Source of the DNA: Candidatus Methanophagales archaeon
GTDB taxonomy: Archaea; Halobacteriota; Syntropharchaeia; Alkanophagales; Methanospirareceae
Assembly: GCA_030612835.1 (NCBI GenBank)
Contig: JAUWND010000001.1
Coordinates: 1-52,145, forward strand
Reading direction: 5' to 3'
DNA length: 52,145 bases
The stretch's first letter is position 1. Every line of letters starts with the position of its first letter. The notes below the pieces were generated by a model, which did not search any database, had not been told where the DNA came from, and saw only the letters and a list, made by a program, of their open reading frames with translations. This document shows positions 1 to 52,145 of this stretch, in pieces. The position numbers and the translations under genes were made by a program.

Positions 1-210
1 CTCAATCCGATTATTGTCGGTTGGGGCAACTATTTCAAGATAGCAAACGTCAATTGGCTCTACAAGGGACTTGATAGTTGGACAAGAATGAGGTTGAGAG
101 CATTTAAAGAGAAGAAGAAGAGTTATCTCAGTAACACTCGTATAAGGAACGATTTTCTGAAAAATCTGGGCTTGAAATCGTTATCTACGCTCTTGAACCC
201 TGAGTGGTAA
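1..210 (+). CDS. Group II intron-encoded reverse transcriptase/maturase, C-terminal end only (5' part off-window)
   Basis: Frame 1 reads LNPIIVGWGNYFKIANVNWLYKGLDSWTRMRLRAF...LLNPEW, with TAA at 208-210. The GWxNYF block is the maturase (X/GIIM) signature. A textbook intron domain V follows 34 nt downstream. Confidence 0.85.
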   Translation, partial: LNPIIVGWGNYFKIANVNWLYKGLDSWTRMRLRAFKEKKKSYLSNTRIRNDFLKNLGLKSLSTLLNPEW

Positions 211-243
211 TCTCACTCCTTGCAATGGGGCAACGCCAAAGGA

Positions 244-276
244 GAGCCGTATACGGGAAATCCGTACGTACGGTTC
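244..276 (+). ncRNA. Group II intron catalytic domain V
   Basis: GAGCCGTATACGGGAAATCCGTACGTACGGTTC. It has the same lower stem and AGC triad as the classical DV consensus GAGCCGUAU...ACGUACGGUUC, with a bulged hairpin and an A-rich loop. Confidence 0.85.
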
Positions 277-329
277 GATGAGGGGACGGAGGTCGTAAGA
301 CCTCCTCCTACTCTACTTGTAAAGTATAT

Positions 330-419
330 AAAAAATTTCCGGTGCTGCGAAGCAGCATCACCTTGGCGTAATACCCTGTGGTCTTGCCACAGGGATAGCC
401 AAGGTGAAGGAAATTTTTT
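330..419. terminator. Compound hairpin (outer 11-bp stem enclosing two hairpins) followed by a T6 run on either strand; possible bidirectional terminator or structured RNA
   Basis: Outer stem AAAAAATTTCC 330-340 pairs with GGAAATTTTTT 409-419. The inner hairpin is 341-359. A long interrupted hairpin pairs CACCTTGGC 359-367 with GCCAAGGTG 398-406 and CCCTGTGG 374-381 with CCACAGGG 387-394. It lies 22 nt past the stop of the minus-strand ATPase gene. Confidence 0.4.
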
Positions 420-440
420 ATTGAGGATAAAGCGTCTGGA

Positions 441-1796
441 CTAAAAGTCATCAAAATCAAATACAATAAAGCCTTCTTTTCTGAGTGTCTCTTTACCCGT
501 GATCTTTTTTGCAATTAAGCCAAAATGCTCTTTGCGTTTGTTGGTATTCCAGTCAACATATCCACTCTTCGTTCTCAGTTCCGCAAGGATGTCCAAAGCG
601 TCCTTAAACTTCAGGGTACGGTATTTGCATTCAAAGAATCCGATCTCTTTGCTTTCTTCGTCCAGGGTAACAATATCTATCTCATACTGATTCCTACCTT
701 TTTCATGTTTTGGGATTGCACCCCACTGACCACCGATTTTCGGGATTCGGCAGGGCAAAGAGTCCCGCTTTTCAATTAAAAATTCGCGACAGACCTTTTC
801 AAATACGTGTCCGAGATAGCGATTATACACGGCCTTAATTTCAGTAGCAGAAAAAATCGCCTCTTCTATAAATGTGATGTTCGGATTAATGAACCGGAAC
901 CAGAAATTGACGAAATTATCCTGGATATAATACCTGCTTCTTCTTGACTTCACATTATCTATCAATGGCGTCTTCCTTTCTACAAGCTCCACATCAATCA
1001 GGTTTCTAAGATATGGGCTTATATCAGTGCCTTTAGCGCCGATATAATCTCTAATTTCACCTAATTTCGTGTGGCCAGAAGCAATAGCACCCAATATCTT
1101 CTTATAGGTCTTCACATCACTAAACTCATATCTCATGAGGAAATCAATCTCCGATTTCAGAAAGGTGTCTACCTTCTTCAGCTCATCATCCAGCCATTCC
1201 CAGAAAGGATAATTTATCTTCGTAAGATAGTAGGGGATGCCATCAGAAAAACCGTATATTTCTATACGTTCTTCTGTTGTAGAACCCGGAAAAAAGTCGG
1301 TCAATTCCGCGAATTTCATAGCGCTCAATTTCAACTGCCCCGTTTTTCTGCCATACAAGGGTGCGTGATAGCTCAGAACTTGGCTTTCCATCATGGATAT
1401 GGACGAGCCAAGTAGTATTAATTTCGTCTTTGTATTTGCAAGAAGGACATCCACAATCCTCTGGAGTTCGGAAACAACTTTCGGGTTCTCTTTTATCAGG
1501 TTTGGAAACTCATCAATAATTATTATCTTGTCTTTCAAGAAATTGAATATGGCTTCCAGATCCGCCTCCACATATTTTATTCGGGGTTCCACCCGAGAAG
1601 CAACGTCTTTGAGCTTTTTGAGATTGTTCTCTTCGGTTGCAAGATAATAGATAAAATCTTTTCCTTTTACACTGGCAAGTGCAAGAGTTGTCTTTCCTAT
1701 TCTTCTTCGTCCGTAAATGACATATAAATCCAAATCGGGCCCGTTTAATTTCGCTTTGATTGCATCTAACTCTTTTTGCCTGTTTATGAATTTCAT
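441..1796 (-). CDS. AAA-type ATP-binding protein (archaeal ATPase family with DUF234-like C-terminus)
   Basis: 451-aa ORF with Walker A GRRRIGKTTL and Walker B IIIIDEF. The overall layout is typical of Arch_ATPase + DUF234 proteins. GGGGTGA lies just upstream of the ATG. Confidence 0.75.
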   Translation of the reverse strand: MKFINRQKELDAIKAKLNGPDLDLYVIYGRRRIGKTTLALASVKGKDFIYYLATEENNLKKLKDVASRVEPRIKYVEADLEAIFNFLKDKIIIIDEFPNLIKENPKVVSELQRIVDVLLANTKTKLILLGSSISMMESQVLSYHAPLYGRKTGQLKLSAMKFAELTDFFPGSTTEERIEIYGFSDGIPYYLTKINYPFWEWLDDELKKVDTFLKSEIDFLMRYEFSDVKTYKKILGAIASGHTKLGEIRDYIGAKGTDISPYLRNLIDVELVERKTPLIDNVKSRRSRYYIQDNFVNFWFRFINPNITFIEEAIFSATEIKAVYNRYLGHVFEKVCREFLIEKRDSLPCRIPKIGGQWGAIPKHEKGRNQYEIDIVTLDEESKEIGFFECKYRTLKFKDALDILAELRTKSGYVDWNTNKRKEHFGLIAKKITGKETLRKEGFIVFDFDDF

Positions 1797-2035
1797 AGCT
1801 CACCCCTTTTCTATTTTTGTTACTAATATAATAGCTATTATACTAATTTGTGTTATATAAAGTTTTTGGTGTTTATGCCTTTATATTTAAATCAATTTTT
1901 AGATAGTGCCGGTTTAATCCAAAATTTGTTTCTTTGGTCATGCTTTATCAAACCCTATTTTTGCGAAGCAAAAATAACTTATGCTTTTTAAAGTTTATTT
2001 TATAACTGGGTGTAAAAAGGGCATCGAAAACTAGC

Positions 2036-3142
2036 TTAATGTGCATCCGCAATACCAATCGCCGCTTTTAGTTCTGCATCATCATCGTATTCTATATCTA
2101 ATTCATGCAGCACACTCACCCATTCTCTGTTCTTTAACAGCCAGTTGTAGTCATCTCTCAACCGTGAATTCTTCAAAATGCTATATGCAAGATTAACCTC
2201 AGGCGTTCGCTCCTTGTCTCGGTATGCAGCTCGGAGGATATTCTCCGCTTCTCGTTTAGCATCCGGAATCGAAGCGGCATCTATATTCAAAACATTGTAA
2301 AACGTTTTATCTCCTGTATATTTCTCCCAGTCGTCATGCTCATCTTTAATCTTTTCATATCTCTTCAGATCATCAAATCGTTCAAGCAATAGCAAATACA
2401 AATCGTCCTTACCCGTCCATAGCGCTCTCTTATCCTCTATCTCTTCCAATTCGTATTCATCAAGAGCTTCATTTATTATAAAATCGAGCATGTAATCATA
2501 TTCAAACCGCAACTGTGGGTTCTCCAGTATCTTACGAATCTCTAACTCCAGACTGCTCATGCTTTCTATTTCAGCACTTGATTTTACCTCCAGCACTTCC
2601 GTATCCTCATCAAGACCTAAAACATCATAAAAGGTAGGTGCGCCACGATGAAAGAGTTCAAGCCATGCACCTCGTTTTTCTAGTATATATTCCCAAGTAG
2701 CATACTCTTTCTCCTCTTTTAGCCAATCGTCATGATCGTCAATCATTTCACGCTTTATATTCGGTGTTAAACTCTGCGAAATCTTCAGGAAGAGCCGTAA
2801 AACAATATTATAAGTAGAACGCTTTTTCTCTGTACTCAACGCATCGTATGCCCGGTCAATCACTTCAGGTGGATAAACAGAACACTTCTTCTTCTGTTCA
2901 TATGCTTTTTTGAGATCATCCGTGGAAGCATCTTTTGCGACACAAAGGATGCAGTAATAGGTTGGCAGTCCTGATTTTAGGTCCTTTGTCCATTTTGGAT
3001 AAAGCTTCTCAAACCGCTCGATTTTATCATATATCTTATCTAACCGCGAAGGGTCCATGTATCGCGCGGGAACTTTCCAGTAAGGGTCGTCACATGAGTA
3101 GGGTTTCATCCATTCGTCAAATTCCCTCTTCTCCTCACCCAT
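2036..3142 (-). CDS. J-like protein with three degenerate J-domain repeats lacking HPD (not a canonical DnaJ)
   Basis: Three J-like blocks are present: TYYCILCVAKDASTDDLKKAYEQ...YPPEVIDRAYDALSTEKKRSTYN, TFYDVLGLDED...ILENPQLRFEYD, and TFYNVLNID...RTPEVNLAYSILKNSRLRDDYN. There is no HPD tripeptide, no G/F region and no CxxCxGxG zinc finger. The start is 5 nt after the hsp70 stop. Confidence 0.6.
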   Translation of the reverse strand: MGEEKREFDEWMKPYSCDDPYWKVPARYMDPSRLDKIYDKIERFEKLYPKWTKDLKSGLPTYYCILCVAKDASTDDLKKAYEQKKKCSVYPPEVIDRAYDALSTEKKRSTYNIVLRLFLKISQSLTPNIKREMIDDHDDWLKEEKEYATWEYILEKRGAWLELFHRGAPTFYDVLGLDEDTEVLEVKSSAEIESMSSLELEIRKILENPQLRFEYDYMLDFIINEALDEYELEEIEDKRALWTGKDDLYLLLLERFDDLKRYEKIKDEHDDWEKYTGDKTFYNVLNIDAASIPDAKREAENILRAAYRDKERTPEVNLAYSILKNSRLRDDYNWLLKNREWVSVLHELDIEYDDDAELKAAIGIADAH

Positions 3143-3147
3143 TTATC

Positions 3148-4887
3148 CTATTCCTTCGGTCTTAACTCCAGTCCCGAGCCGTCCTTAATACCAATTTCTT
3201 TTACCTGTTGCTTGTCCTGAAGCTCAATATCATTATAAAAAATGCACATTCCCTTAGTTAAAATGCCCTTTCTTCTGAGTTCGCGTTTTACATCCCGAAT
3301 ATGCATCTTTGGATTGAGATAGTAACTGAGGGCATCTTCTGTTTCCACATTCACAACGGTGACCTTTATTGAGTGTATCTTTAGCATTTTATCCATCCAT
3401 CTGTTCTTTTCCTCCTTTGACAGCCTTCCCCTTGCCTCCATTTTTACCGTTCGCTCATTGCCTGAATCATGGTCCTTTGCTGTTACATTTAATATACCAA
3501 ATTCCGCTCCTACCTCGAATGCAACATCAATTTTTGACTCATGCATCGGTTTTGGCTCTATTGAAATAAAGAACTCGCCCAGAAATCCTTTCTCTTCCGG
3601 AGAGATGCTTTCGCCCTGGTAAGCACTTATTTCTACCTCGTCCATAAAGTCCCGTGGATTTGTAAATCCCTTTGTCCTATTGATTGGTATCTTCGTGTTC
3701 CGCGTAATGATCTTTGCGACGGTACCATCATAAGTCAGGACACCAAGCGAGCGAGAGAGGACGTCGCTTATTTCCACCGGTCTTCTTATTTTACCTGATC
3801 TCTCTTTTAGGTCTTCCTTCATGGCGGCAACAGCAGCACCAAGTGCAACTACTTCTATTGGGTTCACATCTCGTACAGGCTCTTTACCAAGAAATTTATG
3901 CACAAACTCCTGCACCGCGGGTATGTATGTGGTTCCACCCACTAAGAGTATATCATCTATGTCTTCCGGAGAAAGCGATGCATCGTCAAGTGCCTGCTCC
4001 ATCGGCTTTTTCGTCCGTGCAATGAAATCGGTGATCAATTCGTTAAATTCATGCCTTGAAAGCTCATAACTAAATGCTATTGGTGCTCCCCTTTTAGTGC
4101 CAGCATAAGGCAAATTGATGGTCGCGCTCTCTTTGCGTGATAGTTCTATCTTCACACGCTCAACTTCTTCCCTTAGCGACTGAAGTACAGTCCGATTCTT
4201 ATCTTTCTTCTTTTTCAAGTCTATTTTATGCTTCTCTTCTATTTTATCAAGCGCGAAATCCACGATCCTTGCATCTATATCATCGCCTCCTAAATGGTTA
4301 TCCCCGCTCGTTGCATCAACATCGAAAAAACCTCCACCAATTGTGAGTATCGAAACATCAAACGTGCCACCGCCGAAGTCATAGACGAGCACTCTTCGCT
4401 CTTCATCCGCACGGAACCCTAAAGCTAATGCGGCTGCCGTTGGTTCGTTTAATATTCCGCGCACGTTTAAGCCCGCAATCTCACCTGCATCCTTAACCGC
4501 CTGCCGCTGCGGGTCCATGAAATATGCGGGCACTGTTATTACAGCATCAGAAAATGAAGTTCCTATTTGCTTCTCCGTGTCTTGAACGAGTTTCTTTATT
4601 ATATGTGCACCTATGTATTCTGGTGGATAAGACTCATTGCCTATTTCTACCCGGTGATCAGTGCCCATATACCTCTTGATTGACTTCACGGTGCGCTCTG
4701 GACTTGCAATTATATTACGCTTTGCTATACTACCCACCGCCACAGTTCCGTCCTCTTTGAAATATACAACCGAAGGCGTCACACGCTCGCCCTCGCCATT
4801 CGCTATTATTGTTGGCTCATCCACCTCTATAAACGCCACCCCTGAATTGGTCGTACCAAAATCAATCCCGATTACCTCTTCTTGCAT
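3148..4887 (-). CDS. Hsp70/DnaK-family ATPase with the helical lid replaced by a C-terminal ubiquitin-like (beta-grasp) domain
   Basis: Hsp70 signatures IGIDFGTTNSGVA, VITVPAYF, NEPTAAALA, VYDFGGGTFDVS and LVGGTTYIP are present. The SBD-beta is recognisable (ITRNTKIP...AYQGE...GILNVTAKD). The ATG at 4887 is preceded by AGGTGATGG; the ORF-track start at 4908 is a GTG. Confidence 0.85.
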   Translation of the reverse strand: MQEEVIGIDFGTTNSGVAFIEVDEPTIIANGEGERVTPSVVYFKEDGTVAVGSIAKRNIIASPERTVKSIKRYMGTDHRVEIGNESYPPEYIGAHIIKKLVQDTEKQIGTSFSDAVITVPAYFMDPQRQAVKDAGEIAGLNVRGILNEPTAAALALGFRADEERRVLVYDFGGGTFDVSILTIGGGFFDVDATSGDNHLGGDDIDARIVDFALDKIEEKHKIDLKKKKDKNRTVLQSLREEVERVKIELSRKESATINLPYAGTKRGAPIAFSYELSRHEFNELITDFIARTKKPMEQALDDASLSPEDIDDILLVGGTTYIPAVQEFVHKFLGKEPVRDVNPIEVVALGAAVAAMKEDLKERSGKIRRPVEISDVLSRSLGVLTYDGTVAKIITRNTKIPINRTKGFTNPRDFMDEVEISAYQGESISPEEKGFLGEFFISIEPKPMHESKIDVAFEVGAEFGILNVTAKDHDSGNERTVKMEARGRLSKEEKNRWMDKMLKIHSIKVTVVNVETEDALSYYLNPKMHIRDVKRELRRKGILTKGMCIFYNDIELQDKQQVKEIGIKDGSGLELRPKE

Positions 4888-4898
4888 TCTACCATCAC

Positions 4899-5930
4899 CT
4901 ACAAGCACATTCCCATATCTTTCATCTGCAAATCATCCTCTCTTATTTCTTCCTGCCGCTCGGTATTTAACGATTCCTTTGTCCTCTTCAGTTCTTCTAT
5001 CTCTTTCAATAGGTTCTCTTTCTCTTCTAATAGCTCTTTGTAATATCTAGTCAATGCAATGTCCTCAATAACGGTTTTGTCTTTTTTTGTTTCCAGCTCA
5101 GTCAAAGACTCCTGAATGGTGCGTAATTGCCTTTTTAACTCTTTAACTTTGACATTCAAAACTTCTTTGTTCTGTTCCAATTCATGTACCCGCGATTCCT
5201 CAGCCTCTCTTCTTTTTACTGCTTCTTCAATCATCTTCTTTAATTCTTCCTCGCGAGCATCGAGTTCTTTTGCTGATCTCTGAAGCATTTCCTCGTTTTG
5301 GTTCAATTCCCGCTCCCTTATATCCAATTCCTCGAACCTGCGCCTGAACACCCTTGACTCAAAGCCTCTCAAAATTTTCGATAAAATACCTTTAGACTTT
5401 GCTTCCGCTTCTCCTGCTTCACCACCTCTGGAGATAACCACCTCAGCAGGTCTAATTAGCTCACCGTTTAGCGTATACCCCTTCCTCACCAGAGAGAGAA
5501 TGGTCTTATCAGGAAGAAAAGTATTTGACGTGGCTTCAATCGCGGTATGCAATTCGTCATTTAACCTATCGCCGGGTGATGGTGCAATGGGAGTTACACC
5601 TAATGAACTCAGCAATTGGTTATAAGTCATTTCCAGATTATTTCTCGTCCCGTCCAGCATCTTTTCTACAAGTTCAAAGCCGCTATCCTGGTTAGTATTA
5701 TAGCTGTCCATTGCGCGATCGAGCGAATCGGCAACGCTAAGCAGTCGTCTGGCTAATTCACCATGCACTTTGCCACTCACTGCTTCCTCTCGGTCATCAA
5801 CTCTTTTTTTATATCTCGTAAAGTCGGATTTCAGTTTCTGGCATCTCTCTTCTGCGGATTTTATTAATTCTTCTTTTTCTGCCAGTTCCACCTTTGGAAC
5901 CACTACTAATTCATTCTCTTCCATAGGCAT
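4899..5930 (-). CDS. grpE: GrpE-type nucleotide exchange factor with a ~165-aa C-terminal coiled-coil extension
   Basis: GrpE core: RYKKRVDDREE...LLSVADSLDRA...GVTPIAPSPGDRLNDELHTAIE...VRKGYTLNGELIRPAEVVIS. It is followed by an E/K/L-rich heptad-like region running to the C-terminus. Confidence 0.8.
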   Translation of the reverse strand: MPMEENELVVVPKVELAEKEELIKSAEERCQKLKSDFTRYKKRVDDREEAVSGKVHGELARRLLSVADSLDRAMDSYNTNQDSGFELVEKMLDGTRNNLEMTYNQLLSSLGVTPIAPSPGDRLNDELHTAIEATSNTFLPDKTILSLVRKGYTLNGELIRPAEVVISRGGEAGEAEAKSKGILSKILRGFESRVFRRRFEELDIRERELNQNEEMLQRSAKELDAREEELKKMIEEAVKRREAEESRVHELEQNKEVLNVKVKELKRQLRTIQESLTELETKKDKTVIEDIALTRYYKELLEEKENLLKEIEELKRTKESLNTERQEEIREDDLQMKDMGMCL

Positions 5931-6071
5931 TCCGTCTAATTAATAAATAGGGTTTAGTAATAAACTAATTTAACTCTTTTATAATATTATTTTGGTTGAG
6001 TTTAATATACCTTTATAGTGGGCATTTTCTCGGAATCGGACAGTTTGAGATATAAATCAATACACTACTTT

Positions 6072-6102
6072 AAATCTGTGTTAATCAGCGTTAATCTGTG
6101 TC
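6072..6102 (-). repeat. R1 decamer-array repeat copy (GACACAGATTAACGCTGATTAACACAGATTT on the minus strand)
   Basis: It matches 50554-50585 (TTGACACAGATTAACGCAGATTGACACAGATG). Confidence 0.8.
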
Positions 6103-6274
6103 TTAAAAATACTTGGAAAATGATACGGTTCGGGCAAAGTATTATTTGTGCGTTCCCTAACATTCTCTGCGAACTCAGCGGTCTCGGCGGTAAAATGAAT
6201 GTAACATTGTCAAGTTAAAATTTAACCGATGTTTGTGCAGATACGCCTCTTCTAACCGCCATTTACCACCATTG

Positions 6275-6979
6275 TCAAGTCTCATCTACCACCCCAATCC
6301 GCCATTCGGCTTTACCAATTACCCCTTGCAGAGTTTGCAGCTCTTTCGTAGTGAGTTCCGCTCTGCCGAGGATTCTTCGGAGCATGAGCAAAGTCTTCGC
6401 CTTCTTGTGCTCGCGGTAGCCGATCTCATCCAGAAAGGTTTTCAGTTGCATGTATAATCGCTCCCTATCCTCCACACGCGCTAATTCCAGCGTTCCTGAA
6501 GTCACGTCACTCAAATCATAAAGTATAACCGCAACGGCATGCGAGAGGTTCATTACTGGATACTCATGGCTTGTTGGTATGCTCACAACGAGATCACAAA
6601 GCTTCAACTCGTCATTTAACAAGCCTACATCCTCCCTACCAAATAAAATGGATAAGATACCTCTTTTACCTTCAACCTTATCTTTTAGTTCCAGAGGTGA
6701 AAAGAACGGCATTCGGAGGTGTTTATTCGTAGAAGCACCCAGCTTAGCTGTGGTACCCACGACAATAGCAGAGTTCGCAATCGCAACCGGTAAAGACTCA
6801 ACAATTTTGCAGCTCTTAAGCACATCGTAAGCGTGAGCGGCAACCGATAAAGCCTTTATTCCTATATCCGGCGGGTTGAGTAAATAAAGGTCCGAGAATC
6901 CGAAATTCTTCACCACCCGCGCTACAGCACCCACATTCTCTTCACTCTTCGGTTCCACAAGTATTATTCTGACTTCCAT
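6275..6979 (-). CDS. SpoU/TrmH-family RNA 2'-O-methyltransferase (TrmJ/LasT-like)
   Basis: N-terminus VRIILVEPKSEENVGAVARVVKNFGF, then LFGREDVGL and the NLSHAVAVILYDL knot motifs. Confidence 0.75.
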   Translation of the reverse strand: MEVRIILVEPKSEENVGAVARVVKNFGFSDLYLLNPPDIGIKALSVAAHAYDVLKSCKIVESLPVAIANSAIVVGTTAKLGASTNKHLRMPFFSPLELKDKVEGKRGILSILFGREDVGLLNDELKLCDLVVSIPTSHEYPVMNLSHAVAVILYDLSDVTSGTLELARVEDRERLYMQLKTFLDEIGYREHKKAKTLLMLRRILGRAELTTKELQTLQGVIGKAEWRIGVVDET

Positions 6980-7103
6980 AATCCTCTGTTATTTCTATGT
7001 TCCTTCTCTTCTTCACCCTTTTTGCCATTGTACTGATCTATGTAATTGCTCCATAAATATATTGTGGTATAGTATAAATTCTAAGCACTAAATAGGTGCG
7101 AGT

Positions 7104-7931
7104 ATGCGAGAACAGACGGAGCGTGTAGCCCTTAAAATCGGCTATCTTGGGACTAACTATCATGGCTTTCAAATTCAGCCACAGGCAGAACTGCAGACCG
7201 TAGAGGGTGAACTATTCAAAGCGTTAAAGAGATTAGGTGTCCTGGAAGACAGGAAAACGGCGAATTATTCCTACGCTGGCAGGACCGATAAGGGTGTGCA
7301 TGCTCTTGCACAGGTCATTTCCTTTGACACTCCGAACCAGAAGGTGACACCGCGAATGATAAACAGCATGCTTCCGAACGATATATGGGCATTAGCAATC
7401 GCAAAGCCACATGCCGGATTTAACGCACGCAAGGAGGCTATACGTCGTGAATACCGGTATTTCTTGTTCTTACAAACCGAGTTGGACATATCACGCATGC
7501 GAGATGCATCTGAGCTGCTTATTGGAGCACATGATTTCTCTAACTTCTCGCAACGAGATGGCCTGGAAGGTAAGAGTCTCATAAAGGAGATAAAACAGGT
7601 AAATATAGTGAAATTCGATCCGTTTATCATCATAGACATAGCGGCAAGTGGCTTCCTACGTATGATGGTACGGGAAATAGTGTCCGCGTTGAGTATGGTT
7701 GGCAGCGGCAAGAGGGCTAAAAGCTGGATCCAGGACCTATTGGACCTGAAGATAAAGGAGCAGATAGAACCTGCACCGGCTCTTGCTCTCGTTCTAAAAG
7801 ATGTTTCCTATCACGAGCTCGAATTTGTAGTAGATGAATATGCGAAGCGGCGAATAACAGCGAGATTAAAGAAGGATCTGTTTTTTCACGCTACTATGGC
7901 CAAGGTGCTAAGCGATATGATAGATATTTAA
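7104..7931 (+). CDS. truA: tRNA pseudouridine synthase A
   Basis: YLGTNYHGFQIQP and the catalytic motif GRTDKGVHA; 275 aa. Confidence 0.85.
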   Translation: MREQTERVALKIGYLGTNYHGFQIQPQAELQTVEGELFKALKRLGVLEDRKTANYSYAGRTDKGVHALAQVISFDTPNQKVTPRMINSMLPNDIWALAIAKPHAGFNARKEAIRREYRYFLFLQTELDISRMRDASELLIGAHDFSNFSQRDGLEGKSLIKEIKQVNIVKFDPFIIIDIAASGFLRMMVREIVSALSMVGSGKRAKSWIQDLLDLKIKEQIEPAPALALVLKDVSYHELEFVVDEYAKRRITARLKKDLFFHATMAKVLSDMIDI

Positions 7932-7973
7932 ATAGAGACACTTTACATTAGTTCTCATATAGGATAAGATAAG

Positions 7974-8627
7974 ATGGTGAATAAAGACACGGCGATACCG
8001 CAAGGGAGAATGCAGATAAAAAAAGTAGCAGATAATATGATTATGGTTTTTGCTTTTATTGTCATGTTTGCTTCTTTAGCATATCGAAATGAGGTAGGTA
8101 CCGCTCTGGATGTGGTTTTAGGGCCGTTCGCGGATTTTATTGGTGAGTTTTTGATCCTTATCCTTATCTTATCGGTGGTTACCGGCATTTACACCTCGGT
8201 AGTGCAGAAATACACGATGAACTGGGAGCTAATGGCGAAGTCGAAGGAGTATCAGAAACAGATACGAGATCTTCAAAAAGAGTACATGGAGGCGAAAAAG
8301 GAGAACAACCAGCATAAAATGAAGAAAATCGAGAAGAAGCGGACCGAAGTGATGAGAAAGCAAACGCAATTTTCCGGTGAGATGTTCAAGCAGCAAATGA
8401 AGCCTATGGCGTATATTATGATTATTACTATACCCATTTTTATGTGGATCTGGATGTATGTGGAATCGCACCCGGACATGGTGGTGACTTTTCCTTTATT
8501 TGGTGTGACGGAGCTCTCTAGCGCATTCATATTCTCCCTGCCTTTCTGGGTGCTCTGGTATATGATGTGCTCGATACCAATAACGCAGGTGGTAAGAAAG
8601 GCGCTGGGTATAAGGAGCGGGATGTAG
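7974..8627 (+). CDS. DUF106 / EMC3-TMCO1-like membrane protein (archaeal YidC-like insertase family)
   Basis: Transmembrane helices flank a long charged coiled segment (KSKEYQKQIRDLQKEYMEAKKENNQHKMKKIEKKR). This is the typical DUF106 architecture. Confidence 0.6.
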   Translation: MVNKDTAIPQGRMQIKKVADNMIMVFAFIVMFASLAYRNEVGTALDVVLGPFADFIGEFLILILILSVVTGIYTSVVQKYTMNWELMAKSKEYQKQIRDLQKEYMEAKKENNQHKMKKIEKKRTEVMRKQTQFSGEMFKQQMKPMAYIMIITIPIFMWIWMYVESHPDMVVTFPLFGVTELSSAFIFSLPFWVLWYMMCSIPITQVVRKALGIRSGM

Positions 8628-8708
8628 CGTATTTAGTTAGTTAGTTAGTATCTGCACAAAAATCAAAGTTCAATAACATGAAGAGGGCGTAAAGGTGACT
8701 TGAAATAA

Positions 8709-9173
8709 ATGAAAGAGAAAGTTGAAGAGATTATGACACGAGATGTGATTACGGCGACGGAGAACGACACCGTGTTAAATATTGTGAAGGTATTAAAAGA
8801 GAATAGCATAGCAGGTGTGCCGGTGGTCAATGACCGAGAAGAGGTAGTTGGGGTGGTTAGTGTATCAGATATTTTAAAGCTATTAGACGATTTTCACTGG
8901 TATACGCCTTTCTTTTCTGCTATGGACCTTTTACATTTGCATAGCGACGAATTAGAGAATGTGAAGCGAGATATAGAAGAAGTGAGCGAGATGAAAGTGA
9001 AGGACGCGATGTCAAAGAATCCCAAGACTATAGCGCCGGATACGTTAATTGATGATGCCGCACAGATTATGTACTCAACAGGATTCAATAGATTGCCGGT
9101 TTTGGATGGTAAGGGCAAATTAGTCGGAATCGTCGCCAGAGCGGATATAATCTCATCTCTCTGTGATCTATAA
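8709..9173 (+). CDS. CBS-domain pair protein
   Basis: Two CBS motifs: IMTRDVITA...GVPVVNDREEVVGVVSVSDIL and DAMSKNPKTI...RLPVLDGKGKLVGIVARADII. Confidence 0.8.
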   Translation: MKEKVEEIMTRDVITATENDTVLNIVKVLKENSIAGVPVVNDREEVVGVVSVSDILKLLDDFHWYTPFFSAMDLLHLHSDELENVKRDIEEVSEMKVKDAMSKNPKTIAPDTLIDDAAQIMYSTGFNRLPVLDGKGKLVGIVARADIISSLCDL

Positions 9174-9193
9174 GGAATGGTGGGGAAAGACAA

Positions 9194-9676
9194 ATGCAAG
9201 CAGAAACAATTGTTAAAGTTAGGGAACTTATGACTACCGATGTTATAGCATTCAAGCCCGATGATAAAGTCCATCAGGTGGCCGAGACGTTTAGATCGAA
9301 TCGGATTAGTGGTGCACCGGTGATTGATGATCAGAGAAAGGTTATTGGTGTGATTAGTGAAGCGGACATCATGAAATTGACTGCAACAGTCCCCTTTCCC
9401 GATATAGATCCGCTTAATCCTTTCCCGGTCTTCTCTTTGACCGCATACAGGAAAAAGGTAGAGAAAATCCCGGCTGAAATAGAGACACTATTCGAAGGAT
9501 CTGTAAAGGACGTGATGACAAAAGATCCGGTAACGATTTCACCGGATGACTCTGTTTTAGATGCTGCCCGGCTAATGCATAAAGACGATTTTAATCGAAT
9601 TCCCGTGGTAGATGACGAAGGGAAATTGGTGGGGCTAATAGCAAGAGCAGATATTATCAGCCTCTTTGTACAATGA
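9194..9676 (+). CDS. CBS-domain pair protein (paralogue of the preceding gene)
   Basis: Two CBS motifs: LMTTDVIAF...GAPVIDDQRKVIGVISEADIM and DVMTKDPVTI...RIPVVDDEGKLVGLIARADII. Confidence 0.8.
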   Translation: MQAETIVKVRELMTTDVIAFKPDDKVHQVAETFRSNRISGAPVIDDQRKVIGVISEADIMKLTATVPFPDIDPLNPFPVFSLTAYRKKVEKIPAEIETLFEGSVKDVMTKDPVTISPDDSVLDAARLMHKDDFNRIPVVDDEGKLVGLIARADIISLFVQ

Positions 9677-9761
9677 GCAAACAATGCAAAGTGCAAAGTG
9701 CAAAGTGTAAAAGTCAAAATGTTTTATATTCCATATAAGAACAGAAGCCATCAGTAAGCAC

Positions 9762-10880
9762 ATGGATAGGAAAGCTATATCAAAAGCGAAGAGGATCGTA
9801 ATAAAGATAGGGACCAGCAATCTCACGGATAAGAGTTACCGGCTTGAGCCAGGGAAAGTGGAAAAGCTCGCTAAAGAAATATCCGAATTGAAAAGACAAG
9901 ATAAAGAAGTAATTGTAGTGACGTCAGGCGCTATCGGTGCGGGTATCGGTAAGCTCGACCTGAAGCAAAGACCCCGTGACGTAAAGGTATTACAGGCTAC
10001 TGCTGCCGTTGGTCAAAGTGTCCTGATGAGCACCTATGACAGCTATTTCGCTCGATTTGGGCAGACCATCGCCCAGGTTTTGTTGACATACGGTGACTTC
10101 GTCAACAGACAGCGGTACCTCAACATTAGAAATACATTGCTCACATTGCTTAAGTCCGGAGTAATCCCAATAATCAATGAGAACGACACCGTAGCTGTGG
10201 ACGAGCTGAAATTTGGCGATAACGACACATTATCCGCATTGGTGGCAAGCAACCTCGGTGCGGATTTACTTATTTTACTCTCTGACATAGACGGCTTGTT
10301 CACATATAACCCTAAAAGGAGTGCGAAAGCGGAATTCATACCCCTTGTGGACGAGATAACCGATGAGATCGAACGTATTGCGGAAACAGGCGGTAAAACG
10401 AGTGTCGGTGGTATGAAGACGAAGATAGAAGCCGCTAAGGTAGCCATGAAAGCAGGTATACCTATGGTTATCGCAAACGGTGGTGAAGAGAACATACTCA
10501 TGCGGATTATAGAAGGTGCGCCTGTTGGTACTTTATTCATTCCAAAACAGGTGCGGATGAACGATAGAGCGCATTGGATTCTCTTCTCTGCATCGCCAAA
10601 GGGCCAAATCAAAGTGGATGCAGGTGCTAAGACAGCATTGGTCAAGCGAGGCGGTAGCTTGCTCCCCTCTGGGATCGTCGGTGTTGAAAATGCGTTCATC
10701 TGTGGCGATCCAGTAAGCATTGTTGACGCCAAAGGTGTGGAATTCGCTCGCGGCATCACAAACTACTCAAGCAGCGATATTGAAAAGATAAAAGGAGCGC
10801 AATCAAGCGCAATCGAGCAGCTTTTGGGTCGCAAAGAATATGCTGCAGTGGTTTATAGAAGTAATCTTGTGTTAGTGTAA
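9762..10880 (+). CDS. proB: Glutamate 5-kinase with C-terminal PUA domain
   Basis: VVKIGTS, VTSGAIGAG, NENDTVAVDELKFGDNDTLSA and a C-terminal PUA-like GSLLPSGIVGVE; 372 aa. Confidence 0.85.
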   Translation: MDRKAISKAKRIVIKIGTSNLTDKSYRLEPGKVEKLAKEISELKRQDKEVIVVTSGAIGAGIGKLDLKQRPRDVKVLQATAAVGQSVLMSTYDSYFARFGQTIAQVLLTYGDFVNRQRYLNIRNTLLTLLKSGVIPIINENDTVAVDELKFGDNDTLSALVASNLGADLLILLSDIDGLFTYNPKRSAKAEFIPLVDEITDEIERIAETGGKTSVGGMKTKIEAAKVAMKAGIPMVIANGGEENILMRIIEGAPVGTLFIPKQVRMNDRAHWILFSASPKGQIKVDAGAKTALVKRGGSLLPSGIVGVENAFICGDPVSIVDAKGVEFARGITNYSSSDIEKIKGAQSSAIEQLLGRKEYAAVVYRSNLVLV

Positions 10881-10923
10881 AATCGGATTTTTTCTTTTGC
10901 GGAAATGGCAAAAGTATGCAAGT

Positions 10924-11451
10924 TTAATTCTCTTCCGCTTCGGTCTTTCTCTTGTATAACACCCATCCCGAAGAATCTATTTTTCCATTTGCTAATACAA
11001 CTATTGTTCCATCGTCCGTCTTTATACGCGTTTTTCTTAACGTAACCTCGAGGATCGTTCCTCTATATTTCATCGTCTCAACCTCGTCACCAATATTGAA
11101 GTGCTTGTCTAACAGGATGAATATCCCTGCCACCGCATCGCTTAAGACGTTCTTAACGGCTAATGCAACAGCAAGACAGACTATAACAGAGGCGCCAAGG
11201 AGTGGCATGAGTACCTCTTCTAAATTCAGTTCCGCAATGACATACATCAGAACAATGAACCATAGAACATACACGACGACTCTTCGCAGGATGTTCTGTG
11301 CATCCACAGGCAGAGCGCGAGCGCTTAAGAATCTTTTAAGTAATCTGCTAATTAGTCTAATCACGAAAAAAGCGACTACCAGAACTACTACCACTTTCAA
11401 ATACGTCACAGCATCCTGAGATAAATTTGGTATATCCATTATATGCACCAT
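10924..11451 (-). CDS. Small-conductance mechanosensitive channel (MscS family)
   Basis: Pore helix plus beta-domain: AVKNVLSDAVAGIFILLDKHFNIGDEVE...GTILEVTLRKTRIKTDDGTIVVLANG. The start is moved to the ATG at 11451 (MVHIMD...), which lies about 25 nt downstream of a TTTATATA box. Confidence 0.7.
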   Translation of the reverse strand: MVHIMDIPNLSQDAVTYLKVVVVLVVAFFVIRLISRLLKRFLSARALPVDAQNILRRVVVYVLWFIVLMYVIAELNLEEVLMPLLGASVIVCLAVALAVKNVLSDAVAGIFILLDKHFNIGDEVETMKYRGTILEVTLRKTRIKTDDGTIVVLANGKIDSSGWVLYKRKTEAEEN

Positions 11452-11472
11452 ATCCTTTTTAGATCTGGAGCT

Positions 11473-11480
11473 ATATAAAT
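11473..11480 (-). promoter_or_regulatory. TATA box (TTTATATA) for the MscS gene; spacing implies a leaderless or near-leaderless mRNA
   Basis: The minus strand reads ATTTATATAG. The box centre is about 25 nt upstream of the ATG at 11451. Confidence 0.5.
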
Positions 11481-11663
11481 TACTAACTCCTAACTCAGGT
11501 GTTAATCTTGTTAAATCACAGATTAAGAATAGGGCGATTACTTGTCCCACCTCGTCTTAGAACGGTACGTGGAAGTTTTAAATACTATTTTAAACGAGAG
11601 CGTTAAAAGAGGGAAGCGGTGTAATCTTGCTTAGCAAACCAAATAAACAGAATACAGCGGTAT

Positions 11664-13094
11664 ATGGATAATACAGTACCAGAGATGGCCATTTCTGATG
11701 CGGCATCGCAGGAAAAGAAAACGGTAGGCGTGGCGATGTTACTTGGCGATCCGAAAAGAGCCATTATCAAACTCGCATTACCTATGATCGCAGCTATGTC
11801 ACTGCAAACAATCTACAATCTCGTGGATGCCATTTGGGTTTCTGGTCTTGGTGCGGATGCGCTCGCAGCTATTGGTTTCGTCTTCCCATTCTTCTTTCTG
11901 GCTATTGGACTGTCAAATGGGTTAGGTGTAGGTGCCGGGTCTGCCATATCACGTAGGATCGGTGCCCGAGATAAGCTGGGTGCAGACAACGTGGCCGTTC
12001 ATACACTCATTATGATGCTGTTACTCACTGTTCTTTTTACCATACCGCTTTATGCCTTTACTGACGAGCTATTTGTTCTGATAGGTGCCGGTAAGACGGC
12101 GGATATGGCAATAGCCTATGCCCAGATTTTCTTCGCCGGCAGTATTTTCATATTTTTCACTAACGTAGCAAATGCTATACTGCGGAGTGAAGGAGACGCC
12201 AAGCGAGCCATGTACGCTATGGCATTGGGTGCAGGTCTGAATATTATCCTGGACCCGATTTTTATCTACACTTTTGGTCTGGGAGTTGCCGGTGCTGCAT
12301 GGGCCACACTCATATCGCTGGCCATTACATCATTTATCATGCTAAACTGGCTGCTTGTCAAAAAGGACACGTACGTATCATTCAAGTTCAGTGGGTTCCA
12401 ATTTGATAAAGAGATAGTTAAGGATATTTTCAGGGTTGCTCTGCCTGCTTCCGTGATGCAGCTCGCTATATCGTTAACCATATTGATAATAAATCTCATA
12501 TTAGTAAAAGTGGGCAACACCGATTCCGTAGCAATATATTCAACAGGGTGGCGGGTAGTAACAATAGCAATATTGCCGCTTATGGGTATCGCTACTGCCG
12601 TTGTATCGGTGACTGGAGCTGCTTTTGGTGCGCACGCATATGAAAAGGTAAGTATTGCACATCTCTATGCAACAAAGGTGGGTCTCGTGATAGAGATAGT
12701 TATAGGTGTGGCAACCTTCATTCTTGCACCGCAGATCGCTATGATATTCACACATTCCGAGGGGGCGGCACATTTAGCTCCCGAGCTGACAATGTTTTTC
12801 AGGATAATCAGTCTTTTTTACCCATCAGTATCATTTGGAATGCTCTCTTCTTCGCTCTTTCAAGGAACAGGGAAAGGGATGTACGCACTGGCAGTCACGC
12901 TTTTGCGTACGCTAATCCTAATGCCGTTATTTGCTCTTCTATTCGCTTTTAATCTCGAACTGGGACTGGTTGGCGTATGGTGGGGCGTGGTTGTAGCAAA
13001 CATCATTGGTCCTGCAGTAGCGTTCGTATGGGCGAGGCTGTATATAAGGCGGTTAACAAGAAAGGTTACATCCCGCCCCGGAGCGCAAGAATAA
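11664..13094 (+). CDS. MATE family efflux transporter
   Basis: 476 aa with about 12 TM segments. The N-terminal LALPMIAAMSLQTIYNLVDAIWVSGLG is typical of MatE repeats. Confidence 0.8.
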   Translation: MDNTVPEMAISDAASQEKKTVGVAMLLGDPKRAIIKLALPMIAAMSLQTIYNLVDAIWVSGLGADALAAIGFVFPFFFLAIGLSNGLGVGAGSAISRRIGARDKLGADNVAVHTLIMMLLLTVLFTIPLYAFTDELFVLIGAGKTADMAIAYAQIFFAGSIFIFFTNVANAILRSEGDAKRAMYAMALGAGLNIILDPIFIYTFGLGVAGAAWATLISLAITSFIMLNWLLVKKDTYVSFKFSGFQFDKEIVKDIFRVALPASVMQLAISLTILIINLILVKVGNTDSVAIYSTGWRVVTIAILPLMGIATAVVSVTGAAFGAHAYEKVSIAHLYATKVGLVIEIVIGVATFILAPQIAMIFTHSEGAAHLAPELTMFFRIISLFYPSVSFGMLSSSLFQGTGKGMYALAVTLLRTLILMPLFALLFAFNLELGLVGVWWGVVVANIIGPAVAFVWARLYIRRLTRKVTSRPGAQE

Positions 13095-14025
13095 TAAGAT
13101 AGCTACCATAAACAGCAGCCAATACAACTGCCTCTTTCTTTCCTAAACTTCGTCTGAAGATGATTATGGCTAAGAAGATGAAGACGGATAATAAGAGATA
13201 AAACGCAGATAGTCCTATGTTGCCCTGAATATAAGTTACCGCAACGAAACTGAAAGGCAAACCTATTCCCGCTAGGAGATCGAAAATATTACTGCCCAGT
13301 GCGTTAGAAACGGCTAAGCTCCCCATACCCTTCCTTGACGCATCTACCGACACGAAAAGGTCGGGGATTGAGGTCGCGATTGCGATAATAATCAAGCTAA
13401 AGAGCGATTGCGATAAACCTAAAGTATCAGTAATATAAAATGTTGACTTAACCATTATATCCGCACTCACCGCGATACCAGCAACACCTATTCCGGTATA
13501 AATAATCGCCTTCCGTGTTGATACATACTTAAACTCCTCTTTGGGTACGAACTTCCCTTTAATCGCATCCTTAAAAAGCCAGATGAAATAGACGATATAA
13601 AGCAAGAACCAGGATAAAGCCTCCCATTGTGTCAAAACGCCATCCATGATCGTCACTACCGTAACAATCACAACGAGGAGATAAAATGCCCCGTCCCGTT
13701 TGAGCACTTTCTCATCGAGAACGCATTTTCGCACCCAGAAGGAGAAAGCAACCAATAATGTGATATTAAAGATAGCCGAGCCGACGATTGTCCCCAGACC
13801 TATATCCGGATGCCCCTCAACAACGGAGAATACGGACGCACCCATTTCCGGTGCGCTACTCACCATAGCGGCTACAGAAGCGCCTGCAACTGATTCGGGC
13901 ACGTTGAATCGTTTCGCAAGAGAGCCTAAACCACTCACAAAGAGACCCGTTAGATAGAAAAACGCTATAAAACAGATTGCAAGAGCAAGAATCGCTATCC
14001 CTAACCCGTAACCCAATCTCTTCAC
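13066..14025 (-). CDS. Ca2+/cation antiporter (CaCA, YrbG-like Na+/Ca2+ exchanger)
   Basis: Two alpha-repeat motifs (SSAPEM...GTIVGSAIFNI and TSIPDLF...SNALGSNIFDLL). The 3' end overlaps the convergent MATE gene by 29 nt. Confidence 0.75.
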   Translation of the reverse strand: MKRLGYGLGIAILALAICFIAFFYLTGLFVSGLGSLAKRFNVPESVAGASVAAMVSSAPEMGASVFSVVEGHPDIGLGTIVGSAIFNITLLVAFSFWVRKCVLDEKVLKRDGAFYLLVVIVTVVTIMDGVLTQWEALSWFLLYIVYFIWLFKDAIKGKFVPKEEFKYVSTRKAIIYTGIGVAGIAVSADIMVKSTFYITDTLGLSQSLFSLIIIAIATSIPDLFVSVDASRKGMGSLAVSNALGSNIFDLLAGIGLPFSFVAVTYIQGNIGLSAFYLLLSVFIFLAIIIFRRSLGKKEAVVLAAVYGSYLIILALRGGM

Positions 14026-14109
14026 TCACCCCCCCGTTTTAGCTCGTGCATCTTTGTTTGTTATGCTATATAAGGTAATAGTCTTTGTATTTGAAATAGG
14101 GGAATAAAA

Positions 14110-14751
14110 ATGATAGAAATATTGACGAATCCGAACAAATTTTTTGAAGTGAAGAAGGAGGAAGAAGTAAGTCTGAAGATACCGGCGCTTATCGTTTTGA
14201 TAATCGGTATAATCAGTGGCATAGGCGCTTATTTTATGGGTGGATTAACTGCTGAAATGCTCAGCGGAACACTTCCACCAGAGGCACAAGCGTTTCTTTC
14301 GTTCATACCTATTAGCACTGCTATCACCGCAGTGATAGTTTCATTCATCATCTGGGTTGTCTTTGCCGCTATATTCTACGGCATATCCTGCATATTCAAA
14401 GGTGAGGGGAAGTTCAAGCGAACACTCGAATTCGTTGGATACGGTTACATCCCAATGATAATTAGCGGCATAATAGGTGCTATATTCATCTACAATTTCG
14501 TTTCAACCGTGCATATTCCAGTAGTAACAGATCCGGCAAAGATGGCGGAAGCATTTGAACCACTGCTGAAAAGCCCAATGATGCAGCTTTCATATGCAAT
14601 CAGTATTCTCTTCATGCTGTGGAGTGCGAACATCTGGGTGTTCGGGCTGAAACACGCACGGAATCTAACGATGAAGAACGCATTGATCACCGTTGCCATT
14701 CCAGTGGCTGTTTACGTTCTGTGGACGATCTACCAGATGGGGGTGATGTGA
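14110..14751 (+). CDS. Yip1-domain integral membrane protein
   Basis: 213 aa. A short cytoplasmic N-terminus (ILTNPNKFFE) is followed by five TM helices, which is a Yip1/DUF1282-like layout. The stop abuts the next ATG (TGAATG). Confidence 0.55.
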   Translation: MIEILTNPNKFFEVKKEEEVSLKIPALIVLIIGIISGIGAYFMGGLTAEMLSGTLPPEAQAFLSFIPISTAITAVIVSFIIWVVFAAIFYGISCIFKGEGKFKRTLEFVGYGYIPMIISGIIGAIFIYNFVSTVHIPVVTDPAKMAEAFEPLLKSPMMQLSYAISILFMLWSANIWVFGLKHARNLTMKNALITVAIPVAVYVLWTIYQMGVM

Positions 14752-15921
14752 ATGCGCCAAACGATCCCCACATTTATTTTTTTGCTCTTATTCTTTTTTG
14801 TCATTGCAGTCGCAACATCTGGCGTCAGCGTAGTTAGTTCAGTAACAGGAGAGCAGAAATCTTCTGTTATGATCACAGGTTATCAAGTGAATCCGGAAGT
14901 GCTCATGTGCAACGATATAGGCACGGTAACGGTGACAGTAAAGAACATGGAACCGAAAACCGTAAACATAAATGAGGTACAGATGTTAAGTCAGGGAATC
15001 AAAGTGCTGAGCGATTCGTACTTTAACCCTGGTAGTTTAGGACCTGGGGGAGCTCTAAGTCTCACGTTCACTATAAAGGCGACTTGTCCCGACGGCATAT
15101 ATTATCCAAAAGTAATAGTAAATGGCGAAGGCGTCCAGAGCATAAGATACTCCTTTCCGGTGACTGTGGACAGTTCTCCTTTAATCATCGGCGTTAAGGA
15201 CGTTCCGGAAGATATTTTTAGAGGTGAGCGAGCAAAGATCGAGCTCGTTGTCGGTAATTCCAGACCAAATAACGTTACAGCCGTGAAGATCGTTACCGAG
15301 GATAAAGACGTGATGCCCGCGGAGGTCTTCATCGGCACGCTATCGGCAGACGACTCAGAAGTTGCCGCTTTCTATCTCACACCGCAAGAGAGTGGTGATT
15401 GTGTCCTGAACTTCAAGTTACAATTTAAAAACGGCGATAACTACCATTATACCGATTTGAGCGTGCCTTTGAATGTGACGGAGAGCAAAAAGAGCGCGGA
15501 ACTCATCCTCACCGGTATCGAAGTGGAATCCATGCCCGGGATGAATGTGTATAAGATCACAGGCGACATAAACAATGCGGGTTTAGAAGCAGCAAATAGC
15601 GTGGTTATGAAGGTATGTGATGCAGAAGGCATAGAGGCAATGCAGCCATACAAGGCCTATTTCGTGGGCTTGCTCAACGCGGACGATTTCAGCAGTTTCG
15701 AACTCAATGTAAAGATAGGTGGAAATGAAACGCAGGTGCCGCTTATCATCGAATACAAAGACGAAGATGGTATTCTTTTCTCGGAGCACGAATACATCTC
15801 GATAGAAAGTACTCAGGGGATCGCAAGTACAGGTGAATTGCCAGTTCCGATGATTGCTGTGGTCATTGTGATTGCAATAGTAGTCATTGGGATGATTGCG
15901 TATTCATGGAAGAAGAGATAG
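14752..15921 (+). CDS. Secreted, C-terminally anchored multi-Ig-like (CARDB/COG1361 S-layer-domain-like) protein
   Basis: It has an N-terminal signal/TM, repeated beta-rich modules (VTVKNM..., ELVVGNS..., ITGDINNAG...) and a C-terminal TM ending in KKR. The stop abuts the ABC ATPase start (TAGATG). Confidence 0.5.
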   Translation: MRQTIPTFIFLLLFFFVIAVATSGVSVVSSVTGEQKSSVMITGYQVNPEVLMCNDIGTVTVTVKNMEPKTVNINEVQMLSQGIKVLSDSYFNPGSLGPGGALSLTFTIKATCPDGIYYPKVIVNGEGVQSIRYSFPVTVDSSPLIIGVKDVPEDIFRGERAKIELVVGNSRPNNVTAVKIVTEDKDVMPAEVFIGTLSADDSEVAAFYLTPQESGDCVLNFKLQFKNGDNYHYTDLSVPLNVTESKKSAELILTGIEVESMPGMNVYKITGDINNAGLEAANSVVMKVCDAEGIEAMQPYKAYFVGLLNADDFSSFELNVKIGGNETQVPLIIEYKDEDGILFSEHEYISIESTQGIASTGELPVPMIAVVIVIAIVVIGMIAYSWKKR

Positions 15922-16602
15922 ATGAATGTGGTGGAGCTTGTAGAAGTAACAAAAGTATATGAGCTTCCTCGTGGGAGCGTCAAAGCGCTTGATAACGTGA
16001 CGGCAAGCATAGAAGCCGGCGAGTTCATTTCTGTTATGGGCCCTTCAGGCTCGGGAAAGACAACGTTCCTTAATATCATCGGGTGTTTGGACACGCCGAC
16101 AGAAGGTACGGTAGAGGTCGGTGGTGAAAACATCAATGGACTGGATGATGAAGCGTTGACTAAGATAAGGCGTGATAAAATAGGATTTGTATTTCAGCAG
16201 TTTAACCTCATAGCCACATTAACTGCACTTGAGAATATCGAGTACCCGATGATATTAAAGGGCGTGAACGGGCACGAGGAAAAGAGCAAGGGACTCGTGA
16301 GTTCTGTTGGATTGGATGAGGAACTGGGCGAGAACAAACCAAACGAGCTTTCAGGTGGCGAGCAACAGCGTGTTGCTATTGCTCGTGCACTGGCAAATGA
16401 CCCGGATATAATTCTTGCCGATGAGCCTACTGGTAATCTTGACTCGAAGACGAGCAGAGACATTATGCAGCTCCTGAAAGAGACAAACGAGCGCGGAAAG
16501 ACTATTATCATAGTTACGCATGACCCGCAGGTTGCTTCGTATACTAAACGCACATTCAGGCTTGTGGATGGGAGGATAGATAGTGATGGGGTGTTTCTGT
16601 AA
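15922..16602 (+). CDS. ABC transporter ATP-binding protein (MacB/LolD-type)
   Basis: Walker A GPSGSGKTT, Q-loop, signature LSGGEQQRVAIARAL, Walker B ILADEPTGNLD and H-loop VTHD. Confidence 0.9.
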   Translation: MNVVELVEVTKVYELPRGSVKALDNVTASIEAGEFISVMGPSGSGKTTFLNIIGCLDTPTEGTVEVGGENINGLDDEALTKIRRDKIGFVFQQFNLIATLTALENIEYPMILKGVNGHEEKSKGLVSSVGLDEELGENKPNELSGGEQQRVAIARALANDPDIILADEPTGNLDSKTSRDIMQLLKETNERGKTIIIVTHDPQVASYTKRTFRLVDGRIDSDGVFL

Positions 16603-16643
16603 GACCACGCTATTACACAAGAGTAACTGGGCGGTGAAAAGTA

Positions 16644-16667
16644 AGAATCTTGTGAAATCTTGTGGTT
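16644..16667 (-). repeat. R1 repeat copy (AACCACAAGATTTCACAAGATTCT on the minus strand)
   Basis: It matches 49068-49100 and 37996-38026. Confidence 0.75.
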
Positions 16668-16679
16668 ATAAAAGATAAA

Positions 16680-17798
16680 ATGATCTTCTTCGAGTTCGCA
16701 AAACGGAACCTCGCAAGGCATAAGTTCAGGTCTGTGCTCGCCATCCTAGGGATTGTGATAGGTGTGCTGGCAATAACAGCACTGGGTATCCTCGGAAACA
16801 GTGTTCAGCTCGCCGTCTCTGAGCAGTTGTGCATGATAGGAAATGAGCTCGTAGTCTACCCATATGGCGAAGAAGCGATTTCTGAAGATAATTTCGAGAA
16901 GATAGAGAAAGTAGCAGAAGCTATCCCGGTACAGTCAATGGGGGATAAGGCAACACTAAACGGCGAGTCAACGTTTGTTATGGTCTATGGTATGCGTAGC
17001 GAGGACATTCCGAAACTGCTGGAGAAAGAGGCGGGGCAGTTTCTTAAACACGGCTCCCTAAACTGTATGGTCGGTTCTAGACTCGCGGACAATTATGAGC
17101 TCCGGGTAGGGGAGCGGGCAGCGCTACAAAGTCAGAAGCCAAGGATCGTGGGTATCTTAGCGGAAAGAGGAGTAGGGTTCGATATAAATCCGGATAATGC
17201 CATCATTGTCTCTGATAAGATGTTCGAGTCGATGTATAATACAACAGGCTACAACTCGGTGATTGTAAAGGTGGAAAAAATAGATGACGTAGAAGGCGCA
17301 AAGGAGGAGATTGAAGCACGATTGAACAAGAAAGAGGAAGTTGTAATGGTGATGGAGCTGAAAATGATTGTGGAAGGTATAAAGGGACTGTTCAATACGA
17401 TCTCCATATTCCTGCTTGGCATTGGCGCTATCTCACTCGTGGTTGCAGGTGTAAGCATCCTTAACGTAATGATGATGTCCACGGTGGAGCGAACGAAGGA
17501 GATAGGGGTGATGCGTGCAATAGGAACGTCAAAACGAGAGATACTGCGTATGTTCCTCTTTGAATCGTTGATCCTGGGCGTGATAGGCGGCGTAATAGGT
17601 GCGATTTTGGGCTTCGGTGCTGGTTTCTTAGTGGACGTCTTGATATTACATGAAGCGTCATATCTGTTTGCTCCTTCAAGCATCCTTTATGTATTCGTTG
17701 GTATTGCCTTCGGAGTAGGGACGAGCGTGCTAAGCGGGCTTTATCCGGCATGGCGCGCTTCTAAGTTGAAGCCGATAGAGGCACTGAGATATGAGTGA
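16680..17798 (+). CDS. ABC transporter permease (FtsX/MacB-type with periplasmic domain)
   Basis: The N-terminus is FAKRNLARHKFRSVLAILGIVIGV and the C-terminus is an FtsX 4-helix module (ERTKEIGVMRAIGTSKREI...). The ATG at 16680 is preferred over the GTG at 16662, which lies inside an intergenic repeat copy. Confidence 0.8.
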   Translation: MIFFEFAKRNLARHKFRSVLAILGIVIGVLAITALGILGNSVQLAVSEQLCMIGNELVVYPYGEEAISEDNFEKIEKVAEAIPVQSMGDKATLNGESTFVMVYGMRSEDIPKLLEKEAGQFLKHGSLNCMVGSRLADNYELRVGERAALQSQKPRIVGILAERGVGFDINPDNAIIVSDKMFESMYNTTGYNSVIVKVEKIDDVEGAKEEIEARLNKKEEVVMVMELKMIVEGIKGLFNTISIFLLGIGAISLVVAGVSILNVMMMSTVERTKEIGVMRAIGTSKREILRMFLFESLILGVIGGVIGAILGFGAGFLVDVLILHEASYLFAPSSILYVFVGIAFGVGTSVLSGLYPAWRASKLKPIEALRYE

Positions 17799-17885
17799 AA
17801 ACAAAAAACGGTGAATCGGTGGTGGTACTGGGAACTGTTTGTAATTATAAGACAAAATTATATCTTAAATGCAGGGGAGATAAAA

Positions 17886-18290
17886 ATGGGAATAAAATTA
17901 GAGAGGGCTGATATAGTGATTGTAGCTTCAGCACATAATCTTCGTATAGTATCACCGCAATGGCTGAAAGAAAAAAAAGTTAATCGTGAACGACTGCAGA
18001 TCACTGCAAAATTTATACCAGAGAAGACCCATATTTATTGAAGCTTATTATTGAACCTCGCGGAAAAAACAGTCTTATTTATAATTTTAACTACCATTTC
18101 TTGGACAACGAACGATCCCCCTCTCTCTGGACGACTTCATTTTAATTGCCCAACGGCTCAAAGAGAAGCCTTTAGGGGGGCTGTCCGACATCATTCGAGG
18201 GATAAATGACAACCGGCAGGAACAACATATCGAAATATTAGTAAATGATGAAAATGTCCGATTGAGAGGATTTCCCCACTATAAAGGTAG
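17886..18290 (+). pseudogene. Decayed ORF of unknown family (readable only across three frames)
   Basis: MGIKLERADIVIVASAHNLRIVSPQWLKE... stops at 18041. Related-looking sense continues in other frames (LKLIIEPRGKNSLIYNFNYHF..., then LIAQRLKEKPLGGLSDIIRGINDNRQEQHIEILVNDENVRLRGF). Confidence 0.3.
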
Positions 18291-18366
18291 GTAGCAGAAG
18301 GCAATTATTGATCCTATAGTTTTGCTGTAAAATAACTTTATTTGTTTAATACCTATTTTATAAAAT

Positions 18367-18897
18367 ATGAACATCCTCGACGAAATAGTGACCGAAATAT
18401 TCAGGCATGATAAAGAATTAGCACCTTTATTAACATCGATACTCAAACAGAAACTCGGTATTAGCATAAGCGAATTCAGTAAAAAATCGGGCATTCCTGC
18501 AAGCACGCTTTACAAAATCATCTCCGGCGAGCGGGACCCGAACTTGCGTACATTCAGAAGGATACTATTTACGATAAAGGAGCTAGAAAGTGGCCATGCA
18601 AAGAAGGAGAAGAATTTTATCGCTATTGTTTGCTCGCGCGGATGTTTGGAAGTATTAGAAAAAACGACAACAAAAGTCGGGGAAGATATTTTTGACCTAA
18701 AGGAATATGCAGTTACGAGCATTGAAGAAGCGATAATAGCAGCAATAAAAGCAGAACGGGACGGTGCATCCGCACTTGTATGTGCACCCATTGTCAGTTC
18801 AACAGTTGAAAAGGTGGTTAGTATCCCAGTAGCAACGATAAGGCCAATATCAAGTGTTGCTCGTGCTATTGAACTAGTTGCGAAGAAAGTGACTTAA
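18367..18897 (+). CDS. XRE-type HTH transcriptional regulator with C-terminal alpha/beta domain
   Basis: HTH segment LGISISEFSKKSGIPASTLYKIISGERDPNLRTFRRI; 176 aa. Confidence 0.55.
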   Translation: MNILDEIVTEIFRHDKELAPLLTSILKQKLGISISEFSKKSGIPASTLYKIISGERDPNLRTFRRILFTIKELESGHAKKEKNFIAIVCSRGCLEVLEKTTTKVGEDIFDLKEYAVTSIEEAIIAAIKAERDGASALVCAPIVSSTVEKVVSIPVATIRPISSVARAIELVAKKVT

Positions 18898-18945
18898 ACC
18901 ACAAACTTTATGTCTCCCGAGCTAGTCATATGGACGCAGTTGCTC

Positions 18946-20679
18946 TTATCGCACACTACCCGGCAGCGTTTTCCTTGATGCGACGAAAGCGTCGACACCG
19001 TCTCGAGTAGTTTCGTAAATGTGATCCGCTCCAATCGCATCTTCAACCCCCATCCTGCGCATCTTGTCTCGCAGTGGGTCCCTCACATGGGAGAGGAACA
19101 TAACAATATCTTTACTGCTCAGTTCCTTGTTCAGCTTTATCAGCCGATCTGCGCCTGTAATGTCAATATCGTTCATGGCTTCTGCGTCAATCAAAACAGT
19201 TTTCACTTGTTCCTTGGCTTCGGCAATACAGCGCTTCACTTCACTAGCAAAAAAGTTGCAATTGAAGAATATTAGTCGGGCATCAAATCGGAAGATAAGC
19301 AGCCCGGGAATCGTTTTTGCATCCGTTCGTCGCTGGATGTCGCGGTAATAGGTCCTCTCACCAGGGACTCTGCCCAAAACGGCTGTGCCCGGGTGGCTTG
19401 CCTTCTTGATCAACACCAGAAGCGAGAGGACAACTCCCAGACCTACGCCCTGCAACACGCCGAGGGTAAGCACACCAAAGAAACAGATCATGCCCAGCGT
19501 AAACTCGGTACGACTGAGTTTCAGTTCTTTCTTGAGTTTGGCAGTCTGATCAAGACCAATCAGCGCCACGATCACGATGGCCGCCAGTGTCGCGTCAGGC
19601 AGGTTGGTAAATAGCGGCATTAGAAAAACTAATGTCAGGATCGCTAGGATGCCGCTGACGACATGGCTGATCTGAGTCTTCCCACCCGCCCCCATAGCTA
19701 CCGATGTCTTCGACAGGCTGCCGGCAACAACAAATCCCGTGCTTAAGCCCGCGCCCAGATTAGCAGCGCCCAGGGCAACCAACTCCTGATCGGGATCGAT
19801 TTTACCGCCACCACTCGAGGCAGCGCTTTTGGCGGCGCCAAGCGTCTCTACGTAGCCAAGCAGAAGTATTGCCAGAGCGCCAGGAACAATACTCATATAT
19901 TCTGTTAGGCTTACGTCTGGCAAACTCATGGGCGGCATGCCCGTGCTAAACGTTCCGATCACGTCAACGCCTTTAGCCGTCAGGTCCAGGGCTGAAACCA
20001 CCACAATGGAAATAATAAGGGTTGTGAGTGCAGCCGGCAATTTCGACACATACCGCCCGATAGCAAAGATTAACACGAGGCTGCCAACACCGAGTGCCAG
20101 CGTTGTCAGGTTGGTATCGGGCAGCGCCTGGATAATCGCCCAGAGTTTTTCAAAGAAATTGACACCACCGCCTTCAATGCCAAACAGCTTGGGCACCTGA
20201 CCTATGATTGTGACCATGACAACCCCCTCGAGAAAACCGGACATCACCGGGATCGAGATAAAGTTGGCTATCCAGCCCATCCGCAGTATTCCAAACACTA
20301 TGAAGAATACTCCAACCGCTATCGCCATCGCCGATGTTAGCGCCAGATACTCAGCCGCACCAACAGCAGCCACTGCGCCAATGGCACTGGCGGAAATCAA
20401 CGCCACTGCCGAATCTGGTCCCACAACCAGCGTGCGGGACGTGCCGAAAATGGCATAGAAAAACAGCGGTAGGGGGAGCGTATATAGCCCCATTATCGGG
20501 GGCACTCCGGCAATCCCGGCATAAGCCATTGCCTGCGGTACAAGCACCGCCCAGATGGTTAGTCCCGAAATGAGATCGTAGCGCAGCCAGGAGGGCTTGT
20601 ACTCTGGCAGCCATCTCAGGATCGGCAAGTACCGCTGGAGCAGGTTCTTAAGGTTAGTTGAACTTGTTTCGTTAGTCAT
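18946..20679 (-). CDS. SulP-family anion transporter with C-terminal STAS domain
   Basis: 577 aa. The N-terminus is WLPEYKPSWLRYDLISGLT...AMAYAGIAGVPP and the C-terminal STAS-like segment is LLIFRFDARLIFFNCNFF...ITGADRLIKL. Confidence 0.85.
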   Translation of the reverse strand: MTNETSSTNLKNLLQRYLPILRWLPEYKPSWLRYDLISGLTIWAVLVPQAMAYAGIAGVPPIMGLYTLPLPLFFYAIFGTSRTLVVGPDSAVALISASAIGAVAAVGAAEYLALTSAMAIAVGVFFIVFGILRMGWIANFISIPVMSGFLEGVVMVTIIGQVPKLFGIEGGGVNFFEKLWAIIQALPDTNLTTLALGVGSLVLIFAIGRYVSKLPAALTTLIISIVVVSALDLTAKGVDVIGTFSTGMPPMSLPDVSLTEYMSIVPGALAILLLGYVETLGAAKSAASSGGGKIDPDQELVALGAANLGAGLSTGFVVAGSLSKTSVAMGAGGKTQISHVVSGILAILTLVFLMPLFTNLPDATLAAIVIVALIGLDQTAKLKKELKLSRTEFTLGMICFFGVLTLGVLQGVGLGVVLSLLVLIKKASHPGTAVLGRVPGERTYYRDIQRRTDAKTIPGLLIFRFDARLIFFNCNFFASEVKRCIAEAKEQVKTVLIDAEAMNDIDITGADRLIKLNKELSSKDIVMFLSHVRDPLRDKMRRMGVEDAIGADHIYETTRDGVDAFVASRKTLPGSVR

Positions 20680-20909
20680 AGATGGTGATTGCGAAAAACA
20701 TGTGCTGATTATGTGTTATAATTAATATATTTGTGAACACAAAAAGAAATAGCAAAAACGCATCAGAGAAGATAAGCCGGAGGTCATAGCTGGAGATGAT
20801 CCTTGATGAGAAAAGGTCTTAATAGTTGTCAACCTCATGATTGCAGGGATTTTCTCTGAAATTTTCTCTTAAAGTGGGAAAATTCGATCAAAGAAATAGT
20901 TCCTGTTCA

Positions 20910-21370
20910 TTATAATTGGTGTAAATCAATTGCAAGTTCCGCAATGTTCCCTGCATAGTCCCCTATTCGGCTGATACTGTCGGTTATAATACCTATCGGT
21001 AGCGCCTTTGATGCCTCCATCTTCAATTGGTTGATCACAGATATACTCTTCCTTATCTTCACATTCTCTCGCAATCTTTTCTTATTTCCTGTGGTATCGT
21101 GCGTGCATGGAGTTCTATGAATTGGTGCCCCATCACATAAGCACCTATAATATCCCTTCTGAGCCCGTTCTTCTCACCATCGAGTTTTAATGTTTTATGG
21201 CTGGTTACAGTTTTAGTCCTAGACGGTGTAAGCAATAATGTCCCCTCACCCCGATAAGAGAGAGATACCAGTGAGCCAGGCTGCAGCCCGACATCAACCG
21301 CCCATTTCTTCGGCAACGTAATCATATACGTTGATTTTCCGGTTATCTGAACTTTTCTCGCTTCTTCCAT
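20910..21370 (-). pseudogene. AbrB/SpoVT-domain PhoU-family phosphate regulator, frameshifted and truncated
   Basis: The AbrB N-terminus is VQITGKSTYMITLPKKWAVDVGLQPGSLVSL. The ORF stops at 21059, and the PhoU sense continues in another frame (KIRKSISVINQLKMEASKALPIGIITDSISRIGDYAGNIAELAIDL) to a stop at 20910. That is far shorter than a two-repeat PhoU. Confidence 0.6.
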
Positions 21371-21379
21371 CTTACGCAA

Positions 21380-21673
21380 TCAGTCCAACTTCCTCCTCTT
21401 TCCTGTAACCATATATATAATACAAGAAGCGATATTGCATGCGTGGTCACCGATTCGCTCTAAATGCAACGCTACGAAGTTCAGATGGCTCGCATTTGCA
21501 ATGAATCGTGGCTTTTCTATCGTAATCGTTATCAATTCCCGTCTGACCTAGTCAAATAGTGCATCTATCACATCGTCTCGTTCCGAGAAATTTTCCAGCA
21601 TTTTTATCTCGCCGGTCGAAAACGCTTCAAGACAGTCAGAGAGCATGCCTTGCGAAATCTCCGACATCCGCGG
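21380..21673 (-). pseudogene. phoU: C-terminal half of a canonical PhoU, fused in frame behind a duplicated pstS fragment and containing an in-frame TAG
   Basis: The minus strand reads RMSEISQGMLSDCLEAFSTGEIKMLENFSERDDVIDALFD-TAG-VRRELITITIEKPRFIANASHLNFVALHLERIGDHACNIASCIIYMVTGK. This aligns with the second PhoU repeat (D..ID..Y......L.......LERIGD...NI). Confidence 0.65.
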
Positions 21674-22705
21674 TATATCTATTGCACCTTCGCCTACAGC
21701 CTTTACGCCGTGACCGGAACCGCCACCAGAGACGGATATTCTTAGCTCTGGGTTCTCTACCATAAGAATTCGTGCACATTCTTGATTTATCGGAAGTACT
21801 GTTGTAGAGCCTGCGATTGTCAGTTCGCCGGAAAGCTCTGTTGCTTGCACGGGCATTGGAACTGCCACTGTACTAATGTAGCCCATCTCTTCCACCATCG
21901 TCTGCCCCTCTTCGCTCAACACGAAATCTATGAATGCTTTCTCAAGTTCGCTTGGCGCCCCTTTCGTTATGATATACAAACTCCGCGAAATCGGATATTC
22001 ACCAGAAAGCACGTTCTCTTCTGTCGCTTCCACACCGTCTATTTTGACCGCTTTTAGTGATTTGTCTACGTATCCAAGGGAGAGATAACCAATGCTCATT
22101 TTATCTCTACTGACAGTTGCTCTTATATCACCATTCGATGGTTTAACCGATGCTTTTCCTGCTATCTCTCGATCAAAAGGCTTCATCACCGCCTTCTCGA
22201 AGCAATCCCTCGTTCCGGAGCCACCTTCTCGCGTTATCACACGAATCTCGCCATCAGTGCCGCCAACATCCTTCCAGTTCGTTATCTCGCCACTGAATAT
22301 CTTCGATGCATCTTCCATTGTCAGGTCGCTTACACCGTTATTCGGATGCAGAACGATAGCCACGCTATCTTTTCCTACTACCACCGGCTTCAGATCCGGA
22401 TACATCTCCATCTCTTTCGATTTTACGTCCCTTGACGCCGCACCTATATCTATCGCACCTTCGCCTACAGCCTTTACGCCGTGCCCGGAACCGCCACCAG
22501 AGACGGATATTCTTAGCTCTGGGTTCTCTACCATAAGAATTCGTGCACATTCTTGATTTATCGGAAGTACTGTTGTAGAGCCTGCGATTGTCAGTTCGCC
22601 GGAAAGCTCTGCTGCTTGCACGGGCATTGGGACCGCCACTGTACCAATAGTCGCTATCATCGCTACTACTATAGCCGCCATCACGGCCGTCTTTATTTTT
22701 TCCAT
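21548..22705 (-). CDS. pstS: Phosphate ABC substrate-binding protein PstS, read as a chimeric ORF (PstS + second copy of its own N-terminal 68 aa + PhoU fragment)
   Basis: It has a signal peptide and the PstS motifs GSTTVLP, SGGGSGHG and TREGGSGTR. After ...EEMGYIS the ORF re-enters TVAVPMPVQATELSGELTIAGSTTV...GEGAIDI, then runs into PhoU sequence. Confidence 0.7.
   Translation of the reverse strand: MEKIKTAVMAAIVVAMIATIGTVAVPMPVQAAELSGELTIAGSTTVLPINQECARILMVENPELRISVSGGGSGHGVKAVGEGAIDIGAASRDVKSKEMEMYPDLKPVVVGKDSVAIVLHPNNGVSDLTMEDASKIFSGEITNWKDVGGTDGEIRVITREGGSGTRDCFEKAVMKPFDREIAGKASVKPSNGDIRATVSRDKMSIGYLSLGYVDKSLKAVKIDGVEATEENVLSGEYPISRSLYIITKGAPSELEKAFIDFVLSEEGQTMVEEMGYISTVAVPMPVQATELSGELTIAGSTTVLPINQECARILMVENPELRISVSGGGSGHGVKAVGEGAIDIPRMSEISQGMLSDCLEAFSTGEIKMLENFSERDDVIDALFD
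21674..21881. repeat. 208-bp direct repeat, copy B (ectopic pstS 5' fragment joined to phoU)
   Basis: See copy A. The junction with PhoU-coding sequence is at about 21673/21674. Confidence 0.9.
22445..22652. repeat. 208-bp direct repeat, copy A (native 5' part of pstS)
   Basis: It matches 21674-21881 at a constant 771-nt offset. By eye there are 3 mismatches in the first ~177 nt and more at the distal end. Confidence 0.9.
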
Positions 22706-22872
22706 TTTCTTCTTATTTCACCTCTGGAATATATATAATATCTACGAATATATAAAAAACTATCAGTACTATATATAGATAACGTTTATATACTACGGCA
22801 CCAAATTATACAGCTTAACCGGAATATATTGTCGGTACAAGCTTCCTTCAGTAGGATCAACAAAGAGCTACT

Positions 22873-23901
22873 TCAGCTCACAAACAAACACAACTGAACC
22901 ACCCAAAACGCCGTTCCGCCTACTAAGGCCGCTATCGGAATAGTTATTACCCAGGCAGTGATCATTTTTCCCACTTCTGACCATCTTATTCTGCGAAGGC
23001 TTTGGAAGAATGTTCCCCCTATCACTGCGGAAGCTAATACGTGCGTGGTGCTTACTGGCATACCCGCTATACTTACACCTACTATTGCGAGACCCGCACC
23101 CGTTTCGGCAGAGAACCCATGTTTCGGTTCTAACTTCGCCAATCGCCACCCCACAGTCTTTATCACGCGCCAGCCCAGTAAAAATGTGCCCAAAGCCATC
23201 GTAGACCCGCACATTAACATCACCCACCAGGGTACGTAAAAATAGGTGATAAAGCCACCAATCCACAAAGCTGCTGTTATTACGCCCATTGCATTTTGTG
23301 TATCGTTCATACCGTGGCTGAACGCCATAAAGGAGGACGAAATAATCTGCAATTTCTTAAATACTCTTTCGGTCGCAGGAGTAGGTGTTTTTTTAAAGAA
23401 AAAGTGGAGCACCCAATTAGTGACGATAAATATAACTGCTCCTGCTGCAAATCCTATAAACGGGCCGAGCGCAATAGCAAGAAATACCTTATTTGTTAGC
23501 ACTTCCCATTGTATTATCCCCATCCCACCTGCAACTATTCCCGAACCAAGTAAACCACCTACCAACGAATGTGTCACACTTATAGGAATTCCAAGCGCGG
23601 TGCAGACGAAAGTCCATATTATCGCACCAAGTAAACCTCCGATAAGAACCATGAATGCAATTTCTTGTCCCAGCTCTGGTAGTGAAACAATCCCTTTTCC
23701 AATAGTCGCTGCTACTGCGGTAATAGCAAAAGCGCCTGTGAGGTTAAAAAGACTCGCCAACGCTAATGCCTTTAACGGCGTCAGCGCTTTGGTAGCTATT
23801 ACAGTCGCAATTGAATTCGCACTGTCATTTGCACCATTAAAAAAGTCATAGAGCAGTGCAAGGGCTATTATTATGATAACATAGCCAAAAACCGATAACA
23901 T
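22873..23901 (-). CDS. PiT-family inorganic phosphate transporter
   Basis: The signature YDFFNGANDSANSIAT is repeated as SHGMNDTQNAMG; 342 aa, polytopic. Confidence 0.9.
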   Translation of the reverse strand: MLSVFGYVIIIIALALLYDFFNGANDSANSIATVIATKALTPLKALALASLFNLTGAFAITAVAATIGKGIVSLPELGQEIAFMVLIGGLLGAIIWTFVCTALGIPISVTHSLVGGLLGSGIVAGGMGIIQWEVLTNKVFLAIALGPFIGFAAGAVIFIVTNWVLHFFFKKTPTPATERVFKKLQIISSSFMAFSHGMNDTQNAMGVITAALWIGGFITYFYVPWWVMLMCGSTMALGTFLLGWRVIKTVGWRLAKLEPKHGFSAETGAGLAIVGVSIAGMPVSTTHVLASAVIGGTFFQSLRRIRWSEVGKMITAWVITIPIAALVGGTAFWVVQLCLFVS

Positions 23902-23904
23902 CTA

Positions 23905-24549
23905 TTAAATACCGCCCTTCAACCTAAACGTTTCCATGATATTCGCCACATCTTCACACTGATCCATTGTATCTTCTAAGATCTCTACTATCTCTTTGAG
24001 CAGCAGTCGATCAAGGAGCTCATTAGGATCTTCTACGGGCGTAGTCATCAGTATTCGCAGCCATTTCCGGTTTACTTTGTCTGCGTCGTTTTCCAATTCG
24101 TTTATCCTTATGCAACAAGCTTCTAAAGAGATCTCTTCTCTTTTCAGATCCCGCAGGCAATGAACTGCCGTTCTTATCTCCTCTGATGCCTCCTTGATAA
24201 TTGGCGAGAACTCAATTACCGACTCCGGAACCTTTTGCTTCTGCGAAAATGACAACCTCACTACCGCTTTCTCTATACCGTCTATTACATTGTCGAGATT
24301 ATGAGCGAAATAACGTATGTCGCCCTTCTCTTCCGTGACACGAGTGTGGTCATAATACAGCCCCTGTATTATCTGATGAACAATCGAATCAGCATCCTCT
24401 TCCAGCATTCTAAGCTGCTCACTGATTTGCGGAAGGTCAGAATATTTTGTTCCCAAATCAGCCAATAGATCCGCTGCTTCCACGGCCTTATCTGCAAGCT
24501 CCTCAAAGAGGTCAAAGAATTTGTTTTCTCGAGGTAAAAACACGGTCAT
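23905..24549 (-). CDS. DUF47 / TIGR00153 PhoU-like protein (PiT-associated regulator)
   Basis: From the ATG at 24549 it reads MTVFLPRENKFFDLFEELADKAVEAADLL..., about 214 aa, which is the usual length. It lies 3 nt upstream of the PiT gene, the classic PiT partner arrangement. Confidence 0.75.
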   Translation of the reverse strand: MTVFLPRENKFFDLFEELADKAVEAADLLADLGTKYSDLPQISEQLRMLEEDADSIVHQIIQGLYYDHTRVTEEKGDIRYFAHNLDNVIDGIEKAVVRLSFSQKQKVPESVIEFSPIIKEASEEIRTAVHCLRDLKREEISLEACCIRINELENDADKVNRKWLRILMTTPVEDPNELLDRLLLKEIVEILEDTMDQCEDVANIMETFRLKGGI

Positions 24550-24767
24550 TTTATGTAAGACCGAACTAATTATTATCGCAGCTATAGGGGAAAATCTCCG
24601 CACTTTTGTTTCTCCTTCCACCCGCTTCAGGGTAGCGGCAAAACCGCTTGGCATCTTACCCATTTTCATGTCCTTCCACCAATAGCATATAGAAATGAAA
24701 AGGGGTATTTAAATTTTTCTAAATTAACGGATATAGAAATGTTTATACATAGATGCGCGGAAAAGAT

Positions 24768-25349
24768 TTAGGCGATATAATCCAATAATTTCCTGAATGC
24801 ACGGCCTCTGTGCGATACAACATTCTTCTCTTCTGTACTCATCTCCGCAAATGTCTTATTCGCACCTTCCAATTCAAATATCGGGTCATAGCCAAAGCCA
24901 CCCTCGCCCCTAGCCGCCTTTGCTATTCTACCCTCGGAGGTGCCGACAAAGAGTATAGGTACCTTTTCCTTGGATTCACAGAATGCAACAACAGTTTTAA
25001 AAGTAGCTCTTCTCTCTTCGCCCTTCTTATCAACCATCAATTTCAGAATCCCGAAATTGCCGATTTTATTGAATGCAAATGCGGAGAAAGGGCCAGGAAA
25101 GCCATTTAAAGCGGGTATGGTCAACCCCGAATCTTCGATGAAGAACGGCTTTTCCTCTTTTATCGGCTTATACCGCCGTATATAATTCGCACTTTCTTCC
25201 GCTACCGTTTCTATCTCATCGAGCTGAAATTCGGGATAGTCATAATCGAGATGTGCGATGGTTATGTCCTTCGATTCTGAGTTAGCCAGCGCTCTTATCT
25301 CTTTTACTTTGTGCTTGTTCGAGGTGATGAAAACAAGTTCCTTTTTCAT
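24768..25349 (-). CDS. Non-canonical purine NTP pyrophosphatase (Ham1/RdgB ITPase)
   Basis: ELVFITSNKHKVKE...EDSGL...GFPGP...GFGYDPIF...SHRGRA. Confidence 0.85.
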   Translation of the reverse strand: MKKELVFITSNKHKVKEIRALANSESKDITIAHLDYDYPEFQLDEIETVAEESANYIRRYKPIKEEKPFFIEDSGLTIPALNGFPGPFSAFAFNKIGNFGILKLMVDKKGEERRATFKTVVAFCESKEKVPILFVGTSEGRIAKAARGEGGFGYDPIFELEGANKTFAEMSTEEKNVVSHRGRAFRKLLDYIA

Positions 25350-25540
25350 TGCTGTATTTCACTAAGATTTTAATATTATGTTAAACTATATGCTCCCAAT
25401 CTTTTAATTCGTAATTCATAATTCGTAATTCCTTTTATTGTCCGCAAACGACAGATCATACGGTGGCTCTTCACCCAGTCTTTCATAAAGCTCATTTACC
25501 TCACATTTCAGTTCTATCATCTTCAACTCACGATCCACCG

Positions 25541-26554
25541 CTAACCGATTGAACTGTTCAAGTTCTGTAATTCTAAATCCCCATGCCCAGAAATCACCAT
25601 AGATAATGGTTTACCCATGAGGGCATCGCCTTTGTATCCCAGAAGTTTCTCCACGCTTTTATTGACCACTACCACATTACCACTTAAATCGGTAGAAAGA
25701 ATTGCAGTTGGCGACTCGTGAATCAAACTCTCCAGGTAGTCCCTGTTCTCTTTTAGTTCCTGTTCTAACTGCTTCCTTTCCGTAATATCTTGAGCGATGC
25801 ATAATATGCCTCTTGTTTCGCCATATGCATCTTTCAAGCTGGTGGTATCCCAGGAAAGAATGCGCTCGCCACCATCTTTTCTTGTTATGACAGCATCATA
25901 GGCTTTTACTTGGGCGCCGTCCAAACAACTTTTTAAGATTTTTGATACTTCTTCTCTCTGTGTTGCAACAGGGTATACAAGTTTAAGCCAATTTTTGCCG
26001 ATTAGTTCTTCTTTGTTATAGCCTGTCACCTCTTCGGTTTTCGTGTTGCATAGTATAGTATTATCATCCAAATCAATACCCACAATAACGACACCTGCAG
26101 TATCAATCAAATTCTCCGAAAATTCTTTCTCCTTCTTTATTTCAGCCTCCATTTGCTTCCGCTTCCAAGCTTCAAGTGCTGCCTTAATCGTCCCCACTAT
26201 TCTATCCCCTGTGAGGTGGTCTTTTGGAATGTAGTCAATTGCACCTTTATGGAGGGCCTGCACCGCAATCTCTTCGCTCCCAAACCCTGTAAGCATGACT
26301 ACGGGTGCTATCTTCTTTTTGACAATCTCTTCAAGCCATTCCATGCCGGATTTTTCGGGCATTAGAATATCCATTAGGATCAAATCGATTCCCCCTTTGT
26401 CTAAAGCATCCTGTATCTCCACTTTTCGTCTCGCTTCTAGCAATACGAATTCCCTCTCCGATGCCGAACGCAAATAAGTTCGAACCAGTTTACAGAATGC
26501 CGGGTCGTCGTCGCAGATGAGAATTTTTATCGTTTTCGCTTCTTCCATCTTCAC
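25541..26554 (-). CDS. Response-regulator receiver domain fused to two PAS domains, no recognisable output domain
   Basis: The REC domain reads ILICDDDP...DLILMDILMPEKSGME...VVMLTGFGSEE...A.DYIPK. Two PAS-like blocks follow (NTKTEEVTGYNKEELIGKNW...; VNKSVEKLLGYKGDALMGKP...). Confidence 0.75.
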   Translation of the reverse strand: MKMEEAKTIKILICDDDPAFCKLVRTYLRSASEREFVLLEARRKVEIQDALDKGGIDLILMDILMPEKSGMEWLEEIVKKKIAPVVMLTGFGSEEIAVQALHKGAIDYIPKDHLTGDRIVGTIKAALEAWKRKQMEAEIKKEKEFSENLIDTAGVVIVGIDLDDNTILCNTKTEEVTGYNKEELIGKNWLKLVYPVATQREEVSKILKSCLDGAQVKAYDAVITRKDGGERILSWDTTSLKDAYGETRGILCIAQDITERKQLEQELKENRDYLESLIHESPTAILSTDLSGNVVVVNKSVEKLLGYKGDALMGKPLSMVISGHGDLELQNLNSSIG

Positions 26555-26621
26555 GACTCCTCAAGTGTTAGTTTGGATATTTTAGCTATTAGATATTTAG
26601 GGGTTGCATCAATACCTAAAA

Positions 26622-27605
26622 CTACATGAAGCTCTTTCTCAGAGTCTCCGCGGAATGAGGGCTCAAATATCTTGGCGGTATATCGAGCATGGTAAAAGCA
26701 CCCTTGTGCCCCTCTTTGCTCAGTCGAAATGCTGCTCTTGCACAAGCGACCAAAACATTGGCTGTAAACCCAGGGTTGCTCTCCAATTGACACCGGAATT
26801 CGAGTATTTGCTTATTGACCTCCCCGGTCACGCCAGAAGTAAGTACAAAGCCGCCGTGAGGCAGTTTAGAATGGTTTTCAACCATCTCTTCTTTGCTGAT
26901 GAACAATACTTCGGTATCATATTCATCATAATAATGTGGCATGGTAGTTATATCCCTTCTTATTCGCTCTATATCTGCCCCTTCTTCTGCAACAACATAA
27001 ACTAAGCGTTTATGCAGCTCTCTTTTGGTAAACTCCGGAGTTTCGCCGCTTCTTACACGCCGTACTGCTTGTTCTATCGGAATAGTGTACGCTCTGGCAT
27101 CTAGGACGCCCTCAACCTTCCTTGCTGCGTCAGAATGCCCCTGGCTAACACCTTCGCCCCAAAAGGTGTACTGCTTGCTTTGTGGTAGAAAAGCGTCACA
27201 TAGGACCCGCATTAGAGAGAAAATCCCGGGATCCCAGCCTGTAGAAATTACATGGACATGTCCATGATCTTTTGCAATTGAATCCATTCTCTGAAAATAG
27301 CTCGGGATATCCGCATGCGTATCAAAACTGTCAACCGTATTGAATCTCTTGGCAAACTTTGGACCCTGAACCGGAATGTCTTCCTTTGAGCCGCCGCAGA
27401 GAATCGCTATATCTACTTGAATATCCTCAGGTAGGGAGTATTCCTCACTATGAAATACCGGAACATCTTTTAGCTCTTTTCTTACTTGTTCAGGTCTTCT
27501 GGTTAAAACCGCTACTAACTCTGTATCGGCATTTAGTTTTGTTGCCTCTTCGACACCTCTGCCCACGTTCCCATAGCCAACCAGGGCAATATTTATCTTT
27601 TCCAT
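26622..27605 (-). CDS. ddh: meso-Diaminopimelate D-dehydrogenase
   Basis: It aligns end to end by eye with Corynebacterium-type Ddh. Matching blocks include INIALVGYGNVGRGV, DSFDTHADIP, ISTGWDPGIFS, FWGEGVSQGHSDAARK, RTMPHYYDEYDTEV, LPHGGFV and SNPGFTANVLVACARAA. The ATG at 27605 gives about 327 aa. Confidence 0.8.
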   Translation of the reverse strand: MEKINIALVGYGNVGRGVEEATKLNADTELVAVLTRRPEQVRKELKDVPVFHSEEYSLPEDIQVDIAILCGGSKEDIPVQGPKFAKRFNTVDSFDTHADIPSYFQRMDSIAKDHGHVHVISTGWDPGIFSLMRVLCDAFLPQSKQYTFWGEGVSQGHSDAARKVEGVLDARAYTIPIEQAVRRVRSGETPEFTKRELHKRLVYVVAEEGADIERIRRDITTMPHYYDEYDTEVLFISKEEMVENHSKLPHGGFVLTSGVTGEVNKQILEFRCQLESNPGFTANVLVACARAAFRLSKEGHKGAFTMLDIPPRYLSPHSAETLRKSFM

Positions 27606-27656
27606 GATTCTAGCCCGCCGTTTAGAACTTTCTAACATTGAAATAGGGACTTGAAC

Positions 27657-28460
27657 TCATAGTGTCAGCCCCTTCTCCTTCAGATAGTTCTTTATCTCTC
27701 CTACCGTATACGTCCCGTAATGGAAAATACTCGCTGCCAGGCATGCGTCCGCACCATTAACAAAACCATCATAGATATGCTCTACGGTTCCGACACCACC
27801 GGACGCAATTACTGGAATGTCCACAGCTTCAGCAATTGCTTTTGTAATGGGTATGTCATATCCGTCTGTCGTACCATCTCTATCCTTAGAAGTCAGCAAT
27901 ATCTCCGCAGCACCGAGTGCCTGCACCTCTTTTGCCCACTTTATCGCATCAATTCCGGTATACTCGCGCCCGCCGTAGATAACGACATCATACCAGGTGC
28001 TCCTTCCATCTTCTAATTGCACTTGCGTTTTGTCTTCAGCATCCTCTAACTTCCTCTTGCAGTCAATTGCAACTACGATACGATTTCCAAATTTATCGGC
28101 TGCTTCTTTTATTAGCTCTGGGTTCTTTACCGCTGCGGTATTCACACCCACCTTATCAGCGCCTGCATCAAAAACCTTTTCAAAATCCGCTATGCTCTTT
28201 ATCCCGCCACCTACGCATAAAGGAATGGATACTTGCGCGGCTATCTGCTCTACCATTGAGATCATTGTATCCCTTCTATCGACGGACGCGGAAATATCGA
28301 GAAAAACGAGCTCATCCGCACCCTGCGCATCGTATCGCTTTGCTAATTCAACCGGGTCGCCGGCATATTTGAGATTCTCAAATTCTATGCCCTTTACTAC
28401 AACGGCCTTACCCTGCTCATCGAATGTTGTATCAAGGCAGGGGATTATTCGTTTTGTCAT
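27657..28460 (-). CDS. hisF: Imidazole glycerol phosphate synthase, cyclase subunit
   Basis: [56 protein letters not shown] and VIASGGVG. Confidence 0.9.
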
Positions 28461-28697
28461 TTATGTCCTCCTATTTTGGTCGGTAATTTCATTTTTGTAT
28501 TTACATTAAAATAATTTTGATATTAGATATTGTTTGAGATTTGGATTTTGGGATTTTGGAAATTCTGGTAAAAAGCAAAAATCTTTTTTGTCCGCAGAAT
28601 GAGTGGTTGCAACGTTTGATGTAATGTATCACTCCACATCTGCAAAAAATTACTATCTTTTATATTTACTATCCCTATATATTATAAACAGAAAAAA

Positions 28698-29140
28698 ATG
28701 GATGGTGAAACATACAATAAAATAATCGCGGCTATACAGAACATAGGCGAAACAGGCGCAACTATCGAGGAGATCTCAAGAATTGTGCATTTAGACCGAC
28801 ATGCACTCTCCAAACAATAAAATTCTCGAAAAAATCCGATAACGTGGTCGTTCAAATCGAGCGAGTGGGCGAAAATGTTCTGTTTTCTGTAACAGATTAC
28901 GGTATTGGGATTTCAAAGGATGACATAGAGAAATTGTTCAAACCATTCTCACAAATTGACCCCTCTTTTCGGAGGGAACCTGGAGGAACCGGCTTAGGAT
29001 TAGCTATCGCAAAGGGGCTCATACAAGCGCACAAGGGTAAGATATGGGTAGAAAGTGAGCTAGGTAAAGGTTCAACATTCTTCTTCTCTATACCAATAGA
29101 GCAGGAGATTACCGAAAAAGAAGCACCTTATTTCGGCTAA
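28698..29140 (+). pseudogene. Remnants of a sensor histidine kinase: a 40-aa wHTH-like N-terminal stub followed in another frame by the C-terminal half of an HATPase_c domain
   Basis: [40 protein letters not shown] stops at 28820. Then [44 protein letters not shown]...[38 protein letters not shown] follows. There is no HisKA/H-box. Confidence 0.6.
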
Positions 29141-29495
29141 ATGCCAAATGCCTGGACTAACCCCTAAGGCAATATTTTTTCCCTGTCATTATATCAAATG
29201 ACAAAAAATGAGCACTTTCTCTTTGCTTAGCGCAGAGTCCAGCGCGTCTTAGAAAAAACGTTTTTTTCTACACCGACACTAAGAGCGCTGGGAGGGAGAG
29301 CTCGGTATTAACATAGCAGTTCGACATGGCGAATGTGGCGAAGAATGAGGAGCGGCGATATACGAGGACGAAGCGGTTTTGGGTTTGAGGAAGTACGTTT
29401 ACGAGATAGTATTTGTTTAGCTAACAGCAAGATTAACAGATGCCATTAGCTATACAAATACGGGACTTGTTCCTCTGTTATACAGCTACTATTGC

Positions 29496-29753
29496 TCATA
29501 CATCCTTTAATTTCGACTTCAAATCTTTGCCCCGCACTGTAAGTCCATAGACCGTTCCTCTAGAAGGGTCATCAATTTCTTCTATGAAGTCTCCATCTAT
29601 CAGGAAGCCAAAATGTCGCTGAAAGTTTCTCCAATCCAAATACGCCTTTTTCATGATGCGGGTCTTTTTTGCCCTATTTTCCGCTATCGCAATCACCTCT
29701 AAAATATCCAGGATGATATCCCATCTACTCCTCGGCTTTATTTCACTTCTCAT
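29496..29753 (-). CDS. Small winged-helix DNA-binding protein (COG3432-like)
   Basis: 85 aa. RSRWDIILDILEVI...KTRIMKKAYLDWRNFQRHFGFLIDGDFIEE...YGLTVRGKDL is a wHTH pattern. Confidence 0.5.
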   Translation of the reverse strand: MRSEIKPRSRWDIILDILEVIAIAENRAKKTRIMKKAYLDWRNFQRHFGFLIDGDFIEEIDDPSRGTVYGLTVRGKDLKSKLKDV

Positions 29754-30078
29754 TTTTTCATATCATCTCCTATTTTTTGGGGTATGTTTAACGTGCCCTT
29801 CCTCAGTGCTATCCCTTTGGTGTTCATCCCCTTTGTGGATACGCACCACGAGCCACCCACCCACTCTCGCCACATCTATTGTTTCTTTATATGGTAACTA
29901 TAAATTGTTACCATATAAAGTTTTCGGCATTATCCGATTTGTTATCCTGTTGGGTAACTGAAGTCATCCGCAAGATCGCTTATCCCGAAATCGATAAGAA
30001 ACCAGAGACGGAGTTAGCAGATGCGAAATACGATAGCAAGATAAATCCGCTGGATTTTATATCGAGTATAAAAACATT

Positions 30079-30094
30079 TATATATATATATATA
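30079..30094 (+). promoter_or_regulatory. (TA)8 microsatellite acting as the TATA region of the radical SAM gene
   Basis: TATATATATATATATA ends 24 nt upstream of the ATG at 30119. Confidence 0.45.
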
Positions 30095-30118
30095 CATGAA
30101 TGTCGAGAATGAGATAAC

Positions 30119-31072
30119 ATGAACGGATTCGAGAATTGCAAATTGTGCGAATGGAAATGCGGAATTAACAGATATAATGAAGTGGGCGTATGCAACGTAA
30201 AACTGCCTGAGATTGCATATACCTGCCTAGCGCAATCGCTTAAAAGTTACTCAATAACTCTCCTCGGCTGCAATTTTAGATGTCTCTACTGCAACGCTTA
30301 CAGATTATCGCAATATCCGGATACCAATTGGTTCTATCGCGGTTACGTTGCGCCAAAAGAACTGGCAAAAGAAGCGGTAGATAAATTAAGAGCAGCAGGA
30401 CTCGAAAAGCTGGGTTTTACCGGTGGCGAACCGACAATACATCTTCCTTATATCGAAGAAGTAGTAATAGAGGCAAAGAAATTGATGCCCGAACTAAAAA
30501 TAGCATTTACAACAAATGGATTTGCAACCGAAGCGAGTATGAAACGGATAGTCAACATTTGTTCTTACATTGCACTTGAGATAAATGCATTTAATGATGA
30601 TATGCATCTGGCTTTAAGCGGCGCTCCTGTTGAGCCTGTCTTAAGAAATGCGAAATACCTTATCCAAAACAAAGCAAAAATAAGGGCTCTTAAAACCGTT
30701 GTGGTGCCAGGGATAAATGATAATGAGATAGAAGAAATAGCAAAATTTATTGCTTCTTTCGATACCTCAATACCGTATCACTTAATAGGATTTAGGCCGA
30801 GTTTTATGTTGTATTATCATCCGGGACCTACAAGGAAAGAACTGGCGGAGATAGGAAGAAGATGTAAAAGACATTTGGAAAACGTCACGTGGGGCGGTGA
30901 ATCCCCAAAAGGAGTGCAATTCAATGATTACGGGGCCGCACTTGCATTGAAATATGCTGAGTTAGCCGGGTGTGTGAGCAAAGACAGGAATTGTGGACGT
31001 TGTAGCATGAACAAAAACTGTCCTGCAATTTTAAAAGAGCCGTGGTTGAATAAGCAGGAGCGGGATGTATAA
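30119..31072 (+). CDS. Radical SAM protein (PflA/activase-like, with N- and C-terminal extra Cys clusters)
   Basis: The CX3CX2C motif is GCNFRCLYCNA. The N-terminus has CKLCEWKCGINRYNEVGVC, followed by GFTGGEPT, and the C-terminus has CGRCSMNKNC. Confidence 0.8.
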   Translation: MNGFENCKLCEWKCGINRYNEVGVCNVKLPEIAYTCLAQSLKSYSITLLGCNFRCLYCNAYRLSQYPDTNWFYRGYVAPKELAKEAVDKLRAAGLEKLGFTGGEPTIHLPYIEEVVIEAKKLMPELKIAFTTNGFATEASMKRIVNICSYIALEINAFNDDMHLALSGAPVEPVLRNAKYLIQNKAKIRALKTVVVPGINDNEIEEIAKFIASFDTSIPYHLIGFRPSFMLYYHPGPTRKELAEIGRRCKRHLENVTWGGESPKGVQFNDYGAALALKYAELAGCVSKDRNCGRCSMNKNCPAILKEPWLNKQERDV

Positions 31073-31106
31073 ATGAAAATGTGAAAACTAAAAAGAGGCA
31101 CTATAA

Positions 31107-32060
31107 ATGTTCTATTACCTTACTTTGTATGCCCGACTTATGATCTTCATGTTCTTGGGCATATTCATTGCAAATGTAGCTATGGAGTTGGGCTTACTGC
31201 GATATATCAGCAAGCCCCTGGAACCTTTGACGAAAGCGGCTAAACTGCCCCATGACGCCGCGATAATACCTGCCATCTTCCTCTTCAATGCAACAGCCGC
31301 ACATGCAACGTTAGCATCTTTATTAAATAATAAGCAGGTGAATGAGAAAGAAGCGATCACCGCTGTGCTCATATCCTCTGCTACAATGCGAATGAGAATC
31401 CTACTCCAGTATTACTTACCCATAGCAGTGCCTGCACTTGGCTTCACGCTCGCCGCGAAGTATATCGCATTCTCTTTTATCGGAGCTATTGTAACCATGA
31501 CGATAGGATTTTGTTATGGTAGACTGAGCATCAACCACGTGGAACAAGTAAATGGAGGCTTTGAAGATAAATCATCAACGGGAGAAGAGATAAAAAAATC
31601 AAAGAAAGAAGCAATAAAGAAATCCTTTGCCGATGCTCTAAATCTCATGAAAAAAATATCGCTGAGGCTGGGGATAACACTTATCGTGTTAATGTTATTG
31701 ATGCATTTTGGTGCCTTTGAAGCGTTAGGCGAACATATCGCTCCTGCTTTACATCCTGTTGGTCTTTCTCCTCAATCGATTATTGTGATCTCTACCCAGA
31801 TTGCAAGCCCTACGGCAGGTATGGTTATGGCAGGAGAGATGTTCCGAAACGATTTATTTACTTCTAAGGAGGTCTTGCTCACTCTATTCATTGGCTTGCT
31901 CCTTTTCGTTTCGATAATGGATTTCCCGAAGAACGTTTTCCCTATTTTTACTTCTATCTATGGCATCAAGTTCGCCACGAAATTGGCTTCTATCGAACTC
32001 GCCGTGTTCATAGGCACAACGGTATTCATAATAACTACAATCTATTTTGTAATAGCATAA
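31107..32060 (+). CDS. Polytopic membrane protein, nucleoside-recognition (Gate)-domain-like
   Basis: 317 aa in two hydrophobic halves separated by a charged loop (EDKSSTGEEIKKSKKEAIKK). The family assignment is from memory of similar radical-SAM-adjacent genes. Confidence 0.45.
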   Translation: MFYYLTLYARLMIFMFLGIFIANVAMELGLLRYISKPLEPLTKAAKLPHDAAIIPAIFLFNATAAHATLASLLNNKQVNEKEAITAVLISSATMRMRILLQYYLPIAVPALGFTLAAKYIAFSFIGAIVTMTIGFCYGRLSINHVEQVNGGFEDKSSTGEEIKKSKKEAIKKSFADALNLMKKISLRLGITLIVLMLLMHFGAFEALGEHIAPALHPVGLSPQSIIVISTQIASPTAGMVMAGEMFRNDLFTSKEVLLTLFIGLLLFVSIMDFPKNVFPIFTSIYGIKFATKLASIELAVFIGTTVFIITTIYFVIA

Positions 32061-32169
32061 CTTGACAATGTCAGATTAACCGCAGAGTTCACAGAGAGCG
32101 CAGAGGATATAGGGTAGCTATGTCCTTTTATCTCCTTCACAACCAGAACCAATTTTATTACCCCTTGAT

Positions 32170-32976
32170 ATGTTGGTAAAAAGTTACCAATACATAACGT
32201 TTGGAAATAACAATCTGCACATGAAATTTTCTCTGCGTTTATTTTTCGATTTTAATGATTGTCGTGAGTTTTAGATAGCGATTTCTTTTATACTGTCTTA
32301 TTTTCTCAACTTCATCGGACTTTTTTTCTTTGTTTTGAGAATAGACTTATTATATCTGATAGTTTGAAGAATAAAAGAAATAGAAAAGCTTTTTTCGCCG
32401 AAGTATCGCGGGAAGGTATTGGAAGGTGAAGTAGCGGAAGCGGCGGAAGAAATTATCAGGGAAAGCTGTAAAGAGCTGGATATTGAAATTATAGACATGG
32501 CTATGAATGTGGATCACGTTCACTTGTTTATCAAATATCCCCCAAAATATTCCGTTAGCTGGATAGCGAAGCGGATAAAGGGGAGAAGCAGTAAGCAAAC
32601 CCTTTTAGAAAAAGCGTTTACGGAAAAACGCTTCGCAGTGAGGGATCAATTTCCACAGCTTAAGGAGTGGTGCCCTGATCACTTGTGGGCACCATCGTGC
32701 TACCATGGGTCAGTGGGGCATGGCTGGGAAGTGGTGGAGAAGTATATATCGGGGCAGAAGGGTTACGAGAAGACAGATACTGTTCCGGTGATAGATGAAG
32801 AAATGGCAAAAACACACAAAACCTGGTACAATACGCTTTATAACAAACTTTTTGGAGAGAGGCATCAAAAATAAAAAAAATCGAAAAGCTTTTATATAGC
32901 TATGACATACCTATGATAATAGCGTAGTTTAAGTCATCGGCGGTCGTGCTTAAGTACAGGCCTTGTACTTAAGTAC
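32170..32976 (+). mobile_element. IS200/IS605-family element (tnpA only), probably degenerate; boundaries approximate
   Basis: A Y1 transposase ORF is flanked by hairpins TTGGTAA-AAAG-TTACCAA (32174-32191) and CTTAAGTACA-GGCCT-TGTACTTAAG (32949-32973). The AAAAGCTTTT palindrome occurs on both sides of the ORF (32389-32398 and 32884-32893). Confidence 0.5.
32419..32874 (+). CDS. tnpA: IS200-type Y1 (HUH) transposase TnpA, N-terminally eroded with an internal insertion
   Basis: The upstream in-frame sequence reads ...PKYRGKVLEGEVAE, then ELDIEIIDMAMNVDHVHLFIKYPPKYSVS (HUH), FPQLKEW..HLWAPSCYHGSVG and VEKYI (the catalytic Tyr region). Stop codons lie just upstream of PKYR. Confidence 0.7.
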   Translation: MEGEVAEAAEEIIRESCKELDIEIIDMAMNVDHVHLFIKYPPKYSVSWIAKRIKGRSSKQTLLEKAFTEKRFAVRDQFPQLKEWCPDHLWAPSCYHGSVGHGWEVVEKYISGQKGYEKTDTVPVIDEEMAKTHKTWYNTLYNKLFGERHQK

Positions 32977-33050
32977 GGGGTATGTGACTTCGTAGTGATG
33001 AAGAAAAAAAACGAAAAAGGTTTTTATTCTCAGAGACATATAATAAAGAT

Positions 33051-33863
33051 ATGACACTAGTCCAGGCGTCAATCGCTAATAAAAGTGAAACAGTTATTAT
33101 AATTGCGGATAGATTATTAACTAGGTCATTTGGAGAAAACTTTCCAAGTTATGAATTTGAAGGGAACTCTCCGAAAATTATTTCAAGAGGTAATGTTGGG
33201 ATCGGTTTTGCTGGGTCGGCATTGTACGCTGATATGGCTACTTCGGAACTTCCGTCCACTATTTCTGATTTTGATGAAATCGTGAATGCAATCTCAAGAT
33301 TCGTTAAAGATACAAGGGACTCAACAGTTAAAGATGAAGTCACTAGAGTTACAGGAATCCAATCGGATGATTTTTTTTCAAACTCTCAAATTGTTCCAGA
33401 ACAAGTTAGGGATTACACATATGGTTGGCTCATGCAATTTCGGTTAGATTTCGAATGCATCGTTGCTGGTTTCGACAAGGATAAAAATGCAAAAATAGTT
33501 TATATAACAGAAGAGGGAAGTACAATATCCGCAACTAATTTTGGAGTTGGTTCAATAGGTTCAGGTTCGCCTTTTTCACAGATATACTTTGATCAATATA
33601 ACTACGACCTTTCAATACCTGAAATCGAAAGTTTGTTTTTTGCATATAAAGCAAAAAAATGGGCTGAAGCTCCAACTGGTGTGGGATTAAAAACAGATAT
33701 TTTGATATTGAGAAAAGACAATACATCGGTAAAAATTAGGGATGAAGATGTATTAATGAGAGAAATCGGAGATGCCTACAGCAAAGAAAAAGAAAAAAAA
33801 TCTGAGATTAGAGAGAGTTTATTAATAAAGTTAATAAAAAATAGTTCGGGGGTGTTAAGATGA
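33051..33863 (+). CDS. Orphan proteasome-beta/HslV-like Ntn (Thr) hydrolase with C-terminal helical tail
   Basis: It begins MT-LVQASIANKSETVIIIADRLLT, which compares with HslV MTTIVSVRRNGHVVIAGD. A Lys33-like residue sits in SPKIISRGNVGIGFAGSALYAD, and a GSGS block (VGSIGSGSPFSQIYF) sits where beta subunits carry GSGS. The gene is visibly AT-rich. Confidence 0.55.
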   Translation: MTLVQASIANKSETVIIIADRLLTRSFGENFPSYEFEGNSPKIISRGNVGIGFAGSALYADMATSELPSTISDFDEIVNAISRFVKDTRDSTVKDEVTRVTGIQSDDFFSNSQIVPEQVRDYTYGWLMQFRLDFECIVAGFDKDKNAKIVYITEEGSTISATNFGVGSIGSGSPFSQIYFDQYNYDLSIPEIESLFFAYKAKKWAEAPTGVGLKTDILILRKDNTSVKIRDEDVLMREIGDAYSKEKEKKSEIRESLLIKLIKNSSGVLR

Positions 33864-33988
33864 AACCTACAATATTGACGCCCGAATGGGAAAAGAAAAA
33901 GAAGAAGACGGCAGAAGAATTAATGAGAAAGGGAGAGTTATTTTTCGATTTACAAAAACAGAAACGCGAATTTAAAAAAGTTGTATAA
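33860..33988 (+). CDS. 42-aa highly charged micro-ORF translationally coupled (ATGA overlap) to the Ntn-hydrolase gene
   Basis: MKPTILTPEWEKKKKKTAEELMRKGELFFDLQKQKREFKKVV. Its ATG at 33860 overlaps the TGA at 33861-33863. Confidence 0.35.
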   Translation: MKPTILTPEWEKKKKKTAEELMRKGELFFDLQKQKREFKKVV

Positions 33989-34172
33989 ATTATCAACGCT
34001 GAGATAAGCCATGGAGAGACGATGTAGCAACAAGGATGCCACGGACTTCAGTCCGTGGTGGCTAGGATGGGGCTAAATTTGTACATAAAGTATAACTCCT
34101 GAAGGCAAGTTTAGAAATGATTTGAGTAAGTGTATGTTTTCCCTCATGATTTTTACCAACGGCAAAAAGTTT

Positions 34173-34195
34173 GTGAAAATCTACGCAATCTTGGG
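34173..34195 (-). repeat. R1 repeat copy upstream of cobN
   Basis: GTGAAAATCTACGCAATCTTGGGG compares with GTGAAAATCTGTGTAATCTTGTGG at 49168-49191. Confidence 0.65.
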
Positions 34196-34250
34196 GATAT
34201 AAATAATATTTTTATATCACAAGTTATAATAATAGAGTAGGGAGATATAA

Positions 34251-37200
34251 ATGAAGTTAGCGGCAATAACATGGGGAAGTGATATGGCATTGCTCATTAA
34301 TGCCTGTAAAGAGCTTGGTGTGGCGTTAAACGTCTGGTCAACCTATGAGGTAGAGGATGCGAGGAAGCGAAAGGTGTGCATAAAATCCCTTGGAGAGGCG
34401 GACATCATTCTCTTACATCCCTCAAACGAGGCACATTGGGATGAGATAATCGATGGACTGGATAAAGGAGTCCCTACAATCTCTTTTGGACATGATTCTT
34501 CCTACTGGTCGCTTTCTAATGTCCCCTTAGATGTTGTTGCAACGGTCAATGCATACCACACATATGGCGAGGCAGGGAACATAACTAATATGGTACGATA
34601 CATAGGAAAAGAGGTTTTAGGTCTTGATTATAAATATGAGAACCCAAAAGAGTCGCTGTGGGAGGGCATATATCATCCGGATGCCGAAATCGCTTTCGAC
34701 TGCTTAGATGACTATTTCGCGTGGTATAAACCCAATCGCAAGCATAAGGTCGGTATTCTCTTCTTTCGTACTTATTGGGCGAGCAGAGACCTTGAACCCG
34801 TGAATGCTCTGATTCGCGAATTAGAAAACGAGTTTGATGTGATACCTGTCTTCAGCTATGGGATGGGCGATAAGGAATTAGGCGCCAAATCGAGCGGAGA
34901 AGTCATTGACGCTTTCTTTATGGACATAATTGATGCATTCATAAATCTTCAATCGGCATTTAATGCCGGAGACGAGGGTGGGACGGTACCAGCACTGAAG
35001 AAACTCGATGTACCGGTATTCCACCCCGTTATGCCATACCATGCGACAGAAGAGGAATGGAGAAACGATATAATGGGGTTAAGCAGCCTGGAAGTTGGCT
35101 GGAGTCTTGCGATGCCGGAATTAGAAGGCGTAATCGAACCGATAATAATAGGTGCATTAAAAAGAGATAGTGATAACGAATTCGAGCAGCATACACAGAT
35201 AGAAGAACGGGTGAAAAAGATTGCGCTCCGGGTGAAGAACTGGATAGAGCTGAAAGATAAACCAAAATCAGACAGAAAAGTGGCATTTATCCTACATAAT
35301 AATCCATGTGCAAGCGTTGAAGCAACAGTAGGCGGGGCTGCGCATCTTGATGCCCTGGAAAGTGCCGCGAGGATATTGAGGAGAATGAAAGAGGCGGGCT
35401 ATTCTATCGAGCCACCGGAAGGTGGTAAAGCGCTTATAGAGACGATTATGTCCCGAAAGGCGATTTCTGAGTTCCGATGGACTACGATAGATGAAATTGT
35501 AAATAAAGGCGGGGCACTCGCAATGATAGATAAAGCAGAATATGAAAAGTGGTTTGATACACTCGCCCAAGAAGTGAAGGAAAGAACATGTGAAGCATGG
35601 GGAAATCCTCCTGGTGAGGCGAAGGATGGTGTCCCCGCCGCAATGGTTTATGATAATAAGATCGTGGTAACAGGCGTAAATTATGGAAATGCCGTTGTTT
35701 GCGTGCAGCCGAAGCGAGGATGCGCGGGTTCACGATGTGACGGGCAGGTATGCAAGGTTTTACACGACCCGGAAGTGCCGCCACCGCATCAATATCTCGC
35801 CACCTACCAGTACTTGGAAAATACCTTCGGCGCAGATGTGATTGTCCATGTAGGAACGCATGGCAACCTGGAGTTTTTGCCCGGCAAATCGGTCGCGCTC
35901 TCGGAGAGCTGCTACCCTGATATTGCAATAGGGAATTTGCCTCATCTGTATATCTACAATTCTGATAATCCTCCGGAAGGGACAATAGCAAAGAGGAGGT
36001 GTTATGCAACGCTCGTTGACCATATGCAGACAGTTATGACCGAAAGTGGCTTGTATGGCGATTTAAAAGGTCTTGAAGACAATATTGCAGAATATAACAA
36101 GGTTAAATCATCCGATAAGGCAAGAGCGCATGCGTTAGAGCACATAATTGTTGATTTGATAAGGAAGACGAAACTGTCAGAGGAGATAAAGCTTGATAAA
36201 AGGTTAGAGGATGGGTATTCATTTGCGGGAGTAATAGAACTTGCACACAGCGCTATCACTCGCATATACAACACGCAGATTCCTGATGGCATGCATATAT
36301 TCGGCGAAGTTCCCGGAGGTGGTAAGAAGGTCGAGTTAATCAATTCGATACTGAAACATGATTCAGAGCTAAGAATACTGATTTTTGGGCTTCTGGGACT
36401 CGATATAGCGCCATCCGAAGCGGAAAGCGAGCTTTTAGCTAAGGTGGATGGCTTTGCGAAGGAGTTTATTTCTGCCTTCTTATCAGAAGAGGAACCTCTT
36501 GAAGCAGCGAAGCGGATATTTGGGGGCGAATTTAAGCGGGAAAAGACAGAAAAGCTATATTCGATGTGGGAAAAGGTAATGGATATTTCTTCAAGGATAG
36601 TGGCATCGGACGAGATGGGTAGTTTGTTTCATGGCTTTGATGCAGGATACATCGAGCCGGGACCTTCGGGGCTCATAACAAGAGGAAAGCCCGAGATACT
36701 ACCCACAGGCAGGAACTTTTATTCTCTTGACCCGTTTAAGATCCCAACAAGAGCTGCCTGGGAGATCGGTAAGCGACTTGCAGATGGAGTGATCGGGAAA
36801 TACGAGGCGGAGAACGGAAAGCCGCCTGAGAACATTGCTATGTACTGGACGGCATCAGACATCATGTGGGCAGATGGCGAGCAACTAGCACAGATATTGT
36901 ATTTAGTCGGCGTGGAGCCAGTTTGGAAAGGCGGAAAGGTAAATGGATACAGGATAATGCCATTAGAAGAACTTGGTCGCCCGAGGATAGATGTAACAAT
37001 AAGAGTGAGTGGAATCACGAGAGATTGCTTTTACAATTGCATCGAACTCGTAGATGAGGCAATAGAGGAAGTTGCTATGCTTGACGAACCGATAGAAGAG
37101 AACTATGTGAGAAAACATGCATTGGACACGGAGAAGAAGAATAGAACAGAAAATGAGACAGAATATGCACATATATTCGGAAGTAAGCCGGGCACGTATG

Positions 37201-37988
37201 GAAACGGCGTGAATTTAGCGGTCTATGCATCTGCGTGGAAGGAGGATAAAGACCTGTCAGATGTGTTTGTGCATTGGAGCAGATATGCATACGGGAAGAG
37301 ATTTTTTGGTGTCGAAGCGCAGGATACGCTCGTTGCGCAGCTTGGAACTGTTAACCTCACTTTCAATAAGACAGTTACAGATGAATACGATCTGTTGGGC
37401 TGCTGTTGCTATTTCGGGACTCATGGCGGTCTAACAACTGTGGCGAAGGAGATTTCCGGGAATGATGTGCACGCATATTATGGTGATACGAGGGACCGGG
37501 ACAAAATAGAAGTACGGAGCCTTGCAGACGAGGTGAGAAGGGTTGTCCGGTCGAAGTTGCTGAATCCGAAATGGATAGCTGGAATGAAGCGTCATGGCTA
37601 CAAAGGTGCTGGTGACATATCAAAGCGGATAGGAAGGGTTTACGGCTGGGAAGCGACCACGCAAGAGGTAGATGATTGGATATTCGATGATATTGCAAGG
37701 ACCTTCGTATTGGATACGGAGATGAGGGAGTTCTTTGAGCAGAACAACCCCTGGGCGTTGGAAGAGGTCGGAAGAAGATTGTTAGAGGCTTATGAACGTG
37801 GGCTATGGGATGCAGATGATGAAGTAATAAAAGGATTGAAGAGCGCATACCTCGAGATGGAAGGGTGGATAGAAGAGAAGATGGGCGATGTGAAAGGCGA
37901 TTTCCAGGGTGGTGCGATAGATGTGATGCCAATAGAGGATTTTAAAGTATTGAATGAAAATGTGAAAGAGATACAAAAGGGTGAATAG
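34251..37988 (+). CDS. cobN: CobN/BchH-family large chelatase subunit (class I, ATP-dependent chelatase)
   Basis: The 1245-aa ORF is CobN-like over its whole length, for example HVGTHGNLEFLPGK, YIYNSDNPPEGTIAKRR, LLPTGRNFYSLDP and RVSGITRD. Confidence 0.85.
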   Translation: MKLAAITWGSDMALLINACKELGVALNVWSTYEVEDARKRKVCIKSLGEADIILLHPSNEAHWDEIIDGLDKGVPTISFGHDSSYWSLSNVPLDVVATVNAYHTYGEAGNITNMVRYIGKEVLGLDYKYENPKESLWEGIYHPDAEIAFDCLDDYFAWYKPNRKHKVGILFFRTYWASRDLEPVNALIRELENEFDVIPVFSYGMGDKELGAKSSGEVIDAFFMDIIDAFINLQSAFNAGDEGGTVPALKKLDVPVFHPVMPYHATEEEWRNDIMGLSSLEVGWSLAMPELEGVIEPIIIGALKRDSDNEFEQHTQIEERVKKIALRVKNWIELKDKPKSDRKVAFILHNNPCASVEATVGGAAHLDALESAARILRRMKEAGYSIEPPEGGKALIETIMSRKAISEFRWTTIDEIVNKGGALAMIDKAEYEKWFDTLAQEVKERTCEAWGNPPGEAKDGVPAAMVYDNKIVVTGVNYGNAVVCVQPKRGCAGSRCDGQVCKVLHDPEVPPPHQYLATYQYLENTFGADVIVHVGTHGNLEFLPGKSVALSESCYPDIAIGNLPHLYIYNSDNPPEGTIAKRRCYATLVDHMQTVMTESGLYGDLKGLEDNIAEYNKVKSSDKARAHALEHIIVDLIRKTKLSEEIKLDKRLEDGYSFAGVIELAHSAITRIYNTQIPDGMHIFGEVPGGGKKVELINSILKHDSELRILIFGLLGLDIAPSEAESELLAKVDGFAKEFISAFLSEEEPLEAAKRIFGGEFKREKTEKLYSMWEKVMDISSRIVASDEMGSLFHGFDAGYIEPGPSGLITRGKPEILPTGRNFYSLDPFKIPTRAAWEIGKRLADGVIGKYEAENGKPPENIAMYWTASDIMWADGEQLAQILYLVGVEPVWKGGKVNGYRIMPLEELGRPRIDVTIRVSGITRDCFYNCIELVDEAIEEVAMLDEPIEENYVRKHALDTEKKNRTENETEYAHIFGSKPGTYGNGVNLAVYASAWKEDKDLSDVFVHWSRYAYGKRFFGVEAQDTLVAQLGTVNLTFNKTVTDEYDLLGCCCYFGTHGGLTTVAKEISGNDVHAYYGDTRDRDKIEVRSLADEVRRVVRSKLLNPKWIAGMKRHGYKGAGDISKRIGRVYGWEATTQEVDDWIFDDIARTFVLDTEMREFFEQNNPWALEEVGRRLLEAYERGLWDADDEVIKGLKSAYLEMEGWIEEKMGDVKGDFQGGAIDVMPIEDFKVLNENVKEIQKGE

Positions 37989-37995
37989 GAATAAG

Positions 37996-38026
37996 ACCAC
38001 GAGATTACACAAGATTACACAGAGAG
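37996..38026 (+). repeat. R1 repeat copy just downstream of cobN
   Basis: ACCACGAGATTACACAAGATTACACAGAGAG. Confidence 0.75.
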
Positions 38027-38186
38027 AGAAAACGAAAGTATCTTAATGGGAGTCCAGCTATTCCTTTATCTGGTGATAAAAAAGATACATTGCTCGTTAG
38101 GGGTGAAACCAGATGAAAATTGAAGAACGATTTACGGGGAGGGAGAAGGGAAAAAGAAGGTTTTGAATTCGTCATTGGTATCAGAT

Positions 38187-39040
38187 ATGTTAGTTTTACT
38201 TCTTTTGATGGTTTTTGTGCTCCTTGCAACTCTTTCAGCAGCGGCAGAACCGGGAGCAGTATGGATCAATGCGCCTTAATATGTAGAGGAAGAAGGAACT
38301 TTTGATTCAAACGTTGTGGTTGTTACCGCTGTTAGGGCTGGACGCTTGAATGAGGCGACAATACCCGTAGGGATGTGGAAGTTAATGGGTAAAAATACAA
38401 TCAGAGTGCTTCCTGACGTTCCAGGGCTTAAGTGGCTGTCGGCGTATATCTCTGGAAAAGCTCGCAGTGCATAGTTGAAGATAATGTCTGTGAGGGATGT
38501 TCCCATGGAATTTACCTGGGTAATTCGTCTGAGAACATCGTGCGGGACAACATCTGCAATAACGGCACTAAAGCCAGACCCTTGTTCCTGGACGGAGACG
38601 GTATACACCTCGACTACTCGGCGGATAATAATCTAACTGTGAACAACACATGCTGCTGGAACGAAGACGAGGGCATTGACGTATGGACTAGTTCTAATAA
38701 CACCATAAAGAGGAATGAAATCTGTGAGAATAAAGAAGGTGGTGTTGATTTGATCTGCTCCTCAAATACAAAAATATACCTCAACAACTTCGTGAACAAT
38801 GCTGGAAGTAAAGACAGGGATTCCAATATCTGGAACTCAACATCAAAAATAACATACACTTACAAGGGCAATACCTACACCAATTATTTAGGCAACTACT
38901 GGAGCGAATACAACGGAAGCGATGCCGACAACGATGGACTAGGCGATACTCCTTATCGCATAGATTCAGATAAAGACAATTATCAGCTGATGGAATCCTG
39001 GGAAAAGTACGTTATGCTTTATGGGAAATATAAATCATAA
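38187..39040 (+). pseudogene. NosD-like parallel beta-helix surface protein, disrupted (premature TAA after the signal peptide plus a frameshift)
   Basis: The signal peptide MLVLLLLMVFVLLATLSAAAEPGAVWINAP ends in TAA at 38277. Beta-helix repeats resume in other frames (GVYLWKSSQCIVEDNVCEGCSHGIYLGNSSENIVRDNICNN...IDVWTSSNNTIKRNEICEN...DADNDGLGDTPY). Confidence 0.55.
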
Positions 39041-39081
39041 AATAAGTGTGAAATGTTATAGCTAAAAAGCATTACAATAAT

Positions 39082-39352
39082 ATGATGGAGATCATATATA
39101 CTTCGCTGATATACACCCTTTACTGGATGTCAAGAGTTATCCTGATCATAGCAATAGGTATATTTGCGACGAGTTTCGCGGTTAACATCGGGCTAATGCG
39201 GAAATTTGACCGGTTGATTAATACCTTTATGTACAACTAGAAACTACAAAGGTGGCAGGGTAATTAATGGTTTTCACCGATTCCTGTATGTGATGGGAAT
39301 ACATGAAAGTCGAGAATGAGGAAACATGAAAGAATTCGAGAATTGCAATTGA
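39082..39352 (+). pseudogene. Remnants of a second Gate-domain gene (first 52 codons) and a second radical SAM gene (promoter-proximal 25 nt + 8 codons)
   Basis: MMEIIYTSLIYTLYWMSRVILIIAIGIFATSFAVNIGLMRKF... parallels the N-terminus of the 31107 gene. Separately, 39301-39351 matches 30094-30145 almost base for base (ACATGAA.GTCGAGAATGAG..AACATGAA...TTCGAGAATTGCAA). Confidence 0.7.
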
Positions 39353-39463
39353 AAATCAAACAATACAGAAAAAAGTTTTATCAAATAAATATCGAAAAGA
39401 TTATATGGCGTCAATGTTAATATGTTATGTTAAATAGTCACAAATAAAAGAGGTGGATAACAA

Positions 39464-41569
39464 ATGACTCACCATGTTAGACGGGCGATACTGCCTTTTA
39501 CTGCAATTGTAGGGCAAGATACGATGAAGAATGCGCTTATTTTGAATGCCATTAACCCCCGTATAGGCGGAGTACTTATCAGAGGCGAGAAAGGAACTGC
39601 GAAATCCACCGCTGTTCGTGCTCTCGCAGAACTGTTACCAAAAATCGAAATGGTTAATGGCTGTACGTTCAATTGCAATCCTTCTGATACGCGTGAGAGG
39701 GGCGACGTCTGCTATGCCAAAAGAACGAACGGAGAAGATCTAAAAGTGACGAAGCGAAGGATGTGGGTCGTAGACCTCCCTCTCGGTGCTACAGAAGACC
39801 GGGTCGTTGGCTCAATAGATGTGGAAAAGGCGATAAAAGGCGGGATAAAGGCGCTGGAGCCCGGTATATTGGCTGCTGCAAATAGGGGTATTCTTTATAT
39901 TGACGAGGTAAATCTTTTAGATGATCACGTTGCCGATGTCATTCTGGATTCGGCTGCGATGTCAATAAACGTGGTTGAGCGAGAGGGTGTCTCTATCTCT
40001 CACCCCTCTAAGTTCATTCTGGTAGGTACAATGAACCCGGAGGAAGGCGAGCTTAGACCACAATTATTAGATCGTTTTGGGCTGCAAGCAAGTGTAGCGA
40101 GTATAGATGATGCCGATATGCGGGTAGAAATAGTGAAACAGGTGGAAAGTTTTGAAAGAGACCCGGAAGAGTTCAAGGAACGATTCGAGGGGAAGCAAAA
40201 AGAGTTACGTGATAAAATAGCGCATGCGAAACAGATAGTTAATGAGGTTGCAATTAGCGATGATTTACTGAAATTAACCGCAGAAACATGCATTAAACTC
40301 GGTGTAAGAACACATAGGGCTGAAATCGTTATAACAAGAGCGGCAAAAACTATTGCTGCTTTCGATAGCCGGAAAAAAGTTACCTTCGAGGATATAAAAG
40401 AGGCAATGGAATTAGCTCTTCCACATAGAATGCGTAGAAAACCCTTTGAATCTCCTAGTTTGGATAACAAGAAACTCGATGAGATGATGCAGGACACAAA
40501 GAAAGAGCATGAAGAGGAGATGAAGGAGAATACGCAACAGCAACAGAAACAGAAACAGAAACAGCAAAAGAAAGAGAAGGAAGAGCAAAAACAGCAGCAT
40601 GAACATGAGCAACCCGATAAGAATCCAGAAGGTCAAGATGACAAGGACGATGTAAGCGAATCACAAAACGAATCAGTTTTCAATATTGGCGACCCGATTG
40701 ATACAAGGGCAGTGCGGCAAAAGCAGAAGAAAGACAAGACATATCGCAGGAAGACTTCTGGGAGAAGGATCCCTACGCTCTCGCTTCGCAATAACGGGAA
40801 GTACATACGGCACGGTATCCCAAAGGGTAAAATAACGGATGTTGCGCTCGATGCGACGATACGAGCTGCGGCAGTATATCAGAAAGAGAGAGTGGTTGAT
40901 TCCGATTTAGCAGTAGTAATAAAAAGTCAGGATATTCGTGAGAAGATTCGGGTAGGAAAAATATCAACAGCAACGATGTTTGTTGTGGACGCATCAGGTT
41001 CAATGGGTGCGAATAGAAGAATGGAGAGCGCAAAAGGTGCTGTCCTTTCATTATTACTGGATTCGTATCAACAAAGAGATAAGGTCGGTATGGTCGCGTT
41101 TAAAGGTGACCAGGCAGATGTTTTGCTGCCTCTCTGTTCAAGCAGTGATTTGGCAGTTGAGAGGTTAAAGGAACTCCCGACAGGAGGGAGAACACCCTTG
41201 GCTGCCGGTTTGGAACAGGGCTTAAATCTCCTGATGGCGGAAAAGCATCGTGATGAAGAAGCGATACCAATTCTGCTGTTAATATCCGATGGTCGTGCAA
41301 ATGTGTCCGCAGGAGGGAGCAAAGAGCTAGAGAAGGAGCTGTTAGCGCTCGCAGAACAAGCACGAGCTAAAGGTATATATGTGATTGTCATTGATACAGA
41401 AATAGTCAGCGACTCGTTTATTCAGATGCAGCTTGGATATTGCAGAGCGATAGCAAGCTATTCCGGAGGTAAATATTACCCGATTGCGGATTTGACCTCG
41501 GGGGCAGTGCGGGATATTGTTATCCGTGAGCGAAACATGTTAAACGATCTGCAGACGGTTGTGGGCTGA
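39464..41569 (+). CDS. ChlI/ChlD-type chelatase subunit: AAA+ module, Q/K/E-rich linker and vWA domain in one polypeptide
   Basis: [38 protein letters not shown] (Walker A), LYIDEVNLL (Walker B), the linker [21 protein letters not shown], and the v[15 protein letters not shown]. Confidence 0.85.
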
Positions 41570-41681
41570 AAATGATGTGAAGGAGGTTATCTTATGGAGG
41601 AAGAGACAAGAAAATAAATTATTTTTTGGACACAGATTAACACTAAAACTTTTTAGAAAAAAAAGTTTTATCAAAAGCCAA

Positions 41682-41716
41682 TTTCTTTGGTAAAGCTTTC
41701 TTTTTTAAAGAAAGGT
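41682..41716 (+). repeat. R2 repeat copy (TTTCTTTGGTAAAGCTTTCTTT + CTTTCTTT/AAAGAAAG hairpin)
   Basis: The same 22-mer occurs at 49024-49045 (+) and 46757-46778 (-). Confidence 0.8.
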
Positions 41717-41754
41717 TTGTGTAAATCTGCGTCCTAAATAGGTAGAAGTCATAC

Positions 41755-41762
41755 TTTATATA
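41755..41762 (+). promoter_or_regulatory. TATA box (TTTATATA) inside a repeated promoter cassette; predicts a leaderless mRNA starting at the ATG at 41783
   Basis: The box centre is about 25 nt upstream of the ATG at 41783 (MRCKILTLLLFLATAAF..., a clean signal peptide). The ORF-track start at 41765 is only 3 nt from the box. Confidence 0.5.
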
Positions 41763-41782
41763 CAATGGAAAAACGAGGAAAG

Positions 41783-42373
41783 ATGAGATGTAAGATCCTG
41801 ACGTTATTGCTGTTCTTAGCAACTGCTGCTTTTCTTGCGGGCACGGTTACGGCGGTTCCAGGCACAGATGGAGTGACAAGGTCTGCGCCTGCTGATCCCG
41901 TTCCGGGTGCTGAATTCGATGTAAAGCTAACGATTAGTGGTGAACGTCCTCTGGTGGTTGGTATTGTGGAGACGATTCCAGAAGGCTTCGATTTTGTAAG
42001 TACATCTCATACCCCTGACCAGTACGATGTTTCCGGACAAAAAATTGTTTTCGCTGTGATAAACGAGACGGAGATACTATACAGGGTTAAGGCGTCTTCT
42101 TCGGGTTTGGACACATTTACCGGGACTTGGATTGATATGCTAAGCCAGAAGGAAGGAAGCATCGCAGGTACAGGTGGGATAGAAGAAGGCTCTACGCCAA
42201 CACCTACGCCTACGCCTACGCCAGCAACAACGCCAACACCAGAGGTGCCGGGCTTCGAGACTTTTTTCACCGCGCTAACGCTAGTAATTGCGGGTCTCTT
42301 TGTAGTTCTGTTGAGGAATAAAGAAGAGGGAGGTCGTGTAGAACGAGGAACGTATTATCTTATATATTGGTAA
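41783..42373 (+). CDS. Secreted surface protein with Thr/Pro linker and PGF-CTERM-type archaeosortase signal
   Basis: It has a signal peptide, one beta-rich domain, and then TPTPTPTPTPATTPTPEVPGFETFFTALTLVIAGLFVVLLRNK. Confidence 0.65.
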   Translation: MRCKILTLLLFLATAAFLAGTVTAVPGTDGVTRSAPADPVPGAEFDVKLTISGERPLVVGIVETIPEGFDFVSTSHTPDQYDVSGQKIVFAVINETEILYRVKASSSGLDTFTGTWIDMLSQKEGSIAGTGGIEEGSTPTPTPTPTPATTPTPEVPGFETFFTALTLVIAGLFVVLLRNKEEGGRVERGTYYLIYW

Positions 42374-43554
42374 TGGTGCTTATAGGATCTACGGTGCCGC
42401 TGACGGTTATGCCCGCAATTGCAACTGGGATACCCGGAGATGATGATGGAAATGACAACATAACAGAGAAAGAACTTGCGGGTAACATCCTTACCTATAT
42501 GCTGGGAGAGGGCGATCTCAGCCTGGATGAGTTACGGGATGCCGCGCACGTCTATGCATACTGGAATGGTGTGCCGAGGACGATAGTTGATACTGCAGAG
42601 AGAACGGTGACGATATACAAGCCTGTAAAGAAGATTGTCGTCCTTAGTTCTGATGGTGCTCGAGCGTTACGGATTTTGGGCGATGAAGATAAAGTTGTAG
42701 GAATTAGCGAAACTATCAAAAGGCATCCTTATTACTTCCCCGAGATGTCGCAGAAAAAAAGCGTTGGAACGTGGAAAGAAGTAGATTGGGAAGAAATTGT
42801 ATCCTTGGAGCCAGACTTACTAATAACCTACGCTACGGGTTCAATTAATGCGGATTTAGCGGCAGAGAAGCTTGATCCGTTTGGCATAACCGTAGTGGGC
42901 TTGTATTTTTATGTGACAGACGAATATGAACAGATATTTGACGAACTTGAGAAGCTTGCAATACTACTGGAGAAAGAAGAGGCGGCAGAGAAGTATCTCA
43001 AATGGCATGACGAGTATGAAGCACGTGTTCACGACTTTATTGCGGGCAAAGAAAAGCCAAACGTCTTTATGACCTATACCGGTGGTTCAATAGGAAAGAT
43101 TATGGAGATTGCAAGCTATGGTCCCGGAGCAATCGACTACACGTTATGTGAAAAGGCTGGAGGTAGACCCATTACTGAGGACTTTAGCACTAAATATCCT
43201 AAAGTAAGTGCTGAATGGGTTTTGACTGAGAACCCTGATATAATCATACTGAAGAGTGGTGATGTTTTTGGAGGCTGGGATAACGAAACCGAGCCCGCGG
43301 ACCTCATAGCCCAAATGATGGTAGGGAAAAATTGGGATGATATAAATGCAACCGAGAATAACAAAATATATGCTGTGCCCTGGTCTATTACAAACGGATT
43401 GGAGCACATCTATGGTGAGGTTCTCTTAGCGAAGATTTGCCAGCCGGAACTTGATATAGACCCAACAGAGGTCTATAAGGAGTTCCTTGAAGACTTCTTG
43501 AGAGTTGAGTATCCCGAAGGAAAGGTACTTGTGTACCCGCTTCTGGCAACTTAA
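42367..43554 (+). CDS. ABC substrate-binding protein, BtuF/FepB (Peripla_BP_2) type
   Basis: The fold pattern is KKIVVLSSDGARALRILG...PDLLITY...NPDIIIL...IYAVPW. It is followed by a FecCD permease and its ATPase. The start is uncertain because the signal peptide is weak. Confidence 0.7.
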   Translation: MVMVLIGSTVPLTVMPAIATGIPGDDDGNDNITEKELAGNILTYMLGEGDLSLDELRDAAHVYAYWNGVPRTIVDTAERTVTIYKPVKKIVVLSSDGARALRILGDEDKVVGISETIKRHPYYFPEMSQKKSVGTWKEVDWEEIVSLEPDLLITYATGSINADLAAEKLDPFGITVVGLYFYVTDEYEQIFDELEKLAILLEKEEAAEKYLKWHDEYEARVHDFIAGKEKPNVFMTYTGGSIGKIMEIASYGPGAIDYTLCEKAGGRPITEDFSTKYPKVSAEWVLTENPDIIILKSGDVFGGWDNETEPADLIAQMMVGKNWDDINATENNKIYAVPWSITNGLEHIYGEVLLAKICQPELDIDPTEVYKEFLEDFLRVEYPEGKVLVYPLLAT

Positions 43555-43616
43555 GCCAAACATAGCATCAAGACAATACCAGATACATACAAAGAAAGAG
43601 AGCGAAAAAATAATAC

Positions 43617-44747
43617 ATGCCAGAACTAAAAATAAATGGGAGAGAAAAGAGCGCGGAAATAAAAGCAGAATATAAAAAATTCATAGGACGGAAGATCCTG
43701 TTTATTTCCTCTACCTTTATATTGATTATTTTTATTGCAGGCATAGCGGCAACGCTTGGCCCTTATCAGATCTCGGTCATAGAAGTGTATTCAATAGTCT
43801 GGCATGGCATTCCAAAGATTCTACAAAATCTCGATTTTATCCTCTCTCACAGTTTTAAAGATTTTTCACTTACATATTTTACAAAAGAGGAGAGTATTAT
43901 TTGGTTCTTACGATTGCCACCAATTGTGATGGCGATTTTAGCAGGCGTAGGGCTTGGAATTGCCGGTACAACAATGCAAGGGGTGGTAAGAAATCCATTA
44001 GCAAGTCCTTACACTTTAGGGATAGCTTCTGCGGCGGGATTTGGTGCTGCCCTTGCCATCATTTTAGGTGCTGGCTTTGCCACAGGACAGAATATTATAA
44101 TAGCAGCCAACGCATTTTTTTTCGCTTTGTGCTCTTCTTTTATCATCTATGGCATATCGCGTTACAAAGGCGTGTCACCGGAGACGATGATTCTAGCAGG
44201 TATCGCATTGATGTATTTATTCTCTGCAATGACCGGCGTTTTACAATTTTTTGGAGAGGAAAAGGCGGTGGTTGGGGTTGTATACTGGATGTTTGGAAGT
44301 CTTGCAGGAGCAACATGGGATAAGCTGTTCGTTATGTTTATTGTCCTTATCATCTGTATTCCGCTAATCATGCTAAAATCGTGGGATTTGAACACACTGA
44401 GTACAGGAGATGAGCGTGCAAAAAGCCTCGGTGTTAACGTTAATCGGACAAGGGTTGTCTGTTTCATGCTCGCATCTTTAGTGACCGCAGGCGTTATTTG
44501 CTTCACGGGTACCATTGGATTCATAGGATTGGTTGCCCCCCACATGTGTCGCATGATTATCGGAGGAGATAACAGGTATTTAATTCCAGCTTCCGGGCTT
44601 TTCGGTGCTGTTGTTTTGCTTAGCGCCAGTATTCTTGCAAGACCTCCTATAGCACCCTCATTCATACCGGTAGGATTAGTCACTGCCTTCTTAGGTGTTC
44701 CCATGTTCCTTTACTTGATACTAAGAAAAAGAAAGGGGTATTGGTAA
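43617..44747 (+). CDS. FecCD/BtuC-family ABC permease
   Basis: 376 aa and polytopic, with RLPPIVMAILAGVGLGIAGTTMQGVVRNPLASPYTLGIASAA and FTGTIGFIGLVAPHMCR. Confidence 0.85.
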   Translation: MPELKINGREKSAEIKAEYKKFIGRKILFISSTFILIIFIAGIAATLGPYQISVIEVYSIVWHGIPKILQNLDFILSHSFKDFSLTYFTKEESIIWFLRLPPIVMAILAGVGLGIAGTTMQGVVRNPLASPYTLGIASAAGFGAALAIILGAGFATGQNIIIAANAFFFALCSSFIIYGISRYKGVSPETMILAGIALMYLFSAMTGVLQFFGEEKAVVGVVYWMFGSLAGATWDKLFVMFIVLIICIPLIMLKSWDLNTLSTGDERAKSLGVNVNRTRVVCFMLASLVTAGVICFTGTIGFIGLVAPHMCRMIIGGDNRYLIPASGLFGAVVLLSASILARPPIAPSFIPVGLVTAFLGVPMFLYLILRKRKGYW

Positions 44748-44751
44748 TACA

Positions 44752-45531
44752 ATGGTGAAACTAAAAGTAAAAAATGTGAAGTTCCGCTACACAAGTGTGC
44801 CGATACTCAAGGATGTCTGTATAGAGCTTGACGAATCGGAGATGTTAGGTGTGGTGGGTCCGAATGGATCAGGGAAATCCACTCTGCTGCGATGTATAGA
44901 TAGAATCTTGAGCCCACAGGAGGGATGTATTTTACTTGATGGACAGGATATAAAAAAGATGCACCTGATAGATCTCGCCAAAAAAATGGCCTATATTCCT
45001 CAGAGTACTACGCAGGTATTCCCTGCCACAGTCTTCGATACGGTTCTCATGGGCAGACGACCCCATATCGGCTGGCGAAGTAGCGAAGAAGACATTGAAA
45101 AGGTTTTAGAAACTCTGAAACTGCTTAACCTCGAAGATCTTGCCATGAGTGACATTAAATCGCTTAGCGGCGGTCAACAGCAGAAAATTTTTATCGCGTG
45201 CGCACTCGCGCAAGAGCCTGATGTCCTTTTGCTCGATGAACCTACCTCTAACCTCGACATCAGACATCAACTGGAAGTGCTGGACATCATAAAAAGTATC
45301 GTGGTAGAAAAAGGGATTTCGGCAATTATGGCTATCCACGACCTCAATCTTGCTGCAAGATACACGGACCGGGTAATAATGATGAATGGCGGCCATATTT
45401 ATGCCGCTGGTGTGCCTTCTGCCGTCTTCACGCCCGAAAACATAAATCATGCCTATGGTGTTGAGGTGGAAGTGATCAATCACAATGGAAGACTTTATGT
45501 CCTGCCGATAAGACCCGTTGGTAAAATGTGA
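44752..45531 (+). CDS. ABC ATP-binding protein (BtuD/FepC type)
   Basis: GPNGSGKSTL, LSGGQQQKIFIACAL, LLLDEPTSNLD and AIHDLN. Confidence 0.9.
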   Translation: MVKLKVKNVKFRYTSVPILKDVCIELDESEMLGVVGPNGSGKSTLLRCIDRILSPQEGCILLDGQDIKKMHLIDLAKKMAYIPQSTTQVFPATVFDTVLMGRRPHIGWRSSEEDIEKVLETLKLLNLEDLAMSDIKSLSGGQQQKIFIACALAQEPDVLLLDEPTSNLDIRHQLEVLDIIKSIVVEKGISAIMAIHDLNLAARYTDRVIMMNGGHIYAAGVPSAVFTPENINHAYGVEVEVINHNGRLYVLPIRPVGKM

Positions 45532-45807
45532 AACGATAACAAGACCATACGTTAGGGAACTCACAAATAATACTTTACCAGAACTGTATCTACCTAAATT
45601 TCAGAGTATAAATAATCATTTATTTTTCATGGACACAATTCCTACAAACGGGACCATCTAAGTGATTGTTATTGACATGTAGTCAATAACAAAATTTTCA
45701 AATAAATTCTATTAGCAACATCTATCGGCCATTATACATCCCCAATCTCTTGTGAAAAAGTACAAAAGCATCAAAGCTTTTTATAGTGTAGTCACTAACT
45801 AAGTGAT

Positions 45808-46746
45808 ATGCAACTGAAGGCGGTAAAGGTGAAAGGGCGGGTATATTATTCCATCGTCGAGAGCGTGAGAATAAACGGCAAACCGCGTCATAGATATGTA
45901 AAATACATATGAAGCCGAGATAAACTGATATAAAGCCTGTTACAGGGTGATGAATTGGCAATAAAGGTGGCGGAAATACCTGAAGTTCTGGATTATGTAG
46001 ACGTTGTAGCTCTTTACAAGGCTTGTGAAGTTCTTGAACTCAGGCAGATAATAAATCGGCATGTTTTTAAGGGCGGTGGTGTAGATGTTGGCATACAGGC
46101 TACGAAGTTGAATGCCGAGAACCTGTGCACCGCACTTAACTATTTTTATCCCGATGGGAAAGATAAAGCGGTAGAAATTGAAAAAGAAATCGTTGGGAAG
46201 CTGAAAGAACTCTTTGGGATCAAAATGGATTGTTTGTTTTATGATATCACTTCAACCTACTTTGAGGGAAATGAAACAGATATAACGACCGTTGAAAGAA
46301 CAATATCCCGACTAAAAAAGGAGTTTTCCATCACTGATTGCTTGCTCATATTTGACAGAGGCATGGTGTCAGAAGATAATATAATTAAGCATGTACCGTG
46401 CTAAATTGGCAAGGGGAAATTACAGAGAGATGGACAAAGTTGTTTCAAAGTTAAACAGCCGATTGGACTCAGACAGATAAGGCATTGGCTGGATGGAAGG
46501 GTTAAAGCGCACATATTTATGTGCTATCTTTCATATCTATTGATGAAAACACTTGAACACATGCTCAAAAAGGCTGGATTGACGATGAACGCTGTGAATG
46601 CGCTGAGACAACTGAGTAAGGTGAAGTATGTTGTAGTCACTAATCCCAAAGGAGACATCACAACGTCGAAAATATCCATCCCATCAACTGAACAAAGGCA
46701 AATTATGGATGTGCTGGAGGTGGAGTATATAAAGTCTGAAATTTAG
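45808..46746 (+). pseudogene. IS1634/IS4-family DDE transposase, fragmented with internal deletions
   Basis: The pieces lie in different frames. They are MQLKAVKVKGRVYYSIVESVRINGKPRHRYVKY, LFYDITSTYFEGNETD, LLIFDRGMVSEDNI and RHWLDGRVKAHIFMCYLSYLLMKTLEHML. Total span is about 0.95 kb versus roughly 1.7 kb expected. Confidence 0.65.
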
Positions 46747-46756
46747 GTTCTTTAGG

Positions 46757-46778
46757 AAAGAAAGCTTTACCAAAGAAA
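46757..46778 (-). repeat. R2 repeat copy downstream of the S2P gene
   Basis: The plus strand AAAGAAAGCTTTACCAAAGAAA is the reverse complement of TTTCTTTGGTAAAGCTTTCTTT. Confidence 0.8.
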
Positions 46779-46832
46779 CTGGTTTTTGCTTTTTACAATT
46801 TGCATCTTGCAATTACATTATATTATATTATA

Positions 46833-48941
46833 TTATGTCACCGTAGTTTGCAGCAATACATCGCCTGTTTGCGTGTAGACTATTTCAATGGAATCGCCAG
46901 TATTAAGCGAAAGACGCGAGATCTCCAATTCGTCTCCCATTGCAAACTGCGTATACCTGTTAGGCCCAGGATTCCAGTTAGCATCGCCATTTAATCGTGA
47001 TTTATCAGATAAGGCACATAGCTCCCCATTCTGCCTCACCTCTAAGTAGTTCCAGTCACCAGCAGATTGGCCTCGCCCACCGCCGGTCTCCGGATTACCA
47101 AAAGCATCTGCGATGGTATCGCCGCCGTGGTGGCTGATTCTTAGCGTATCCGAGTTCGCATTAGCACCATTAATAATTAAAACCGAACTTGGCGCCTTTT
47201 GCACACTAACGGCGATGCGATAGGCTAACGTTGCAAGTGCCGCGACAATTAAAACCATAGCAGCAATCAACCCGAAAACACCGATTTCGCGTAGTATATA
47301 GGGGCCTGCTATCAGGACAACAATAGCTGAGAAAATAAGAATGCCAATAGCGTATGTAATTGCCTTTGAAATCATTTCTCGCTTTCTCTTATCCTTTATT
47401 CCTGGCCTTAATATGGAATTCAACATCTCGCGGAATACATAGCCACCATCAAAGGGCACCATAGGCAGACAGTTAAACAGACCAACGTAGAAGTTTATCC
47501 ACCCAATCCAAAATAAGACGTCGGCAATGGCAAAAATACTGCCACCTAAGAATGACGCTGCACCTACCGGCTCGTATAAATGAGATAGAAAAGGGCTAAA
47601 GGTGCTGAAACCATAAGGGAGTGGGCTAAAAGGCATGCCAGTCAACATTAACCAACCTCTTGGTGAAATAAGGGTGCGAGGTGTGCTCCGTAGGTGTTCT
47701 AAGTACCCTTTCGCCGGAAATTCCGCTACACTCATGCCCAAGCGATTATTTGCAACGACAACCCCTAAAAACCCGAATTCGTAATAGGGTGACTTTTCTA
47801 ACTCCACGGAGAATGTCGTAGCGTTTGTTCGCACTTCTATTACTTGACCCGGTACTGTGAGATTCATAAAGTTCTGGAAGTCGTCATACCCATGTATACT
47901 CATATTGTTCATCTTTATTATGCTCATGCCACTTTTTATGCCTGCGTTAGCCGCTGGAAAACCATCTACAACATCTGAAATCCATACCCCTTCTCTTTCA
48001 TGAGCGCCTTCCAATATTATTTCTCTTTCTGCTCCACTTTCATCTAACACTGTTAATATCATCCCGCCAGCCGCTTTTTCCTCTGTCCCATTATTATACG
48101 CCGCTATCGTTCTCGTCGTGGTCCCGTCAACCTTTGTAATCAACATCTCCGGTTTGATCCCTGCTTTATCTGCGGGGCTATCTTTCGCAACCGCATAAAC
48201 AAAAGGGGTATTATCCATAACTGGCTGAATAGAGAATAATATGGCGAGGAAGAGTAGAAAAGCAATGAGGGCCACGACGAAATTGCTCGTCACACCAGCG
48301 GAAAGAATGCGCGTTCTCTCACGAGCAGTGGCCACCCGTTTCTTCTCCTCTTTTACTGGCTTTAGCTTTTTATCATGTTCTAACTCGTTCTTTTTCTGCT
48401 CTTTCTTCTCCTTCTTGCCAAATAATTGCTCGCTGTCCAGCTCTGCGAATGCGCCTATTGGTATCACTGCGACTAAAAGCCCCATTGATTTTACTTTTAT
48501 TCCTTCTACGACACCCAATATCGCATGGGAAAGCTCGTGCACTACTAACGCAATAACAAAGCCTACCCAGGCGCATAGAGGTATAAACTCGTTTAACCCA
48601 GGTAAAAGGAGTACGTTCCGCGGCTCGTGTAACCTCGTTGGTGCGGGCTGCAATGTGAATGTTAGGTAAGCACCAAATGCCACGAGAACGAACATAAATA
48701 CCATGGATATAATCACGAAAATAGTGCCTATATTCGCATAACTACGCCAAAAGCCCTTTCTCAATTCACCTTCTGACAACCGCTCTAATAATCTCTTCCC
48801 TCTTGTCGTCCTTATCATTAGGAGGGGACCAGATGCAGAGATATTAAACCGCTCCAAAATGCCCCGTTTATCCAGAATCATAACAATAAACCAGTAAATT
48901 AGAAATATGTACAGCCCCAATGTCAGATAATACATGTCCAC
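46833..48941 (-). CDS. M50 site-2 protease (RseP-like, two PDZ domains) fused to a C-terminal archaeal pilin-like (DUF1628/Pilin_N-like) domain
   Basis: The zinc site is HELSHAILG. The PDZ blocks are DSPADKAGIKPEMLITKVDG and GFPAANAGIKSGMSIIKMNN. NCLPMVPFDGG is present. After the last TM comes LRISHHGGDTI...LEVRQNGE...MGDELEI...GDSIEIVYTQTGDVL. Confidence 0.8.
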   Translation of the reverse strand: MDMYYLTLGLYIFLIYWFIVMILDKRGILERFNISASGPLLMIRTTRGKRLLERLSEGELRKGFWRSYANIGTIFVIISMVFMFVLVAFGAYLTFTLQPAPTRLHEPRNVLLLPGLNEFIPLCAWVGFVIALVVHELSHAILGVVEGIKVKSMGLLVAVIPIGAFAELDSEQLFGKKEKKEQKKNELEHDKKLKPVKEEKKRVATARERTRILSAGVTSNFVVALIAFLLFLAILFSIQPVMDNTPFVYAVAKDSPADKAGIKPEMLITKVDGTTTRTIAAYNNGTEEKAAGGMILTVLDESGAEREIILEGAHEREGVWISDVVDGFPAANAGIKSGMSIIKMNNMSIHGYDDFQNFMNLTVPGQVIEVRTNATTFSVELEKSPYYEFGFLGVVVANNRLGMSVAEFPAKGYLEHLRSTPRTLISPRGWLMLTGMPFSPLPYGFSTFSPFLSHLYEPVGAASFLGGSIFAIADVLFWIGWINFYVGLFNCLPMVPFDGGYVFREMLNSILRPGIKDKRKREMISKAITYAIGILIFSAIVVLIAGPYILREIGVFGLIAAMVLIVAALATLAYRIAVSVQKAPSSVLIINGANANSDTLRISHHGGDTIADAFGNPETGGGRGQSAGDWNYLEVRQNGELCALSDKSRLNGDANWNPGPNRYTQFAMGDELEISRLSLNTGDSIEIVYTQTGDVLLQTTVT

Positions 48942-48981
48942 TTTTTTTCACACCAACCTAATTTAAACGTTACTAATATAA

Positions 48982-49046
48982 TTTTTCTTTTGGTAAACCT
49001 TTTCTTTCAGAAAGGCCATATTTTTTCTTTGGTAAAGCTTTCTTTG
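48982..49046 (+). repeat. Two adjacent R2 copies upstream of the S2P gene (first degenerate, second exact)
   Basis: TTTTTCTTTTGGTAAACCTTTTCTTTCAGAAAGG is followed by TTTTTTCTTTGGTAAAGCTTTCTTTG. Confidence 0.75.
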
Positions 49047-49067
49047 TATTTGTATAGCTAATCAAAA

Positions 49068-49100
49068 AACCACGAGATTTCACAAGATTAACACAAGATT
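49068..49100 (+). repeat. R1 repeat copy, left arm of an inverted pair upstream of tiaS
   Basis: AACCACGAGATTTCACAAGATTAACACAAGATT. Confidence 0.8.
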
Positions 49101-49163
49101 TTTGGGTTAATAATGAATGGAATAGCCAATAGAGCACTAAAATCTGATTGCAATCATTGTTTT

Positions 49164-49192
49164 CTCGTGAAAATCTGTGTAATCTTGTGGTT
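49164..49192 (-). repeat. R1 repeat copy, right arm of the inverted pair
   Basis: The reverse complement is AACCACAAGATTACACAGATTTTCACGAG. Confidence 0.8.
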
Positions 49193-49238
49193 AGCTAAAC
49201 ATATACCTTTCTTTTATTTTATAAAGAAAGGTTTGTTT

Positions 49239-50534
49239 ATGATTGTAGGAATAGACGATACCGACTCGAGAAGCGGGATGTGCACCACATATCTATGCAC
49301 CGTTTTAGTTGACGAACTCAAAAGCTATGGTGAAGTTTCCACGCCGGTATTAGTACGACTAAATCCATGCATACCATTTAAAACAAGGGGCAACGGCGCA
49401 GTCGCATTTGAAATTCTAATAAAGAATGTTCGAGGGTTAGAGCGAGAAGTGAAAGAAATTGTCAAGGCGCGAGTGACTGAGCTATCCGAGTTAAGAGCAG
49501 AAGGGACAAACCCGGGTGTTGTTTTCATTGATGATAACGCCTCAAATGCAAGTTTCAATGAAAAGTTAAAACACTTTTACGAAACTGCAGTGCGGGAAGT
49601 ACTGAGTATAGAAGATGCTTATGCTATTATCTCGGAATTGCACCTTGATTACTTCGGCTTGAAAAATAAGCGCGGGTTAATCGGCGCTTTAGCTGCTACT
49701 TCGTTTCTTCTTTTACACGCAAAAAAAAGTTACGATTACACTTACGAGCTGATTGTATATCGTCGAAAAGAAAGATGGGGAACCTTACGCTTTATAGGTG
49801 ATGCGAGTGTGTGGGCAGCCGATGAAGCTACTTACCCCTTAGTCTGGGATACCGTAGATGTGGCGAACAAGAAACTAGTTCTTGTACCACATTCGCCATG
49901 TCCCGTCCTTTTTGGTATAAGAGGCGACAGCGTAGATGCTATCTACAAAGCTTACGGGATCATACAAGCCGAGCCGGAGGAGCGGAAGATGCTTTACATT
50001 ACGAATCAAGGCACTGATTTCCACCTGAAGAACACAGAAAAGTTATGGGATTACCACTCTTATATCTTAGACGGCGTGGTGGCTTCCAATCCAAGGACGA
50101 TAGAAGGCGGGCATGTCCTGTTTTCTCTGTCTGTGCAGGGTGGTGATGAAAGTGTTGACTGTATTGCTTACGAGCCGACGAAGGGCTTTCGTGCTATTAT
50201 ACGGGAACTGCGAATCGGTGATGAGGTTACGGTCTACGGGTCTCTAAAGGACGGTACATTAAACCTCGAGAAGATAGAGCTAAGGGAATTGAACCTTGTA
50301 GTGGAGCGGAATCCGAAATGTAATAAGTGCGGGCGGAATATGAAATCTGCGGGACGATCGCAGGGCTACCGCTGTAAACGCTGCGGAACCTTTAATGCGG
50401 TGAAGGACAAGATAATCGTTGAACGGGCGATAGAAATGGGTTTGTATGAAGTGCCTCCGGTTGCAAGAAGGCATATATCCAAACCTTTGGTCCGTATGCG
50501 TATGGGCGATAAGATCATTCATCCGAGTAGATGA
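49239..50534 (+). CDS. tiaS: tRNA(Ile2) 2-agmatinylcytidine synthetase
   Basis: MIVGIDDTDSRSGMCTTYL is the TiaS N-terminal signature, and the C-terminal zinc ribbon is CNKCGRNMKSAGRSQGYRCKRCG. The ATG at 49239 is preferred because the upstream 42 codons run through intergenic repeats. Confidence 0.85.
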   Translation: MIVGIDDTDSRSGMCTTYLCTVLVDELKSYGEVSTPVLVRLNPCIPFKTRGNGAVAFEILIKNVRGLEREVKEIVKARVTELSELRAEGTNPGVVFIDDNASNASFNEKLKHFYETAVREVLSIEDAYAIISELHLDYFGLKNKRGLIGALAATSFLLLHAKKSYDYTYELIVYRRKERWGTLRFIGDASVWAADEATYPLVWDTVDVANKKLVLVPHSPCPVLFGIRGDSVDAIYKAYGIIQAEPEERKMLYITNQGTDFHLKNTEKLWDYHSYILDGVVASNPRTIEGGHVLFSLSVQGGDESVDCIAYEPTKGFRAIIRELRIGDEVTVYGSLKDGTLNLEKIELRELNLVVERNPKCNKCGRNMKSAGRSQGYRCKRCGTFNAVKDKIIVERAIEMGLYEVPPVARRHISKPLVRMRMGDKIIHPSR

Positions 50535-50553
50535 GCTTCAAGAAAATAAATTA

Positions 50554-50585
50554 TTGACACAGATTAACGCAGATTGACACAGATG
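50554..50585 (+). repeat. R1 repeat copy downstream of tiaS
   Basis: TTGACACAGATTAACGCAGATTGACACAGATG. Confidence 0.8.
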
Positions 50586-50620
50586 AAAAGATCAACAATG
50601 TCAAACTTAAATTTAGTTTA

Positions 50621-50650
50621 GTAAATCCGTGTAAATCCGTGTAAATCTGC
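50621..50650 (+). repeat. Tandem decamer (GTAAATCCGT x2 + GTAAATCTGC), an R1-related unit in opposite orientation
   Basis: There are three consecutive 10-nt units. The last unit continues into the shared promoter cassette. Confidence 0.8.
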
Positions 50651-50684
50651 GTCCTAAATTAAACTATGTAGGTAGAAGTTATAC

Positions 50685-50692
50685 TTTATATA
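50685..50692 (+). promoter_or_regulatory. TATA box (TTTATATA) in the second copy of the repeated promoter cassette
   Basis: The same GGTAGAAGT(C/T)ATACTTTATATACAAT string occurs at 41741-41766. The ATG at 50717 lies about 29 nt from the box centre. Confidence 0.5.
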
Positions 50693-50716
50693 CAATAAGA
50701 AAGACAGGGGTTGTTT

Positions 50717-51355
50717 ATGCTTGAAACAATAGGGCGGCTAGTAGTAATTTTTGCAATAGCATTTGTGGTTCTCATAGCAGTAGCTCTTTTATTTTGCGCT
50801 TATACTGTGCATACGAAAAAGATAATATTCCCTAATTTCGTCCTGTTCATAATAAGTTTGCTTTATGAACCTTTACGCAGACTACTGTCGTTCTTTCATG
50901 TTGATCCGGCATTAATAGACGGCGTCTCAGTTGAGATACGAAATGCCCTTAATTATCCCGATTTCGCCTGTACGAACCTGGAAGAGCGAGTTTTAATCCT
51001 GCCTCAGTGCATCAGAAGCACGGAATGTCCTGCGAAATTGAGTTCATTAGACGGTATCCATTGCATAGAATGCGGTAAATGCGCAATTGGCGAACTAAGC
51101 GCTAGTTGTAAAGAGCTTGGCATCAGGATGTACATATCGCCAGGAGGGACCTTCACGGGAAGGATTCTTATGCACGGCCGTCCAAAAGCGGTGATAGGTA
51201 TTGCTTGTTACCCCAATCTGAATGAAGGAATGTTAAATACAAAACTTATTGGTGTGCCATCACAAGGCGTGCCTTTAACAACTCAGGGATGCGTAAATAC
51301 CACCGTAGACTATGAAGCGATAATAAACAAATGCAAAATGCAAATATCAAAATGA
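50717..51355 (+). CDS. DUF116-like membrane protein with Cys-rich C-terminal domain
   Basis: Two N-terminal TM helices are followed by LILPQCIRSTECPAKLSSLDGIHCIECGKCAIGEL...ISPGGTF...AVIGIACYPNL. Confidence 0.5.
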   Translation: MLETIGRLVVIFAIAFVVLIAVALLFCAYTVHTKKIIFPNFVLFIISLLYEPLRRLLSFFHVDPALIDGVSVEIRNALNYPDFACTNLEERVLILPQCIRSTECPAKLSSLDGIHCIECGKCAIGELSASCKELGIRMYISPGGTFTGRILMHGRPKAVIGIACYPNLNEGMLNTKLIGVPSQGVPLTTQGCVNTTVDYEAIINKCKMQISK

Positions 51356-51999
51356 TCAATCTAATATCTTCCTCGACATATGTGTTGATAGGCGAAATTT
51401 TCATAATCTTTGTTATTGCCGTGCTCGTGCTAATTTTAACTGCTGTATGCTTAGCGATATATAAAAGAGGCATATTCCCACGATTTACGCTCTTTGTGCT
51501 CAATCTCTTCTACCAACCCGCCAAGCTATTCCTCGGTTACTTCAATATAAATCATATAATCGTGGACGAAATAGGCATTGCACTGATGAATTCGCTATAC
51601 AAAGAGGCATATGGAAAGACACCAATGGCTAAGCGAATATTGTTCCTGCCCCAGTGCCTTCGCAATCTCGAATGTCCTGCGAAGATATCGCCACAAGAAG
51701 GTGTCATCTGCACAGAATGTGGTAAATGCGGGATTGCGGAAATTAAAAGGCTGTGTGATGAACAGGGCGTTGATATTTGTATCGCACCAGGCGGTGAATT
51801 TGTTAAGCGAGCAACAAGAGATAAAAAGCCGTTGGCTGCAATCGGTGTTGCATGTCAACATGACCTTTACGAAACAATGCGATATGTTACATCGAAGGGT
51901 GTGCCAATGATAGGTGTGGTGCTTTCAAAGAGCGGTTGTGTGATGACGGAAGTGGATTGGGCGGAAGTGAAAGAGAATCTATTTTATAGAGGGAATTAG
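51352..51999 (+). CDS. DUF116-like membrane protein, tandem paralogue (ATGA-coupled to the previous gene)
   Basis: LFLPQCLRNLECPAKISPQEGVICTECGKCGIAEI...IAPGGEF...AAIGVACQHDL. The ATG at 51352 overlaps the TGA at 51353-51355. Confidence 0.5.
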   Translation: MINLISSSTYVLIGEIFIIFVIAVLVLILTAVCLAIYKRGIFPRFTLFVLNLFYQPAKLFLGYFNINHIIVDEIGIALMNSLYKEAYGKTPMAKRILFLPQCLRNLECPAKISPQEGVICTECGKCGIAEIKRLCDEQGVDICIAPGGEFVKRATRDKKPLAAIGVACQHDLYETMRYVTSKGVPMIGVVLSKSGCVMTEVDWAEVKENLFYRGN

Positions 52000-52040
52000 C
52001 TATAACAGGGATTTCCACGAGAAAATTTATGTTACATCAT

Positions 52041-52145
52041 TCATTTGAACCGGACCTCAATTCTTCTATTTCCCAACCATGGTACGGGTAGATTTCTGCC
52101 AGATTCATCAAGTATCCTCAGCAGTGTTTCAACAGCTACTCTATG
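52041..52145 (-). CDS. 3' end of an unidentified ORF entering from the right edge
   Basis: The minus strand reads ...HRVAVETLLRILDESGRNLPVPWLGNRRIEVRFK then TGA at 52041-52043. This is too short to classify. Confidence 0.25.
   Translation of the reverse strand, partial: HRVAVETLLRILDESGRNLPVPWLGNRRIEVRFK

Follow-up and report, generated by a model that had tools for sequence, protein, structure and literature searches.

The canonical Hsp70 operon, grpE-dnaK-dnaJ, is bacterial, with an archaeal example at one locus in our comparison (L028), where the products have 239, 622 and 378 amino acids and the DnaJ carries both the HPD motif and CXXCXGXG. Several systems depart from this plan. In the Ssz1-Zuotin and HscC-DjlC pairs, a dedicated, unusual J protein serves an atypical Hsp70 whose lid is reduced; Zuotin and DjlC retain the HPD, ATP hydrolysis is dispensable for Ssz1, HscC works without GrpE, and we know of no ubiquitin-like domain (Ubl) in either pair. 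Pam16/Tim16 and other J-like proteins have the J fold without the HPD; that of Pam16/Tim16 serves as a structural or regulatory subunit, and Pam16 acts by pairing with the true J protein Pam18. Lid-truncated DnaK/BiP constructs made in the laboratory (PDB 5obu, 7a4u, 9blu) consist of the nucleotide-binding domain (NBD), the linker and the β-part of the substrate-binding domain (SBD-β), with little or no SBD-α. In eukaryotes, the Hsp70 nucleotide exchange factor BAG-1 carries a Ubl through which Hsp70 is connected with the proteasome (PMC7766421).

In an ANME-1 (methane-oxidising) archaeon, genes for a GrpE-like protein, an Hsp70 with a Ubl (Hsp70-Ubl) and a triple J-like protein are packed together on the minus strand. 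This trio has the gene order of the canonical operon and is likewise tightly packed; also shared are the NBD with its catalytic and allosteric residues, SBD-β, the GrpE domain and, in the first J-like repeat, a recognisable J domain. However, the Hsp70 has a Ubl instead of lid helices B-E and a linker of the form [IV]E[IV]SD in place of VLLLD; the J partner comprises three J-like domains and lacks the HPD, G/F region, zinc finger and DnaJ C-terminal domain; and GrpE has an additional coiled-coil tail of 176 amino acids. None of the three proteins reaches any NCBIfam equivalog cut-off for DnaK, GrpE or DnaJ. The combination of a reduced-lid Hsp70 with its own unusual J partner resembles Ssz1-Zuotin and HscC-DjlC, but the partner has no HPD and the trio, unlike HscC, includes a GrpE. 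In contrast to the Pam16 system, the operon encodes no HPD-bearing J protein, and three J-like domains on one compact chain are a different architecture. Hsp70-Ubl resembles the lid-truncated constructs, but it is truncated naturally and in a conserved manner, and the Ubl forms a cap. As with BAG-1, a Ubl is physically joined to the Hsp70 machine, but there it sits on the exchange factor, and homology is limited to the Ubl fold. We found no description of an Hsp70-Ubl/GrpE/J-like trio in the literature searched, and the three-gene module is apparently new.

Results

The GrpE-like gene (5930..4899, minus strand, 343 aa), the Hsp70 gene with a Ubl replacing the helical lid (4887..3148, minus strand, 579 aa counted from the ATG) and the triple J-like gene without HPD (3142..2036, minus strand, 368 aa) lie near one end of the window (the whole 52,145-nucleotide stretch analysed). 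As read from the sequence, the grpE TAG (4901-4899) is followed after 11 nt by the hsp70 ATG (4887-4885), and this junction (4888..4900, minus strand) contains AGGTGATGG at 4900-4892, a possible ribosome-binding sequence. The hsp70 TAG is followed by five nucleotides, gataa, and the ATG of the J-like gene. These coordinates bear out the classical grpE-dnaK-dnaJ layout recognised in the initial annotation, and domain calls, models and conservation across orthologous loci support its view that all three components are non-canonical. Because the gene order is the same, the trio appears to descend from a grpE-dnaK-dnaJ operon.

The Hsp70 matches Pfam HSP70 (E 3.6e-149) up to about residue 511 of the 586-aa open reading frame, and its alignments with solved DnaK structures end at residue 498. 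Its AlphaFold2 model (pLDDT 83.9, pTM 0.79) matches DnaK structures in Foldseek with E of 1e-53 to 1e-59, the lid-truncated constructs being among the top structural matches. Within the NBD (aa 1 to about 357; 3817..4887, minus strand), residues equivalent to D8, K70, E171, D194, T199 and D201, and to P143, D148, R151, K155 and D326, of E. coli DnaK show no or almost no variation among 34 Hsp70-Ubl members. The equivalent of E. coli R167, the residue that contacts the aspartate of the HPD (structure 5NRO), is Gly in this ANME-1 protein, Gly or Ala in the ANME-1 and ANME-2c members, and Arg in those from Methanoperedens, Altiarchaeales, Thermoplasmatota and a Hodarchaeales MAG; the Hsp70/J interface thus differs between members of the family. 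The interdomain linker, here RPVEISDV (canonical DVLLLDV; 3760..3786, minus strand), keeps its altered form family-wide in the alignment, with an invariant equivalent of D393. In the substrate-binding β-basket (3424..3759, minus strand), which aligns to DnaK SBD-β, the pocket equivalents of F426, V436, I438, I401, L411, I472 and V474 stay hydrophobic in the 34 members. Retention of NBD, linker and SBD-β, as initially proposed, thus agrees with Pfam, structure alignment and conservation, with the linker altered in sequence.

After the β-basket, a remnant of lid helix A, LSKEEKNRWMDKML (3379..3423, minus strand), corresponds in the alignment to the beginning of the DnaK lid (GLSKEDIDRMI), and is followed by the Ubl (aa 504-577; 3157..3378, minus strand). 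The model has a single helix at 491-502 and then a β-β-α-β-3(10)-β succession across 505-577, a predicted β-grasp. The Ubl matches Pfam ubiquitin with E 3.7e-5 and 23.8 bits, under the 25.4 cut-off, and a family profile of the tail matches single ubiquitin chains in the PDB (E about 1e-6). Judged by these profiles and the model, the tail is a true ubiquitin-family domain; it ends in LELRPKE, without Gly-Gly. The β-grasp-like domain of about 75 aa predicted at the lid position is therefore there, but to call the Hsp70 lid-less was a slight overstatement, since helix A is kept and only the lid beyond it is replaced. The Ubl is present in 120/120 close homologues (at least 120 full-length relatives, all with it), in just 5 of the best 150 representatives at 50% identity and in none of 120 Methanosarcina DnaKs. 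A Methanosarcina DnaK probe returned exclusively Methanosarcina proteins, and in a neighbour-joining tree the Ubl-bearing Hsp70s form one clade, separate from canonical Methanosarcina DnaK.

The GrpE domain proper (aa 10-167; 5430..5903, minus strand) covers positions 14-164 of the 165 in the Pfam GrpE profile (E 3.1e-28, 99 bits) and closes with the conserved motif RPAEVVISRG; the protein scores under every NCBIfam GrpE equivalog cut-off. The remainder is a heptad-rich tail (4902..5429, minus strand); at 176 aa it is slightly longer than the roughly 165 aa first estimated. Its hydrophobic residues recur most strongly with periods of 3.52 and 7.04 residues, E, L, K and R make up 56% of it, residues 196-332 of the protein give SMC-like matches, and its end is a short hydrophobic motif that contains a Cys, DMGMCL. 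Orthologous tails from ANME-1 and ANME-2c can be aligned and close with a motif of the F.EMPC type; the 182-aa GrpE of Thermoplasmatota has no such tail. GrpE orthologues lie directly 5′ of Hsp70-Ubl at nearly all loci with sufficient flank; in Altiarchaeales the gene is downstream.

The J-like protein, for which 68 homologues were detected, is predicted by AlphaFold2 to be compact and all-helical (pLDDT 89.4, pTM 0.80), and Foldseek gives local J-domain matches (probability about 1, rmsd 2.3-3 Å), J-like subunits of ciliate complex I among them. In hhalign its three repeats match each other with 89-97% and the E. coli J domain with 71-97% probability, and in each the HPD loop is missing through a deletion of 11-16 residues. 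Domain 1 (aa 58-124; 2771..2971, minus strand) passes the Pfam DnaJ cut-off of 27.8 (E 1.6e-7, 31.7 bits), matches the E. coli J domain with 96.7% probability in hhalign and has SVYPP at the position of the HPD loop, with Y90 invariant and P91 nearly so. Domain 2 (aa 166-228; 2459..2647, minus strand) is the most degenerate; it has no match in a Pfam search, and hhalign relates it to domain 1 (97.3%), domain 3 (96.9%) and the E. coli J domain (71%). Domain 3 (aa 276-349; 2096..2317, minus strand) is the best-conserved part of the protein, with R304, Y307, T313, V316, N317, A319, Y320, L323, K324 and N325 invariant. Its signature ERTPEVNLAYSILKN is retained in the J-like partners of Methanoperedens, Altiarchaeales, Thermoplasmatota and locus L023, and its ERTPE tip aligns in hhalign to the start of helix III, not to the HPD. 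None of 20 aligned homologues has an HPD, and a motif check of the protein for HPD, CxxCxGxG and a G/F-rich stretch found none; the partners always lack the HPD yet carry [EK][RK]T.[EQK]VN.AY. The three HPD-less repeats without G/F region or zinc finger therefore stand as annotated, and profile searches and models, which give neither a normal lid nor an HPD, speak against a misreading of either.

The trio is adjacent and unchanged in order in ANME-1, ANME-2c, Methanoperedens and Thermoplasmatota, and was seen in each ANME-1 species representative reached by the scan. Altiarchaeales have all three components in rearranged order, and a Hodarchaeales MAG has a lone Hsp70-Ubl gene on a short contig. 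The co-occurrence of Hsp70-Ubl, GrpE and triple-J-like genes as a conserved module, which the initial annotation proposed to check, thus holds in several archaeal lineages. Apart from the tail missing in Thermoplasmatota, the deviations are kept at each orthologous locus examined, and dN/dS is 0.10-0.41 across all three genes, indicating purifying selection. The trio is therefore a real and distinct Hsp70 module, neither misread nor decayed.

An ATPase_2/DUF234 gene (441-1796) and group II intron domain V/VI (242-316) do lie beside the trio in the window, as annotated. The genes around the trio, however, vary between lineages. Both neighbours are missing at the loci of the closest relatives (L006 and L007), and the other flank, syntenic in close relatives, is housekeeping (SpoU-like methyltransferase, TruA, CBS proteins and ProB). 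The argument from an accessory-looking neighbourhood therefore fails.

Discussion

We consider, with a probability of roughly 0.5, that the trio is one operon encoding a self-contained, divergent Hsp70 machine, most likely a second, specialised Hsp70 system that gene transfer has distributed among archaea; this last is the least secure step. Hsp70-Ubl would still bind and hydrolyse ATP, its β-basket would still grip hydrophobic peptide segments, and the neighbouring GrpE would reset it by exchanging the nucleotide. Its dedicated partner is probably the triple J-like protein, which may dock through domain 3, its conserved hairpin tip (ERT-P/E-E) occupying the spot where the HPD normally contacts the Hsp70 linker region; the linker may have shifted in step with this partner, from VLLLD to [IV]E[IV]SD. 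The alignment of the ERTPE tip with helix III and the variable R167 position count against this reading. The Ubl, being non-conjugatable, could be a docking or capping module rather than a clamp, so that clients would be held more transiently or passed to a Ubl-recognising partner; by analogy with BAG-1, a link to the proteasome could be hypothesised for archaeal Hsp70-Ubl. The coiled-coil tail may equip GrpE for tethering or oligomerisation in a lineage-specific way (ANME-1, ANME-2c and Altiarchaeales).

It is possible, though we think it rather unlikely, that the trio is instead the housekeeping and only Hsp70-GrpE-J set of ANME-1 and relatives, redesigned but with no special task. The chromosomal, syntenic position beside housekeeping genes in close relatives is the one expected of a core gene and counts against specialisation. 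A sole set would also fit the presence of the trio in every ANME-1 representative scanned, its strong conservation under purifying selection, the intact catalytic, allosteric and peptide-pocket residues, an Hsp20-like gene adjoining it in one relative, and a 52-kb window that holds no second Hsp70. Petitjean et al. (2012, PMC3564930) report that Methanococcus vannielii lacks DnaJ and that its sole DnaK and GrpE are "atypical, extremely divergent"; the trio would give this pattern, and these proteins may belong to its family. The clade, however, is compact (44-93% identity), and its patchy occurrence in four archaeal lineages at phylum level (Halobacteriota, Altiarchaeota, Thermoplasmatota and, with one MAG, Asgard) fits transfer of an add-on module. 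Moreover, members occur in lineages related to Methanosarcinales, whose surveyed genomes all had the canonical three genes (Petitjean et al. 2012, PMC3564930), and in Thermoplasmatota there are MAGs with annotated lid-bearing DnaKs. An excerpt of the supplementary gene table of an ANME-1c MAG also lists a 617-aa K04043 DnaK that adjoins a thermosome gene and has no GrpE nearby (PMC9539880), hinting at another ANME-1 Hsp70.

Improbable in our view is a stable structural or regulatory Hsp70-Ubl/J-like heterodimer, in the manner of Ssz1-Zuotin or Pam16-Pam18, that binds ATP without client-driven turnover. The J partner lacks the HPD in all members and is a rigid, compact three-domain body (pTM 0.80), not a flexible adaptor; two of the three linker leucines are gone; and HPD-less J-like domains are known in such roles, as in Pam16/Tim16 and among the Foldseek matches to ciliate complex I. 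However, the ATP-hydrolysis and allosteric residues are all invariant or nearly so, unlike in Ssz1, and the operon retains a dedicated GrpE in all lineages, which implies that ADP must be exchanged and thus that ATP is turned over.

We give very little credence to a mobile or defence island comprising the trio, the ATPase and the intron: the ATPase_2/DUF234 product does match a PADLOC candidate defence family (PDC-S27, E 1.9e-40), the intron fragment is 1.7 kb from the trio and a reverse transcriptase gene is close to it at another ANME-1 locus, but the trio itself had no match in the PADLOC search and no copy in the viral contigs searched, the ATPase and intron are missing from the closest relatives' loci, and elsewhere it adjoins ordinary metabolic and translation genes.

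Three GTDB loci carry a stop or frameshift within the Hsp70 gene, which could reflect either a dispensable gene or assembly error.

A conserved Hsp70-GrpE-J module

ORF analysis of the window showed that positions 2036-5930 are occupied by three minus-strand ORFs, encoding a GrpE-like protein (5930..4899, 343 aa), an Hsp70 (4887..3148, 579 aa counted from the ATG common to its orthologues) and a third, triple J-like protein (3142..2036, 368 aa). The tight spacing of 11 and 5 nt described in the initial annotation was borne out by direct reading of the sequence: the grpE stop codon TAG (4901-4899) is followed after 11 nt by the hsp70 ATG, with AGGTGATGG at positions 4900-4892, and 'gataa' separates the hsp70 TAG from the ATG of the J-like gene. 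The trio is an Hsp70-GrpE-J system with three conserved departures from canon that is undescribed in the literature we searched. A full-text search for Hsp70 combined with a ubiquitin-like domain, and for mentions of DnaK or Hsp70 in ANME archaea or Methanoperedens, returned no description of it, and nothing comparable appears in recent reviews covering archaeal and non-canonical Hsp70s; in databases the family appears only under the names 'Hsp70 family protein', 'DnaK', 'DnaJ' and 'hypothetical'. An identical copy of the window's Hsp70 was not found among public assemblies. The Hsp70-like domains of CoCoNuT systems were also considered, and are unrelated to this Hsp70.

Three near-universal features are regarded as the basis of Hsp70 function: an HPD motif in the J partner, a leucine-rich interdomain linker and a helical lid. 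All of them are altered in the present system, which is natural, conserved and under selection and keeps the catalytic core and its own exchange factor; it provides a ready-made test of which Hsp70 features are indispensable and of alternative triggering or client release. The ANME hosts are uncultured archaea that consume most seafloor methane and, to our knowledge, the proteostasis of methane-oxidising archaea is essentially unstudied.

We surveyed the module by tblastn and ORF analysis at 22 loci. In ANME-1 species representatives (the nearest relatives of the window are Methanophagales (ANME-1) MAGs, with 94% protein identity, which places the window in ANME-1), ANME-2c (Methanogaster) and Methanoperedens, the genes for GrpE, the Hsp70 with a C-terminal ubiquitin-like domain (Hsp70-Ubl) and the J-like protein lie side by side in one constant order, and any gaps or overlaps between them are short. 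A Thermoplasmatota contig carries the same trio, with a GrpE of normal length and a 482-aa triple J-like protein that has ERTPKVNLAYSVLKN and no HPD. Altiarchaeales SM1 has the same components rearranged: Hsp70-Ubl has two small flanking proteins (186 and 133 aa) that match nothing, GrpE lies downstream, and only the last J-like domain is found, fused to a zinc-ribbon/HEAT-like protein (407 aa; 8030-9253 of locus L002) with an N-terminal CxxC...CxxC zinc-ribbon-like part, a faint HEAT-repeat match and the J-like signature at the C-terminus. These neighbourhoods answer the earlier question of whether the three genes co-occur: they form a conserved module. All three are under purifying selection (dN/dS 0.10-0.41).

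The ubiquitin-like domain (Ubl) was present in all 120 Hsp70 relatives among the matches listed (54-93% identity), and in none of the 120 Methanosarcina DnaKs among the matches listed, a set retrieved with a DnaK probe, 91-98% identical to real Methanosarcina DnaKs, whose listed matches are all from Methanosarcina. When representatives of 50%-identity clusters were analysed, five of the best 150 had the Ubl, including one from Thermoplasmatota and one from a Hodarchaeales MAG; after the Ubl-bearing representatives the score drops from 490 to about 420-440 bits, and the lower ones are lid-bearing or multi-domain. A rough neighbour-joining tree placed all Ubl-bearing proteins in one clade and the Methanosarcina DnaK apart, together with a Firmicute DnaK.

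Some members of the family are unusual. The protein from the Hodarchaeales MAG (locus L026), whose Asgard attribution rests on a short binned contig (3.5 kb), is divergent (44% identity, Ubl at E 5e-4), and the forward frames of its flanks contain no long ORFs and no visible GrpE or J-like gene. In ANME-1 GoMg1 the Hsp70-Ubl orthologue contains a single in-frame TAG in a variable loop (GFEEEE*RRILVYDF; 6487-6489 of locus L010, and also in L021, another ANME-1 locus), and gene callers divide it into two genes. The gene could be a pseudogene, or the stop could come from misassembly or be recoded; the two assemblies may share one sample. Frameshifts are found in the Hsp70-Ubl genes of two other loci (L015 and L019).

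An Hsp70 with an altered linker and a ubiquitin-like domain after helix A

The Hsp70 matches Pfam HSP70 (PF00012) with E 3.6e-149, the match ending at about residue 511 of the longer 586-aa ORF, and misses the DnaK equivalog cut-offs (NCBIfam NF001413 / TIGR02350; 527.5 vs 648 and 519.1 vs 822.55 bits). Sequence alignment to solved DnaK structures, the best being those of the M. tuberculosis and Geobacillus proteins, covers residues 5-498 and none beyond. This alignment includes the substrate-binding beta-sandwich, where the pocket residues stay hydrophobic. Using the E. coli DnaK sequence (identical to the PDB entries) as the numbering reference, we found that the catalytic residues D8, K70, E171, D194, T199 and D201 vary little or not at all among 34 family members, and that the allosteric residues P143, D148, R151, K155, D326 and P419 are likewise conserved across the family alignment. 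The canonical linker VLLLD is changed to [IV]E[IV]SD, in which the aspartate is invariant and, besides it, only two alternate hydrophobic positions are kept.

An AlphaFold2 model built from 34 family members (pLDDT 83.9, pTM 0.79) was matched as a whole by Foldseek onto DnaK, BiP and Hsc70 structures (E down to 6e-59), with the smallest rmsd for ATP-type docked states. After the beta-basket the model has a single helix (491-502) and then a beta-beta-alpha-beta-3(10)-beta arrangement (505-577); of the alpha-helical lid (SBD-alpha, helices A-E), helix A alone is left, followed by the beta-grasp domain. The initial annotation was thus right that the NBD and SBD-beta are kept and the lid is replaced, and is refined in that lid helix A survives and the linker, though present, is non-canonical.

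As a single sequence, the Hsp70 tail matches ubiquitin (PF00240) with E 3.7e-5 and 23.8 bits, just below the 25.4 cut-off. When the final ~77 residues of 24 members are combined into a profile, it matches single ubiquitin chains in the PDB with E about 1e-6, and polyubiquitin with one match per repeat; PF00240 is also precomputed for several family members. The profile match and the predicted secondary structure agree on the beta-grasp fold of the ubiquitin family. The Ubl ends in LELR followed by 0-3 or more residues and never, in any of the 34 members, in Gly-Gly, indicating that it is not a conjugatable modifier. It differs from the conjugatable modifiers ubiquitin and SAMPs in having no exposed C-terminal Gly-Gly and no E1-like genes nearby, neither E1- nor E2-like genes being found in the trio neighbourhoods examined. 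A true ubiquitin-family domain is therefore present inside an archaeal chaperone, at loci without ubiquitin-conjugation genes nearby, which bears on the earliest use of ubiquitin-like domains as docking modules.

Three J-like repeats without HPD

The HPD motif is located in the loop between helices II and III. It is reported in about 99% of J domains (PMC13580251). In the third protein of the trio, a single DnaJ domain clears the Pfam threshold, at residues 61-112, and is shortened there from 63 positions to 52. Against PF00226 (cut-off 27.8), repeat 1 reaches 31.7-32.9 bits; with the protein cut into pieces, repeat 3 gave a marginal match to Pfam DnaJ (E 0.037) and repeat 2 none. Profile-profile comparison with hhalign, using sub-alignments from 21 orthologues, related the repeats to one another with probabilities of 97.3% (1-2), 96.9% (2-3) and 88.9% (1-3), and to the E. 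coli J domain with probabilities of 96.7%, 71% and 89.8% for repeats 1, 2 and 3, respectively. An AlphaFold2 model of the protein is confident and all-helical (pLDDT 89.4, pTM 0.80). Foldseek gave no whole-chain relative for it; its numerous matches to J domains are local (probability about 1, rmsd 2.3-3 A over ~60 residues). The four-helix J fold is thus seen by Pfam (repeat 1), Foldseek and hhalign. The high pTM of the model implies that the protein would form a single compact body, rather than beads on a string.

Relative to the E. coli J domain, each repeat has a gap of 11-16 residues, in which both the HPD loop and the beginning of helix III are lost. No HPD was found in the J-like protein, in its 20 aligned orthologues or in the distant partners from Altiarchaeales and Thermoplasmatota. 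The protein also lacks the CxxCxGxG zinc finger, matches to Pfam DnaJ_C and DnaJ_CXXCXGXG, and any G/F-rich region (G+F reaches at most 17% in any 30-aa window), and scores 20.3 bits against the 377 of class A/B DnaJ (TIGR02349). The earlier description of three J-like repeats without HPD, G/F region or zinc finger therefore stands, on hhalign, Pfam and the motif scan.

The third repeat is the most conserved part of the J-like protein and carries the signature ERT[PE]EVNLAYS[VI]LKN. According to the alignment and the model, its invariant Thr is at the tip of the helix II-III hairpin, the place expected for HPD. On the Hsp70 side, the equivalent of E. coli DnaK R167, which contacts the HPD aspartate, is residue 144 (4456-4458, minus strand). 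In the ANME-1 and ANME-2c branch, the window included, this position holds Gly or Ala; 21 members have Arg, and Arg is the residue in Methanoperedens, Altiarchaeales, Thermoplasmatota and the Hodarchaeales MAG. Judging from this residue, divergence of the J interface has evidently gone further in the ANME-1/2c branch than in the other lineages.

GrpE and its lineage-specific tail

The GrpE domain spans residues 10-167 (E 3e-28; 99 bits vs the Pfam PF01025 gathering threshold of 25.8; profile positions 14-164/165), and the best score against NCBIfam GrpE equivalogs is 58.4 bits vs a cut-off of 137. The chain does not end at the beta-domain and continues into a 176-aa coiled-coil tail, which is rich in E, L, K and R, has one Pro or Gly in its last 146 residues, shows peaks of hydrophobic periodicity at 3.52 and 7.04 residues and gives SMC-like matches. 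Orthologues are 341-426 aa long in ANME-1, 430 aa in Altiarchaeales, 485-524 aa in ANME-2c, 254 aa with a short tail in Methanoperedens and 182 aa without a tail in Thermoplasmatota. The long heptad-rich tail of the initial annotation is real, but it was added in particular lineages and does not define the module. Where present, the tails can be aligned across orthologues and end in a short, conserved hydrophobic motif, DMGMCL in the window (4902-4920, minus strand) and F.EMPC or EMLC in orthologues (loci L004-L020), often with a terminal or near-terminal Cys. From its sequence, this motif looks like a docking peptide.

A possible HPD-free cycle

The conservation of catalytic and allosteric residues and of the peptide pocket, together with the constant presence of a dedicated GrpE, argues that the trio would run a real ATP-driven client cycle rather than act as a dead scaffold. 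The canonical archaeal grpE-dnaK-dnaJ operon at locus L028 has the same gene order as the trio; its DnaJ has both HPD and zinc finger. Because of the shared gene order, the trio is best read as a remodelled descendant of such an operon.

In the cycle that we propose, the J-like protein would be an obligate partner of the Hsp70, with its third domain and hairpin tip as the conserved hot spot. The tip may contact the NBD-linker region, and the altered linker may have co-evolved with it. With helix A alone left of the lid, clients would be expected to exchange faster than on DnaK, since faster client exchange is known for lid-truncated DnaK. The Ubl might either cap the pocket or dock the chaperone to a partner. 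A more far-reaching form of this scheme, in which the remodelled J-like tip and a co-evolved, less hydrophobic linker trigger hydrolysis without HPD and the Ubl passes clients on to an unfoldase or protease that recognises ubiquitin, such as PAN, Cdc48 or the proteasome, is speculative and we consider it improbable as a whole. If true, archaea would have their own equivalent of the connection between Hsp70 and degradation known from eukaryotes.

A second Hsp70 system or the only one

We favour, at odds of roughly 5:3, the reading that the trio is a specialised second Hsp70 system. This is because the Ubl clade, although compact, is dispersed among four archaeal lineages of phylum rank, because it has members in Methanosarcinales-related lineages, canonical DnaK sets being reported as universal where surveyed in Methanosarcinales (PMC3564930), and because there is a hint of a separate DnaK in an ANME-1c MAG. 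The latter is gene MW690_000620, a 617-aa protein annotated as DnaK (K04043), with a thermosome gene on one side and a CfbE-like Mur ligase on the other (PMC9539880, supplementary file 3); the portion of that gene table consulted contains no GrpE or DnaJ, and the protein may represent another kind of Hsp70 in thermophilic ANME-1. The supplementary tables of Chadwick 2022 and Laso-Perez 2023 have no DnaK, GrpE or DnaJ entries. Apart from bacteria, the nearest lid-bearing representatives belong to an unplaced euryarchaeal MAG in which the operon is canonical and to one Thermoplasmatota MAG, none of these being known trio-bearing genomes; no second Hsp70 was found in the rest of the 52-kb window.

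That the trio is instead the sole housekeeping Hsp70 set is a serious though less probable alternative. Its position is syntenic and core-like, and the pattern in Methanococcus vannielii, for which Petitjean et al. (PMC3564930) report that DnaJ is missing and that DnaK and GrpE are present only in atypical form, is how the trio would be expected to look in a standard search; these two proteins may belong to the same family.

The specialised-system reading had also been argued from an accessory-looking neighbourhood, and this argument fails. An ATPase_2 + DUF234 gene (1796..441, minus strand; Pfam), matching the PADLOC candidate defence family PDC-S27 (E 1.9e-40), and domain V/VI of a group II intron (242-316, plus strand; Rfam RF00029, 58.8 bits) lie at lower coordinates than the trio in the window. 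Both are absent from the loci of the closest relatives (L006 and L007), and the ATPase is therefore a strain-specific insertion beside the chaperone operon. The opposite flank (a SpoU-like methyltransferase, TruA, a membrane protein and two CBS proteins) is syntenic in close relatives, and in other lineages the trio is found beside unrelated housekeeping genes. A defence or mobile-island origin was rejected, since PADLOC gave no match for the Hsp70 and J-like proteins and only a coiled-coil-level JetC match for GrpE (E 0.0077), no copy of the trio was found on viral contigs, and the ATPase and intron are missing in the closest relatives.

The remainder of the intron would be upstream, beyond the window start. 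A reverse transcriptase gene is found near the trio in locus L021, so group II introns appear to be frequent in ANME-1. Elsewhere, the window encodes a CobN/chelatase cluster, transporters, TiaS and an M50 protease. Positions 34251-45531 (plus strand), coding for a CobN-type chelatase (1245 aa), a ChlI/ChlD-like AAA+ VWA subunit (701 aa), a periplasmic binding protein and a FecCD permease, probably represent a metal-chelatase and uptake cluster for tetrapyrrole cofactors.

Follow-up and report, generated by a model that had tools for sequence, protein, structure and literature searches.

A second Hsp70 system of methane-oxidising archaea with a predicted ubiquitin-family domain at the position of the chaperone lid

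Introduction

What is a ubiquitin-like fold doing at the C-terminus of an archaeal Hsp70, at the position where DnaK carries its lid? The question is raised by a gene of the ANME-1 archaeon Candidatus Methanophagales archaeon (assembly GCA_030612835.1, contig JAUWND010000001.1, positions 1-52,145 of the forward strand); the window, as used here, is this whole stretch of 52,145 nt. A preliminary description, made from the sequence alone, had assigned the interval 3151-3381, which corresponds to residues 510-586 of a 586-aa open reading frame, to a ubiquitin-like (Ubl) domain fused to an Hsp70. We found that this gene codes for an Hsp70 paralogue with the catalytic motifs of the nucleotide-binding domain (NBD), a substrate-binding beta-sandwich (SBD-beta), a remnant of lid helix A, and a Ubl domain that replaces the lid, and that it belongs to a set of three genes, here called the triad. 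Beyond the earlier description, the fusion defines a family, its members coexist with DnaK as paralogues, the three-gene module is fixed, and one of the partner proteins lacks the HPD motif.

Results

The Hsp70-Ubl reading frame comprises 586 aa when counted from its GTG codon and ends in ...GRLSKEEKNRWMDKMLKIHSIKVTVVNVETEDALSYYLNPKMHIRDVKRELRRKGILTKGMCIFYNDIELQDKQQVKEIGIKDGSGLELRPKE, with its TAG stop codon at 3148-3150; the C-terminal sequence given in the preliminary description is identical to this translated end. The true start is likely to be the ATG at 4887, judging from the resulting length of 579 aa, which matches that of most homologues. Features of the gene and its two neighbors are collected in Table 1.

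Table 1. Coordinates of the Hsp70-Ubl gene, its partner genes and their domains in the window.
Feature	Position	Strand	Basis and remarks
Whole Hsp70-Ubl gene	3148..4908	-	GTG 4908 or ATG 4887 to TAG 3148
Hsp70 NBD	3820..4887	-	Pfam HSP70 (PF00012) E=3.6e-149; family-invariant motifs
Inter-domain linker	3760..3819	-	Alignment of family vs canonical ANME-1 DnaK; RRPVEISDV in the window
SBD-beta, residues 384-494	3427..3759	-	Pfam HSP70, DnaK alignments, AF2 beta strands
Lid helix A remnant RLSKEEKNRWMDKMLK, residues 495-510 (16 residues)	3379..3426	-	DnaK alignments end here
Predicted Ubl beta-grasp domain, ubiquitin family, no C-terminal Gly-Gly, residues 514-586 (last 73)	3151..3369	-	Pfam, PDB profile, AF2, Foldseek
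GrpE-type nucleotide exchange factor	4899..5930	-	Pfam GrpE (PF01025) E=3.1e-28
GrpE domain, residues 10-167	5430-5903	-	PF01025, 99 bits vs cut-off 25.8
C-terminal coiled-coil extension of GrpE, ~175 residues	4902-5429	-	Weak matches to largely coiled-coil families
Partner with three J-like domains	2036..3142	-	Pfam DnaJ, hhalign; starts 5 nt past the Hsp70-Ubl stop codon
J1 of partner	2789-2971	-	J-like, no HPD
J2 of partner	2480-2644	-	J-like, no HPD
J3 of partner	2129-2311	-	J-like, no HPD
Conserved N-terminal DDPYWKV motif of partner	3071-3091	-	

The NBD retains its catalytic motifs (GIDFGTTNS, IKR.MG, NEPTAAALA and DFGGGTFDV), which were invariant in alignments of 44 and of 156 sequences. 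At the position of DnaK Arg167 the window protein has Gly151. Glycine or alanine occupied this position only in the ANME-1/ANME-2c clade, about one third of the sequences, and the arginine was kept elsewhere; we therefore regard the change as a feature of that clade, not of the family, and rejected a general co-variation of Arg167 loss with HPD loss. The linker is altered throughout the family: the VLLL of canonical ANME-1 DnaK was replaced by (V/I)EIS in all 156 sequences. In the full-length AF2 model the linker region (model residues 358-376) had pLDDT values below 50.

When searched alone, the C-terminal tail scored 28.5 bits (E=1.3e-6) against the Pfam ubiquitin family (PF00240), for which the cut-off is 25.4 bits, while the whole protein scored 23.8 bits, slightly under it. 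Out of 30 diverse family tails, 27 matched PF00240 (best E 1.5e-10). The family tails also matched Rad60-SLD, and the profile search returned no match to ThiS/MoaD-type families for any of the 30. A family profile compared with the PDB retrieved single ubiquitin chains at E of ~3e-6, with tail positions 28-89 aligned to ubiquitin residues 7-69. When the tail profile was run in an exhaustive search of representatives, polyubiquitin and tandem-Ubl repeat proteins dominated the result, showing that the profile recognises ubiquitin itself. All that it retrieved from an index of 5.8 billion proteins was short fragments of the family, with no further architecture among them.

Structure prediction gave a corresponding picture. 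The AF2 model of the isolated tail had pLDDT values of 88-93 across the domain and a predicted order of beta1-beta2-alpha1-beta3-beta4-3(10)-beta5. Foldseek against the PDB matched this model to SUMO1, TINCR, ubiquitin, NEDD8 and the Caldiarchaeum ubiquitin, with E-values from 2.5e-7 to 4e-6, a probability of 1.00 and target-normalised TM scores of 0.75-0.89. Profile comparison and modelling together confirmed the tail as a predicted ubiquitin-family beta-grasp domain, with a similarity far beyond chance. The segment-by-segment ubiquitin pattern that had been read from the letters alone was thus borne out by the Pfam family, the PDB profile, the predicted fold and Foldseek. The probability that the resemblance is accidental, or that an assembly error or frameshift has fused two genes, is negligible; chance is refuted by the E-values and the fold match, and an artefact by the recurrence of the same architecture in over 150 independent sequences, drawn from many assemblies and from several orders of archaea.

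The domain ends in ...GLELRPKE*, at the equivalent of ubiquitin residue 73, without Gly-Gly, and no Gly-Gly was seen at this position in the approximately 130 of 156 homologue tails that were inspected by eye. Elsewhere in the family the C-termini are variable and either stop right after beta5 or continue as acidic tails. Since Gly-Gly is lacking, the Ubl is an integral domain and not a conjugatable modifier, as had been proposed before. The reverse possibility, that the domain is released by cleavage and attached to targets in the manner of ubiquitin or SAMPs, has the fold in its favor. It is very improbable given the missing Gly-Gly, the variable C-termini, the lack of a conserved cleavage motif ahead of beta1, and the absence of E1, E2 or JAMM genes among the annotated ORFs of the window and in the annotated neighborhoods.

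We surveyed Hsp70 homologues for the same fusion and found it in more than 150, from ANME-1, ANME-2c, Methanoperedens and Altiarchaeales. The Ubl tail was present in all of the best 120 homologues (54-93% identity, mostly 565-591 aa; the closest homologues listed had 578-584 aa), and also in 60 metagenome loci; no viral copies were found. The preliminary description knew of no Hsp70-Ubl fusion, and none was described in the full-text literature that we searched; publications on conflict systems (Aravind lab), archaeal DnaK evolution and CoCoNuTs are silent on it. A dozen database entries nevertheless already carry precomputed Pfam matches to both PF00012 and PF00240.

The family does not represent the sole, housekeeping Hsp70 of ANME-1, a reading that we rejected on finding a canonical DnaK with its lid, together with a DnaJ, in ANME-1 genomes as well. 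On one ANME-1 contig, QBUL01000189.1, a 613-aa DnaK with DnaJ (locus L081) and the triad (locus L006) occur together. The Hsp70-Ubl protein is 40% identical to canonical ANME-1 DnaK. It fails the NCBIfam equivalog model for DnaK, TIGR02350, with 519 bits against a cut-off of 822.55, whereas canonical ANME-1 DnaKs pass with 877-882 bits against 822; it also fails NF001413 (527.5 bits, cut-off 648). Because the triad coexists with canonical DnaK and DnaJ, it is a second, dedicated Hsp70 machine rather than the housekeeping system.

Alignments to DnaK of Mycobacterium tuberculosis and of ANME-1 both lose homology at residues 505-512, within lid helix A. The remainder of the lid (SBD-alpha) is absent, and AF2 predicts a single 12-residue helix ahead of the Ubl. 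In the full-length model the helix-A remnant is predicted as helix with pLDDT of ~85-88, and its residues R2, L3, K5, K8, W11, M12 and K14 were at least 94% conserved in the 156 sequences. Alignments and model agree with the earlier placement of the Ubl directly after SBD-beta and a short segment, where DnaK would have its lid. By Foldseek the full-length AF2 model matched DnaK at E=1.6e-58, and it superposed on the ATP-type docked conformation with an rmsd of ~4 A to 7kzu, 4b9q and 5nro.

Conservation within the Ubl was uneven. Across the 156 sequences the beta-sheet face was conserved and the helix face variable. The conserved face corresponds to the Ile44 face of ubiquitin and is centered on a phenylalanine (90%) and a glutamate (92%), together with Arg, Asn and Glu. 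One explanation is that the Ubl acts as a compact substitute for the lid: held by helix A, it would cover the SBD-beta cleft when ADP is bound and rest against the NBD when ATP is bound, slowing client release, and its conserved face would be an interface within the same chain. We hold this to be possible but on the unlikely side. It would suit the location of the Ubl exactly at the lid position and the retention of the conserved helix-A residues, and the pLDDT of the helix-A/Ubl junction was ~57-63 in the isolated tail compared with 83-88 in the full protein. The Ubl also begins ~20 residues past the start of helix A, which we take to be about the point at which helix B starts to extend over the cleft in E. 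coli DnaK, and this favors the same explanation. Against it, the pLDDT of the Ubl itself was no higher in the full-length model, and that model, being of the ATP-type docked conformation, does not show how a closed state would look. The lid is dispensable for basic Hsp70 function, which counts against the explanation as well: whatever replaces the lid need not keep its role. A lid function would also leave the recruitment of a ubiquitin-type fold with an Ile44-like face unexplained.

The triad is ordered as a GrpE with a C-terminal coiled coil, Hsp70-Ubl as the middle gene, and a protein with three J-like domains. Across 80 related loci the GrpE gene (236-549 aa) adjoined Hsp70-Ubl in 56 and was missing only on short-cut contigs. 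In 54 of the 80 loci both partner genes adjoined Hsp70-Ubl, with the gene order of the window in 52; the others end at a contig edge, apart from two where a J-like gene could not be found. All three genes are thus arranged together in nearly every complete locus, and in nearly all loci the J-like gene comes after Hsp70-Ubl. The window GrpE scored under every NCBIfam GrpE equivalog cut-off. The genes flanking the triad are housekeeping genes that differ between lineages. None of the three triad proteins matched a PADLOC defence model, and on these grounds, together with the lack of viral copies, we rejected an origin in defence systems or mobile elements.

The J-like domains of the partner are homologues of J domains that nevertheless lack HPD. 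J1 matched Pfam DnaJ (PF00226) at E=6.8e-8, and hhalign against canonical J domains gave probabilities of 98.5% for J1, 96.4% for J2 and 91.4% for J3, compared with 0.2% for an N-terminal control. In 59 aligned sequences HPD was absent from all three repeats; its site is replaced by 'S.YP' in J1 and 'TPxVN' in J3, and the loop is shortened. The pairing of Ubl and J-like protein is not uniform, because the phenylalanine at the Ile44 position is changed to glutamate in the most divergent clade (loci L074-L080), and because in Altiarchaeales the J-like partner has been remodelled, with a zinc ribbon and HEAT repeats, in a different gene order. At one ANME-1 locus (L003) a canonical dnaJ follows immediately after the triad, and a canonical J protein may therefore also serve Hsp70-Ubl.

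The gene neighborhood bears on whether the Ubl links the chaperone to protein degradation. Broadly stated, this ubiquitin-family domain of Euryarchaeota, in which we know of no ubiquitin conjugation system, would be a signal that couples Hsp70 to the proteasome, PAN, Cdc48 or a large co-chaperone scaffold, which seems doubtful to us. We are more doubtful still of the narrower version, in which the Ubl would hand clients bound by Hsp70 over to the archaeal proteasome, PAN or Cdc48, as a prokaryotic counterpart of the Ubl-proteasome coupling by BAG-1, ubiquilin or Rad23-type proteins. Consistent with delivery, the domain is a member of the ubiquitin family proper rather than of ThiS/MoaD, it has a conserved face of the type bound by Ubl receptors, and it is located at the C-terminus of the chaperone, analogous to the connection of eukaryotic Hsp70 to protein degradation. 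No gene for a proteasome subunit, PAN, Cdc48, JAMM, E1 or E2 was found near the module in the window or the annotated loci, however, and the genes in strict linkage encode co-chaperones rather than proteases. In addition, we know of no described archaeal equivalents of the eukaryotic Ubl receptors Rpn1, Rpn10 and Rpn13.

Discussion

Our best guess, to which we assign a probability of roughly 45%, is that the Ubl works as a built-in module on which partner proteins dock. We infer that its conserved Ile44-like beta-sheet face would bind a partner at the C-terminal end of the chaperone, similar to the way in which the EEVD tail or the BAG-1 Ubl connects eukaryotic Hsp70 with other proteins. The likeliest partners would be the co-encoded helical co-chaperones, either the J-like domains, which without HPD lack the canonical way to engage Hsp70, or the coiled coil of GrpE. 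With no helical lid and a polar (V/I)EIS in place of VLLL, fast substrate exchange and non-canonical allosteric control would be expected, and the tethered partners could then set the choice of client and its timing. Several points count against docking: the conserved face could equally pack onto the SBD-beta of the same chain, the pairing of Ubl and J-like protein is not uniform, and a canonical dnaJ follows one of the triads. If the Ubl were instead the signal that couples Hsp70 to downstream machinery, the broad reading that we doubt above, ubiquitin folds used as chaperone or triage adaptors would predate eukaryotic ubiquitin signalling or have arisen independently of it, and HPD-less J-like domains would be a new class of Ubl receptor.

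Judged by its genes, the triad is a specialised second Hsp70 system of methane-oxidising archaea, with an architecture undescribed in the literature that we searched. Hsp70 ranks among the most thoroughly studied molecular machines, and a helical lid, a hydrophobic linker and an HPD-dependent J-domain trigger are considered near-universal in it. The Hsp70-Ubl family alters all three at once, with a Ubl for the lid, (V/I)EIS for VLLL and an HPD-less partner with three J-like domains, and it is conserved in several archaeal orders beside a normal DnaK. The family can thereby serve as a natural experiment to show which elements of the Hsp70 cycle can be dropped or exchanged. It is also a rare prokaryotic use of the ubiquitin-proper fold as an integral domain, bearing on the origin of the links between ubiquitin-like adaptors and chaperones. 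In the methane-oxidising archaea, which control marine methane flux, it indicates a proteostasis system that has gone unrecognised.

The closest relatives of known structure are canonical DnaKs. The nearest PDB sequences were those of M. tuberculosis and Geobacillus DnaK, aligned over NBD and SBD-beta, and Foldseek gave 44-46% identity to these Gram-positive-type proteins. Hsp70-Ubl shares with canonical DnaK the catalytic NBD motifs, the SBD-beta, the short NBD of Gram-positive/archaeal type, and adjacent genes for GrpE and a J-type protein. It differs in a lid that stops halfway through helix A and gives way to the Ubl, and in its linker; its system differs in a J partner without HPD and a GrpE with a C-terminal coiled coil.

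Among beta-grasp proteins, SAMPs, Urm1, ThiS/MoaD and the Caldiarchaeum and Asgard ubiquitins have the same fold, and the Caldiarchaeum protein was one of our Foldseek matches. These proteins are free-standing, terminate in Gly-Gly and have E1, E2 or JAMM genes encoded alongside, whereas the Ubl described here is a C-terminal domain without Gly-Gly that matches PF00240 and Rad60-SLD and not ThiS/MoaD. A further parallel is found in BAG-1, ubiquilin, Bag6 and TBCB/TBCE, in which an integral, non-conjugatable ubiquitin-family domain on a component of the chaperone system serves as an adaptor. In that group, however, the Ubl is on a co-chaperone or shuttle factor and not on Hsp70 itself, and the proteins are eukaryotic and work with the ubiquitin-proteasome system; we know of no receptors for such domains in these archaea.

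The partner protein resembles Pam16/Tim16 in having a J-domain fold without HPD, but it carries three such domains in tandem within one archaeal cytosolic protein, and the module has no HPD-containing partner of the Pam18 type. The arrangement as a whole recalls Ssz1-Zuotin of the ribosome-associated complex, in which Ssz1, an atypical Hsp70 with a truncated SBD, forms a stable pair with a J protein. Ssz1 has no Ubl, the functional HPD J domain of Zuotin acts on another Hsp70, Ssb, and no sign of an association with ribosomes was seen for the triad. The likeness lies in a specialised, lid-deficient Hsp70 paralogue that has a dedicated J-type partner and exists beside canonical Hsp70s.

A three-gene chaperone module

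Three closely spaced genes at 2036-5930 (-) encode a GrpE homologue, an Hsp70 with a C-terminal ubiquitin-like (Ubl) domain, here called Hsp70-Ubl, and a J-like protein whose gene starts 5 nt past the hsp70-Ubl stop codon. The 579-aa product of the ATG start of hsp70-Ubl agrees with the lengths of its closest homologues. Adjoining this triad is a gene for an archaeal ATPase_2 and DUF234 protein, which matched the PADLOC candidate defence family PDC-S27 (E=1.9e-40) and is not kept beside the module in other lineages; none of the triad proteins matched a PADLOC defence model. The genes flanking the triad are ordinary housekeeping genes that differ with lineage, and the remainder of the window is of the same kind. 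An Rfam match to the group II intron catalytic domain lies near the window start. Farther along, a large CobN-type chelatase gene and one for a ChlI/AAA and VWA protein, with an unannotated ORF between them, could specify a chelatase for cobalt or nickel in the synthesis of corrinoids or F430.

Coordinates of the module, its sites and other features (window positions unless a locus is named)
Feature	Position	Strand	Remarks
GrpE homologue	4899-5930	-	343 aa
Hsp70-Ubl gene	3148-4908	-	586 aa from GTG, 579 aa from ATG at 4887
Gly151, DnaK Arg167 position	4456-4458	-	context NVRGILNEPT
Inter-domain linker segment	3760-3819	-	(V/I)EIS in 156/156 family sequences; VLLL in DnaK
Ubl region	3151-3381	-	residues 510-586
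hsp70-Ubl stop codon	3148-3150	-	TAG
J-like protein gene	2036-3142	-	368 aa; J-domain match
ATPase_2 and DUF234 protein	441-1796	-	adjoins the module
Group II intron catalytic domain	242-316	+	Rfam RF00029, 58.8 bits, E=4.5e-9
ORF without Pfam match	14752-15921	+	389 aa; flanked by a Yip1-domain protein and by a MacB-type ABC transporter pair
CobN-type and ChlI/AAA + VWA genes	34251-41569	+	1245 aa and 701 aa
Unannotated ORF	38432-39040		202 aa
Canonical DnaK/DnaJ genes, L081 (QBUL01000189.1)	3760-5601 and 10001-11143
Canonical DnaK/DnaJ genes, L083	8048-11140
Canonical dnaJ, L003	8957-10096

The Hsp70 tail is a ubiquitin-like domain in place of the lid

The preliminary description had read the Hsp70 C-terminus as a ubiquitin-like beta-grasp domain, sited where DnaK carries its lid and lacking a terminal Gly-Gly. 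The C-terminal sequence that it gave is exact, and fold, position and missing Gly-Gly were all borne out. Judged from sequence profiles and predicted structure, four independent lines concur that the tail is a ubiquitin-like domain. The 80-residue tail alone matched Pfam PF00240 with 28.5 bits (E=1.3e-6), above the curated cut-off of 25.4 bits, with Rad60-SLD as a secondary match; among 30 diverse family tails, 27 matched PF00240 (best E 1.5e-10), 15 matched Rad60-SLD and none matched ThiS/MoaD-type families. A profile built from these 30 tails found single ubiquitin chains in the PDB (E about 3e-6), tail positions 28-89 aligning to ubiquitin 7-69 without large gaps, and recovered polyubiquitin and tandem-Ubl proteins from an exhaustive library of 1.84 billion proteins. 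AlphaFold2, run from the tail alignment, predicted a beta-grasp domain with the order beta1, beta2, alpha1, beta3, beta4, 3(10), beta5 and a pLDDT of 88-93, which Foldseek matched in the PDB to SUMO1, TINCR, ubiquitin, NEDD8, Caldiarchaeum ubiquitin and Bacteroides ubiquitin (E 2.5e-7 to 4e-6, probability 1.00, target-normalised TM 0.75-0.89).

The Ubl of the window protein terminates at the equivalent of ubiquitin residue 73, and Gly-Gly is absent both here and from the homologue tails that we read; that the domain is a cleavable modifier is highly improbable. The window protein stops directly past beta5. Many homologues (P0048-P0082 and other Methanoperedens-type proteins) bear short acidic tails past the Ubl, such as EQEEE or EQEKEKATS, and protein P0047 has an extension of roughly 35 aa ending in GGGCSIR. 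In a representative library, the top matches to the tail profile, besides true polyubiquitin, were long proteins, P0121 and P0144 among them, built from 8-20 tandem ubiquitin-like repeats without Gly-Gly.

Alignments to DnaK end inside lid helix A. The best phmmer matches among PDB sequences, the M. tuberculosis and Geobacillus DnaKs, aligned up to residue 505, and BLASTP against a canonical ANME-1 DnaK gave 40% identity over residues 11-512 and no alignment beyond. The segment RLSKEEKNRWMDKMLK aligns to the first half of helix A and is predicted to be helical, with a pLDDT that is about 57-63 when the tail is modelled alone and climbs to about 85-88 in the model of the full protein; R2, L3, K5, K8, W11, M12 and K14 of this remnant are each at least 94% conserved across 156 family sequences. 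A connector of 3-4 residues leads from it to the Ubl, and lid helices B-E are missing. Alignments and models together show the lid replaced by a predicted non-conjugatable domain of the ubiquitin family. The full-length model (mean pLDDT 81.9, pTM 0.78) superposed at about 4 A on DnaK and BiP structures of the ATP type with docked domains, versus more than 20 A on undocked ADP-state structures. That the Ubl acts as a compact lid surrogate within its own chain is possible, if on balance unlikely.

Distribution of the fusion

All 120 of the best homologues in the databases (54-93% identity, length mostly 565-591 aa) have the helix-plus-Ubl tail, and scanning metagenomes with the tail profile yielded a further 60 loci; a viral scan found no copies. 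The window belongs to ANME-1, and one Methanophagales MAG contig encodes a protein 94% identical to that of the window. An artefactual fusion is the least credible of all the explanations considered. The sources are named as Methanophagales/ANME-1, Ca. Methanogaster (ANME-2c), ANME-2 cluster, Ca. Methanoperedens (ANME-2d), unclassified Methanosarcinales and Altiarchaeales, all of them uncultured or known from enrichment cultures only. In loci L006, L011, L015, L042 and L079 hsp70-Ubl is broken up over two or three ORFs (a piece of the NBD, and the rest), which could reflect frameshifts, pseudogenes or sequencing errors.

The preliminary description knew of no described Hsp70-Ubl fusion, and our full-text literature search likewise found no description of the fusion or of the three-gene module. 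Automated pipelines have already assigned PF00240 to a dozen family members, which makes the combination of domains apparent to database users, yet we found no discussion of it.

A conserved face and altered co-chaperones

We transferred the conservation of the 156 sequences to ubiquitin numbering through an HMM alignment. The conserved non-core positions were Asn at K6 (97%), Phe at I44 (90%), Asp at G47 (86%), Glu at Q49 (88%), Glu at H68 (92%) and Arg at V70 (81%), which together form the beta-sheet face that in ubiquitin binds receptors. A Y-L-N-P motif is conserved at the end of beta2, and helix alpha1 varies at its outward-facing positions. Such sequence conservation indicates that the beta-sheet face is a conserved protein-protein interface, and the data are compatible with contacts inside the chain or between chains alike. 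That the Ubl connects to the proteasome, PAN or Cdc48 seems rather improbable.

ORFs were predicted in 80 related loci and assigned to families by phmmer. GrpE and J-like genes both adjoin hsp70-Ubl in 54 loci, 52 of which have the window's gene order; loci without the full triad end at a contig edge, except for two that yielded no J-like gene. The J-like gene follows hsp70-Ubl in nearly all loci. Altiarchaeales-type loci have another gene order, and their remodelled J-like protein has HEAT repeats along with a zinc ribbon. The GrpE has an N-terminal GrpE domain and then a charged coiled-coil extension (about 175 aa in the window protein) whose length depends on the locus, giving totals of 236-549 aa.

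The J-like protein carries three repeats, J1 to J3, preceded by a conserved N-terminal DDPYWKV motif. In profile-profile comparison with J domains of canonical ANME-1 DnaJ they reached probabilities of 98.5, 96.4 and 91.4%, against 0.2% for an N-terminal control. None of the three has a His-Pro-Asp (HPD) motif in any of 59 sequences; the loop is shortened, with a conserved S.YP in J1 and TPxVN in J3. On the Hsp70 side, the catalytic motifs of the NBD are intact. The hydrophobic linker of DnaK mediates allostery and J-domain stimulation; the corresponding family motif differs (see table), and the segment around it is predicted to be disordered (pLDDT below 50). At the position of DnaK Arg167, a residue that contacts the HPD Asp, about 60% of the family has Arg; the ANME-1/ANME-2c clade, which includes the window protein, has Gly or Ala there.

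The reading that we infer as the likeliest, with a probability of about 45%, is that the Ubl would be a docking module whose Ile44-type face recruits a partner. The best candidates would be the helical co-chaperones encoded alongside it, for which the canonical route to Hsp70 through HPD is missing. Docking and a lid-surrogate role are not mutually exclusive, and both may hold together.

Relation to the canonical DnaK system

Canonical DnaJ proteins, complete with HPD and zinc finger, are present in ANME-1 genomes, and canonical DnaKs of 610-613 aa with a full lid adjoin or lie near the dnaJ genes. These DnaKs scored 877-882 bits, above the NCBIfam DnaK equivalog cut-offs of 822.55 and 648 bits, and the window Hsp70-Ubl fell below both. 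In ANME-1 GoMg1, canonical DnaK and DnaJ (L081) and the triad (L006) share one 86.8-kb contig. No grpE lies within the 10-kb flanks of the canonical genes (L081, L083); as the only grpE seen is that of the module, its long GrpE might serve both Hsp70s. In one ANME-1 genome (L003) the triad is immediately followed by a canonical dnaJ with HPD and zinc finger, so that cross-talk between the two systems is possible. The module should interest chaperone specialists and students of ubiquitin evolution. With a canonical DnaK present in ANME-1 and the window protein under the DnaK cut-offs, the module constitutes a second, specialised Hsp70 system: next to the lidded DnaK and its HPD-bearing DnaJ, Hsp70-Ubl is a dedicated paralogue encoded with a coiled-coil-tailed GrpE and an HPD-less triple J-like protein.
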